From NCBI GenBank assembly GCA_022711615.1, contig JAKLER010000002.1, positions 1-46,772 on the forward strand: a stretch of DNA of 46,772 nt, read 5' to 3'. The position numbers were made by a program, and so were the translations under genes. The stretch comes from Acidobacteriota bacterium. GTDB lineage: Bacteria; Acidobacteriota; Thermoanaerobaculia; UBA5066. Positions within the stretch are counted from its first letter, which is position 1. Every line of letters begins with the position of its first letter. The notes below the pieces were generated by a model that was not told the origin of the DNA, did not search any database, and saw nothing but the letters and a program-made list of their open reading frames with translations. This document shows, piece after piece, positions 1-46,772 of this stretch.

Positions 1-142
1 GGGAGGCGACCTCGCCCGCAGCGTGCCCCCCCATGCCGTCGGCGACGACGAAGAGGCCGCGCTCGGCGTCGAGCAGGTAGGCGTCCTCGTTGTGCTTTCT
101 CTTCCGGCCGACGTCGGTGAGACCGAATGCGGTGAGCGCCAC
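1..142 (-). CDS. PP2C-family Ser/Thr protein phosphatase, N-terminal fragment (continues beyond window start)
   Basis: Manual minus-strand translation from GTG at 142-140 gives [47 protein letters not shown]. This carries the canonical PP2C N-terminal motifs (TDxGxxRxxNED, ADGMGGH). It is absent from the ORF track because it is truncated. Confidence 0.65.
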
Positions 143-151
143 GGCCGGATT

Positions 152-802
152 CTAGCCCTTCCGCCCGAACAGCCCGCCGAGGAGACCCCGGTTCTCGGAG
201 GGCGGCTTGAGCTCGCTGGCGAGGCGCTGGACCTCCCCGTCCTCGGGGATCCGCTGCAGGGCCTCCTGAAGGTGGCGCTCCGCCTTCGTCCGGAGGCCGA
301 CCTGGAGGTAGAGGCGGGCCGCCTCCCGGTGGACGGCGCCGTTCTCGCCGTCCAGGCGGAGGGCGCCCTCGACCGCTTCGACGCCCCTCCGCTCCTTCCC
401 CGGGATGCGGCTGCAGACGAGGGCGAGGTAGTGCAGCGCCTTGGCGTCTTTGTTCCAGTGGTGGACCGAGAGGTCGAACTGCTGGAACGCCGTGGCCAGG
501 TCCCCCTCGCGGTAGGCCTTGACCCCCTTGGCCAGGTAGACCTTCGCGATCGCCGCCGGGTCGAACGTGGACGCGCCGGCCCCCTTGTCGAGGTCGAAGT
601 CGTGCGCCTTGCGGCGCTGCCCGTTCGTCAGGACGTTGACCGCCTCCGTCAGGAGCTGGAAGCGCGCTTCGGCTTCGGCCTTCTTCGCGGGGTCCGAGAC
701 GCGGTCCGGGTGCGCATCCCGGGCGAGCGCGCGGAAGCGATTGCGGATGACCTCGTCCGAGGAGTCGCGGCTCACCCCGAGGATCTCGTAGTAGTTCGTC
801 AC
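152..802 (-). CDS. J-domain (DnaJ-like) protein with C-terminal TPR-like repeats
   Basis: 216-aa ORF. The N-terminus YYEILGV...AHPDR has the HPD J-domain signature. The C-terminal half is helical and TPR-like (AKGVKAYREGDLATAFQQF...). GTG start. Confidence 0.85.
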   Translation of the reverse strand: MTNYYEILGVSRDSSDEVIRNRFRALARDAHPDRVSDPAKKAEAEARFQLLTEAVNVLTNGQRRKAHDFDLDKGAGASTFDPAAIAKVYLAKGVKAYREGDLATAFQQFDLSVHHWNKDAKALHYLALVCSRIPGKERRGVEAVEGALRLDGENGAVHREAARLYLQVGLRTKAERHLQEALQRIPEDGEVQRLASELKPPSENRGLLGGLFGRKG

Positions 803-855
803 GGCTTTCCCGTCAGCTTGCGCGGACCGAGCCCCCTTGCGCAGACGTTGACGAA

Positions 856-885
856 ATTCTCACATGCTCCTCACGCCAAACTCAA
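856..885 (-). promoter_or_regulatory. candidate sigma70-type promoter for the J-domain gene (TTGAGT-N18-GAGAAT, TG at the extended -10 position)
   Basis: Minus strand reads TTGAGT (885-880), an 18-nt spacer ending in TGt, then GAGAAT (861-856). It lies in the 119-nt gap between the upstream stop (922) and the GTG at 802. Motif match only. Confidence 0.3.
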
Positions 886-921
886 GCGCCGTGTCGGCGC
901 CCGGCACCCGTCCAAAAAGCC

Positions 922-1971
922 TCAGAGCTGGCGGCGCTGGACGATCCGCTTCGCCGTGACACGGACCGCCTCCGGGACGTTCCGGTCGGTCGACAGCGTC
1001 GTCTGGTCTCTCTGGGAGAGCCTCGTGACGAGCGCCAGGGTCACGTCGATGGGCGAGCGGGGGTTCTTCACGATCGCGGACATCAGCGAGTACTTCTTCA
1101 TCCACTCGCGCTTCTGGGCGATCGCCCGGAGGACGTCCTCCGAGACGCTCTTCATGTTCGCGATGACCTCGGCATCGGCCTCGTTCGTCTTCGGCGACTT
1201 CAGGACGGCCGTGGAGACGAGCCGGTTCGTGTCGCGCACGAGGAAGAGCCGCTCCTCCCGGTTCCCCCGGTAGGCGACCCGGATCTTCTCGGCCACGGTG
1301 AGCGAGCCGAGCCGGAAGAGCACGTCGCCCGACTCCTCCTCGGGCGCGGCCGCTGCACGCCCCTTCTCCGCCACCTCCTCGGCGTCGGCGATCTCCTCGG
1401 CGTCGGCGATCTCCTCCGCGTCGGCGATCTCCTCGGCCTCCTCGATTCGCCCCCCCCGCTCGCGCTCCTTCTTGAGGAAGAACTCCTCCAGGAACTCGTC
1501 GGCTCGCCGGCGGATGTCGGCCGAGAGGTCGGGGTTCTCGAAGAGGTTCTCGACGATCGCGGGAGCGGCGAGGAGACGCGCCTGGTTCGTGACGAGGACG
1601 TCCTGGAGCTCGGGCGGGATGCGCCGGGCGAGCCAGACGAGCGTGGCGTCCGAGACCGCCCGGTGCTGGAGGACCGTTTCCAGGACGCGGCGCTCCTTCG
1701 ACCGCCGGGCGATCGCGTCGAGCTGCTCGGTCCGGATCCCCTCCGAACGGACGGCGCCGTGGAGCGATTCCACGTCGAAGCCGCGAAAAGTCTCTTCGCA
1801 AAGCGGGGCGAGCTCGGGATCTGCGGACGCGAGGATCGAACCGACGGCCCGGACGAGGTCCGCGGGTGCGAGCGGCACGAAGCCCCGGGCGGCGAACTCG
1901 AGGATTCGGCGGGGGGCCTGGCCGCTCTCGATCGCGGCGAGGAGGTCCAGCTCGGGGGCGTCCGCGGACAT
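922..1971 (-). CDS. hypothetical alpha-helical repeat protein with acidic EEIADA tandem repeat (paralogous to 2910..3710)
   Basis: 349-aa ORF with normal, non-Arg/Pro-biased composition. It shares the motif AIVxxPxxPxxxxLxLxxxLxxRDxxxxxxxRxxPxxVR with the 266-aa protein at 2910..3710. No family is named with confidence. Confidence 0.75.
   Translation of the reverse strand: MSADAPELDLLAAIESGQAPRRILEFAARGFVPLAPADLVRAVGSILASADPELAPLCEETFRGFDVESLHGAVRSEGIRTEQLDAIARRSKERRVLETVLQHRAVSDATLVWLARRIPPELQDVLVTNQARLLAAPAIVENLFENPDLSADIRRRADEFLEEFFLKKERERGGRIEEAEEIADAEEIADAEEIADAEEVAEKGRAAAAPEEESGDVLFRLGSLTVAEKIRVAYRGNREERLFLVRDTNRLVSTAVLKSPKTNEADAEVIANMKSVSEDVLRAIAQKREWMKKYSLMSAIVKNPRSPIDVTLALVTRLSQRDQTTLSTDRNVPEAVRVTAKRIVQRRQL
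1381..1434. repeat. 18-nt in-frame tandem repeat x3 (ggcgtcggcgatctcctc) with degenerate flanking copies, encoding (EEIADA)n
   Basis: Direct reading: 1381-1398 and 1399-1416 are identical, and 1417-1434 differs by one nt. Partial copies lie on both sides. Confidence 0.9.
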
Positions 1972-2002
1972 GCGGGAGGGAGCTTACGCCAGGGCGGTCC
2001 GG

Positions 2003-2860
2003 TCAGCCGTCCCGCGATGCGTCGGCGCCTTCGCCGATGACGTAGTTCCGGACGACCTGGCCCGGCTGCCCGACGGCGCCGAGGGCGGCGCCGTCCACGT
2101 CGACGGTCACGCCGCCGGCGTTGCCGAGCGTCAGGACGAACGTCCGGCCCCCCTCGAACTGCCGCCTGGTCCCCTTGCGGAAGAGCTCCGCCGCGACGAT
2201 CCGTCCGTCGACGCTCACCTCCGTCCAGCAGTCGTCGCTGAACGTCAGCGTGAGCGTGCGCCCCTCTTCCGCGGACGAGCCCGCGGAACGGGCAACGGCC
2301 GGGTCGACGAGGGGCCGGTCGGCGGCGAGCGGGACCGTCGCCGCGGCGACCTCGGGCGGAAGGCCGAGGGCCTGCGGGACGGGCGTCGCGGCCTCCGCCG
2401 GGGCCGCGGAACGCACGGCCTCCTCCGCGGGCTCACCCGTCCGGCCCTTCAGGAGCGCGGCCGCTCCCGTCAGGACGGCGACGACGAGCGCGACGCCGAC
2501 GCCGAGGGCCGTCGTGTTGATCGAGACGTTCTTGCGCGGACGCGAGAGTCGGATCCGGTCGGAGGAGGACGCGAGCGTCGAAGCGGCGCTCTTCTCGCGC
2601 TCGACGGACCACTCCTCGTGGACGTGGTTGAACGCGGCGGCGGTCCGCTCGGCGTCGAGCCCGAGGTGCCGCGCCAGGGCGAGGACGAATCCTCGCGCGA
2701 AGACTCGCGCGGGAAGCTGCTCGAAACGCCCGGTCTCGAGCGCCTCGATCTGGCGGACCGAAACCTTCGTCACGTCCGCGAGCTGCTCGCGCGTGACCTC
2801 CCGGAGCTCGCGCTCCCTGCGCAGCTCCTCTCCGAATTGCTGGGGGGTCTCGACGGCCAA
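2003..2860 (-). CDS. rodZ: RodZ-like cytoskeleton protein (XRE-type HTH, TM helix, C-terminal DUF4115-like domain)
   Basis: 285-aa ORF with three parts. The N-terminal HTH is FGEELRRERELREVTREQLADVTKVSVRQIEALETGRFEQLP. The single TM segment is ALGVGVALVVAVLTGAAALL. The C-terminal beta-rich segment is TLTFSDDCWTEVSVDGR...TLGNAGGVTVDVDG. TTG start preceded by GGAGG 8 nt upstream. Confidence 0.8.
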   Translation of the reverse strand: MAVETPQQFGEELRRERELREVTREQLADVTKVSVRQIEALETGRFEQLPARVFARGFVLALARHLGLDAERTAAAFNHVHEEWSVEREKSAASTLASSSDRIRLSRPRKNVSINTTALGVGVALVVAVLTGAAALLKGRTGEPAEEAVRSAAPAEAATPVPQALGLPPEVAAATVPLAADRPLVDPAVARSAGSSAEEGRTLTLTFSDDCWTEVSVDGRIVAAELFRKGTRRQFEGGRTFVLTLGNAGGVTVDVDGAALGAVGQPGQVVRNYVIGEGADASRDG

Positions 2861-2883
2861 CCGATAAACCTCCGGGGCAGAAG

Positions 2884-2913
2884 AGATTACATTTCCAGCG
2901 GGAGAGGTGTCAA
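2884..2913 (-). promoter_or_regulatory. candidate sigma70-type promoter upstream of rodZ-like gene (TTGACA-N18-TAATCT)
   Basis: Minus strand has TTGACA at 2913-2908, overlapping the TGA stop of the upstream gene, and TAATCT at 2889-2884. Motif match only. Confidence 0.35.
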
Positions 2914-3710
2914 ATTCCTCCGTCGGCCCGCTGGGGCCGCTCGACGCGGCCGCGGGCGCGGCCCGCCTCCTCCAGGAGGGACCGGGCGCACGCCGCGAGA
3001 AGCGGGTCGGCCGCCGGATCGCCCGCGAGCCGCTCCCAGACGGGCCGCTCCGAGGAGGACAGGAGGGAGAGCGCGAGCGCGCGCGGCGTCCTCCGCGACA
3101 GGAGGAGCGCCGAGCGGACGGCCGTCCGCTCCATCCAGCGCGCGGTACGCGCGAGGAGCGCGAGCTGCGCCTCCTTCGGCTGCCGGACGAGGAGCCAGGC
3201 CGTCAGGTCCTCCTCCACGATCCTCGGGTTCCCGAGCAGAGCCGCGAGGACGTCGACGTCCCCGTCGTCGAGCAGGGCGCCCGCGAGGGCCCGGTCCGCC
3301 AGGCGCGCGATCGCCGTCCGCTCCCCGCGCGAGAGCCTGGGAAGCGCCTCGAGCAGGCGCCGGTTCGCGGCGTGGCGGACCGGCATCGGCGTTCGCGACT
3401 CGCGCCCTACGTCGACGAGGTCCCTCCAGGGGAGGTCCTCGAGGAGGCGGAGCGCGTCGGGGCGCGGCGTCCCCGGATGGAGGACGATCGCCTTCCGGAC
3501 CTCGCGGCTCGCGAGGAGCGCGGGCGCCTCGAGGACGAGCGCGATCACGGCCTCCCCGGCGTACGGGTGCCGCAGGCAGCGCAGGACCTCCGCCTCGCCG
3601 AGGCTGGGAAGGTTCTCCTCCACGAACGCGGCGAGGGAGGCCCGGTCCGCACGCGAGATCGCGGCGGTGAAGGAGCCGGGCTCCGGCCCGTCCCGGCGGG
3701 GCTCGTTCAC
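2910..3710 (-). CDS. hypothetical alpha-helical repeat protein (paralog of 922..1971)
   Basis: 266-aa ORF with a GTG start 7 nt after the trpA stop. Leu/Ala-rich helical repeats with recurring xxNP/HPxxP motifs. Similar to the C-terminus of the 349-aa protein. Confidence 0.7.
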   Translation of the reverse strand: MNEPRRDGPEPGSFTAAISRADRASLAAFVEENLPSLGEAEVLRCLRHPYAGEAVIALVLEAPALLASREVRKAIVLHPGTPRPDALRLLEDLPWRDLVDVGRESRTPMPVRHAANRRLLEALPRLSRGERTAIARLADRALAGALLDDGDVDVLAALLGNPRIVEEDLTAWLLVRQPKEAQLALLARTARWMERTAVRSALLLSRRTPRALALSLLSSSERPVWERLAGDPAADPLLAACARSLLEEAGRARGRVERPQRADGGI

Positions 3711-3717
3711 CCGGTCA

Positions 3718-4524
3718 TTATCGGCTCGTCGCGGCGGCGAGCGCCCTCACGAGCGCCGCGGCCGCCTCGACGGGATCGGCGCCGCCACGCACGGCGTCCT
3801 CCATCGAGAGGACGACGGCGCTCCCGACGACGACTCCGTCGGCCAGGCAGGAAACCGCGGCGACCTGGGCCGGGGTCGAGATGCCGAAGCCGACGGCGAC
3901 CGGGAGCCGCCCGACTCCGTCGCGAACGCGCCCGACGAGCTCCTCGAGACCGCTCGGCACGTCGGCTCGCACGCCCGTGACGCCGGCGCGCGAGACGACG
4001 TAGACGAAGCCGCGCGAGAGCCGGCCGACCGTCTTCGCCCGCTTCGGAGGCGAGGTCGGCGCGAGGAGGAAGACCGGGTCGAGGCGCGCAGCCTTCAGCG
4101 TCGCCGCGAAGGCGGCGCCCTCCTCCGGCGGGAGGTCGGTCACGAGGGCCCCGTCGACGCCCGCGGCCGCGGCGCGCGCGGCGAACACGGCCTCGCCCAT
4201 CGAGAGGACAGGGTTCGCGTAGCCGAAGAGGACGAGGGGCACGTCGAGACCGGAGGCCCGCGACCGCGCGACGAGGTCGAGGACGGCGGAGAGGCTCGCT
4301 CCGGCCGCGAGGCCCCGCTCGCTCGCCCGCTGGATCGCGGGCCCGTCCGCGATCGGGTCGGAGAACGGCACGCCGAGCTCGATCACGTCGGCGCCGGCGG
4401 CGGCGAGGGCCGGGAGCAGACGCTCCGTGACCTCGAGCGACGGGTCGCCCGCCTCGACGAAGACGACCAGGGCGGCGCGGCCGTCGCGCGCGGCACGCGA
4501 GAAGGCCCGACCGATGCGGCTCAC
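3718..4524 (-). CDS. trpA: tryptophan synthase alpha chain
   Basis: The C-terminal 268 aa of ORF 3718..5325 read [31 protein letters not shown]...[17 protein letters not shown]... The GTG start at 4524 overlaps the trpB stop (GTGA). The upstream part of the track ORF is Arg/Pro junk. Confidence 0.93.
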
Positions 4525-5732
4525 AGGGCCACCCCCGCGGCGCCCTCGAGCCGCGCGACGGTCGGCACGTCCTTGTCGCCGCGGCCGGAGAGGCCGAGGA
4601 GGATCGTCCCGCCGCGCCGCTTCGGCGCCTCGCGGAGGACCCACGCGACCGCGTGGGCGCTCTCGAGCGCCGGGATGATCCCCTCCTTCTCGGAAAGGGC
4701 GTGGAAGGCGGCGAGCGCCTCGTCGTCGGTGACGCTCTCGTAGCGGGTCCGGCCGAGCGCGGCGAGGTTCGCATGCTCGGGCCCGACCGCCGGGTAGTCG
4801 AGCCCGGCGGAGACCGAGTGGGTCGGAAGGACCTGGCCGTCGTCGTCGGCGAGGAGGAGCGTCCGCGTTCCGTGCAGGACGCCGACGCGGCCCGGGCCGA
4901 AGCGGGCCGCGTGCTCCCCCGGCGCGGAAGAGCGGCCGCCCGCCTCGACGCCGACGAGCTCGACCTCCCGTTCGGGGAGGAAGGCGTGGAAGAGGCCGAT
5001 CGCGTTCGAGCCGCCGCCGACGCAGGCGACGACGAGGTCGGGGAGGCCCCCGAGGAGCTTCCTCGCCTGCGCGCGCGCCTCGCGGCCGATGACGGCGTGG
5101 AAATCGCGGACCATCCGCGGGTACGGGTGCGGCCCGAGGGCCGAGCCGAGGACGTAGTGCGTGTCGGCGTAGCTCGCCACCCAGTCGCGCATCGCCTCGT
5201 TGATCGCGTCCTTGAGCGTCTTCGACCCGGAGTCGACGGGGACGACTTTCGTTCCGAGAAGCCTCATCCGGTAGACGTTCAGCGCCTGGCGCTCGACGTC
5301 GACGGAGCCCATGTAGACGACGCACGGGATCCCGAGGAGCGCGGCCGCCGTCGCCGTCGCGACGCCGTGCTGGCCGGCCCCGGTCTCCGCGATGACGCGG
5401 CTCTTTCCCATCCGCTTCGCGAGGAGCACCTGCCCGAGCGCGTTGTTGATCTTGTGCGCCCCCGTGTGGAGGAGGTCCTCGCGCTTGAGGAGAATTCGCG
5501 CCCCGAGCTCCTCCGAGAGGCGCTTCGCCTCGGTGAGCGGCGTCGGCCGGCCCGCGTACGTCGTCAGGAGGTGGTGGAGCTCGCGGCGGAACGACGCGTC
5601 GGCGCGCGCCTTCGCGTACGCCTTCGTCAGCTCCTCGACGGGCGCCATCAGGGTCTCGGGGACGAACCGCCCGCCGAACTCGCCGAACCGCCCGGCGGCG
5701 TCGGCCTCCGGAACCACGAACTTCTCAGCCAC
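4521..5732 (-). CDS. trpB: tryptophan synthase beta chain
   Basis: [16 protein letters not shown]...HTGAHKINN...GGGSNAIG motifs. GTG at 5732 is preceded by GGAGGA and overlaps the trpCF stop by 8 nt. Confidence 0.95.
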
Positions 5733-7161
5733 CGATCCTCCCCTTCTCCGACCGGACCGCGGCGAGGAACGCCGCGAGCTTCGCTCCGTCCTTGATTCCC
5801 GGTGCGCTCTCGACGCCCGAGGCCACGTCGACGCCCGCCGGCGCGCACGCCGCGATCGCCCTCGCGACGTTCTCCGGCGAGAGCCCACCCGCGACGAAGG
5901 TCTTCTCCTTCGCCGGGAAGTGCTCGAGGAGGCTCCAGTCCCATGCGAGGCCCGTCCCTCCCGCGAGCGTCGCGTGCGCGGCGTCGAGGAGGAGGACGTC
6001 CGCGGACCACGACGCGGCCTCCTCGAGCAGGTCCCTCCCCACCCGAACGGCCTGCCACACGGGAACGGGGACGCGCAGCCCCTCCCGCGCCGCGAGGTCG
6101 TCGTGCCACTGGAGCGCGTCGGGCCGAACCGCGTCGACGATCGCTTCCGCCTCGGGCACCCTGTTCCCCGCGACCACGGCGACGACCCCCTTCGCGAAGC
6201 GGCTCGCCTCGCGAAGCGCCCGGCCGTGCGCGAGGTCGACCCGCCGCAGCGAGCGGGTCGAGAAGTTGAGACCGACCCAGTCGGCCCCCAGCTCCTCGGC
6301 CGCGGCGAGGTCCTCCTCGCGCGTCACGCCGCAGACCTTGACCTCCGTCGTTCCCTCGCCGCGCAGCGCGCGGAGCGCGCGGGCCGGGTCGCCGGAGCGC
6401 AGGAGCGACTCGCCGACGAGAAAGGCGTCGAAGCCCGAGGCCGTCAGGCGCGAGACGTCCTCGGGGCGATGGATGCCGCTCTCGGCGACGCGGACGACCG
6501 ACGGCGGCAGCAGGCTCCCCATCGCGGCGACGCGCCCGAGGTCGACGGCGAACGTCCGGAGGTCGCGCGCGTTCAGGCCGACGACCTCCGCCCCCGCGGC
6601 GAGCGCCCGGCGGACCTCCTCCTCGTCGTGCGCCTCGACGATCACCGCGAGGCCGCGCGCACGGGCAGAGAGGTGGAGCCGAACGAGCGCGTCGTCCGTC
6701 AGCGCCGCGACGATGAGGAGGACGGCGTCGGCCCCCAGCGAGAGGGCGAGGTCGAGCTGGACCTCGTCGACGACGAAGTCCTTCATCAGGACGGGGAGCC
6801 CCGAGACCCGCTTCACCTCCGGGAGCCAGGCGAGGTCGCCGCCGAAGAAGTCGGGCTCGGTGACGACCGAGATCGCGGCGGCGCCGGCCCGGCGGTAGGC
6901 CTTCGCGACGGACCGGATCGCGGGCAGGAGGTCGTCGCCGGCGCCGGAGAGCCCGGAGCTGCCTCCCGGCAGCATCGCGCCCGCCGACGGCGAGCGGTGC
7001 TTCACCTCGGCGATCACGCGCGGGCCGCCGGCGCGGAGCGCCGCGAGGAACCGTGCGCCGTCCGACGGAAGGGACGCGGTCCCGCGCGGGGCGAGCTCGC
7101 CCGCCGCGAGCCGCTTCCGGCGGGCGGCGAGGATCTCCGCGAGGATCGAGGGAACGCTCAC
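5725..7161 (-). CDS. trpCF: bifunctional indole-3-glycerol-phosphate synthase / phosphoribosylanthranilate isomerase (TrpC-TrpF fusion)
   Basis: 478 aa. The N-terminal half is IGPS-like ([13 protein letters not shown]...[11 protein letters not shown]...VEAHDEEE). The C-terminal half is PRAI-like ([12 protein letters not shown]...GADWVGLNF...LLDA...GGTG...AGGL). The GTG at 7161 overlaps the trpD stop (GTGA). Confidence 0.92.
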
Positions 7162-8210
7162 GCGGCCTCCTGCGAGATCGCCGCGAGCCTCTCGAGCGCC
7201 CGGCGCGCGGCGCCCGAGTCGATCGACGCGGCGGCGCGGGCCATCCCGTCGCCGAGGTCGAGCGCGACGCCGGAGACGAGGAGCGCCGCGGCGGCGTTCA
7301 TCAGGACGGCGTCGCGCCGCGGCCCCTCCTCGCCGTCGAGGATCGAGCGGAGGATCCCGGCGTTCGTTTCCGCGTTCCCGCCCGCCATCTCGCGCGGGTC
7401 GCGCTCGGAAAGGCCGAACGTGGCGGCCGTCCACTCCTCGAGCCGGACCTCTCCTTCCGCCACCTCGGCCACGATCGTCAGGCCGTGCGGGAGGAGCTCG
7501 TCCCCCGCGCCCGAGTTCGAGACGACGAGCGCGTGAGCCGCGCCGAGCGCCGCGAGGGCGTGCGCGAGGACCGGGACGCGGAGCGGGCGGTCGACGCCGA
7601 CGAGCTGGCGCGTCACGCCGAGCGGGTTCGCGAGCGGGCCGGCGAGGTTGAACGCCGTGCGGATGCCGAGCTCTCGGCGCATCGGCCCGACGGATCTCAT
7701 CGCCGCGTGATACGCCGGGGCAAAGAGGAACGTGACGTTCGCCTCCGCGAGCGCCCGCGCCGCGACCACCGGCGGCATGTCGATCCTCACGCCGAGAGCG
7801 GAGAGGACGTCGGCCGACCCGCTCGCCGAAGAGACGGCCCGGTTGCCGTGCTTGGCGACCGGGACGCCTGCTCCCGCGACGACGAACGCCGCCGTCGTCG
7901 AGACGTTGAACGTCCCCTGGCCGTCGCCGCCCGTCCCGCAGACGTCGACGGAGCGCGCGGCGAGCTCCTCCGCGACGGGCGGCCGGGCCGCCCGGGAGCG
8001 AAGCGCGTCGACGACGCCGGCGACCTCCTCCGGCCCCTCCCCGCGCCGCGCCATCGCCGCGAGGAGCGCCGCGGCGCGAACCTGCGAGAAGCTCTCCCCG
8101 AGCATCTCGTCGACGGCGAGGCGCGCCTCCTCCCGCGAGAGCGTCCGCCCTTCCATGACGAGCTTCAGCGCGCGGTGGAGGTCGCCCGCGCCCGGCGCGG
8201 GGAGGCTCAC
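7158..8210 (-). CDS. trpD: anthranilate phosphoribosyltransferase
   Basis: 350-aa ORF with the motifs VDVCGTGGDGQGTFNVST...VAKHGNRAVSSASGSADVLSALG. The GTG start overlaps the trpG stop. Confidence 0.95.
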   Translation of the reverse strand: MSLPAPGAGDLHRALKLVMEGRTLSREEARLAVDEMLGESFSQVRAAALLAAMARRGEGPEEVAGVVDALRSRAARPPVAEELAARSVDVCGTGGDGQGTFNVSTTAAFVVAGAGVPVAKHGNRAVSSASGSADVLSALGVRIDMPPVVAARALAEANVTFLFAPAYHAAMRSVGPMRRELGIRTAFNLAGPLANPLGVTRQLVGVDRPLRVPVLAHALAALGAAHALVVSNSGAGDELLPHGLTIVAEVAEGEVRLEEWTAATFGLSERDPREMAGGNAETNAGILRSILDGEEGPRRDAVLMNAAAALLVSGVALDLGDGMARAAASIDSGAARRALERLAAISQEAA

Positions 8211-8776
8211 GACGCGCCCTTCTCGACGAAGTTCCGGAGGAGCCGCTCCCCTTCCAGCGTGAGGATCGACTCGGGGTGGAACTGGACGCCGACGAGAGGG
8301 AGCGAGCGGTGGCGAAGCCCCATGACGACCCCGTCCGACGTCTCCGCCGTGATCGCGAGACAGTGCGGGACCGTCGGCCGGTCGACGACGAGGGAGTGGT
8401 AGCGCGTCGCGACGAACGGGTTCCCGAGGCCCGCGTAGATCCCCTCCCCGTCGTGGCGGATCTCGGAAGTCTTCCCGTGCATCAGGACGGGCGCCCTCGC
8501 GATGGACGCGCCGAAGACGTGCCCGATCGCCTGGTGCCCGAGGCAGACGCCGAGGAGCGGGACCTCCTCGTTGCGCCGGATCAGCTCCTCGCTGATCCCC
8601 GCGTCCTCGGGGCGCCCCGGCCCGGGCGAGATCACGATCCGCGCCGGCTTCAGCGCGAGCGCTTCCGTGGCCGTCATCGCGTCGTTCCGGACGACGCGGA
8701 CCTCGGGGTGGAGCGTCTGGAGGACCTGGACGAGGTTGAAGGTGAACGAGTCGTAGTTGTCGACGACGAGGATCAC
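8207..8776 (-). CDS. trpG: anthranilate synthase component II (glutamine amidotransferase, TrpG/PabA type)
   Basis: 189 aa reading VILVVDNYDSFTFNLVQ...GVCLGHQAIG...QFHPES. The GTG at 8776 overlaps the trpE stop (GTGA). Confidence 0.93.
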   Translation of the reverse strand: MILVVDNYDSFTFNLVQVLQTLHPEVRVVRNDAMTATEALALKPARIVISPGPGRPEDAGISEELIRRNEEVPLLGVCLGHQAIGHVFGASIARAPVLMHGKTSEIRHDGEGIYAGLGNPFVATRYHSLVVDRPTVPHCLAITAETSDGVVMGLRHRSLPLVGVQFHPESILTLEGERLLRNFVEKGAS

Positions 8777-10164
8777 GGCTCGTACTCCTTCGCCGCGTCG
8801 ACGGCGCGCATGAGCGCCCACGCCTTGCTCTCGCACTCGTCCGCCTCGGCCTCCGGGCGCGAGTCGGCGACGATGCCGGCGCCGGCCTGGACGTGGAGGA
8901 CGCCGTCCTTCACGACCGCCGTCCGGATGCCGATCGCCATGTCGAGGTGCCCCGCGAAGTCGAGGTAGCCGACCGCGCCGCCGTAGGCGCCGCGCCGCAC
9001 CGGCTCGAGCTCCTCGATGACCTCCATCGCCCGGATCTTCGGGGCGCCCGTGAGCGTCCCCGCCGGGAAGGTCGCGCCGAGGGCGTCGACCGCGTCCTTG
9101 CCTTCGGCGAGGCGTCCGGTGACGCGCGTCGCGAGGTGCATGACGTGCGAGAAGCGCTCGACGGTGAAGAAGTCGCGGACCTTCACCGTCCCCGGCGCGG
9201 CGACCCGGCCGAGGTCGTTCCGGCCCAGGTCGACGAGCATCACGTGCTCGGCTCGCTCCTTCTCGTCGGCGAGCAGCTCGCGCGCGAGGGCGAGGTCCTC
9301 CTCCGGGGTCGCGCCGCGCCGGCGCGTTCCGGCGAGCGGGATCGTCTCGACGTCGTCGTCCCCCGCGCGGACGAGCCTCTCCGGGGAGGCTCCGAAGATC
9401 ACGGCGTCGGGGGTCCGGAGGTAGTACTGGTAGGGCGACGGGCTGACGCGCCGCAGGGCGCGGTAGATCGAGAAGGGGTCCCCCTCGATCGGCGCCGACC
9501 AGCGGCGCGAGAGGACGACCTGGAAGACGTCGCCCGCGCGGATGTGCTCCTTCGCCCGCTCGACGCGGTCCACGTAGGCCTTCCGGGGGAGCGTCTCCTC
9601 CCACGGGCCCGCGAGGCGCGCGGGCCGCCCGCCGTGAGGCCGGCCGGCGTCGACGCGCGCGGCGAGCGTTGCGAGCCGGGTGCGGACGGCCGCCTCCTCG
9701 CCGGGCCGGGCGTTGCCGAGGAAGAGGAGACGATGCCTCACGTGGTCGAACGCGAGGACCGTCTCGAAGACCCCGAACCAGGCGTCCGGCAGGCCGACGA
9801 CGTCGGGGTTCGTCGACGGGAGGCGCTCGAGCCGCCGCACCGCGTCGTACCCGGCGAAGCCGACCGCCCCGCCGATGAACGGCGGCAGGTCGTCGCCGAA
9901 GCCGTCGGAGGCGGGGAGCGCGCGCGTCTCCGAGCGGACGACGCCGCGGAGGAGGGTGAACGGGTCGCCCTCGGCGCCGCTGAAGGAGCGCTCCGGGGCA
10001 GTCCCGAGGAACGACCAGCGTGCGACGCGCTCTCCGCCCTCGACCGACTCGAGGAGGAAGCAGGGCTCGTCGTCCGAGAGGAGCGTCCGCATCACGGCGA
10101 CCGGCGTCGTCAGGTCGGCCGGCCTCTCGAGGACGACGAGCGTCCGGGCTTCGTTCTTCGCCAT
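8773..10164 (-). CDS. trpE: anthranilate synthase component I
   Basis: 463 aa reading [11 protein letters not shown]...CFLLESVEGGE...FPAGTLTGAPKIRAMEVIEELE...RGAYGGAVGY. ATG at 10164 is preceded by GGAGGAG. Overlap with the hisF-IE stop is 1 nt (TGATG). Confidence 0.95.
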   Translation of the reverse strand: MAKNEARTLVVLERPADLTTPVAVMRTLLSDDEPCFLLESVEGGERVARWSFLGTAPERSFSGAEGDPFTLLRGVVRSETRALPASDGFGDDLPPFIGGAVGFAGYDAVRRLERLPSTNPDVVGLPDAWFGVFETVLAFDHVRHRLLFLGNARPGEEAAVRTRLATLAARVDAGRPHGGRPARLAGPWEETLPRKAYVDRVERAKEHIRAGDVFQVVLSRRWSAPIEGDPFSIYRALRRVSPSPYQYYLRTPDAVIFGASPERLVRAGDDDVETIPLAGTRRRGATPEEDLALARELLADEKERAEHVMLVDLGRNDLGRVAAPGTVKVRDFFTVERFSHVMHLATRVTGRLAEGKDAVDALGATFPAGTLTGAPKIRAMEVIEELEPVRRGAYGGAVGYLDFAGHLDMAIGIRTAVVKDGVLHVQAGAGIVADSRPEAEADECESKAWALMRAVDAAKEYEP

Positions 10165-11618
10165 CACTTCTCCTCCCGGCGCACCCCGCGCCGTGCCGCC
10201 AGCTCCGCCGCGACCGCCTCGGGGGAGAGCCCCCGGGCGGCCATCAGGACGACGACGTGATACATCAGGTCGGCGACTTCCGCCGCGAGTCCCGCGTCGT
10301 CGCGCGAGACCGCCGCGAGGGCCACCTCGACCCCCTCCTCCCCGACCTTCTGCGCGCACTTCCCGATCCCCTTCTCGAGAAGACGGTTCGTGTACGAGCC
10401 CGGCTCGGGACGCGCCTTCCGCGCCGCCACGACGTCGAAGAGGGGACCCAGGCCGAACGGGTCGGCGCCGGACGCCTCGGCGCTCGCGCCGTTCACCGTC
10501 GCGGGGAGGGCGACCCGCGCCGCCGCGTCCGACGGGATCGCCGATATCGGCGAGAAGCAGCTCGCGGCCCCGGTGTGGCAGGCCGGCCCCGATGGCTCGA
10601 CGTCGTAGAGGACGGCGTCGCGGTCGCAGTCGAGGAAGACGCGGACGACGCGCTGGACGTTCCCCGAGGTCTCCCCCTTCTTCCAGAGCGAGCGGCGCGA
10701 GCGGCTGAAGAGGTGCGTCTGCCGCGTCTCGACGGTGAGCGCGAGGGCCTCGTCGTTCGCCCAGGCGAGCGTCAGCACCTCGCCCGTGCCGGCGTTCCTC
10801 ACGACGACGGGGACGAGGCCGCGCTCGTCGTACGCGACCTCCTCGAGGCCCGCGGGGACCGCGGGGCGGACCGGGACGCCCGCCTTCGCCATCGCCCGCT
10901 TCACCATTCCGACGCTGAAGACCCGGTCGTGGAAGACCGACGCCGCGAGGACGGCGTCGGCGCCCCCCTCGAGGACCGCCGGCGCGAAGTGCGCGAGCTC
11001 CCCCGCGCCGCCCGACGCCACGATCGGAAGCGTCGTGGCCGCGCGGGCCGCCTTCAGCATCGCGACGTCGAAGCCCGCCTTCGTCCCGTCGGCGTCCATC
11101 GAGGTGAGGAGGATCTCCCCCGCCCCGCGGGCCGTCACCTCGGCGACCCAGGCGGGAAGCCCGATCTCGGTCAGCCTCCGCCCGCCGTGCGTCGAGACGA
11201 CGAAGCCCTCGCCCGCCCGCTTCGCGTCGACGGCGACGACGACGCACTGCGCGCCGAAGCGCTCCGCGAGGCGCGTCACGAGCGCGGGGTCGAGGACGGC
11301 CGCGGTGTTCACGGTAACGCGGTCGGCCCCCGCCGAGAGGAGCACGCCGGCGTCCTCGACGGAGCGGACGCCGCCGCCGACGGTGAAGGGGATCGCGAGG
11401 ACGTCGGCGACGCGGCGGACGAGGTCCACGAGCGTCCCGCGCCCCTCGTGCGAGGCGGCGACGTCGAGGAAGCAGAGCTCGTCGGCCCCCTCGGCCTCGT
11501 AGCGGCGCGCGGCCTCGACGGGGTCTCCCGCGTCGCGCAGGTTCTCGAACCTCAGCCCCTTGACGACGCGTCCTTCCGCCACGTCGAGGCACGGGATCAC
11601 CCTCGCGGCGAGGCTCAT
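10164..11618 (-). CDS. hisF-hisIE: trifunctional fusion: imidazole glycerol phosphate synthase cyclase subunit (HisF) + phosphoribosyl-AMP cyclohydrolase (HisI) + phosphoribosyl-ATP pyrophosphatase (HisE)
   Basis: 484 aa in one uninterrupted frame. Residues 1-245 are HisF (VIPCLDV..., TVGGGV..., ASGGAG...VF). Residues about 262-370 are HisI (LVPVVV...[10 protein letters not shown]...DCDRDAVLY...GPACHTG). The C-terminus is HisE (YTNRLLEKG...KVGEEGVE...[13 protein letters not shown]). There is no stop or start codon at the junction (10830-10885). The ATG at 11618 overlaps the hisA stop (ATGA). Confidence 0.88.
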
Positions 11619-12361
11619 CGCGTTCCCTCCCCGAGCGCGGCGCGGGCCGCAGCGAGCCGGGCGACCGTCGTCGCCCCGCCGTGCAGCGCCCGGCCGAAGA
11701 TCGCCCCCGCGGGGCCGCCCGCGAGGGCGGCGGCGACCGGGGCGAGGTCCTCCTCGCCGCGCATCCCGCCCGAGGCGAGGAGCTCGCCCGGGAAGTCGGC
11801 CCGGACCGCGGCGAGGAGGTCGAGGTTCGGGCCCGTCATCGCGCCGTCGCGCGCGACGTCGGTGACGAGGAGAGACCGGACCCCCTCCGCCGCGAGGCGG
11901 GCCGCGACCGTGGCCGCGTCTCCCGCCCCGGCGTCCTCCACCCAGCCGTGGACCGTCGGCCGCCCCTCCCGGCAGTCGAGGGCGACGACGAGGCGCTCGG
12001 CGAACTCGGCAAGGAGAGCTGCGAAGAGCGCCGGGTCGCGGAACGGGAGGCTCCCGAGGACGACGCGGGAGACGCCCGAGGCGAGCGCCGCCTCGACGCC
12101 CGCGCCGTCGCGCAGGCCGCCGCCGACCTCGACGGGGACGGTCGAGGCCGCGACGATCTCCGCGATCGAAGGAGCATTCGACCCCGTGCCGAAGGCGGCG
12201 TCGAGGTCGACGACGTGGATCCCGTCGGCCCCTTCCCTCGCGAAGCGGACGGCGACCTCGACGGCGCGCTCCGGGTAGACCGTCCTCTGCGACGGGTCGC
12301 CGTGGAGGAGGCGGACGACCTTCCCGCCCATCAGGTCGATCGCGGGCCAGAGGTCGATCAC
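11615..12361 (-). CDS. hisA: 1-(5-phosphoribosyl)-5-[(5-phosphoribosylamino)methylideneamino]imidazole-4-carboxamide isomerase
   Basis: 248 aa reading [18 protein letters not shown]...VVDLDAA...VEVGGGLR...GAIFGRAL. The GTG at 12361 overlaps the hisH stop (GTGA). Confidence 0.92.
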
Positions 12362-12975
12362 GCGGCCTCCGCGAGGAAGTTCGCGAGGATCCGCCGCCCG
12401 GCGGCTGACGACTTCTCGGGGTGGAACTGGCAGCCCCAGACGTTGCCGCGGCGGGCCGCGGCGACGAAGCGGCCGCCGTGGTCGCAGAACGCCGCGACGT
12501 CGGCCGGGTCGGCCCCCTCGGGGCGGAACGAGTGGACGAAGTAGACGTACGTCCCGCGGGGCAGTCCCGCGAGGAGCGGCCCCTCCGCCGCGCCCTCGGT
12601 CTCGAGCCGGTTCCATCCGACGTGCGGGACGCGGACGCTCGAAGGGAAGGGGACGACGCGCCCCGGGAGGAGGCCGAGGCCCTCGGTCGTCCCGAACTCC
12701 TCGCTCGCCTCGAAGAGGAGCTGGAAGCCGAGGCAGAGGCCGAGGAGGCGCGCGCCATGGCCGACGGCGGCGCGGAGCCCTTCCTCGAGGCCCGACGACG
12801 CGAGCCGCGCACGGGCCGGGGCGAAGGCGCCGACGCCCGGGAGGACGACACGGGACGACTGCGCGACGAGGGCGGGGTCGGAGGTCGTCGCGACCTCCGC
12901 TCCGAGCCGCTCGAACGCCCGGCGGACCGAGCCGACGTTCCCGACGCCGGTGTCGAGGATCGCGACGCGCGTCAT
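12358..12975 (-). CDS. hisH: imidazole glycerol phosphate synthase, glutamine amidotransferase subunit
   Basis: 205-aa ORF reading [14 protein letters not shown]...LPGVGAF...GLCLGFQLL...VPHVGWN...FVHSF...QFHPEKS. Confidence 0.95.
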
Positions 12976-13568
12976 GCCGTGAGCGTCCCCTTCGTCGAGA
13001 GGACCGTCGCCTCTCCGAGCGCGACGGCCTGGCGCAGGGCGCGGGCCGTCGCCTTGAAGACGGCCTCTGCGGCGTGGTGGGCGTTCCGGCCGCGAATGAC
13101 GTCGACGTGGAGGTTCAGCTTCCCGCGGAACGCGACCGACTTCCAGAACTCCTCGACGAGGGCGAACGGGAACTCCTTCGTCACGAACTGGAGCTCCGGC
13201 GTCGAGGGGGCCTCGAAGACGACGTAGGGGCGCCCCGAGAGGTCGACGACGCTTCGGGCGAGGGCCTCGTCGAGAGGCACGTAAGAGTGCCCGAAGCGGG
13301 CGATCCCCAGGCGGTCGCCGAGCGCCCTGTCGAGCGCCTCGCCGAGAGCGAGGCCGACGTCCTCGACCGTGTGGTGCGCGTCGACGTGGACGTCTCCCGT
13401 CGCGTCCACGGCGAGGTCGAAGCGGGCGTGCTTCGCCACGGTCTCGAGCATGTGCGTCAGGAACCCGACCGGAGTCGAGACCCGCGCCTCGCCCATTCCG
13501 TCGACGTCGAGCGCGAGGGCGATCGACGTCTCCTTCGTCGTCCGGTTCACCTCGGCGGTGCGGCTCAC
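12972..13568 (-). CDS. hisB: imidazoleglycerol-phosphate dehydratase (monofunctional)
   Basis: 198 aa reading RTTKETSI...GFLTHMLE...DAHHTVEDVGLALG...GRNAHHAAEAVFKA. The GTG at 13568 overlaps the hisC stop. Confidence 0.93.
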   Translation of the reverse strand: MSRTAEVNRTTKETSIALALDVDGMGEARVSTPVGFLTHMLETVAKHARFDLAVDATGDVHVDAHHTVEDVGLALGEALDRALGDRLGIARFGHSYVPLDEALARSVVDLSGRPYVVFEAPSTPELQFVTKEFPFALVEEFWKSVAFRGKLNLHVDVIRGRNAHHAAEAVFKATARALRQAVALGEATVLSTKGTLTA

Positions 13569-14638
13569 AGGACCTCCTTCAGGGTCGCGAGGAAGAGGTC
13601 GTTCTCCTCCGGCGTCCCGATCGAGACGCGCAGCGCGCCCGGCGGGGCGGCCGACAGGTCGCGGACGAGGACCCCGCGGGCGCGAAGGCCGGCGTAGACG
13701 CGCGCGGCGTCTCCGCCCGGCGGGTCGAAGAAGAGGAAGTTCGCGCGCGACGGCGCGACTTTCGCGCCGAGCGCGCCAAGCGCCGCGGCGACCCGCTCGC
13801 GCTCCACGGCGATCGCCCGGCACCGGGCGCGAACCTCTTCGCGCCCCGCAAGGGCCGCGAGGGCGATCTCCTCGGCGCCGACGTCGACGCTGAAGGGGAG
13901 GATCGCCTTGCCGATCTCCTCCGCGACGTCGGGCCGGGCGGCCGCGTACCCGACGCGGAGCCCCGCCACGGAGTAGGCCTTCGACAGCGTCCGGAAGATC
14001 ACGAGGTTCGGAAGCTCGGGGAGGATCGGGAGGAGGTCGTCCGCCTCGTCGGCGAAGTCGACGTAGGCCTGGTCGACGAGGACGACGCCGGCGACCGCGC
14101 AGAGGCGACGGACGAAGTCGCGCGAGACGACGCCGCCCGTCGGGTTGTTCGGCGAGCAGAGGAGCGGGACGGTCCTCTCCCCCTTCGCAGCGGCAGCGAG
14201 GAAGGCCTCCTCGTCGAGGCGGAAATCGTCTCCGACGAGCGGGACGGTCGCGACCTTCGCCCCGACGATCGCCGCCATCTGGACGTAGAGCGAGAAGACG
14301 GGCGGGGCGAGGAGGAGCGTCCCGCCGCAGCCGGCGAAGACGGAGAGCGCGGCGAGGATCGCCTCCCCGGAGCCGTTCGAGGGGACGACCTGCTCCGGAG
14401 GGAGGCCAGCGTTCGCGGCGAGCGCGGCGCGCAGCCGGGGCGCCCCGACCTCCGGGTAGAGGGCAAAGCGCCGGGCGCCGAGCGCCGCGAGCGCGGCGGC
14501 CTTCGCTGGCGCCGGGACGTCGACGGGGCTCTCGTTGAAATCGAGCTTCGCGCGGACGTCCGCCTGGCCCGGCTCGAAGCGATAAGCGCGGAGGGCGCGG
14601 ATCTCGGGCCGCACGGCTGCGAGAGGGTCGCGGGTCAT
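13565..14638 (-). CDS. hisC: histidinol-phosphate aminotransferase
   Basis: 357-aa ORF with class-II aminotransferase features (LDFNESP...NGSGEAI...SPNNPTG...RTLSKAYSVAGLRVGY). The ATG overlaps the hisD stop (ATGA). Confidence 0.93.
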   Translation of the reverse strand: MTRDPLAAVRPEIRALRAYRFEPGQADVRAKLDFNESPVDVPAPAKAAALAALGARRFALYPEVGAPRLRAALAANAGLPPEQVVPSNGSGEAILAALSVFAGCGGTLLLAPPVFSLYVQMAAIVGAKVATVPLVGDDFRLDEEAFLAAAAKGERTVPLLCSPNNPTGGVVSRDFVRRLCAVAGVVLVDQAYVDFADEADDLLPILPELPNLVIFRTLSKAYSVAGLRVGYAAARPDVAEEIGKAILPFSVDVGAEEIALAALAGREEVRARCRAIAVERERVAAALGALGAKVAPSRANFLFFDPPGGDAARVYAGLRARGVLVRDLSAAPPGALRVSIGTPEENDLFLATLKEVL

Positions 14639-15957
14639 CGATCGGCCCTCCGAGCCTGCCCCCGTTCGGCGCGCGCTCTTCCGAGGGGGCTGCCGGCCCT
14701 CAGGTCGAGCGAGCGCGCGTGCGCCTCGAGCCCCTCGAAGCGCGCGAGCGTCGCCGCGGCGGGACCGAGGCGCCTCGCGGCGGCGGGCGGGACGGAGACG
14801 CTCCGTCCCCAGCGGAGGAAGTCGCGGACGGAGAGCCCCGAGAAGCTGCGTGCCGCGCCGCCCGTCGGCAGAACGTGGTTCGGGCCGGCGAGGTAGTCGC
14901 CGAAGGCGGTCGGCGTGCCGTCGCCGACGAAGACGGCGCCAGAGGTCGCGGCGAACCGGGCCGCGTACCCCTCGGCGGCCCGCCCCATCAGCTCGACGTG
15001 CTCGGCCGCGAGGGGGACTCCGGCACGGGCAGCCGCTTCGAGCGTCGGAAAGACGAGGGCGAAGCCGTTCGCCGCGAGAGAGGCCCTCGCCGTCCCGGCC
15101 GTCGGGAGCTCCCGAATCTGCCGCTCGACCTCCTTCGCCGTCGCGACGGCGAGGTCGCGCCGGTCGGTGAAGAGGAGGCAGACGGCGTCGGGGTCGTGCT
15201 CGGCCTGGGCGAGGAGGTCGGCCGCCACGAGCGCCGGGTCGGCACCCGTCGTCGCGAGGACGAGGACCTCGGACGGTCCCGCGGGCATGTCGACGGAGAC
15301 GACGCCGGAGACGAGGTGCTTGGCCGCGGCGACCCAGCGGTTCCCCGGGCCGACGACCTTCGTGCAGCCGGCGACGGAGGCGAGCCCGGCGATTCCGTGC
15401 GCGCCCCCCGCGAGGAGGACGGCGTCGACGCCGAGCTCCCCGAGCGCCCAGCGCAGCTCGCGGCTCCCGCGGAACGCGCGCGGCGGCGTCGCGACCACGA
15501 TCCGCTTCACGCCCGCAACGCGCGCCGGGACGACGCCCATCAGGAGCGACGACGGGTAGAACGCGCGCCCGCCCGGGACGTAGACGCCGACGGCCTCGTG
15601 CGGCACCGGCGTCTCGGCGAACGAGACGCCGAGGGCGTCGCGGAAGGCGAAGCCCTTCGGCAGCTGCCGGCGGTGATACGCCTCGAGCCTCCTCCGCGCG
15701 AGGCGGAAGGCCGCGGCGAACGCCGGATCGACCTCCTTCTCGCGGGCCGGACGGACGAGGAGCCCCTTCGCCGGGGTCGCCTCGCCGTCGAGGTCGCGGA
15801 CGAATCCGGCGAGCGCGGGCGCGCCGCCCGAGAGGACCGCCTCGACGATCGGCAGCGCCTCGCGGAGCGTCGCGAAGTCGGGCGCGGAGCGGCGGGCGGA
15901 GAGGCGCGCGAGGAGCGCCCTCCCCTCGCGTCCGTTCGCGGCGACGACCCTCAGCAC
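14635..15957 (-). CDS. hisD: histidinol dehydrogenase
   Basis: 440-aa ORF reading VGVYVPGG...YPSS...GPGNRWV...AGPSEVLV...LAQAEHD...GDY.AGPNHVLPT. The GTG start overlaps the hisZG stop by 7 nt. Confidence 0.93.
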   Translation of the reverse strand: MLRVVAANGREGRALLARLSARRSAPDFATLREALPIVEAVLSGGAPALAGFVRDLDGEATPAKGLLVRPAREKEVDPAFAAAFRLARRRLEAYHRRQLPKGFAFRDALGVSFAETPVPHEAVGVYVPGGRAFYPSSLLMGVVPARVAGVKRIVVATPPRAFRGSRELRWALGELGVDAVLLAGGAHGIAGLASVAGCTKVVGPGNRWVAAAKHLVSGVVSVDMPAGPSEVLVLATTGADPALVAADLLAQAEHDPDAVCLLFTDRRDLAVATAKEVERQIRELPTAGTARASLAANGFALVFPTLEAAARAGVPLAAEHVELMGRAAEGYAARFAATSGAVFVGDGTPTAFGDYLAGPNHVLPTGGAARSFSGLSVRDFLRWGRSVSVPPAAARRLGPAAATLARFEGLEAHARSLDLRAGSPLGRARAERGQARRADR

Positions 15958-17579
15958 GGACTCTCCACCTTCGCCGCGAGGCGCGAGACGAGCGAGGCGA
16001 CCTCGGCGCGGCGCTCGACGAGCGCCCGCGGCCCGACGACGAACGTCGCGCGGCTCGGAAGGATCGTCTCGATCTCGGCGAGGCCGTGCGCCGCCATCGT
16101 CGAGCCGGTCTCGATCAGGTCGACGACGACGTCGGCGAGCCGCAGCGCGACCGCGAGCTCGACGGAGCCGGCGAGCGGGACGACCTCGTGCGGGATCTTC
16201 CGGCCGTCGAAGAAGCGCGCCGCGAGCCTCCGGTACTTCGTCCCGACGCGGACGGGGTGCCCGTTCGGACGGAACTCCTCTCCCGCGCGCCCGATAAGCG
16301 AGAGGCGGCAGGCGCCGTACGGCAGCTCGAGCGGCTCGCAGACCTCCTCGCCCGACTCCCCGATCCGGTCGCTCCCGACGACGCCCGCGTCGGCGCCGCC
16401 GAACGCGACGTACGTAGGGACGTCGTCGTCCTTGAGGAGGAGGAGCTCGAAGCGGCCGCTCCGGTCGGGAAGGAGAAGCCGCCGGCCGTCCCCTTCGGGG
16501 AAGTCGACCCCCGCGGCCCGGAGGAGATCGAGCGTCTTCCCGAGGAGGCGCCCCTTCCCGGTCGCGATCCGGAACGGGCGGGGCGCGGCCGGCGCCTCCT
16601 CCGCCGCCTCCGCCGCCGAGGCGAGCGCCTCGAGGCCGACGCAGAAGCCTACGGCCGGGGCCGGCGGCCCGAAGCGGCCGAGGAGGCCGTCGTAGCGGCC
16701 GCCGGCGGCGAGGCTGCCGCCCCCTCCCGCCGCGTCGAGCGCGAACGTCAGGCCTGTGTAGTAGGGCGCGGCGGGGGTCCCGGCGAGATCGACGACGACC
16801 CCGAGCTCCGGCCGGTCCTCCCGCGCGGCCCGCGCGGCGGCCGCGAGGGAGCGCGCCGCCTCGGCGAGCACGGGGAGGCGGAAGAGAGCCGACTCCGGGT
16901 CGAACCCCGCGAGGAGGGCCGCGCCGACCTCGTCGGCCGCGGCCGGGGTCGCGCCCGCCGCCCGAAGCCTCTCGGAGAGCTTTCCGACGCGGCGCGCCCG
17001 GGCGTCGGCGAGGGCCGCGTCGAGCGTGCTCCGCTTGCGGGCGACGAGGCCCGGGGCGACGGCGGAGAGGAGCGCCGGCAGGAGCCCCGCCCAGCCGAGC
17101 GTCAGGACGAGGCGGGTCGCGGGAATCCCGTCCGCGGCGCCCAGGAGCGTCCGGAGCATCCGCAGGTCGGCTTCGAACGAGGGGTCGCCGTAGAGCTCGG
17201 CCCCGACCTGCGCGAACTCGCGAGGCCGGCCGACGCCGGACGGCTCGTCGCGGACGACGTCGCCGCGGTAGAAGAGCGCGACCGGCATCGGGAGCCCCGC
17301 GAGGCGCGGCGCGACGACGCGCGCCGCCATCGGGGTGAAGTCGGCGCGGAGGGCGAGGAGCTCTCCCCCGCGGTCGACGAAGCGGTAGAGCCGCTCGTCC
17401 CCCTCGGCCGTGACACCGTCGTACGGGGCGGAGAAGTCGAGGACCGGCAGGACCGTCTCGCGGAAACCGGCGTCGGCGAGGACGCGGACGACGGAGTCCT
17501 CGAGCCTTCGGCGGCGTTCGGCGGATTCGAAGAGGAGGGCCTGGACGCCCCGCGGCAGGTTCGGGGAGGGAACGCTCAT
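15951..17579 (-). CDS. hisZ-hisG: fusion of ATP phosphoribosyltransferase regulatory subunit (HisZ, HisRS paralog) and short-form catalytic subunit (HisG-S)
   Basis: 542 aa in one frame. Residues 1-320 are HisZ-like (GVQALLFESAERRR..LYRFVDRGGELLALRADFT...LFYRG.V.R...REF.Q.G.E.YG...GGRYD.L). An Ala/Glu/Pro linker follows (AEAAEEAPAAPRP, about 16574-16625). Then comes HisG-S (FRIATGKGRLLGKTLDLL...DDDVPTYVAFGGADAGVVGSD...CRLSL...VGTKY.RLA..FF...LAGSVELA...LADVVVDLIETGSTM). The ATG at 17579 overlaps the aroDE stop (ATGA). Confidence 0.88.
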   Translation of the reverse strand: MSVPSPNLPRGVQALLFESAERRRRLEDSVVRVLADAGFRETVLPVLDFSAPYDGVTAEGDERLYRFVDRGGELLALRADFTPMAARVVAPRLAGLPMPVALFYRGDVVRDEPSGVGRPREFAQVGAELYGDPSFEADLRMLRTLLGAADGIPATRLVLTLGWAGLLPALLSAVAPGLVARKRSTLDAALADARARRVGKLSERLRAAGATPAAADEVGAALLAGFDPESALFRLPVLAEAARSLAAAARAAREDRPELGVVVDLAGTPAAPYYTGLTFALDAAGGGGSLAAGGRYDGLLGRFGPPAPAVGFCVGLEALASAAEAAEEAPAAPRPFRIATGKGRLLGKTLDLLRAAGVDFPEGDGRRLLLPDRSGRFELLLLKDDDVPTYVAFGGADAGVVGSDRIGESGEEVCEPLELPYGACRLSLIGRAGEEFRPNGHPVRVGTKYRRLAARFFDGRKIPHEVVPLAGSVELAVALRLADVVVDLIETGSTMAAHGLAEIETILPSRATFVVGPRALVERRAEVASLVSRLAAKVESPC

Positions 17580-19069
17580 CGGGAGACCTCGAAGAGGGCG
17601 GAGATGCGTGAAGGGAGACGCGCGGCGAGCGATTCCGCGGTCGCCGCGCGTCCCGTGAACAGCGCCGACTGCCCCGCGGCCTGCGCGAGGAGGAGCGTGA
17701 AGCCGTCGACGAGGCGGGAGCCGTTTCGGAGCGCGAGCCGCGCGAAGGCCGTCCCTCCCGGGCGATAGGGGGCGTCGACCGCGAGGACGCCCGGGCCGAG
17801 GAACGTGCCAGGGCACGGGAGCGAGTCCTCGACGTCGAGGCCGAGCGGGGTCGCGTTGACGATGGCCGAATAGGCGACGCCGGCGCTCGCCGGGCTCGCG
17901 ACGACCCGCGCCCCGCAGGACGCGGCGATCGCCGCCGCGCGCGCGGCCGTCCGGGCCGCGAGGTCGACGCGCCACCCCCGCGCGACGAGCGCCTCGACGG
18001 CCGAGCGCGCCATGCCGCCCGCGCCGAGGACGAGCGCGGCGCCGTCCTCGGGCGCCTCGGGGATCGCGGCGAGGAGCGCGTCTCGGTCGGTGTTCGCGGA
18101 CGCGACCGCGCCGTCCTCGCCGAAGAGGAGCGTGTTGCGCGCCTCGCCCGGCGCGCCCGCGACCGCGGCGGCCTCTTCCTTGAACGGCACGGTCACAGAG
18201 GCGCCGCGGAGCGGAAGGCCGAGCTCGTCGCACGCCTCGCGCAGCGGTCCGATCTCCGTCGCGAGCGAGGAGAGGGCGACCGGAGCGTAGAGGGACGAGA
18301 GCCCGAGCTCCTCGAACCGGGCGTTGTGGATCGCCGGGGAGAGGGAGTGGGAGACCCGACCGCCGAGGAGGGCGAAGAGAGCCTCGACGCGGCGGGAGCG
18401 GCCGACGCCGTAGACGTCGAGGAGGTCGGCGGCCGGAAGCTGTCCCGGCGCCGTCGCCTCGGGCGCGAGGGCCGCGCCGAAGGAGAGGGAGGCGCCGAGG
18501 TACGGCGAGAGGGCGCGCGTGACGAGCCCGGCTTCGCCCATGCCGAACGCCGCGAGGCGCCCCTCTCGCCCGCGCGCGGCCTGGAGCCGCAGGAGCCGCA
18601 GCGCGTCGCCGAGTCCCGCCGCCGCGACGACGAGCTTGGCGAAGCGGGCGCCCGTCGCCTCGAGGCGCGCGGCGCGCTCCTCGAGGTCGTCCGGCGTCCG
18701 CTCGAAGGCGTGCGACGAGACGACGACCCTCTCCCGCGGGAGGCCGAGAAGGCCGGCGCCGCCGAGCTGGAGCTCGACGTCGACCAGGTCGAACCCGGCG
18801 TCGAGCGCGGCGCCAAGGAGGGCGGAGGCCTCGGAGGCCGTCCCGCCGAACCGCCCTCCCTCGGCGCGGGACCGGAGCGTCGCGAGGAGCGTCCGCCCGG
18901 CGAAGGCGGCGCGCAGGGCCGGAAGCTCCGGCGCCTCCTCGAGCGCGTCGAGCCTCAGCTCGACCGCGGGGAGGCGCGGGTCGAGGAACGGCGCCGCCGC
19001 CGCGAGCGTCGCGTTCGTCGGCCGGCCGGCCGAGGCGACGAGGAGCGTCTTATCCGCGGTGAGAGCCAA
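17576..19069 (-). CDS. aroD-aroE: bifunctional 3-dehydroquinate dehydratase (type I) / shikimate 5-dehydrogenase (AroD-AroE fusion)
   Basis: 497-aa ORF. The N-terminal half is type-I DHQase-like (VELRLDAL...VVSSHAFERTP...AKLVV). The C-terminal half is AroE-like (LGGRVSHSLSPAIHNARF...GASVTVPFK...NTD...VLGAGGMARS...NATPLG). The only available start is TTG at 19069, which lies inside the terminator U-tract with the SD-like GAGGGGG in the terminator 3' arm, so the start is uncertain. Confidence 0.85.
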   Translation of the reverse strand: MALTADKTLLVASAGRPTNATLAAAAPFLDPRLPAVELRLDALEEAPELPALRAAFAGRTLLATLRSRAEGGRFGGTASEASALLGAALDAGFDLVDVELQLGGAGLLGLPRERVVVSSHAFERTPDDLEERAARLEATGARFAKLVVAAAGLGDALRLLRLQAARGREGRLAAFGMGEAGLVTRALSPYLGASLSFGAALAPEATAPGQLPAADLLDVYGVGRSRRVEALFALLGGRVSHSLSPAIHNARFEELGLSSLYAPVALSSLATEIGPLREACDELGLPLRGASVTVPFKEEAAAVAGAPGEARNTLLFGEDGAVASANTDRDALLAAIPEAPEDGAALVLGAGGMARSAVEALVARGWRVDLAARTAARAAAIAASCGARVVASPASAGVAYSAIVNATPLGLDVEDSLPCPGTFLGPGVLAVDAPYRPGGTAFARLALRNGSRLVDGFTLLLAQAAGQSALFTGRAATAESLAARLPSRISALFEVSR

Positions 19070-19098
19070 AACGAAACCCCCTCGGTCGTCCGAGGGGG
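19068..19098 (-). terminator. intrinsic terminator of the leader (attenuator terminator): CCCCCTCGG-ACGA-CCGAGGGGG + UUUCGUUUU
   Basis: Read directly on the minus strand. A perfect 9-bp GC-rich stem (19098-19090 / 19085-19077) with a 4-nt loop is followed by TTTCGTTTT (19076-19068). It sits immediately 5' of the first operon cistron. Confidence 0.8.
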
Positions 19099-19172
19099 TC
19101 TCTGCGGTTCTTCTTCTCTACCCCGCGCCCTCGGACGACTCACGTCCGACGAGCGTGTGGCGCTCGCCGTCG
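19085..19172 (-). promoter_or_regulatory. attenuator alternative-structure region (helices A and B, plus a 12-bp antiterminator competing with the terminator)
   Basis: Three pairings on the minus strand. Helix A is CGACGGCGAGCG/CGCTCGTCG (19172-19147) and abuts the leader stop codon. Helix B is TCGGACG/CGTCCGA (19149-19131). GTCGTCCGAGGG (19139-19128) is the exact reverse complement of CCCTCGGACGAC (19096-19085), which is the terminator 5' arm plus loop. Confidence 0.7.
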
Positions 19173-19214
19173 CTATGCGTGATGCCAGTGCCAGAGGACC
19201 GGGGCGAACGTCAT
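19173..19214 (-). CDS. putative 13-aa leader peptide MTFAPVLWHWHHA (Trp/His regulatory codons)
   Basis: ATG ACG TTC GCC CCG GTC CTC TGG CAC TGG CAT CAC GCA TAG on the minus strand. The same residues form the tail of the junk ORF 19173..20759. There is no SD, but the ATG lies 9 nt after a candidate -10 box, so the transcript may be leaderless. Confidence 0.65.
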   Translation of the reverse strand: MTFAPVLWHWHHA

Positions 19215-19223
19215 CGGGGGCGG

Positions 19224-19253
19224 ATAGTGGGGGAAGGCCCCGGACCCTGTCAA
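19224..19253 (-). promoter_or_regulatory. candidate sigma70-type promoter of the leader/aro-his-trp operon (TTGACA-N18-CACTAT)
   Basis: Minus strand has TTGACA at 19253-19248, containing the cysS TGA stop, and CACTAT at 19229-19224. The leader ATG is at 19214. Motif match only. Confidence 0.45.
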
Positions 19254-20665
19254 CTCTTCCGCCGCCAGCGGACCCCCTGCGGGGTGTCCTCGAGGAGGAT
19301 CCCGCGGGCGGCGAGCTCGTCGCGGATCGCGTCGGAGGCGGCGAAGTCGCGCCGCTTCCGGGCGTCCTGCCGGGCCGCGATCTTCGCCTCGACCTCGGCC
19401 TCGAGCGAGGCGTCCTCCGCCGGGGCGAGGACGCCGAGGACGCCGTCGACCTCCCGGAGGAGGGCGCGCGCCGCCGCCGCGTCGGCCGGGTCGAGCTGCC
19501 CCCCCTCGAGCGCGGTGTTCGCCTCTTTCACGAACGCGAAGAGGGCGCCGAGGGAGGCCGCGCTGTTGAGGTCGTCCTCCCACGCGGCCCGCACGGAGCG
19601 TCGAGCCTCCTCGACGCGCCCGCGGAACGCCTCGGAGGCGCCGTCCGCGCCGGCCGCGCCGGCCCGCTCGCCGAGCCGCGTCTCGAGCGACTCGAGCCGC
19701 TCGAGGGCCGAGACGGCGCCGCGCAGGGCGTCGAACGTGAAGTTCAGCTTCTGGCGGTACGGCACCGACAGGAGGAGGTAGCGGACCGCGCGCGGCGAGA
19801 AGCCGCGGGCGAGGACGTCGGGAAGCGTGTAGAAGTTCCCCTTCGACTTCGCCATCTTCTCGCCGTCGACGATGAGGTGCTCGGCGTGGAGCCAGAAGCG
19901 GACGAAGGTCTTGCCCGTCGCTCCTTCGCTCTGCGCGACCTCGTTCTCGTGGTGCGGGAAGACGTTGTCGACGGCCCCGGTGTGGATGTCGAGCGTCTCG
20001 CCGAGGTACTTCATCGACATCGCCGAGCACTCGAGGTGCCAGCCGGGCCGCCCCTTCCCGAGCTCGGTCTCCCAGAGGGCCGACTCGGGCTCTCCCTCCT
20101 TCGCCCCCTTCCAGACGGCGAAGTCTCGGACGTCCTCCTTCTCGTACTCGTCGTCGGCGACGCGCGCGCCGCGCTTCATCGAGGAGAGGTCGACGCGCGA
20201 GAGCTTCCCGTACGAGGGGAACGAGGCGATCCGGAACCAGATCGAGCCGTCGCTCTCGTAGGTGTGCCCGCGCTCCGTCAGCTTCTTCACGATCTCGACC
20301 ATCTCGGGGACGTGGTCCGTCGCGCGCGGGTAGACCGCGGCCGGGATCACGTTGAGCGTCTTCAGGTCCTCGAAGAACGTCGCGATGTGCCGGTCGGTGA
20401 AATCGCGGAGCGGGAGCCCCTCGGCGATCGCGCCGCGGATCGTCTTGTCGTCGATGTCCGTCAGGTTCATCACCTGGGTCACGTCGAAGCCGAGGCTCCG
20501 GAAGGCCCGGCACATCACGTCCTCCCAGACGAACGTCCGGAGGTTCCCGATGTGGACCCGGTTGTAGACCGTCGGGCCGCAGGTGTAGAGGCCGATCTTG
20601 CCGGGGCGGAGTGGCTCGAAATCGACCAGGGAACGGGCCGCAGTATCGAAAAGGCGCAGGCTCAC
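19250..20665 (-). CDS. cysS: cysteine--tRNA ligase
   Basis: 471-aa ORF reading LYTCGPTVYNRVHIGNLR (HIGH motif)...KMAKSKGN (KMSKS motif). GTG start with GGAGAA 9 nt upstream. Confidence 0.95.
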   Translation of the reverse strand: MSLRLFDTAARSLVDFEPLRPGKIGLYTCGPTVYNRVHIGNLRTFVWEDVMCRAFRSLGFDVTQVMNLTDIDDKTIRGAIAEGLPLRDFTDRHIATFFEDLKTLNVIPAAVYPRATDHVPEMVEIVKKLTERGHTYESDGSIWFRIASFPSYGKLSRVDLSSMKRGARVADDEYEKEDVRDFAVWKGAKEGEPESALWETELGKGRPGWHLECSAMSMKYLGETLDIHTGAVDNVFPHHENEVAQSEGATGKTFVRFWLHAEHLIVDGEKMAKSKGNFYTLPDVLARGFSPRAVRYLLLSVPYRQKLNFTFDALRGAVSALERLESLETRLGERAGAAGADGASEAFRGRVEEARRSVRAAWEDDLNSAASLGALFAFVKEANTALEGGQLDPADAAAARALLREVDGVLGVLAPAEDASLEAEVEAKIAARQDARKRRDFAASDAIRDELAARGILLEDTPQGVRWRRKS

Positions 20666-20707
20666 GGTCCCGGATTCTCCGCGCGGACCGGGCCCATCGC
20701 AATCTCC

Positions 20708-20736
20708 TTGACGACCCCGCCCGCGCGAGGGATAAA
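20708..20736 (+). promoter_or_regulatory. candidate sigma70-type promoter for the response regulator (TTGACG-N17-GATAAA), ATG 10 nt downstream
   Basis: Plus strand has TTGACG at 20708-20713, a 17-nt spacer and GATAAA at 20731-20736. The ATG is at 20747 with no SD. Motif match only. Confidence 0.4.
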
Positions 20737-20746
20737 GCCCGTTCCG

Positions 20747-21649
20747 ATGTTCCGCCCACGCTCCTCCCGCCCGCTCATCCTCCTCGTCGACGACGATCCC
20801 TTCCAGTCGGAGGTCGCCTCCTACATCGCCGAGGAGCTCGACTGCGACTTCGAGTTCGCGCTCTCCGGCACGGAGGCTCTCGCGAAGGTCGCCCAGCGGG
20901 CCCCGGACGTCGTCCTCCTCGACGTGAAGATGGACGACCTCTCCGGCTACGAGGTCTGCCGCCGCATCAAGACCCTCCCGGAAACGGCGGACACGCAGGT
21001 CCTCTTCGTGACCGCCCGGACGGACGAGGAGGACCTCCTCAAGGGCTTCGAGGCGCTCGCGAACGACTACCTGACGAAGCCGTTTTCAGCGCGCGAGCTG
21101 AAGGCCCGGACCAAGAACGCCCTCCGGACGAAGCACCTCCTCGACACCATCGGAGCGCGGACCCGCTTCCTCGAGCTGCAGCAGGAGATCACGGAGAAGC
21201 TGGAGGCGGAGGAAGCCGGGACGGAAGAGAAGCGGGCCCAGGTCCTGGTCACGATCCTCGACAGGATCGGTCCGCTCTTCGGGGCCGACGGCGTCACGCT
21301 CCACACGCGCCGGCCCGGAAGGGCCGAGACCCGGACCGCCGTTTCCCCCTCCTGGCCCGACGGCGCGCCCCCGTCCTACCTCGCGGTCCTCGCGCTCTCC
21401 GAGGATCCTCGCATCGAGAAGGCCCCGCGCCTCCCGGGCGAGTCCCGGGATCCCTCGGGAGACTGGCTCGTCGTCTCCGCGCCGCTGTGGGTCGGCTCGG
21501 AGCTGCTCGGGACGCTTCGCCTCCACCGCCGCGGCCTCCCCCCGGCTCCCGGCGACTCGACCGAGCTCGAGCACCTCGTCGCGCTGGCCGGGCACCTGGC
21601 GCGGACCCTCCACAGGGCCGACCTCATCCAGGAGCTGCGAGGTCATTGA
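20747..21649 (+). CDS. response regulator: receiver domain plus C-terminal GAF-like domain, no DNA-binding domain
   Basis: The last 300 aa of track ORF 18326..21649 read LILLVDDDPF...VVLLDVKMDDLSG...YLTKPF (receiver Asp and Lys positions). A coiled linker follows, then a roughly 130-aa GAF-like C-terminus. The upstream part of the track ORF is antisense to cysS and aroDE. Confidence 0.85.
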   Translation: MFRPRSSRPLILLVDDDPFQSEVASYIAEELDCDFEFALSGTEALAKVAQRAPDVVLLDVKMDDLSGYEVCRRIKTLPETADTQVLFVTARTDEEDLLKGFEALANDYLTKPFSARELKARTKNALRTKHLLDTIGARTRFLELQQEITEKLEAEEAGTEEKRAQVLVTILDRIGPLFGADGVTLHTRRPGRAETRTAVSPSWPDGAPPSYLAVLALSEDPRIEKAPRLPGESRDPSGDWLVVSAPLWVGSELLGTLRLHRRGLPPAPGDSTELEHLVALAGHLARTLHRADLIQELRGH

Positions 21650-21651
21650 TG

Positions 21652-21831
21652 GATCGGGGAGGCTCGCCACGAGCCTCCCCGCGGCGCCTTCGGCGCCTCC
21701 CCTCCTCAGGGTCCTGATCGGGGAGGCTCGCCACCAGCCTCCCCGCGGCGCCTTCGGCGCCTCCCCTCCTCAGGGTCCTGATCGGGGAGGCTCGCCACCA
21801 GCCTCCCCGCGGCGCCTTCGGCGCCTCCCCT
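21652..21831. repeat. 64-nt tandem repeat, 2.8 copies, each with two GC-rich hairpins, in the convergent gap between the response regulator and def
   Basis: Unit: GATCGGGGAGGCTCGCCAC(G/C)AGCCTCCCCGCGGCGCCTTCGGCGCCTCCCCTCCTCAGGGTCCT. Copies start at 21652, 21716 and 21780. There is one substitution between copies 1 and 2. Copy 3 ends at the def stop codon. Confidence 0.95.
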
Positions 21832-22345
21832 ACCACTCTCCGCGCTTCTGCCTCTTCAGCACCTTGCGAAGGACGAAGCCCCGCTTCAGGCTCGACATCC
21901 TCTCGATGAAGAGCCGGGAGTCGAGGTGGTCGATCTCGTGGCAGAACGCCCGGGCGAGGAGGTCCGCTCCCTCGAGAACCCTCCTGACACCCTTCTCGTC
22001 GAACGCCTCCACCGCGACCGCCTCCGGCCGCTCGACGATCTCGACGATGTCGGGAAACGAGAGGCACCCTTCCTCGTCCCTCACGAGTCCCTCCGCGTCG
22101 ACGACGCGAGGGTTGATCAGGACGAGCGCCTGAGACGGGTCCTTGCCGACCGAGAGGTCGACGACGCAGACTCGCTTGTTCACCCCGATCTGGGGCGCGG
22201 CGATTCCGAGGCCGGGCGCAGCCCACCCCGTCTCGAACAGGTCGCGGATCAGCTCCCGGAGCGCCGGGTCCTCGAAGTCGGTCACGTCCTCGTTCTTGGC
22301 GACGAGTCGCTCGTCGCCGTACCTGACGATGTCCCGGATCGCCAT
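21830..22345 (-). CDS. def: peptide deformylase
   Basis: 171-aa ORF reading GLGIAAPQIG...EGCLSFP...HEIDHL, the three canonical PDF motifs. Confidence 0.95.
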   Translation of the reverse strand: MAIRDIVRYGDERLVAKNEDVTDFEDPALRELIRDLFETGWAAPGLGIAAPQIGVNKRVCVVDLSVGKDPSQALVLINPRVVDAEGLVRDEEGCLSFPDIVEIVERPEAVAVEAFDEKGVRRVLEGADLLARAFCHEIDHLDSRLFIERMSSLKRGFVLRKVLKRQKRGEW

Positions 22346-23158
22346 TCAGCCCTTCCCTCCCGCCTCTCTCTTCCGCCGCAGCTCCTCGACGATCGCATCC
22401 GCCGCGAACCGCGCCCGCTCGTTGTGGACCTCCTCGAGCACCTTCCGTACTCGCGGGAGGCCGGCCAGAGCCCCGTCCCAGGCGTCGCCGCCGATCTCGA
22501 GGCACTCCGCCGCCGTTTCCGCGAGGACCGTCGCCGTGCGCGGCCGCCCCGTCAGGAAGGCGACCTCCCCGAAGACGTCTCCGGCGACGAGGACCCCCAT
22601 GCGGAGCTTCCGCCCTTCGCCCATCGCCGTTTCCACGCGGAGGACTCCGCGGGTGACGATGTAGAAGTCCCGCCCGGCCTTCCCCTGCTCGAGGACGATC
22701 TCCCCCTCGCGGAAGGTCCGCCGAACCGAGGAAGCGATGAACCCCGCGATCTCCTCCCTCGTCATTTCCGCGAAGAAGCGGGATCGCTCGAGCCCCTCGG
22801 GAATCGGCGCCGACGCCCGGCCGGCGTCGCGGGCGCGGACGGCACCGGTCTCCTCCCGCTTCCGCGCCATCTCCTCGGCATCCCGGGCCGCCGACTGGGT
22901 CGCCGGAGGACCGGAGCTCCACGAGCTGATCTGATGGCGTACCGCGACGGCGAGGGGAAAGCTCCCCTCGCCGGCGAGGTCCGCGGCGAGCCCTTCCAGG
23001 AGAGCGACGGCCTCGGCCGTCTCTCCCTTCTCGTGCAGGGCCTCGGCGCGCGCCCGGCGCTCTTCGTAGTCGCCGCCAGCCGCAGGAGCGGTCCCGGCCG
23101 CCGCCACCGCGTCAGAGGTGAGCGATTGGAGCTTCTTCTTCAGGAATTCGAAGACCAC
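22346..23158 (-). CDS. cyclic nucleotide-binding domain protein
   Basis: 270-aa ORF. The C-terminal half is a CAP-type cNMP-binding fold (FREGEIVLEQGKAGRDFYIVTRGVLRV...GDVFGEVAFLTGRPRTATVLA). Its stop directly abuts the def ATG (TGAATG). GTG start with no clear SD. Confidence 0.8.
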   Translation of the reverse strand: MVFEFLKKKLQSLTSDAVAAAGTAPAAGGDYEERRARAEALHEKGETAEAVALLEGLAADLAGEGSFPLAVAVRHQISSWSSGPPATQSAARDAEEMARKREETGAVRARDAGRASAPIPEGLERSRFFAEMTREEIAGFIASSVRRTFREGEIVLEQGKAGRDFYIVTRGVLRVETAMGEGRKLRMGVLVAGDVFGEVAFLTGRPRTATVLAETAAECLEIGGDAWDGALAGLPRVRKVLEEVHNERARFAADAIVEELRRKREAGGKG

Positions 23159-23302
23159 GTCTCAAGGGTGGCCCGGCCGGGCGTCCCGGTCAAGGCACTT
23201 CCGCCGGGCGCCCGCCCGAGGACGCTGCCTCGGGAGCGGAAATCCCGCCGTGAGCTCAAATCGAGCGTTGGTCCGAACGTCTCCCCGGGGGGACTCGCGA
23301 AG

Positions 23303-23318
23303 TGGCACGCGAGTCGCA
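23303..23318 (+). promoter_or_regulatory. sigma54-like -24/-12 element (TGGCAC-N5-TCGCA) embedded in an 8-bp inverted repeat
   Basis: Plus strand reads TGGCACGCGAGTCGCA, with GG and GC separated by 10 nt as in the TGGCAC-N5-TTGCW consensus (one mismatch). The flanking GACTCGCG (23292-23299) and CGCGAGTC (23308-23315) are inverted repeats. It lies 27 nt upstream of the ATG at 23345. Confidence 0.35.
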
Positions 23319-23344
23319 TTACCCGGGACGGGAGGATGACTCCG

Positions 23345-25711
23345 ATGACCACCCGAATCCTTCGACCTGCGCTCGCAATCGCCTTCCTCCTGTCGGCCGT
23401 CCCGGCCCTCGCGCAGCGCGAGGGGTACTCGTACCTCTCCTGGGTCGGCTCCGAGGTCACCCTCGTCTCGAGCGCCGAGGACGACTCGACGGCCCGGCCG
23501 AACACGCCGATCCTCGTCGGCGATCGCATCTCGACCGGCTCGGCGTCCCGGGCCGAGGCGATCCTCGCGGACGGCAACGTCCTGCGGATCGACGTCGGCA
23601 CCGACCTCCGATTCGACCGGCTCTCCCGGACCTACGAATCGGAGGACGACCGGAACTCGATCTACCTCGAAAGGGGCGGGATCCACCTCGAGCACCGCTG
23701 GTCGACGTCCCGCGACGAGGCGACCCGGATCGACACCGGCGACGTGACCGTCCTCTTCCCCGACAAGGGCCTTCTCCGGGTCGAGACGGGCCGCCGCGGG
23801 ACCGAGGTCTACGTCCTCTCCGGCCGCGCCGAGATCGCCGCCCGCTCCGGACGGGCCACGCTCCGGGCCGGCCAGTACGCCTACGTCTCCGGAGACTCCG
23901 AGCTCGAGGTCGACTGGCTCGGCGAGCCGCGCGACCGCTTCGCCGCCTTCGTCTCCGACCGTCGCTCCTATTCCGCCGACCGCCCGTCTTCCGATGACGT
24001 GGTCGCGGGCTACGAGTACGACTACGCCGTCGCCGACTTCGACCGCTACGGATCGTGGATCACCGTGGGCGGCTCCCGGGCCTGGAGGCCCACCGTCTCC
24101 GTCGGCTGGCGCCCCTACACGGACGGCTACTGGCGCTGGTCCCCGGTCGGCCTGACCTGGGTCTCCTACGAGCCCTGGGGCTGGCTCCCCTATCACTACG
24201 GCTCCTGGAGCTGGGACGTCGGCTTCGGCTGGTACTGGACGCCCGGCATCCGCTATTCGCCCGCCTGGGTCTACTGGAGCTACACGCCGTCCTGGGTCGG
24301 CTGGTGCCCGATCGGCTACTACGGCAGCTACTACCACTCCTACTACGACCGCTCCCGCCGAAACCGGCGCGGCTCGGAGCGCTGGACGAACGCCTACCCG
24401 CACCTTCGCGGGCGGATCGACCTCGAGCGGATCGACCCCCGCGGCTGGAGCTACACCTCCGTCAGCCGGCTCGGGTCGCGTTTCGACGCCCGCAGGGACG
24501 TCCTCGGTCACGACGCGGTCCGATTCCGGCCCGGCGAGCGAGGGCTCGTCGCCACGACACCCCTTCGGATCGAGCGTGGCCGCGGCGGCTCCGTGACGTC
24601 CGTGGTGCAGGAGGCGGTCCGGCGCGTTCCCAGGACTCTCGAAGCGGCTCCCCGCGGAGGCGGCGGGCTCGACGACCTCACGCCCGTCCTTCGGCGCGAG
24701 GGGACCCTCGGGTCGACGCAGTCCGAGGGCCTTCGGCGGGCGTGGGTGACCGCGGGCGAGGATCCCTCCTACCGCCCCGTCCCCGCCGATCAGCTCGCTG
24801 CGCCCCGGCGGATCGCAGATTCCTCGACGACGACCGTGACGGCGCCCTCGCGCGGGGGTGAGGGGGGCATCGGCGCCTCGAGCTCGCCTTCCCGGACGAA
24901 CGACGCCACGGCCCCCGCGCGCGGCTCCTCGAGCCGCCCCGGCGAAGGCTGGCGGGACGCAGGAGCCCGCTCCGGCGAGACGGCCGGAACCGCTCGGCAG
25001 GACGTCGAGCCCCCGCTGCGCGGAGGCTTCGGGAACCGCGACGTCCGCGGCGACGACGGCTGGCGCTCGCCCGGGAGCGAGTCCCGCCCCGGCTCGACCC
25101 CATCCCGCACGTTCGACGTCCCCGCCCGTCGGGCCGCGCCTCCGACCGAATCCTCCGAGACGCCCGCGCGGACGGGCACGCGCGAGACCGCTCCCCGCTC
25201 CGAGCCCTGGCGTGCGAGCGAGCCTTCCCGCGGTGCCGACACGCCCGCACGCACCCGGGACTCCGAGCCCGCCCCGGCTCCCCGCAGAAGCGCCCCGGCG
25301 CCGCGGGCGGACGAGGGATGGCGCGGCGACGACACGCCCCGGTCGGCTCCCGCGCCGCGGACCGAGGCGCCCCCGTCCCGGTCCTACGAGACTCCCTCCC
25401 GGAGCTACGACGCACCGTCCCGCTCGGCCCCGGCGCCCCGGTACGAAGCTCCGGCCCGGCGCTCCTACGAGACTCCCTCCCGGGGCTACGAGGCGCCCTC
25501 CCGCTCCTCGTCCCCGGAGCGCTCCGCCCCCGCTCCGCGGTACGAGGCTCCGCCCTCGCGCTCGTCGTCGATGCCCCGCTCGGCGCCGGCGCCTCAGACG
25601 AGCGCTCCGTCCCGCTCCTCCTCCCCGTCGTCGTCCTCTTCTCGCCCCTCGAGCCCGCCGCCCTCGCGCTCCGGCGACTCCTCCCGCCGCAGCGCCTCGC
25701 CGCGCGGCTGA
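23345..25711 (+). CDS. secreted FecR-domain protein with Trp/Tyr-rich central domain and long Ser/Pro/Arg low-complexity tail
   Basis: Four parts. The signal peptide is MTTRILRPALAIAFLLSAVPALA-Q. The FecR-like segment is AEAILADGNVLRIDVGTDLRF. The aromatic domain is WRPYTDGYWRWSPVGLTWVSYEPWGWLPYHYGSWSW...WYWTPG. The C-terminal roughly 330 aa are SRSYE(T/A)PSR-type repeats. The second ATG (23345) is chosen for its 9-nt spacing from GGAGG; an alternative ATG is at 23336. The upstream 470 aa of track ORF 21926..25711 are antisense junk. Confidence 0.85.
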   Translation: MTTRILRPALAIAFLLSAVPALAQREGYSYLSWVGSEVTLVSSAEDDSTARPNTPILVGDRISTGSASRAEAILADGNVLRIDVGTDLRFDRLSRTYESEDDRNSIYLERGGIHLEHRWSTSRDEATRIDTGDVTVLFPDKGLLRVETGRRGTEVYVLSGRAEIAARSGRATLRAGQYAYVSGDSELEVDWLGEPRDRFAAFVSDRRSYSADRPSSDDVVAGYEYDYAVADFDRYGSWITVGGSRAWRPTVSVGWRPYTDGYWRWSPVGLTWVSYEPWGWLPYHYGSWSWDVGFGWYWTPGIRYSPAWVYWSYTPSWVGWCPIGYYGSYYHSYYDRSRRNRRGSERWTNAYPHLRGRIDLERIDPRGWSYTSVSRLGSRFDARRDVLGHDAVRFRPGERGLVATTPLRIERGRGGSVTSVVQEAVRRVPRTLEAAPRGGGGLDDLTPVLRREGTLGSTQSEGLRRAWVTAGEDPSYRPVPADQLAAPRRIADSSTTTVTAPSRGGEGGIGASSSPSRTNDATAPARGSSSRPGEGWRDAGARSGETAGTARQDVEPPLRGGFGNRDVRGDDGWRSPGSESRPGSTPSRTFDVPARRAAPPTESSETPARTGTRETAPRSEPWRASEPSRGADTPARTRDSEPAPAPRRSAPAPRADEGWRGDDTPRSAPAPRTEAPPSRSYETPSRSYDAPSRSAPAPRYEAPARRSYETPSRGYEAPSRSSSPERSAPAPRYEAPPSRSSSMPRSAPAPQTSAPSRSSSPSSSSSRPSSPPPSRSGDSSRRSASPRG

Positions 25712-25739
25712 GCGGGACCGGCTCGGGAAAACGTCCCGA

Positions 25740-25775
25740 GGGCGCCGCCCGTCCGGGCGGCGCCCTCTCGTCTTC
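25740..25775 (+). terminator. candidate intrinsic terminator after the FecR-like gene
   Basis: GGGCGCCGCCC-GTCC-GGGCGGCGCCC (11-bp perfect stem, 25740-25765) is followed by the T/C-rich TCTCGTCTTCC. It is preceded by a second hairpin, CTCGGGA-AAACG-TCCCGAG. Confidence 0.55.
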
Positions 25776-25793
25776 CCCCTCTAGAATGCGGGC

Positions 25794-26042
25794 GTGAGCG
25801 AGACCCGGGGAGGCCGCTTCCTCCAGCTGCTGCTCGGCCTCTATTTCCTCGAGGCCGGCTTGCTGCTCGTCCTCGCCCCGTGGAGCGCGTTCTGGCTGAG
25901 GCGGGTCGTCCTTCCGTCTCCCGCCTCGGTCGAGCCGTTCCTCGCGGCCCCTTCGTTTCGGGGCTTCGTCGCCGGGCTCGGAGTCCTGCACCTCGTCCTG
26001 GCGGCGCGAGTCCTCCTCGGGCGCCCGGAGCGTCCCGCGTGA
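25794..26042 (+). CDS. small hydrophobic (membrane) protein, hypothetical
   Basis: 82-aa ORF, GTG start, with two or three hydrophobic stretches (FLQLLLGLYFLEAGLLLVLAPW, FVAGLGVLHLVLAARVLL). Its stop overlaps a possible acpS GTG (GTGA). A TAGAAT hexamer lies 6 nt before the GTG. Confidence 0.45.
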   Translation: MSETRGGRFLQLLLGLYFLEAGLLLVLAPWSAFWLRRVVLPSPASVEPFLAAPSFRGFVAGLGVLHLVLAARVLLGRPERPA

Positions 26043-26473
26043 CGACGGACCCCCGGTCGGCCCTCCTCGACGGCGCCTACCCCCACGGAAAGGCCGTGCT
26101 GGGCCTCGGGGTCGACCTCTGCGAGATCGCGCGCATCGAGGCGGCCCTCGCGCGGCACGGCTCCCGCTTCCTGGAGAAGGTCTGCGTCCCGGGCGAGGTC
26201 CGCCGCCCGCTCCACTCCCGGCGCATCGGCGAGCACGTCGCCGGCCTCTTCGCGGCCAAGGAGGCGGCGATGAAGGCGCTCGGCACCGGGATGCAGGGCG
26301 TGGCGTTCCGCGAGGTCGCCGTGGCGCGCGAGCCCGGCGGCCCTCCCCGGCTCGTCCTGGCCGGCCGGGCACGCGAGAAGGCCGACGCGCTCGGAGTCGT
26401 CGGCGCCCACGTCTCGATCACGCACGGGACGAGGGAGGCCGTCGCGGTCGTCCTGCTCCTCGGCGGCCGGTGA
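26039..26473 (+). CDS. acpS: holo-[acyl-carrier-protein] synthase (4'-phosphopantetheinyl transferase)
   Basis: LGLGVDLCEIARIE...FAAKEAAMKALG...HVSITH are typical AcpS motifs. The start is either the coupled GTG at 26039 or the GTG at 26096 (giving VLGLGVD..., 125 aa, closer to the usual length). Confidence 0.85.
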   Translation: MTTDPRSALLDGAYPHGKAVLGLGVDLCEIARIEAALARHGSRFLEKVCVPGEVRRPLHSRRIGEHVAGLFAAKEAAMKALGTGMQGVAFREVAVAREPGGPPRLVLAGRAREKADALGVVGAHVSITHGTREAVAVVLLLGGR

Positions 26474-26602
26474 GGCCGGCGCGACCGGCACGCGGGCGAG
26501 GCGCCGCCCGACCGTGTCGCGCCGATCGACGGACACGGCCTCATCGTTCCGAGCCCGGCAGAGGCTTCTGGGACGATCGCCGCAGGGAGGGGCGCGGCGA
26601 TC

Positions 26603-26634
26603 GGGAGCCCTCCGCCGGCCGGCGGAGGGCTCCC
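26603..26634. terminator. 14-bp perfect palindromic hairpin between convergent acpS and rplQ (possible bidirectional terminator, no U-tract)
   Basis: GGGAGCCCTCCGCC-GGCC-GGCGGAGGGCTCCC read directly. Confidence 0.45.
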
Positions 26635-26647
26635 GGGAACATCGGAC

Positions 26648-27304
26648 CTAGGCGCCGCCGGCCTTGCGGGGCGTCCGGGGCGTCGAGCCCCCCTTCTTCT
26701 CGGCCTTCGGCTTCGGAGCCTTCGGAGCGGCCGTCTTCGCGGGCTTGGCCGCCTTCGGGGCCTTCACCTTCTTGTCTCCGGCCTTCTTCTCGTCGGCCTT
26801 CGCGGACTCGGCCGGCTCGTCGGCCTTCGCGCCGGCTTCCTTGTCGCCGCCCTTGCCGGTGACGAGACGCCGCGCCTTCTCGAGGAGCGACTCCTTCTTC
26901 TCGGAGACGGCCTTCTCGGCGGCCTTCTTCTCGGCGCGCCGCTGCGCGAAGTCGAAGTCGACGAACTCGATGATCGCCTTCTCCGCCGCGTCGCCCGGCC
27001 GCTGGCCGAGCTTCAGGATCCGGGTGTAGCCGCCGGGACGCGTCGCGAAGCGCGGCGCGATCTCGTCGAAGAGCCGCTTGGCGGCCTCCTGGCTGATGTC
27101 CCGCAGGGCGAGGCGGCGCGCGTGGAGGCCGCCGCGCCGCGCGAGCGTGACGAGCTTCTCGGCGAGCGGCCGGAGCTCCTTCGCCTTCGAGATCGTCGTC
27201 TGGATCCGCTCGTGAAGGAAGAGCGAGTCGAGCTGGTTGCGGAAGAGTGCTTTCCGGTGCGCGCTGGTCCGCCCCAGCTTGCGTCCGGCCCGGTTGTGCT
27301 GCAT
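26648..27304 (-). CDS. rplQ: 50S ribosomal protein L17 with roughly 95-aa Lys/Ala-rich C-terminal extension
   Basis: 218-aa ORF reading [24 protein letters not shown]...[16 protein letters not shown]... It follows rpoA. The tail is ...[12 protein letters not shown]...[24 protein letters not shown]. Confidence 0.95.
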
Positions 27305-27315
27305 CGGTCAGGTCC

Positions 27316-28287
27316 TCAGCGTCCCGCGCCCGTCGGGGTCTCCAGCTTCATGCCGAAGGCGAGCCCCTTCTCGCGCAGGATCTCCTTGATCTCGTTCAGG
27401 CTCTTCCGCCCGAAGTTCTTCGTCTCGAGCATCTCCTTCTCGGTCTTCTGCACGAGCTCCCGAAGCGTCCGGATGCCGGCGTTCTTCAGACAGTTCGCGC
27501 TGCGGACCGAGAGCTCGAGCTCCTCGACGTTCTGGTCGAGCAGGGCGTCGAGCTCGCTCTGCGGGATCTCGGGACCGCTCGCGGCCGCGCCTTCCTCCGT
27601 CTCGAGGTTGACGAAGATCGCGAGGTGCTCCCGGAGGAGGACGGCGGCGAGCCCCACCGCGTCGCGCGGCGTGAGCGTGCCGTTCGTCCAGACCTCGAGG
27701 ACGAGCTTGTCGTAGTCGGTCGCCTGCCCGACGCGCGCGGCCTCGACGTGGTAGTTCACGCGGCGGACCGGCGAGTGGGCGGAGTCGAGCGGGATCGTCC
27801 CGATCGGCGCCTCGGCGTCGAAGTTGCGGTCCGCGGGGACGTAGCCCCGCCCCTTCGTGACGGTCGCCTCGAGCCGGAGGCGGCCGCCGTCGGCCAGCGT
27901 CGCGACCGTCGCCTCCGGGTTGAGGATCTCGACCTGGGCGTCGTCCTCGAACGCGTCGGCCGTCACCACGCCCTTCGACTTCGCGTCGAGGACGAGCATG
28001 CGCGGGCCGTCGTCGTGCATCCGGATGGCGAGGCTCTTGAGGTTGAGGATGACGTCCGTGACGTCCTCGACGACGCCCGGCATCGCCGTGAACTCGTGCT
28101 CGACGCCGTCGATCTTGACGGCGGTGATCGCCGCCCCCTCGATCGACGAGAGGAGGACGCGCCGGAGCGCGTTCCCGACCGTCGTCCCCCAGCCGCGCTC
28201 GAGCGGCTGGGCGGTGAAGCGTCCGTAGTTCCCCGACTCCTCGTCCACCTCGAGGCGGTTCGGTCGCTGGAAGCCCTTCCACATCAT
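27316..28287 (-). CDS. rpoA: DNA-directed RNA polymerase subunit alpha
   Basis: 323-aa ORF reading GNALRRVLLSSIEGAA...C-terminal domain ELELSVRSANCLKNAGIRTLRELV. Confidence 0.97.
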   Translation of the reverse strand: MMWKGFQRPNRLEVDEESGNYGRFTAQPLERGWGTTVGNALRRVLLSSIEGAAITAVKIDGVEHEFTAMPGVVEDVTDVILNLKSLAIRMHDDGPRMLVLDAKSKGVVTADAFEDDAQVEILNPEATVATLADGGRLRLEATVTKGRGYVPADRNFDAEAPIGTIPLDSAHSPVRRVNYHVEAARVGQATDYDKLVLEVWTNGTLTPRDAVGLAAVLLREHLAIFVNLETEEGAAASGPEIPQSELDALLDQNVEELELSVRSANCLKNAGIRTLRELVQKTEKEMLETKNFGRKSLNEIKEILREKGLAFGMKLETPTGAGR

Positions 28288-28312
28288 CGTTCGCTCCTCC
28301 TCGGGTCGCCCG

Positions 28313-28939
28313 TCACTTGCTGTAGAGCTCGACGATGAGCTTCTCGTTGACCTGGAGGGAGACGTCCTCGCGCCGCGGGAGCGACTTGACGGTCCCCTTG
28401 AACTCGGTGGAGTCGAGCTCGAGCCACTCCGGGACGCCGCGTCCCTTGGCCGAGTCGACCGCCGCGACGACGCCCGGGTTCTGGCGGCTCTTCGCCTTGA
28501 TGGCGACGACGGCGCCGGGAACGACGACGAAGCTCGGGACGTCGACCTTCCGGCCGTTCACCGCGACGTGGCCGTGCCGGACGAGCTGGCGGGCCTGCTG
28601 CCGGGAGGCCGCGAAGCCGAGCCGGTGCACGACGTTGTCGAGGCGGCGCTCGAGGAGGGAGAGGAGGTTCTCGCCCGTGACGCCTCGCATCCGCTCGGCC
28701 TTCTCGAACGTGAGGCGGAACTGCGTCTCGAGGAGCCCGTAGAACCTCTTCAGCTTCTGCTTCTCGCGGAGCTGGATGCCGTAGCCGAGGATCTTGGAGC
28801 GCCTCTTCCCGTGCTGGCCCGGCGGGAAGTTGCGGCGCTCGATGGCGCACTTGTTCGTGAAGCAGCGGTCGCCCTTCAGGAAGAGCTTCATGGCCTCGCG
28901 CCGGCAGAGCCGGCAGACGGATTCGCGATAACGCGCCAC
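28313..28939 (-). CDS. rpsD: 30S ribosomal protein S4
   Basis: 208-aa ORF reading [26 protein letters not shown]...[10 protein letters not shown]...S4 RNA-binding domain. GTG start with GGAGG upstream. Confidence 0.96.
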
Positions 28940-28991
28940 GGGAACGGATACCTCCTGGCCGACTCCGTCGTTGCGTTCCGCCCTTCGTCCC

Positions 28992-29126
28992 GGCCCGGAA
29001 TCGGGAGCCGGTTTACGGGCGCCGGCGCGCTCTCCGCGCGCCGGAGTCGCCCCCCTCGGAGGGGGGTCGGGAGGCCCGCGGGCCTCCCTCTCTCGCCGAC
29101 CCGCCGGGGGAGCGGCGCTCCCCCGG
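28992..29126 (-). promoter_or_regulatory. cluster of four to five GC-rich hairpins filling the 197-nt rpsK-rpsD spacer
   Basis: Hairpins read directly. CCGGCGCGC-TCTCC-GCGCGCCGG at 29022-29044. CCCCCC-TCGGA-GGGGGG at 29050-29066. GGGAGGCCCG/CGGGCCTCCC at 29069-29088. CCGGGGGAGC-GGC-GCTCCCCCGG at 29104-29126. A weaker one lies at about 28992-29010. Function unknown. Confidence 0.5.
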
Positions 29127-29140
29127 AACGGGGTGAGGGA

Positions 29141-29542
29141 CTAGACCCGGCGCCGCTTGCGGGGGCGGCAGCCGTTGTGCGGGATCGGGGTCGCGTCCTT
29201 GATGGATCGGATGTCGAGCCCGGCCGCGGCGAGGGCGCGGATCGCGCTCTCGCGGCCGGCGCCGGGACCCTGGACGCGGACGTCGAGCGTCCTCACGCCA
29301 TGCTCCTGCGCGAGCTGCGCGGCGTTGCCGGCGGCGAGCTGCGCCGCGAACGGCGTCCCCTTCCGGGAGCCCTTGAAGCCGATCCGGCCGGCGGACGACC
29401 AGGCGAGGACGTTCCCCGACGGGTCGGTGATCGCCACGATCGTGTTGTTGAACGACGCCTGGACCGTGGCCACGGCGTGCGGGACGTTCTTCTTTTCCTT
29501 CTTGGGGCCCTTCTTCCGGCCCTTAGCTTCAGCGGCAGCCAT
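29141..29542 (-). CDS. rpsK: 30S ribosomal protein S11
   Basis: 133-aa ORF reading ...[42 protein letters not shown]... Confidence 0.96.
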
Positions 29543-29557
29543 CGGCGTTCCTCATCC

Positions 29558-29941
29558 TTACTTCTTCGTCGCCTTCTTCTTGCCGGCCACGGCGCCGCGA
29601 CGCGGGCCCTTCCGGGTGCGGGCGTTCGTGTGCGTCCGCTGCCCACGGACCGGCAGGCCGCGGCGGTGACGAAGCCCGCGGTAGCAGCCGATGTCCATCA
29701 GACGCTTGATGTCCTGGGCGGTCTCCTTGCGGAGGTCGCCCTCGACCTTCACGTCGTCCTGGATCTTCTTGCGGATCTTCGCGACCTCGTCCTCGGACAG
29801 GTCCTTGATCCGCGTGTCGGGTCCCACGCCCGTGTCCTTCAGGATCATGCGGGCCGTAGGGCGCCCGATCCCGAAGATGTAGGTGAGACCGATCTCGACA
29901 CGCTTGTTCGGGGGGAGATCGACGCCGGAGATTCGAGCCAT
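29558..29941 (-). CDS. rpsM: 30S ribosomal protein S13
   Basis: 127-aa ORF reading [26 protein letters not shown]...[20 protein letters not shown]. Confidence 0.96.
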
Positions 29942-29953
29942 TCCCTCTTCCCT

Positions 29954-30067
29954 CTAACCCTGCCGCTGCTTGTGCTTGGCGTTCTCGCAGATGACCCGGA
30001 CGACCCCCGCCCTGCGGATCACCTTGCACTTGGAGCAGATCTTCTTCACGGACGCGCGGACTTTCAT
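29954..30067 (-). CDS. rpmJ: 50S ribosomal protein L36 (Zn-ribbon type)
   Basis: Not in the ORF track because it is shorter than 60 aa. Manual minus-strand translation gives [37 protein letters not shown], lying between infA and rpsM. Confidence 0.93.
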
Positions 30068-30128
30068 GTGATCCCTCGATCGTTTCGCCCCCGGCCTCCC
30101 GGGGGAGCCGGCGGAGCCTTACAGTTTA

Positions 30129-30347
30129 CTACTTGTACCGGTAGATGATGCGACCCCGGTTCAGGTCGTACGGAGAGAGCTCCACGAGGACCTTGTCCCC
30201 GGGCAGGATGCGGATGAAGTGCTTCCGCATCTTCCCGGAGATGTGAGCCAGGACCTGGTGCTTGTTCTCGAGCTCCACCTTGAACATCGCGTTCGGCAGG
30301 GGCTCGATGACCGTCGCGGTCACCTCGATGGCGTCTTCCTTCGACAT
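30129..30347 (-). CDS. infA: translation initiation factor IF-1
   Basis: The last 72 aa of ORF 30129..31181 read [75 protein letters not shown] at 30347. Confidence 0.96.
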
Positions 30348-30370
30348 CTGCGCCTCGAAACCCTCTCCTC

Positions 30371-31231
30371 TCAGACCCGGCTCTCGCCCGGGGTCTCGGC
30401 CGGCTCCCCCCGCGGCGAAGCCGCGGGGACCGGGTATTCCGTCTCGTCCGGGACCCCCGTCACGAGACCGTCGGACGTGTAGCGGCCGAAGCCGAGGACG
30501 ACCGGCCCGTCGGCGGTCGCCACGACCGTGTGCTCGAAGTGCGCCGACGGCTTGCCGTCGGCAGTCCTCACGGTCCAGCCGTCGGGCCCGAGCCGGACCC
30601 GGGCCGTCCCGAGGTTGAACATCGGCTCGATCGCGAGGGTCATCCCCTCGCGGATCCGCTCGCCCTTCCCTGCCGGCCCGTAGTTCGGCACCTGGGGCTC
30701 TTCGTGGAGGGCCGTCCCGATGCCGTGCCCGACGTATTCGCGAACGACGCCGAAGCCCTTCTCGTTCGCGACGGCCTCGACCGCCGCGCCGATGTCGCCG
30801 ATGCGGCCGCCGACGCGGACCGCCGAGACGCCGGCCACGAGAGCGAGCCACGTCTGGCGGACGAGCTCCGCGACCGGCGCGGGCACCTCGCCCACGACCG
30901 CCGTCCGCGCCGCGTCGCCGAAGTAGCCGTCGACGATGACTCCGAGGTCGATCCCGACGATGTCCCCGTCGCGGAGCTTCCGCTTCGACGTCGGGATCCC
31001 GTGGACGACCTCGTCGTTCACCGACGAGCAGACGGTCTTCGGGTAGCCGCGGTAGCCCGGGAAGGCGGCCTTTCCGCCCCTCTTCCGGATGCCGTCCGCG
31101 GCGATCCGGTCGATCTCCTCCGTCGTCACGCCGGGTCGGCAGGCGGCGACGCAGTCGGCCAGCGTCTGCTGGACGATCCACGTCGCCCGCTCCATCTTCA
31201 GGAGCTCCGCCCGGCCCTTGCAGGTGATCAC
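30371..31231 (-). CDS. map: methionine aminopeptidase type I (with roughly 35-aa C-terminal extension)
   Basis: 286-aa ORF reading ...[14 protein letters not shown]...DIVGIDLG...GHGIG...LAIEPM...EHTV. The GTG start overlaps the adk stop (GTGA). Confidence 0.93.
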
Positions 31232-31818
31232 GCCAGGACCCTCCCGGTGACGCGGTTCAGCGTCGCGAGGACGTCGAACGCGACCTCGTCGACGGGCCGG
31301 TCGCCGTCGATCCGGTGGAAGAGCCCGAGCTTCCGGTAGAGCTCGGCGAGCGGCTCGGTCTTGTCGCGGTAGACCCGGAGGCGCGCCGCGACCGTCTCCG
31401 GCGTGTCGTCCGCCCGTCCCTCGATCTCGGCCCGCTTCACGAGCCTGCCGACGATGACGGGGTCGGGAACGTCGATGAAGAGCACCGCCGTCAGGGTGCG
31501 GCCCTCGATCCGGAGAAGCCGGTCGAGCTCCTCGGCCTGCGGCACGGTGCGCGGATAGCCGTCGAAGAGGGCGCCGGTCGCCGCGTCGGGCTCCTCGAGC
31601 CTCTCCTTCAGCATGCGTGTGACGAGGTCGTCGGGGACGAGCGCCCCCGACTCCATGATCGGCCGGGCGACCTTCCCGAGGTCGGTGCCTCGGGCCACGT
31701 TCGAGCGGAGGAGGTCTCCGGTGGACACCTGGGGAATCCCGAGCGTGGACGCCAGGCGCGAGGCCTGGGTCCCCTTTCCCGAGCCCGGCGGGCCGAAGAA
31801 CACCACGTCGACCGGCAT
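31228..31818 (-). CDS. adk: adenylate kinase (short-LID type)
   Basis: 196-aa ORF reading [14 protein letters not shown]...STGDLLR...FDGYPRT..QA. Confidence 0.95.
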
Positions 31819-31822
31819 CGTC

Positions 31823-33229
31823 CTAGCTCCGCCGCCCCCGGATGCGGCCCTTCTTCAGGAACCCGTCGTAGTTCCGCATCACGAGCTGCGACTCGATCTG
31901 CTGCACGGTGTCCATCGCGACGCCGACGACGATCAGGAGCGACGTCCCTCCGAAGTAGAACGGCACGCCGAGGCCCTGGGTGATGAACGTCGGGAGGTTC
32001 GCGTCGAGCCACGGTCCGATTCCCGGGATGCTCTGGACCTTGAAGCCCATGAGCAGGAACTCCGGGATGAGCGCGACGACGACCAGGTAGAGCGAGCCGA
32101 TGAGGGTGATCCTCGTCAGGACGCTGTCGATGTAGTCCGACGTCGCCTTGCCCGGGCGGATGCCCGGGATGAACCCGCCGTACTTCCGCATGTTCTCCGC
32201 GGTGTCCGTCGGGTTGAAGATGATCGAGATGTAGAAGTAGCAGAAGAAGATGATCGCCAGCGCGTAGAAGAGGTTGTAGAGCGGCTGCCCCATGGCGAGC
32301 TGGTCGGCCAGCTTCTTCATGAAGTCGCTCTTGAACGCCGAGGCGAGGTACTGCGGGAACTGGATGATCGAGACGGCGAAGATGATCGGGATGACGCCGC
32401 CCGTGTTCACCCGGAGGGGCAGGTAGGTGTTCTGCCCGCCGTACACGCGGCGCCCGACGACCCGCTTGGCGTACTGGACCGGGATGCGCCGCTGCGCCCT
32501 TTCGACGAAGACGATCGCCGCGACGACCGCGAGCATGAAGACGCCGAGGAGGAGGGCCGTGAAGAGCGACATCTGGCCGCGCTGGATCTGCCGGAACGAG
32601 TGCCAGACCGCGGTGGGGAGCCCGACGACGATGCCGGCGAAGATGATGAGCGAGATGCCGTTCCCGATCCCGCGCTCGGTGATCTGCTCGCCGAGCCACA
32701 TGACGAAGGCGGTGCCCGTCGTCAGCGTGAGGATCGCCATCAGGACGAACGGGATCTTCCCGGCCTCGGACGTCGGGTCCCGGAGGACGAGGAACTTGCC
32801 GGTCGGCGTCGTCGTCCCCCAGAGCCAGAGGGCGATGCCCGCGCCCTGGATCACCGAGAGGACTACCGTGCCGTACCGGGTGTACTGCGTGATCTTGCGC
32901 CGGCCCATCTCCCCTTCCTTGGAGAGCTTCTCGAGGTAGGGCCAGACGACGGTGAGGAGCTGCAGGATGATCGACGCCGTGATGTACGGCGTGATCCCGA
33001 GCGCGAAGACGGAGAGACGGCGGAGAGCGCCCCCCGAGAACATGTCCAGGAACCCGAGGAGCCCGCCGGCGCTCGCCTTGAAGAACTCCTCGAGCGCCAG
33101 GGCGTCGAGCCCGGGCGTCGGGATGTGCGCGCCGATCCGGTAGATCGCCAGCAGCCCGAAGGTGAAGAGGACCCTCTTCCTGAGGTCCGGGACCGCGAAG
33201 ACGTTCCGGAAGGACTCGAGGACGATCAC
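31823..33229 (-). CDS. secY: preprotein translocase subunit SecY
   Basis: 468 aa starting at GTG 33229, which overlaps the rplO stop (GTGA). Sequence reads [36 protein letters not shown]...[15 protein letters not shown], with multiple TM helices. The upstream 76 aa of the track ORF are rejected. Confidence 0.95.
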
Positions 33230-33681
33230 GCCGGGACGTCCTCGCAGCGGCCGCCCGCCGCTTCGATCTTCTTGCGCGCCCCTTCCGTGAACTGGTGAGC
33301 GACGACGGTCAGCGTCTTCTTCAGCTCGCCCGTCCCGAGGATCTTCACCTCGGCGCCCTTGCGCTTCAGAAGGCCGGCCTTGCCGAGGGCTTCGGCGTCG
33401 ACAGTGGCGCCCGCCGCGAAGAGGCGCTCGAGCGCCTCGACCGGGACGGTGTTCCACTCCTTGCGGAAGATGTTCTTGAAGCCTCGCTTGGGGAGGCGCC
33501 GGTGGAGCGGCATCTGGCCGCCCTCGCGGCCGAGCTGGCCGGAGTAGCCGCTGCGCGACTGCTGGCCCTTGTGGCCCTTGCCCGAGGTCTTGCCGAGGCC
33601 GGAGCCCGGGCCGCGGCCGACGCGCTTGCGCGCCGACGTCGCGCCCTTGCGCGGACCGAGGTTGTGGAGTCCGTGAGCCAT
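33226..33681 (-). CDS. rplO: 50S ribosomal protein L15
   Basis: 151-aa ORF reading ...[25 protein letters not shown]...[16 protein letters not shown]. Confidence 0.95.
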
Positions 33682-33699
33682 GGTGTCTCGTCCCTCTCG

Positions 33700-34041
33700 C
33701 TACTCGCCCACGACCTCGACGAGGTGGCGGACCTTGAGGATCTGCCCGCGGAGCGCGGGCGTGTCGGGCCGGACCACCTCCTGGCGGATCCGCCGGAGGC
33801 CGAGGCCCTTGAGGGTCTGCTTCTGGTCGACCGGGGCGCAGATGCCGGACTTCACCTGGCGAATCCGGACCGTCTTCTTCCCGGCCTCCGGCGCCGCGGC
33901 CATCGCGGGAGCCGCCGGGGCGGCCTTCGCCGGGACGGTGGCCGCCGGCTTCGCCGTCTTCTTCGGCACGCCGGCCGCCGACGCCACCTCCGTCAGGAGG
34001 GCGTCGACGTCCTTCTTGGAGCTCTTCTCTTTCTCGGCCAT
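33700..34041 (-). CDS. rpmD: 50S ribosomal protein L30 with roughly 50-aa Ala/Pro/Lys-rich N-terminal extension
   Basis: The C-terminal 58 aa are a typical L30 (KTVRIRQVKSGICAPVDQKQTLKGLGLRRIRQEVVRPDTPALRGQILKVRHLVEVV). ATG 34041 has GGAGA 7 nt upstream and overlaps the rpsE stop (TGATG). A shorter form from ATG 33903 is possible but has no SD. Confidence 0.85.
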   Translation of the reverse strand: MAEKEKSSKKDVDALLTEVASAAGVPKKTAKPAATVPAKAAPAAPAMAAAPEAGKKTVRIRQVKSGICAPVDQKQTLKGLGLRRIRQEVVRPDTPALRGQILKVRHLVEVVGE

Positions 34042-34706
34042 CACTTCGTCTCCGCCGGGATCTCCGGAGCCGCGACGGCCTCGGCCGCCGGCGCCGCGAC
34101 CGCCTCGACGGTCGACGCTCCGGCCGTCCGGCCGCGCGCCTTGAGGATCGACGCGGCCAGGTGGAGGTTCCGCAGGGCGTCGAACGTCGCCTTGACGACG
34201 TTGTGCGGGTTCGTCGTCCCGAGCGACTTCGTCAGGATGTTCTGGACCCCGACCGCCTCCAGGATCGCCCGGACCGCGCCGCCGGCGATGACGCCGGTGC
34301 CTTCGGCCGCCGGCTTGAGGAAGACGCGGCCGGCGCCGTAGTGGCCCGTGACCGCGTGGGGGATCGTCGTCCCCTTGAGCGTCACGGAGATCATCGTCTT
34401 CTTGGCCATCTCGATCCCCTTCTTGATGGCCGTGGGGACTTCCTTCGCCTTGCCCGCGCCGTAGCCGACGCGTCCCTTGCCGTCACCGACGATGACGAGC
34501 GCGGAGAACGAGAAGTTCTTGCCGCCCTTGACGACCTTCGTGACGCGGTTGATGTGCACCACGTGGTCGATCAGGTCGAGGCCCGCGCGGCCCTCGCCGA
34601 GGGCGCCCGGCGGCCGGGGCGGAGCGGCGTTCGGACCGCCGGGGCCGCGGCCCGGGCCGCCCGGACGGTTTCCGAAGCGGGGGGGACGGGAGGGTGTGCT
34701 GCTCAA
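34041..34706 (-). CDS. rpsE: 30S ribosomal protein S5 with Gly/Pro/Arg-rich N-terminal and Ala-rich C-terminal extensions
   Basis: 221-aa ORF with core ...[50 protein letters not shown]... The TTG start overlaps the rplR stop, and its exact position is uncertain. Confidence 0.9.
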
Positions 34707-35071
34707 AACTTCAACCCCTTCTCGCGCGCCGAGTCGGCGAGAGCCTTGACGTTGCCGTGGTAGAGGTGGCCGCCCCGGTCGAAGACGACCGCGGCGATGC
34801 CCTTCTCCTTCGCCCGCTCCGCGATGAGCGCGCCGACGGAGACCGCGGCCGCCTTGCTCGCGGCGCTCTTCTTCCCGCCGAGGATCGAGTCCTCGCGGGA
34901 GCTCGCCTGGGCGAGCGTCCGGCCGGACGCGTCGTCCACGAGCTGGGCGTAGATGTACTTCAGAGTCCTGCGGATCGCCAGCCGCGGCCGCTCCGGCGAA
35001 CCCTCGACCTTCCGGCGGATCCGGGTGTGGATCCTGTCGCGCGCCTCGACCCGTGCCTGAGCCCTGTTCAT
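34703..35071 (-). CDS. rplR: 50S ribosomal protein L18
   Basis: 122-aa ORF reading ...[26 protein letters not shown]...VVFDRGG.LYHG.VKALAD.ARE.GL.F. Confidence 0.95.
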
Positions 35072-35081
35072 CCTCGAGACC

Positions 35082-35639
35082 TCACTTGCCGGCGGCCTTT
35101 CCGGCCTTCTTCTTCAGGACCTCGCCGACGAAGCGGAAGCCCTTGAGCTTGTAGGGATCGGGCGGCTTGATGCCGCGGATCCGGGTCGCCGTCTCGCCGA
35201 CCTTCTGCTTGTCGACGCCGGTCACGACGATGTGCGTCACGTCCTTCGCCTTCGCGTCGGGCGCCACGTCGATCGTCACGCCGTCCGGCTCCGGGAACCG
35301 GACCGTGTGCGAGTAGCCGCACGTGAAGATGACCTCGGACCCCTTCTTCTCGGCCTTGTAGCCGATGCCGACGAGGTCGATGGAGCGCTTGTACCCCTCG
35401 GCCACGCCGAGGACGGCGTTCGCGACGAGCGCGCGGTTCAGCCCGTGGAACGCGCGGATCCGCTTCTCTTCGCTCGCGCGGACGAGGTCGACGCGGCCGT
35501 CCTTGACGGCGACCGTGATTCCCTCGAGGACCGGCGTGGAGACGGTCCCCTTGGGCCCCTTGACGTGGACCCCGGCGGCGTCGACCTTGACGTCGACGCC
35601 CTTCGGGAGTGTGATGGCCTTCTTTCCCACTCGAGACAT
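35082..35639 (-). CDS. rplF: 50S ribosomal protein L6
   Basis: 185-aa ORF reading MSRVGKKAITLPKGVDVKVD...V.GPKG.....GYSH.V. Confidence 0.95.
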   Translation of the reverse strand: MSRVGKKAITLPKGVDVKVDAAGVHVKGPKGTVSTPVLEGITVAVKDGRVDLVRASEEKRIRAFHGLNRALVANAVLGVAEGYKRSIDLVGIGYKAEKKGSEVIFTCGYSHTVRFPEPDGVTIDVAPDAKAKDVTHIVVTGVDKQKVGETATRIRGIKPPDPYKLKGFRFVGEVLKKKAGKAAGK

Positions 35640-35655
35640 CGTCTTCCCTCCGGTC

Positions 35656-36057
35656 CTACCAGACCGAGCAGACGACCTCGCCGCCCAGGCCGCGCTTGCG
35701 CGCGTCGTGGCCGGTGAGGAGGCCCTGCGAGGTCGAGACGATGGCGATGCCGAGCCCGCCGAGGACGCGCGGGAGCTCGTCCTTCCCGCGGTAGAGCCGG
35801 CGGCCGGGGCGCGAGACGCGCGTCAGCCCGTGGATCACGGGGTTCCCGGCGTCGTCGTACTTGAGGTAGAGGCGGAGGAGGCCGGCGCCCTTGTCGTCGA
35901 GCACCTTGAAGTTCTTGATGTAGCCCTCGTCCTTCAGGATGCGGGCGATCTCGATCTTCAGGCGGGACGACGGGACGTCGATCTTCTCGTGACGGGAGGT
36001 GAGCCCGTTGCGGACGCGGGTCAGGAGGTCGGCGATCGGGTCGGTCAGTGCGGCCAC
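35656..36057 (-). CDS. rpsH: 30S ribosomal protein S8
   Basis: 133-aa ORF reading ..DPIADLLTRVRNG......V..PSS.LK..IA.ILKDEGYI.... Confidence 0.95.
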   Translation of the reverse strand: MAALTDPIADLLTRVRNGLTSRHEKIDVPSSRLKIEIARILKDEGYIKNFKVLDDKGAGLLRLYLKYDDAGNPVIHGLTRVSRPGRRLYRGKDELPRVLGGLGIAIVSTSQGLLTGHDARKRGLGGEVVCSVW

Positions 36058-36067
36058 GCGCCCCTCC

Positions 36068-36253
36068 TCACCACGACGCCTTGGTCACGCCCGGGACGTA
36101 GCCGCCGAGCGCGAGGTTGCGGAAGCAGATGCGGCAGGTGCCGAACTTGCGGATGTAGGAGCGCGGCCGGCCGCAGATCTTGCACCGGTTGTGCGCCCGG
36201 ATCGCGAACTTCGGCTTCCGCGCGGTCTTGACGATTGAGGAGCGACGAGCCAT
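36068..36253 (-). CDS. rpsN: 30S ribosomal protein S14, type Z (zinc-binding)
   Basis: 61-aa [64 protein letters not shown], with a CxxC...CxxC motif. Confidence 0.95.
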
Positions 36254-36272
36254 CGACGGTTCTCCCTTGTTC

Positions 36273-36815
36273 CTAGCGCCCGAACGGCATGCCCAGCTCG
36301 CGGAGCAGGACGCGCGCCCTGTCGTCGGAGCCGGCCGTCGTCACGATCGTGACGTTGAGGCCCTTCGACTTGTCCACCTTGCCCGGATCGATCTCGGGGA
36401 AGACGAGGTGGTCGCGGATGCCGAGCGTGTAGTTCCCGCGGCCGTCGAAGGCCCGCGTGGGCACGCCGCGGAAGTCCCGCACCCGCGGAAGGGCGATGTT
36501 GAGGAGGCGGTCGAGGAACTCGTACATCCGCTCGCCGCGCAGGGTCACCCGGCAGCCGATCGGCATGCCTTCGCGGAGCTTGAAGGTCGCGATCGACTTG
36601 CGGGCGCGCGTGATGACCGCGCGCTGCCCGGCGATCTTGGTCAGCTCCTCGGCGGCGGCCTCGACGATCTTGACGTTCGTGATCGCCTCTCCGACGCCCA
36701 TGTTCAGGACGACCTTCTCGATCTTCGGGACCGCCATCGGGTTGTCGATCCCGAACTCCTTCTTGAGGACCGGGACGACGTCCTTGCGGTACTTTTCGAT
36801 GAGCCGCGACGACAT
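36273..36815 (-). CDS. rplE: 50S ribosomal protein L5
   Basis: 180-aa ORF reading ...[20 protein letters not shown]....L...A.EL..I.GQ.....[28 protein letters not shown]. Confidence 0.96.
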
Positions 36816-36818
36816 CGC

Positions 36819-37187
36819 TTACGCTCCCGTCTTCTTGGTCACGGAGGAGATCGTCGCCTTGCTCCGGCGCGCGTAGCGCACGCGCTCCCCCCCCTCGACG
36901 CGGACGCCGACGCGGGTCGGCTTGCCGGTCTCCGGGTCGCGGAGCATGACGTTCGAGATGGCGATGGCCGCCTCCCTCTCGACGATCCCGCCCTTGATGT
37001 TCTTCTGGGGGTTCGGGCGCGTGGCGCGCTTGATGAGGTTCACACCCTCCACCACGACCCGTCCCTTGTCGGGGACGACGCGCAGGACCTTCCCGTGCGC
37101 GCCCCGGTCCTTGCCGGCCAGGACGACGACCTCGTCGCCCTTCCGGACCCTGGTCTTCCCCGTGTACTCGGGCTGCTTCTTCTTCAT
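36819..37187 (-). CDS. rplX: 50S ribosomal protein L24
   Basis: 122-aa ORF reading ..[24 protein letters not shown]...[11 protein letters not shown]... Confidence 0.94.
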
Positions 37188-37197
37188 CGCGTTCGCC

Positions 37198-37572
37198 TCA
37201 GATCACCTCGGGAGCGAGCGAGATGATCTTCATGTACTTCTTCTCGCGAAGCTCCCGAGCGACCGGCCCGAACACGCGGGTCCCGATCGGTTCCTTGTCG
37301 TTGTTGATCAGGACGGCCGCGTTGTTGTCGAAGCGGATGTAGCTGCCGTCCCGCCGGCGCTGCTCGCGCCGCGTGCGCACGATGACGGCCTTCACGACCT
37401 TCCCCTTCTTGACCGCGTCGGGCGCGTCCGGGGCGGACTCCCTCACCGCGCAGGTGATGACGTCGCCCAGGCGCCCGTACTGCCCCACCGACCCGCCCTT
37501 CAGGCGGATGCAGGAGAGGCGCTTGGCGCCGGAGTTGTCCGCGACCTCGAGGATCGTCCCCATCTGGATCAT
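37198..37572 (-). CDS. rplN: 50S ribosomal protein L14
   Basis: 124-aa [30 protein letters not shown].... Confidence 0.96.
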
Positions 37573-37584
37573 GGCGACCCTCCC

Positions 37585-37878
37585 TTACGCTTCCCGGCGC
37601 GCGGCGGTCACGACCGCGCGCACGCGCCAGCGCTTTCGCGCCGAGAGGGGCCGCGTCTCCTCGATCTCGACGACGTCCCCGGGAATGCACGCGTGGACGC
37701 GGTCGTCCGCGAGGAAGCGGGCGGACTTCTTCAGGAACTTGCCGTACCGGCCGTGCTTGACGAGGCGGGTGACCTCGACGACGACGGTCTTCTCCATCTT
37801 GTTGGAGACGACCGTGCCGACCTTGCGGCTCTTGCGGGCTGCGGGCTTCGCCGCTGCGGTGGTGGTCTCGGTGGTCAT
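37585..37878 (-). CDS. rpsQ: 30S ribosomal protein S17
   Basis: 97 aa from ATG 37878, which overlaps the rpmC stop (ATGA). Sequence reads ...KVGTVVSNKMEKTVVVEVTRLVKHGRYGKFLKKSARFLADD....GDVVEIEETRPLSA.KRWRV. Confidence 0.94.
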   Translation of the reverse strand: MTTETTTAAAKPAARKSRKVGTVVSNKMEKTVVVEVTRLVKHGRYGKFLKKSARFLADDRVHACIPGDVVEIEETRPLSARKRWRVRAVVTAARREA

Positions 37879-38065
37879 CGGGCCTGCCTCTCGGCCGTCT
37901 TCAGCCGCGCGATGTCGCGCCGCAGCTGGCGGATCTTCATCGGGTTCTCCAGCTGGCCGGTCGCCTTCTGGAGTCGGAGGTTGAACAGGGCCTGCGTCCA
38001 CTCGCGGAGCTTGGCGCCGCGCTCGTCGGCGGACCAGCCCTTCATCGTCTCGACGGTCGTCCCCT

Positions 38066-38069
<4 letters not shown>
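37875..38069 (-). CDS. rpmC: 50S ribosomal protein L29
   Basis: 64 aa at the end of track ORF 37875..38660: [64 protein letters not shown]. The ATG at 38069 overlaps the rplP stop (ATGA). Confidence 0.93.
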
Positions 38070-38491
<422 letters not shown>

Positions 38492-38503
38492 GGCGGGAGT
38501 TCC

Positions 38504-39151
38504 TTACGCGACTTTCCGGCGCGACTTCGCGCGGTGGAGGTCGCCCTTGTAGATCCAGCACTTCACGCCGATCTTCCCGTACGTCGTGCGGGCCTCGGCG
38601 AAGCCGTAGTCGATGTCGGCCTTGAGGGTGTGGAGCGGCAGGCGCCCCTCCTGGTACCACTCGGAGCGCGCGATCTCGGCGCCGTTGAGCCGGCCGGAGC
38701 AGCGGATCTTGATTCCCTGCGCCCCGAAGCGGAACGCGGACTCCATCCCCTTCTTCATCGCGCGGCGGAAGGCGACGCGGCGCTCGAGCTGCATCGCGAT
38801 CGACTCGGAGACGAGCTGGGCGTCGGTCTCGGGCCGCTGGATCTCCACGATGTTCACGTGGATGTCCTTGCCGAGGCGGCGCTGGAGGCGGTCGCGGAGC
38901 TGGTCGACGGCCGCGCCCTTCTTGCCGATGATGACTCCCGGGCGGGCGGTCATGATGTTGATCTTGAGCTTGTTCCCGCGCTCGATCTCGACCTCGGAGA
39001 CGGCCGCGTTCGAGAGGTCGCGCTTGAGCTCGGCCCGGAGCTTCAGGTCGTCGTGCAGGAAGCGGAGGTAGTCCTTCTCCGCGTACCAGCGCGAGTGCCA
39101 GGTCCGGTTGTAGCCGATGCGGAACCCGTAGGGGTGAACCTTCTGACCCAT
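38504..39151 (-). CDS. rpsC: 30S ribosomal protein S3
   Basis: 215-aa [27 protein letters not shown].... Confidence 0.96.
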
Positions 39152-39158
39152 CTTCGTC

Positions 39159-39767
39159 CTACTCCTGACCGCCGGCGGGCTCCGCGGCCTTCGCGCTCTT
39201 CCTGGTCCTCGGGGCCTTCGGGGCGCCCTCGGCCTTCGCGGGCTTCGCGTCGGCCTTCGGGGCCTGCGGCCGCGCGGCGGCCTTGGCGACCGCGGCGGCG
39301 ACCTTGCCGCCCTTCTTCTTCGCGGCCGGGCGCGCCGGCTCGGCCGTCAGCCCCGCCTTGCGGCGGACCGCCGGGTCGTCCGAGAGGACGACCGTGACGT
39401 GGCAGAAGGGCCGTGTGACGAGCCACATCCGCCCCTGCGGGCCGCTCATGAAGCGGGGCCGGGCGAAGCGCTTCTTGTAGTTGGAGACCGAGCGGAGCAT
39501 CGAGTTCCGCTGGAGGGGCTTGCGCCCCGCTCCGTCGACCAGGACGCGCGAGACGACGAGCGCGTCCGCGTCGACGCCCGAGCCGTTCTGCTGGGCGTTC
39601 GCGACGGCCGACTCGACGAGCTTCTTCAGGTCGGGAGAGCAGCCCTTCGGCGTCGCGCGGAGCGTCGCGAGCGCGCGGCCGACCGGCTTCATGCGGATGA
39701 GGTCCGCGACGAGCCGCACCTTCTGTGCGGAGCCGCGGTAGTGGCGGAGGCGGGCGACGGCTTCCAT
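39159..39767 (-). CDS. rplV: 50S ribosomal protein L22 with an internal insertion of about 20 aa and a roughly 70-aa Lys/Ala/Pro-rich C-terminal tail
   Basis: 202-aa ORF. The conserved ends are [24 protein letters not shown] and ...[26 protein letters not shown]. See the finding for the insertion. Confidence 0.93.
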
Positions 39768-39777
39768 CGGTCCTCCG

Positions 39778-40077
39778 TTACTTGGCGGCCGGCGCCGGCG
39801 TGGCGCCCTTCTCGACCTTCCGGCCCGAGTGGCCCTTGAAGGTGCGGGTGGGAGAGAACTCGCCGAGCTTGTGGCCGACCATGTTCTCGGAGACGTAGAC
39901 GGGGATGAACTTCTTGCCGTTGTGGACGGCGACGGTGTGGCCGACCATCTCGGGCATGATCGTCGAGCGGCGCGACCAGGTCTTGACCACGCGCTTGTCC
40001 CCCGCCGAGTTGAGGGCGACGATCTTCTCGAGGAGGTGCCCGTCCACGAAGGGGCCTTTCTTTGTCGAACGCGACAT
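39778..40077 (-). CDS. rpsS: 30S ribosomal protein S19
   Basis: 99-aa [22 protein letters not shown]......[48 protein letters not shown]. Confidence 0.96.
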
Positions 40078-40098
40078 CAGGGTTTCCTTCGCTCCGCC

Positions 40099-40923
<825 letters not shown>

Positions 40924-40924
40924 G

Positions 40925-41218
40925 TCAGACCCCCTCGAAGATCGGCGGGAGCTTCTCGCCCGCCTTCAGCTTCACGTAGGCCTTCCGCCCCTCGCTCGTG
41001 CGACCGATGGAGCGCCCGACCTTCTTGATCTTCGACGTCGTCTTGAGGACCCGGACGGAGTCGACCTTGACGTCGAACAGGACCTCCACGGCGCGGCGGA
41101 TCTCGATCCGGTTCGCGTCGGTGGCGACCTTGAACGTCAGGACGTTCTGCGTCTCGCGCAGAGTCGTCGACTTCTCGGTGATGATGGGCTTGAGGAGGAT
41201 CGACTGGGCGGTCTTCAT
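40925..41218 (-). CDS. rplW: 50S ribosomal protein L23
   Basis: 97 aa at the end of track ORF 40925..41740: [57 protein letters not shown]... The ATG at 41218 overlaps the rplD stop (ATGA). Confidence 0.94.
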
Positions 41219-41871
41219 CCGAGCACCTCGGTGACCGTCTTGAGGGCCTGCTCCGTCAGGATGACCGCCCCCGCCTCGAGCGCCGAGTAGGCGTCGAGCC
41301 CGAGAGCGTCCTCGACGAGGAGGAGCGGGTTGTTCCGCGCCGCCTTGGCGAGCTTCTCGTTCTCGCGGCGGTCGAGAAGAAGGGCCTTCCCGGTCACGCC
41401 GAGCTTCGTCATCGCGGCGGCGAGGTCCTTCGTCCGGTGCGTCGGGAGCTCGAGGCTCTCGAGGAGGACGAGCTGGTTCTCGCGGAGCTTCTCCGAGAGG
41501 ACGCAGCGGAGGGCCGCCTTCTTCGTGGCGACGTTGACCTTCAGCTCGTAGGAGCGCGGGACGGGCCCGTGCACCGTGCCGCCGTGGCGGTGGATCGGCG
41601 GACGGCCGCCGCCCTGCCGCGCCCGGCCGGTGTGCTTCTGCTTGAAGGGCTTCTTGCCCGTGCCCGAGACCTCGGAGCGGACCTTCGTCTTGTGGGTCCC
41701 CGCGTGCTCGCGCGCGCGGATCGCCCGGACGACCTCCCACACCACGTGACGGCGGAAGGGGACCCCGAAGATCTCCTCGGGGAGGTTCGCCTCGCCGACG
41801 GTCTCGGCGTTCAGGTTGCGGATCGGCACGGTGAGGCCGGAGGCGGGGGACGTCTTCTTCGTGGTCGCCAT
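41215..41871 (-). CDS. rplD: 50S ribosomal protein L4
   Basis: 218 aa from ATG 41871 reading ...AGTHKTKVRSEVSGTGKKPFKQKHTGRARQGGGRPPIHRHGGTVHGP.PRSY... The upstream part of the track ORF is rejected. Confidence 0.94.
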   Translation of the reverse strand: MATTKKTSPASGLTVPIRNLNAETVGEANLPEEIFGVPFRRHVVWEVVRAIRAREHAGTHKTKVRSEVSGTGKKPFKQKHTGRARQGGGRPPIHRHGGTVHGPVPRSYELKVNVATKKAALRCVLSEKLRENQLVLLESLELPTHRTKDLAAAMTKLGVTGKALLLDRRENEKLAKAARNNPLLLVEDALGLDAYSALEAGAVILTEQALKTVTEVLG

Positions 41872-41882
41872 CGTCCCTCTCC

Positions 41883-42530
41883 TCACGCCGCCTGCGTCTT
41901 CGCGCGCTTCTTCACGATCTTGACGACCGTGTTCCGCGCGCCGGGGACCGCGCCCCGCAGGTAGATCAGGTGGTTCTCGGCGTCGACCTTCACGACCTCG
42001 AGGTTCTTGGTCGTGATCTGCTTCCCGCCCATCCGGCCCGACGAACGGGTCCCGGCGATGACGCGGGAGGGGAACGCCGAGGCGCCGATCGAGCCCGGGA
42101 GGCGGTGGAACATCGACCCGTGGGTCGCGACGCCGCCCCCGAACCCGTGGCGCTTGATGACCCCCTGGAACCCCTTGCCCTTCGAGACGCCGACGACGTC
42201 GACGTGCTCGGCGGCGTTGAAGATGTCGCAGAGGACCTTGTCGCCCGGGGCGAACGCGTCCCCCTCCTCGCACCGGACCTCACCGACGGTCCGGGTGGGG
42301 GGAACGCCGGCCTTCTCGAAGTGGCCGCGGACGGCCTTCGTGAGGCGGCGGGGCGACGGACGGGGCCCGACGAGCCCGAGCTGGACCGCGTCGTAGCCGT
42401 CGTTCTGCTTGGTCTTGCGCTGTACGACCAGGCACGGCCCGGCCTCCACCACCGTCACCGGCACCACCGTGCCGTCGGCCGCGAAGAGCTGGGTCATCCC
42501 GATCTTGCGCCCCAGAATCCCTGTGATCAT
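41883..42530 (-). CDS. rplC: 50S ribosomal protein L3
   Basis: 215 aa from ATG 42530: [38 protein letters not shown]...DGY.AVQLG... Confidence 0.95.
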
Positions 42531-42558
42531 GGTCAAAAACCTCGTTACGGCTCCGGGG

Positions 42559-42876
42559 TCATTTCCCCATGGTGCGGATCTCGACTTCCACACCGGCGGG
42601 GAGCTCGAGCTTGGTGAGGGCGTCGACGGTCTGCGGCGTCCACTCGAAGATGTCGAGGAGGCGCTTGTGGGTCCGCATCTCGAACTGCTCCCGCGACTTC
42701 TTGTCGACGTGCGGCGAGCGGTTCACCGTCCACCGAGAGATGGCCGTCGGAAGCGGAATCGGACCGGCGACCTTCGCGCCCGAGCGGCGCGCGGTGTCGA
42801 CGATCTCGAGCGTCGACTGGTCGAGGATTCGGTAGTCGTAGCCCTTGAGGCGGATGCGGATCTTGTCGTTGCCCAT
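42559..42876 (-). CDS. rpsJ: 30S ribosomal protein S10
   Basis: 105-aa ORF reading ..[32 protein letters not shown]......[24 protein letters not shown]. Confidence 0.96.
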
Positions 42877-42912
42877 CGTCTTTCTCGTGGTACCGCCCCA
42901 GGGGGCGGAGGG

Positions 42913-42956
42913 CCGGCCGCGGGGGAAGGGGCCCGAGGGCCCCTCCCCGCGGCCGG
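42913..42956 (-). terminator. long GC-rich hairpin between tuf and rpsJ (tuf terminator and/or S10-operon leader structure)
   Basis: CCGGCCGCGGGGGAAGGGGCCC-GA-GGGCCCCTCCCCGCGGCCGG, about 20 bp with one bulge. On the minus strand it is followed by a second small hairpin, CCGCCC-CCTG-GGGCGG. No clear U-tract. Confidence 0.45.
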
Positions 42957-42964
42957 ACGCTCGT

Positions 42965-44167
<1,203 letters not shown>

Positions 44168-44261
44168 CGTTTCCTCCGAATATCTCCTCGGTCCGTCGTC
44201 TCAGGGTTCCGGGAACTCTGTCAGGCGTTCTTGGTCGATCCTGTGGCCCGCGCGCGGCGCG

Positions 44262-46337
44262 TCAGGCCGAAACCTTCGCGATGATCCCGTCGGCGATCGC
44301 CTTCGGGACCTCGTCGTACCGTTCGAACTGCATGCTGTAGTTGGCCCGGCCCTGCGTCAGGGACCGGAGGGTCGTCGCGTAGCCGAACATCTCGGACAGC
44401 GGCACGGTCGCGGTGATCACCTGGAAGTTCACCCGCGGCTCCATGTGGTTGATCTTCCCGCGGCGGGAGTTCAGGTCGCCGATGACGTCGCCCATGAAGT
44501 CCTCGGGCGTGACGACCTCGACGGCCATCATCGGCTCGAGGATGACCGGGTCGGCCTTCTTCGCCGCGGCCTGGAAGGCCATGGAGCCGGCGATCTTGAA
44601 CGCCATCTCCGACGAGTCGACGTCGTGGTACGAGCCGTCGTAGAGCTCGACCTGGATCTGCGTCGTCGGGTACCCGGCGAGGACGCCGGTGAGGATCGCC
44701 TCGCGGATCCCCTGGTCGATCGGCTTGATGAACTCGCGCGGGATGACTCCGCCGACGATCGCGTTGACGAACTCGTACTCCTTCCCCTCGGGGTGGGGGC
44801 GGAGGCGGATCTTGGCGTGGCCGTACTGCCCCTTGCCGCCCGTCTGGCGGACGAAGCGGCCCTCGGCCTGGGCCTCCTTCCGGATCGACTCGCGGTAGGC
44901 GACCTGCGGCTTGCCGACGTTCGCGCCGACGTTGAACTCGCGGATGAGGCGGTCGACGATGATCTCGAGGTGGAGCTCGCCCATCCCGGCGATGATCGTC
45001 TGGTTCGTCTCCTTGTCGGTCGAGACCCGGAACGTCGGGTCTTCCTGCATGAGCTTCGCGAGGGCGAGGCCCATCTTCTCCTGGTCGGCCTTCGTCTTCG
45101 GCTCGATGGAGAGCTCGATGACCGGCTCCGGGAACTTCATCGCCTCGAGGACGACGACGTTGCCCTTCTCGCAGATCGTGTCGCCCGTGACGACGTTCTT
45201 CAGGCCCACGGCGGCCGCGATGTCGCCCGCCCAGACCTGCTTGATCTCCTCGCGCTTGTTCGCGTGCATCTTGAGGAGCCGGCCGACGCGCTCGTTCGTC
45301 TGCTTCGTGGCGTTGTAGACCGCGGAGCCGGCGTCGAGGTGGCCCGAGTAGACCCGGAAGAAGGCGAGCTGGCCGACGAACGGGTCGGTCATGATCTTGA
45401 AGACGAGGCCCGAGAAGGGCGCGTCGTCCTTCGTCTCGCGGGAGACTTCCTTCCCGTCCTCGTCGATCCCCTTGATCGGCGGGATGTCCACCGGGGAGGG
45501 AAGGTAGGCGACGACGGAGTCGAGGAGCTGCTGGACGGCCTTGTTCTTGAAGGCCGAGCCGCAGACGACCGGGTGGAGCCTGCCGACGATCGTGGCCCGC
45601 CGGAGCGCGGCCTTCAGCTCGTCGACGGAGGGGACGACGCCCTCGAGGTACTTGTGCATCAGCTCGTCGTCGGTCTCGGCGATCGCCTCGATCGCCTTCT
45701 CGCGCCACTTCGCGAGGTCGGCGCGGTGCTCGGCCGGCACCTCGACGGTGTCGAAGTCCGCCCCGAGCGCCTCGTCGCGGAAGTCGTAGGCCTTCTCCTC
45801 GAGGACGTCGAGGACGCCGCGGAACGTCTCCGCGGAGCCCCAGGGGAGGATGATCGGAACGGGCTTCGCCCCGAGCTTGGCGATCATCATCTCGACGCAG
45901 CGCTCGAAGTCGGCCCCGACGCGGTCCATCTTGTTGACGAACGCGATGCGGGGGACGCCGTAGCGGTCCGCCTGGCGCCAGACGGTCTCGGACTGCGGCT
46001 CGACGCCCGAGACGGCGTCGAAGACCGCCACGGCGCCGTCGAGGACGCGGAGCGAGCGCTCCACCTCGGCCGTGAAGTCGACGTGCCCCGGCGTGTCGAT
46101 GATGTTGATCCGGGTGCCGCGCCACGCGCAGGTCGTCGCGGCCGAGGTGATCGTGATGCCGCGCTCCTGCTCCTGGACCATCCAGTCCATCGTGGCCGTG
46201 CCCTCGTGGACCTCTCCCAGCTTGTAGTTGACGCCGGTGTAGAAGAGGATCCTCTCGGTAGTCGTCGTCTTACCGGCATCGATGTGAGCCATGATGCCGA
46301 TGTTCCGGCAGTTCTCGAGCGCGTGCGTTCTCGCCAT
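44262..46337 (-). CDS. fusA: elongation factor G
   Basis: 691 aa from ATG 46337: [35 protein letters not shown]... The upstream 57 aa of the track ORF are rejected. Confidence 0.97.
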
Positions 46338-46556
46338 AAAGGTTGTGTTCCCGACCTCGGTCGTGTCTGCGCCGTCGAACCCTCCCGGCCTTCGCGTCTC
46401 CGCGATCTCGGGCGGGTTCCGCACGCTGTTAGGCGTGGCCCGGTTCGGTTGTTTCCGCGGACCTCGCCGCCCCTGAAGGTGCGGCCGGTTTCCACGGGCT
46501 CCGGGCATCCCGGGGAGGCCGCCGTCGACCGGCGCCCTCCCTTTCCGTGCAGGCGA

Positions 46557-46772
<216 letters not shown>

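Follow-up and report, generated by a model that had tools for sequence, protein, structure and literature searches.

A candidate leader-peptide attenuator with tryptophan and histidine codons in front of the fused aroDE-his-trp operon of Thermoanaerobaculia

Introduction

How is an operon regulated that carries genes for the shikimate trunk and for histidine and tryptophan biosynthesis in one unit? The question is raised by a contig of an uncultured Acidobacteriota bacterium (Thermoanaerobaculia, UBA5066; JAKLER010000002.1 in assembly GCA_022711615.1), of which the stretch analysed here, 46,772 nucleotides long, is called the window. A first-pass annotation, made from the letters alone, had placed a short Trp/His-rich leader ORF and a candidate attenuator in front of a fused aro-his-trp operon on the minus strand. 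We compared the window with 70 other Thermoanaerobaculia loci, 71 in all, which comprise every related locus with upstream DNA. All of the compared sequences are uncultured metagenome-assembled genomes, and the 71 loci span about 50% AroDE identity.

The operon and its first gene

The fused operon was confirmed by identification of its genes with Pfam. The 14 genes, mostly overlap-coupled, have the order aroDE-hisZG-D-C-B-H-A-F/IE-trpE-G-D-CF-B-A. The synteny cysS-leader-aroDE-hisZG-hisD is conserved in the family; in distant clades trpE-G-D come after the his genes, and the gene order is kept through trpD, the reach of the fetched DNA, with overlaps of mostly 4 nt.

Between cysS and the operon the minus strand from 19253 to 19067 contains, in this order, a promoter-like element (TTGACA-18-CACTAT), the MTFAPVLWHWHHA ORF, four helices and a U-tract with the TTG start of aroDE (Table 1). 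Independent gene calls begin aroDE at the same TTG, and the majority of the homologues have 497 aa and the common N-terminus MALTAEK. Because the aroDE start adjoins the terminator and lies inside the U-tract, no promoter is possible 3' of the terminator, and the operon promoter has to be upstream of the hairpin.

Table 1. Features of the leader region and the downstream operon in the window, in the direction of the minus strand.
Feature	Positions	Strand	Basis
-35-like box TTGACA, overlapping the cysS stop TGA (19252-19250)	19248-19253	-	sequence and conservation; putative promoter function
-10-like box CACTAT, 18 nt past the -35 box and 9 nt ahead of the leader ATG	19224-19229	-	sequence and conservation
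Leader ORF MTFAPVLWHWHHA, 13 codons plus TAG, from ATG at 19214 to TAG at 19173	19173-19214	-	sequence; predicted translation
Regulatory codons W8 H9 W10 H11 H12 (UGG CAC UGG CAU CAC)	19179-19193	-	sequence and family alignment
Helix A (segments 1:2), 5' arm 19161-19172, loop 19156-19160, 3' arm 19147-19155	19147-19172	-	folds and covariation
Helix B, extended, anti-antiterminator (segments 2:3), GCUC-g-UCGGACG 19143-19154 / CGUCCGA-GGGC 19127-19137	19127-19154	-	folds and alignment
Antiterminator 5' strand (segment 3) GUCGUCCGAGGG, partner 19085-19096	19128-19139	-	sequence
Spacer with small hairpin GCGG 19123-19126 / CCGC 19104-19107, enclosed by the antiterminator	19104-19126	-	minimum-free-energy folds
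Terminator hairpin (segments 4:5), 13 bp, loop ACGA, -25.4 kcal/mol	19073-19102	-	fold and covariation
Shine-Dalgarno-like GAGGGGG for aroDE, within the terminator 3' arm	19077-19083	-	sequence; putative role
U-tract UUUCGUUUU	19068-19076	-	sequence
aroD-aroE fusion, first gene of the operon (TTG start 19067-19069)	17576-19069	-	Pfam DHquinase_I and Shikimate_dh_N
hisZ-hisG, hisD, hisC, hisB, hisH, hisA, hisF-hisIE, trpE, trpG, trpD, trpC-trpF, trpB, trpA	3718-17579 (boundaries approximate)	-	Pfam

Promoter-like boxes and the leader ORF

The -35-like element TTGAC(A/T) is found in 69 of the 69 loci with upstream DNA, at a fixed distance from the leader start codon of 33 nt in 61 loci and of 30 nt in the other 8. 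At the -10-like position the related loci have CAGAAT, TCCAAT, TCTACT or TTCAAT. The complete geometry, TTGACA followed after 18 nt by the -10 box and after another 9 nt by ATG, recurs in 61/69 loci, and the start codon is ATG in 66/69. A strict sigma-70 scan makes no call on the TTGACA-18-CACTAT element. If the boxes function as a promoter, transcripts would, according to their geometry, begin 0-3 nt ahead of the leader ATG. No Shine-Dalgarno sequence precedes the leader ORF, a C-rich 9-mer being present there instead. Since it lacks a Shine-Dalgarno sequence and begins 9 nt from a conserved -10-like box, the leader ORF is probably leaderless.

The ORF and its W-H-W-H-H codons are read directly off the minus strand, as first described; the distance between the cysS stop and the leader ATG is, however, 35 nt and not 36 nt.

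Conservation of the leader peptide

All 71 loci have in the corresponding position an intact leader ORF of 9-14 codons (mostly 11-13), which gene callers overlook. The core motif is x-W-H-x-H-H-x-stop, often preceded by H. Counted from the stop codon, Trp is at position -6 in 69 loci and His at -5 in 67, at -3 in 67 and at -2 in 70. Trp is encoded at least once and His at least twice in each of the 71 leaders, and in 60 of them five of the seven final sense codons are for Trp or His. At position -4 (W10 in the window) Trp is found in only 26 of the 71 loci. The alternating W-H-W-H-H leader of the earlier description is therefore correct for the window, but strict alternation is clade-specific, the family having in common W-H-x-H-H. 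All other residues vary freely, including -4 and the one ahead of the stop; the codon for His -3 varies synonymously (CAT in 37 loci, CAC in 30), and the stop codon varies between TGA, TAG and TAA at a fixed position.

cysS has no terminator behind it other than the hairpin in front of aroDE, located approximately 150 nt past its stop codon. This hairpin could thus be a plain cysS terminator, the short ORF then being a product of chance. Comparison of the loci contradicts this interpretation, to which we assign a probability close to nil: 71/71 have kept the ORF together with its frame and W/H codons, the antiterminator and helix B (see below) are also conserved, and the position of the aroDE start inside the U-tract requires a promoter upstream of the hairpin.

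RNA elements downstream of the leader ORF

From five RNA segments past the leader ORF four mutually exclusive helices can be formed: A, B, the antiterminator and the terminator. Segment 1, the 5' arm of helix A, begins immediately past the leader stop codon, and helix A alone has a folding energy of -15.0 kcal/mol. Helix B (-18.7 kcal/mol) has as its core UCGGACG (19149-19143) paired with CGUCCGA (19137-19131) and overlaps the helix A 3' arm at 19148-19154. The 12-mer GTCGTCCGAGGG (19139-19128) is the perfect reverse complement of 19096-19085, i.e., of the terminator 5' arm plus loop; it has two matches in the window as compared to 0.11 expected by chance. The resulting antiterminator is a perfect duplex of 12 bp with about -26 to -28 kcal/mol. 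Because extended helix B uses nearly all of the helix A 3' arm, the four helices form a chain. The sequence of the spacer between segment 3 and the terminator is conserved only in the window's clade. The leader as a whole folds well beyond shuffled sequences (z = -4.6 in full length, -5.0 without the ORF).

Helix A, helix B, the 12-mer and the terminator had all been named in the first-pass annotation and were recovered where it had located them on the minus strand. Its proposal that the antiterminator excludes the terminator is borne out by the exact 12-bp complementarity to the terminator 5' arm plus loop and by support from the whole family.

Within positions 1-20000 of the window the hairpin 19102-19073 is the sole strong terminator-like site, and in related loci, too, a U-rich tract is found 3' of the hairpin. 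In all loci the 3' arm of the hairpin contains GGAGG or GAGGG, in the window GAGGGGG, directly after which the TTG start follows. This layout of Shine-Dalgarno sequence and start, conserved in all loci, would also fit with translational attenuation only, the hairpin mainly hiding the Shine-Dalgarno sequence and the start of aroDE with little real termination. We regard this as distinctly unlikely, since a GC-rich stem of 9-13 bp and, in DNA of about 63-72% G+C, a conserved U-rich tract behind it are the hallmark of intrinsic termination signals. Moreover, sequestration is compatible with termination, and the best explanation already includes both: dual control by termination and by sequestration of the aroDE Shine-Dalgarno sequence is likely.

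Covariation and pairing across the family

The related genomes not only retain the short W/H ORF but also exhibit compensatory changes in the helices. Among 68 sequences, helix A has both-side changes in 10 of its 11 pairs; the terminator is 91% paired, with 7 of 12 pairs changed on both sides. For the two helices together 84% of the cells pair and 17 of 23 pairs are changed on both sides; there are 104 doubly changed cells versus 28.8 in shuffles (equalled in 0 of 500), although shuffle counts and Wilcoxon p-values overstate the significance because the sequences are phylogenetically related. Slid controls were much lower. Helix B is 86% paired in the 68 sequences and has compensatory CG/UA and GC/CG columns. 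Column by column, the antiterminator and helix B covary modestly: pairs with double changes are no more numerous than in shuffles, in part owing to register shifts between clades in the alignment. An alignment-free swap test gave a preference for cognate over non-cognate strands of 3.35 kcal/mol for helix A, 3.5 for the terminator, 3.4 for the antiterminator and 1.85 for helix B, with 0.4-0.6 in the controls. The antiterminator has a family median z of -2.4 versus shuffles and pairs all bases of the terminator loop in 51 of 67 sequences (paired fraction 0.89, versus 0.61 with foreign loops).

Does the ORF itself participate in the pairing? In the three-helix logic of E. coli trpL the ORF would be segment 1 and pair with the antiterminator strand, a stalled ribosome would free this strand, and helix A would be a spacer or pause hairpin. 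Indeed, when the window's leader is folded in full length, GCCCCGGUCCUC... of the ORF and GAGGGCGCGGGG are paired around helix A in the minimum-free-energy structure, and in the window's clade the pairing of the ORF with segment 3 beats dinucleotide shuffles (z from -0.7 to -3.4). Outside this clade, however, the pairing is at chance level (whole-family median z about -0.55, many values positive), and the W/H codon stretch (18 nt) has no conserved partner among the helix A 5' arm, the helix A 3' arm and segment 3 (z about 0), in contrast to helices A and B, which are conserved family-wide. A trpL-type logic is therefore unlikely for the family. In the window's clade alone the pairing of the ORF with segment 3 may constitute an extra layer, by which no translation would mean termination.

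Ribosome position and the proposed switch

In the window the energy sums of helix A plus antiterminator (-43 kcal/mol) and of helix B plus terminator (-44 kcal/mol) are almost the same, and once the helix A 5' arm is masked, termination is favoured by about 15 kcal/mol more. The first-pass annotation had left open which fold goes with which position of the ribosome. Masked folds now suggest that a stall at the W/H codons favours helix A plus antiterminator and a ribosome at the stop codon helix B plus terminator. With a ribosome stalled at W, helix A and the antiterminator are formed in 8 of 8 representatives before the terminator 3' arm has been made. Forming the terminator brings an energy gain of -16.2 kcal/mol when the ribosome is at the stop codon and of -8.0 kcal/mol when it is stalled, the direction agreeing in 66/68 sequences. 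In 22/68 the terminator has an equilibrium probability below 0.5 when the ribosome stalls at W and above 0.5 when it has arrived at the stop; the reverse is observed in none. The probability steps up sharply once the 3' edge of the ribosome enters the helix A 5' arm; if the ribosome reaches +12 to +15 nt, stalling at the final His codon or the final two already has the same effect as arrival at the stop. As long as the terminator 5' arm has not emerged, segment 3 is for the most part engaged in helix B whichever mask is applied, with small differences.

The masked folds thus have the expected direction almost throughout the family, but in the window's own clade equilibrium folding gives the terminator a probability of about 1.0 whichever ribosome mask is used, and there is no flip. 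In this clade the switch would therefore have to be kinetic.

From the observed elements, which are conserved, covary and exclude one another, we infer the following course of events. Transcription from TTGACA-18-CACTAT would begin at the leader AUG or 1-3 nt before it, and the 13-codon ORF would be translated leaderless. When Trp-tRNA or His-tRNA is scarce, the ribosome would stall on the W/H codons, 4-18 nt short of the stop, with its 3' edge short of segment 1, so that helix A could form and keep segment 2. Segment 3, being free, would then pair with the emerging terminator 5' arm plus loop; the terminator would not form, RNA polymerase would read into aroDE, and the Shine-Dalgarno sequence of aroDE in the terminator 3' arm would be left exposed. 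When both tRNAs are charged, the ribosome would reach the stop codon and cover segment 1, whereupon segments 2 and 3 would form helix B, the terminator would form and transcription would end at the U-tract.

We therefore propose, with a probability of roughly 0.78, that the leader is a ribosome-mediated leader-peptide transcription attenuator via which the aroDE-his-trp operon would respond to scarce charged tRNA-Trp or tRNA-His. That a single attenuator could sense a shortage of either amino acid had been suggested from the window; it is now supported by comparative evidence, namely by the 71 loci, the helices and the leaders of the outgroup (see below). The Trp response may be weaker than the His response, since most clades have only one Trp codon.

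Outgroup leaders and origin of the element

In outgroup Acidobacteriota the operon is aroDE-trpEG without his genes (trpE directly after aroDE in 56 loci), and in 59 of 72 the leader is of the Y-W-W-W-Y type with no His run. The codon mix of the leader appears to follow the gene content of the operon, W/H in the one case and Y/W/F in the other.

This contrast also bears on the question whether W-H-x-H-H could be a nascent-chain arrest peptide which, like TnaC, senses a free amino acid or other ligand rather than tRNA charging. In favour of this, the amino-acid sequence of the motif is conserved, and the motif stands immediately ahead of the stop. Yet the leader has just 9-14 residues, all codons but those for W and H are free to vary, and the leader's Trp and His codons correspond to what the operon makes, Y/W/F taking their place where the his genes are absent. 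To our knowledge, the known arrest peptides require longer conserved contacts with the exit tunnel. We consider arrest by the peptide very improbable.

The attenuator reading can be extended to an account of origin, to which we give an even chance. The element would be an undescribed Thermoanaerobaculia RNA family, a leaderless Trp-or-His attenuator whose regulatory codons changed together with the gene content of the operon: an ancestral acidobacterial aroDE-trp operon with a Trp/Tyr/Phe leader would have taken up, between aroDE and trpE, the entire his pathway, the leader now having His beside Trp. One hairpin would serve both to terminate transcription and to sequester the ribosome-binding site of aroDE, so that a single ribosome-sensed switch would gate the 14-gene operon in both read-through and translation.

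Significance

The finding would extend leader-peptide attenuation to Acidobacteriota, in which, according to one paper, hardly any of the attenuators that have been predicted have an assigned function (PMC2965389). The leaders of aroDE-his-trp (W/H) and aroDE-trpEG (Y/W/F) would be a natural example of regulatory codons tracking gene content. One sensor would couple histidine, tryptophan and shikimate-trunk genes and thus exert cross-pathway control; as a prediction, cells starved for His should induce their trp genes and cells starved for Trp their his genes. Modelling and engineering of attenuators should profit from the topology, in which the sensor codons precede the first of the four competing helices, and a covariance model built from the family could annotate the element in metagenomes.

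Comparison with known systems

Rfam has no gathering-score match anywhere in the window, Trp_leader and His_leader included; at E values up to 10 the region 19000-19300 gives only chance-level matches to unrelated families, the best being rnk leader (E = 0.46). A T-box riboswitch was rejected since there is no Rfam T-box match and since only about 100 nt separate the leader stop from aroDE, whereas a T-box leader, with its specifier loop and conserved T-box sequence, takes up about 200 nt or more. In the literature searched, a Trp+His attenuator has no prior description. The mechanism is classical; its two-amino-acid Trp/His version appears to be undescribed.

As in trpL and hisL of E. coli and Salmonella, the leader has codons for the end products, and terminator and antiterminator exclude each other; a fold chosen by the ribosome and read-through upon starvation are the presumed further likenesses. 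Unlike trpL and hisL, to which Rfam detects no homology in sequence or structure, the element is found in an Acidobacteriota host and has the codons for two unrelated amino acids, Trp and His, in one leader. The regulatory codons are upstream of the first helix rather than within it, there are four alternative helices rather than three, and the discriminating event would be the covering of segment 1 by a ribosome at the stop. The leader ORF, furthermore, has no Shine-Dalgarno sequence and is probably leaderless.

Leaders mixing codons are known from thrL (Thr and Ile) and ilvL/ivbL (Ile, Leu and Val), where any shortage relieves termination, as is supposed here. The amino acids of these leaders share one branched pathway, whereas Trp and His are products of separate pathways combined in one fused operon. 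Attenuator ORFs that are leaderless, starting at the transcript 5' end or a few nucleotides from it, and without Shine-Dalgarno sequence have been described for leader peptides of Deinococcus deserti (PMC4007540) and for the polycysteine short ORFs of mycobacteria (bioRxiv 10.1101/834739). The leader described here differs from these in its amino-acid specificity, and its presumed leaderless status is deduced from the promoter-ATG geometry and the preference for ATG.

In Bacillus subtilis the aromatic supraoperon aroFBH-trpEDCFBA-hisC-tyrA-aroE is regulated by the protein TRAP, which binds to (G/U)AG repeats. Both operons have aromatic, trp and his-related genes in one unit under leader-RNA attenuation, which in our case is putative. 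The supraoperon, however, contains only hisC and is controlled by TRAP, whereas in Thermoanaerobaculia the whole his pathway is embedded in the operon and control by a leader peptide is proposed.

Leader, operon and start of aroDE

The minus-strand reading of 18900-19400 bore out all the elements listed between cysS and the aro-his-trp operon by the first-pass annotation, with 35 nt from the cysS stop to the leader ATG. The element can be written as five RNA segments, of which 1:2 form helix A, 2:3 helix B, 3:4 the antiterminator and 4:5 the terminator. The 12-mer GTCGTCCGAGGG has two matches in the window (0.11 expected). The terminator hairpin is the one strong terminator-like site in positions 1-20000; three other candidates there are 6-bp stems, found at the chance rate. 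On folding, the leader is far more stable than its dinucleotide shuffles (z = -4.6 and -5.0).

Features of the leader and operon in the window
Feature	Position	Strand	Basis or remark
cysS stop TGA	19252-19250	-	Pfam tRNA-synt_1e for cysS
Leader ORF, ATG ACG TTC GCC CCG GTC CTC TGG CAC TGG CAT CAC GCA TAG	19214-19173	-	encodes MTFAPVLWHWHHA
Helix A	19172-19161 with 19155-19147	-	begins at first base past leader stop
Helix B	19149-19143 with 19137-19131	-	read from sequence
12-mer GTCGTCCGAGGG	19139-19128	-	exact reverse complement of 19096-19085
Terminator hairpin, 13 bp, loop ACGA, then UUUCGUUUU	19102-19073	-	terminator scan
aroD-aroE fusion	19069-17576	-	Pfam
hisZ-hisG fusion, hisD, hisC, hisB, hisH, hisA, hisF-hisIE fusion	downstream of aroDE	-	Pfam
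trpE, trpG, trpD, trpC-trpF fusion, trpB, trpA	ending near 3718	-	Pfam

The genes of the operon form a single minus-strand string in Pfam scans. The sole plausible start codon of aroDE is TTG 19069-19067, there being no other in-frame ATG, GTG or TTG ahead of the conserved DHquinase N-terminus. AroDE homologues have mostly 497 aa and the N-terminus MALTAEK, and in two distant relatives independent gene calls, taken with the covariance-model coordinates, begin aroDE at the same TTG. This codon sits within the U-tract of the terminator, a layout common to all relatives, and GAGGGGG (19083-19077) within the terminator 3' arm is, judged from the sequence, the likely Shine-Dalgarno of aroDE. Such an arrangement leaves no possible place for a promoter between hairpin and operon, so that all aroDE transcripts must cross the hairpin. 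The hairpin region (19102-19067) could, in addition, keep translation from initiating on read-through transcripts once these have refolded.

Conservation of the leader peptide

Eighty genome and 80 metagenome loci were fetched around AroDE homologues; the homologues are labelled Thermoanaerobaculia or Holophagales (Acidobacteriota). The element is present in every locus that has upstream DNA and an AroDE at least about 50% identical (70 loci plus the window), and partial covariance-model matches were found in three more loci cut at their 5' end. The leader ORF of the relatives has 9-14 codons, mostly 11-13, ends about 100 nt ahead of aroDE and encodes peptides such as MIFVARHWHVHHS, MTSASRHWHSHHT, MFSASRHWHAHHA, MLARHWHGHHT, MTLVARSWHWHHG and MFLTSWHWHWHHG.

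Leader codons counted back from the stop, 71 loci
Position	Residue or codon	Loci	Remark
-7	H	41/71	
-6	W	69/71	
-5	H	67/71	
-4	W	26/71	else V, S, G, A, H or P
-3	H	67/71	CAT 37, CAC 30
-2	H	70/71	
-1	variable		
Stop	TGA 32, TAG 26, TAA 13	71	

The last seven sense codons include one Trp and four His (n = 36), two Trp and three His (n = 24) or one Trp and three His (n = 8); rarer are two of each (n = 2) and two Trp with four His (n = 1). The alternating order W-H-W-H-H noted in the first-pass annotation is specific to a clade and not the general pattern, whereas the mixed Trp-plus-His content is universal. Frame, W/H identity and placement next to the stop are kept, and the nucleotides at synonymous and non-W/H positions drift, the pattern expected from selection on regulatory codons that are translated.

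The order cysS-leader-aroDE-hisZG-hisD is kept in all leader-bearing loci. Two distant clades, with AroDE about 52% identical, again have trpE-trpG-trpD behind the his genes, mostly with 4-nt overlaps. The operon of the window (3718-19069) is unusually rich in fusions (aroD-aroE, hisZ-hisG, hisF-hisIE, trpC-trpF); fusions together with the mostly 4-nt overlaps in relatives suggest translational coupling along all 14 genes.

One relative (L097:1352-1510) encodes a shorter leader, MASRSWHWHS, and carries about 17 inserted nt in the helix A loop region, yet keeps the other elements. Another locus bearing the element (L045) is labelled Acidithiobacillales, probably by a binning error. In public gene calls the gap between cysS and aroDE is empty (L161 9822-10001; L162 9832-10001), and an annotated leader ORF is absent in every relative examined.

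Leaders of the more distant aroDE-trpEG loci

Outgroup loci, with AroDE 32-40% identical, belong to Vicinamibacterales and other Acidobacteriota, apart from some in bins that carry a Planctomycetota label. These loci are without cysS, and hisZG is missing from almost all of them. A search for a W-H-x-H-H ORF found none, and the W/H covariance model had no match in 84 outgroup loci. In 56 of these loci trpE directly follows aroDE, his genes being absent, with trpG next wherever the fetched DNA reaches.

A different short ORF lies upstream in 59 of 72 outgroup loci (L053-L080, L104-L160), for example MPRFFSPFVSPAFASYWWWYGTVTEGAACGV or ...AWWYWSTPEEAIALA; the core reads Y-W-W-W-Y, preceded by Phe codons, and a His run is absent. 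In one of these loci (L064, 2709-2880) the ORF is followed by a hairpin plus a U-tract, CCTCTTC-N13-GAAGAGG-CTTTTTTCTTTT. From their sequence the Y-W-W-W-Y leaders appear to be a further attenuator family, an aromatic one (Trp/Tyr/Phe); as detectable members of the W/H RNA family they are ruled out, since the covariance model does not match them. Leader His codons are therefore present exactly where the operon includes the his pathway; of the indirect evidence, this co-occurrence argues most strongly that the codons are functional sensors.

Four mutually exclusive helices

Alignment of the leaders with MAFFT and RNAalifold gave almost no consensus structure because the register shifts between clades. 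A covariance-model alignment and alignment-free tests were therefore used instead. Only helix A and the terminator guided the model, with which 68 distinct sequences were realigned (alignment A5). For these two helices 84% of cells are paired, both sides change in 17 of 23 pairs, and 104 cells are doubly changed, as compared with 28.8 in shuffles (0/500) and 6-39 in slid controls. Helix B, extended to pair the helix A 3' arm (columns 61-76) with segment 3 (columns 86-98), has 86% of its cells paired, with clean compensatory columns (CG 49/UA 18 and GC 18/CG 17).

The antiterminator (columns 86-104 with 122-141) was assessed on an alignment not fitted to it: 71% of cells are paired and 58 are doubly changed versus 31 in shuffles, the count of covarying pairs on the covariance-model alignment showing no excess over shuffles. 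The duplex of segment 3 with the terminator 5' arm has a median z of -2.4 versus shuffles. When partners were swapped between genomes, the cognate partner was preferred by 3.4 kcal/mol for the antiterminator, 3.35 for helix A, 3.5 for the terminator and 1.85 for helix B, as against 0.4-0.6 kcal/mol for unrelated segment pairs. The terminator loop, left unconstrained by the terminator stem, is fully paired by the antiterminator in 51 of 67 sequences, and the paired fraction is 0.89 with a sequence's own loop versus 0.61 with foreign loops. As duplexes the four helices are of similar stability (about -21 to -24 kcal/mol). Covariation and alignment-free tests together yield a conserved design in which five chained segments can form four helices that exclude one another.

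Ribosome position and choice of fold

The geometry is conserved: the 5' arm of helix A begins directly past the stop, and the W/H codons take up the 15-18 nt that precede the final sense codon. For the window, the helix energies are -15.0 (A), -18.7 (B), -28.0 (antiterminator) and -25.4 kcal/mol (terminator). With the helix A 5' arm free, A plus antiterminator (-43) is about equal to B plus terminator (-44), so that the fold formed first can persist; A would form first, the antiterminator next, and this pair could persist. With the 5' arm covered, B plus terminator (-44) beats the antiterminator alone (-28).

The first-pass annotation had left open which ribosome position favours which fold, and masked folds now point to an answer: helix A would survive a stall at W8-H11, which favours read-through, and would be melted by a ribosome at the stop, which favours termination. 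If the A site is placed on the W codon, eight of eight representatives fold into A plus antiterminator while the terminator 3' arm is still to be made; helix B forms when the ribosome sits at the stop. Emergence of the terminator 3' arm gains -8.0 kcal/mol in the stalled state versus -16.2 at the stop (68 sequences), the difference having the same direction in 66 of 68. The terminator probability jumps as the 3' edge of the ribosome enters the helix A 5' arm. At an assumed reach of +9, +12 or +15 nt the effective stall sites are the first five, four or three codons of W-H-x-H-H, respectively.

From stall to stop the equilibrium terminator probability goes from below 0.5 to above 0.5 in 22 of 68 sequences, with no flip in reverse; outside these 22 relatives, only the energy differences from the equilibrium masks are informative. 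In the window's clade an equilibrium terminator is predicted under every mask, hence the decision there must be kinetic. Segment 3 is mostly in the helix B core under all masks until the terminator 5' arm appears; neither its accessibility nor the equilibrium probabilities are decisive for this clade.

A fifth helix using the W/H codons was rejected: pairing of the 18-nt W/H stretch with the helix A 5' arm, its 3' arm or segment 3 is at chance level. The minimum-free-energy fold of the window pairs the ORF with segment 3. Such pairing is above chance in the window's clade only and was dismissed as a family-wide 'helix 1:2' or general mechanism. In that clade leader codons 4-7 (GCCCCGGUCCUC, 19194-19205) are complementary to GAGGGCGCGGGGU (19120-19131), beside the antiterminator strand (z about -0.7 to -3.4 versus shuffles); other clades are without the pairing. 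It could be a clade-specific layer by which no translation means terminate.

Predicted promoter and leaderless start

All 69 loci with upstream DNA have TTGAC(A/T) ahead of the leader start codon, at 33 nt (n = 61) or 30 nt (n = 8), followed after an 18-nt spacer by a -10-like hexamer (CACTAT, CAGAAT, TCCAAT, TCTACT or TTCAAT). The conserved -35-like TTGACA contains the cysS stop TGA (window 19215-19253, minus strand). Just nine C-rich nt then precede the leader start, and a Shine-Dalgarno is absent. This spacing fits a transcript that begins with the AUG itself or 1-3 nt ahead of it. The leader starts with ATG in 66 of 69 loci, although aroDE uses TTG. Promoter-ATG geometry, strong ATG preference and lack of a Shine-Dalgarno suggest that the leader ORF is leaderless, as documented for leader ORFs in Deinococcus deserti (PMC4007540) and in mycobacteria (bioRxiv 10.1101/834739). 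The promoter is called from conservation only; a strict sigma-70 scan did not call it because CACTAT matches 3/6 positions of TATAAT.

Comparison with known attenuators

Conservation, covariation and the contrast with the outgroup uphold, with amendments, the reading of the element as a Trp/His attenuator. We predict, with a probability of roughly 0.8, a ribosome-mediated attenuator that responds to both Trp and His; the specific four-helix mechanism we put forward with somewhat less assurance, as the probable one. The finding is real: a known mechanism in a new form, conserved throughout one class of the Acidobacteriota. Rfam gave no matching family at the gathering score or at E up to 10, which excludes membership in a curated Trp, His or other leader family, or a T-box. 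Full-text searches on Trp-plus-His leaders, acidobacterial attenuators and his-trp supraoperons, whose scope ended short of older comparative surveys in subscription journals, retrieved no prior account of a leader with Trp plus His, nor of any attenuator from this lineage.

The mechanism is classical, but the dual specificity, its fit to the content of the operon and the sister Y-W-W-W-Y family together make a coherent and testable picture. The element would share its working principle with the classical leader-peptide attenuators and with the multivalent leaders of thr and ilv. From both it is set apart by joining two amino acids of separate pathways, by having its sensor codons upstream of the first helix and four competing helices, and by a terminator overlapping the first gene's ribosome-binding site and start codon.
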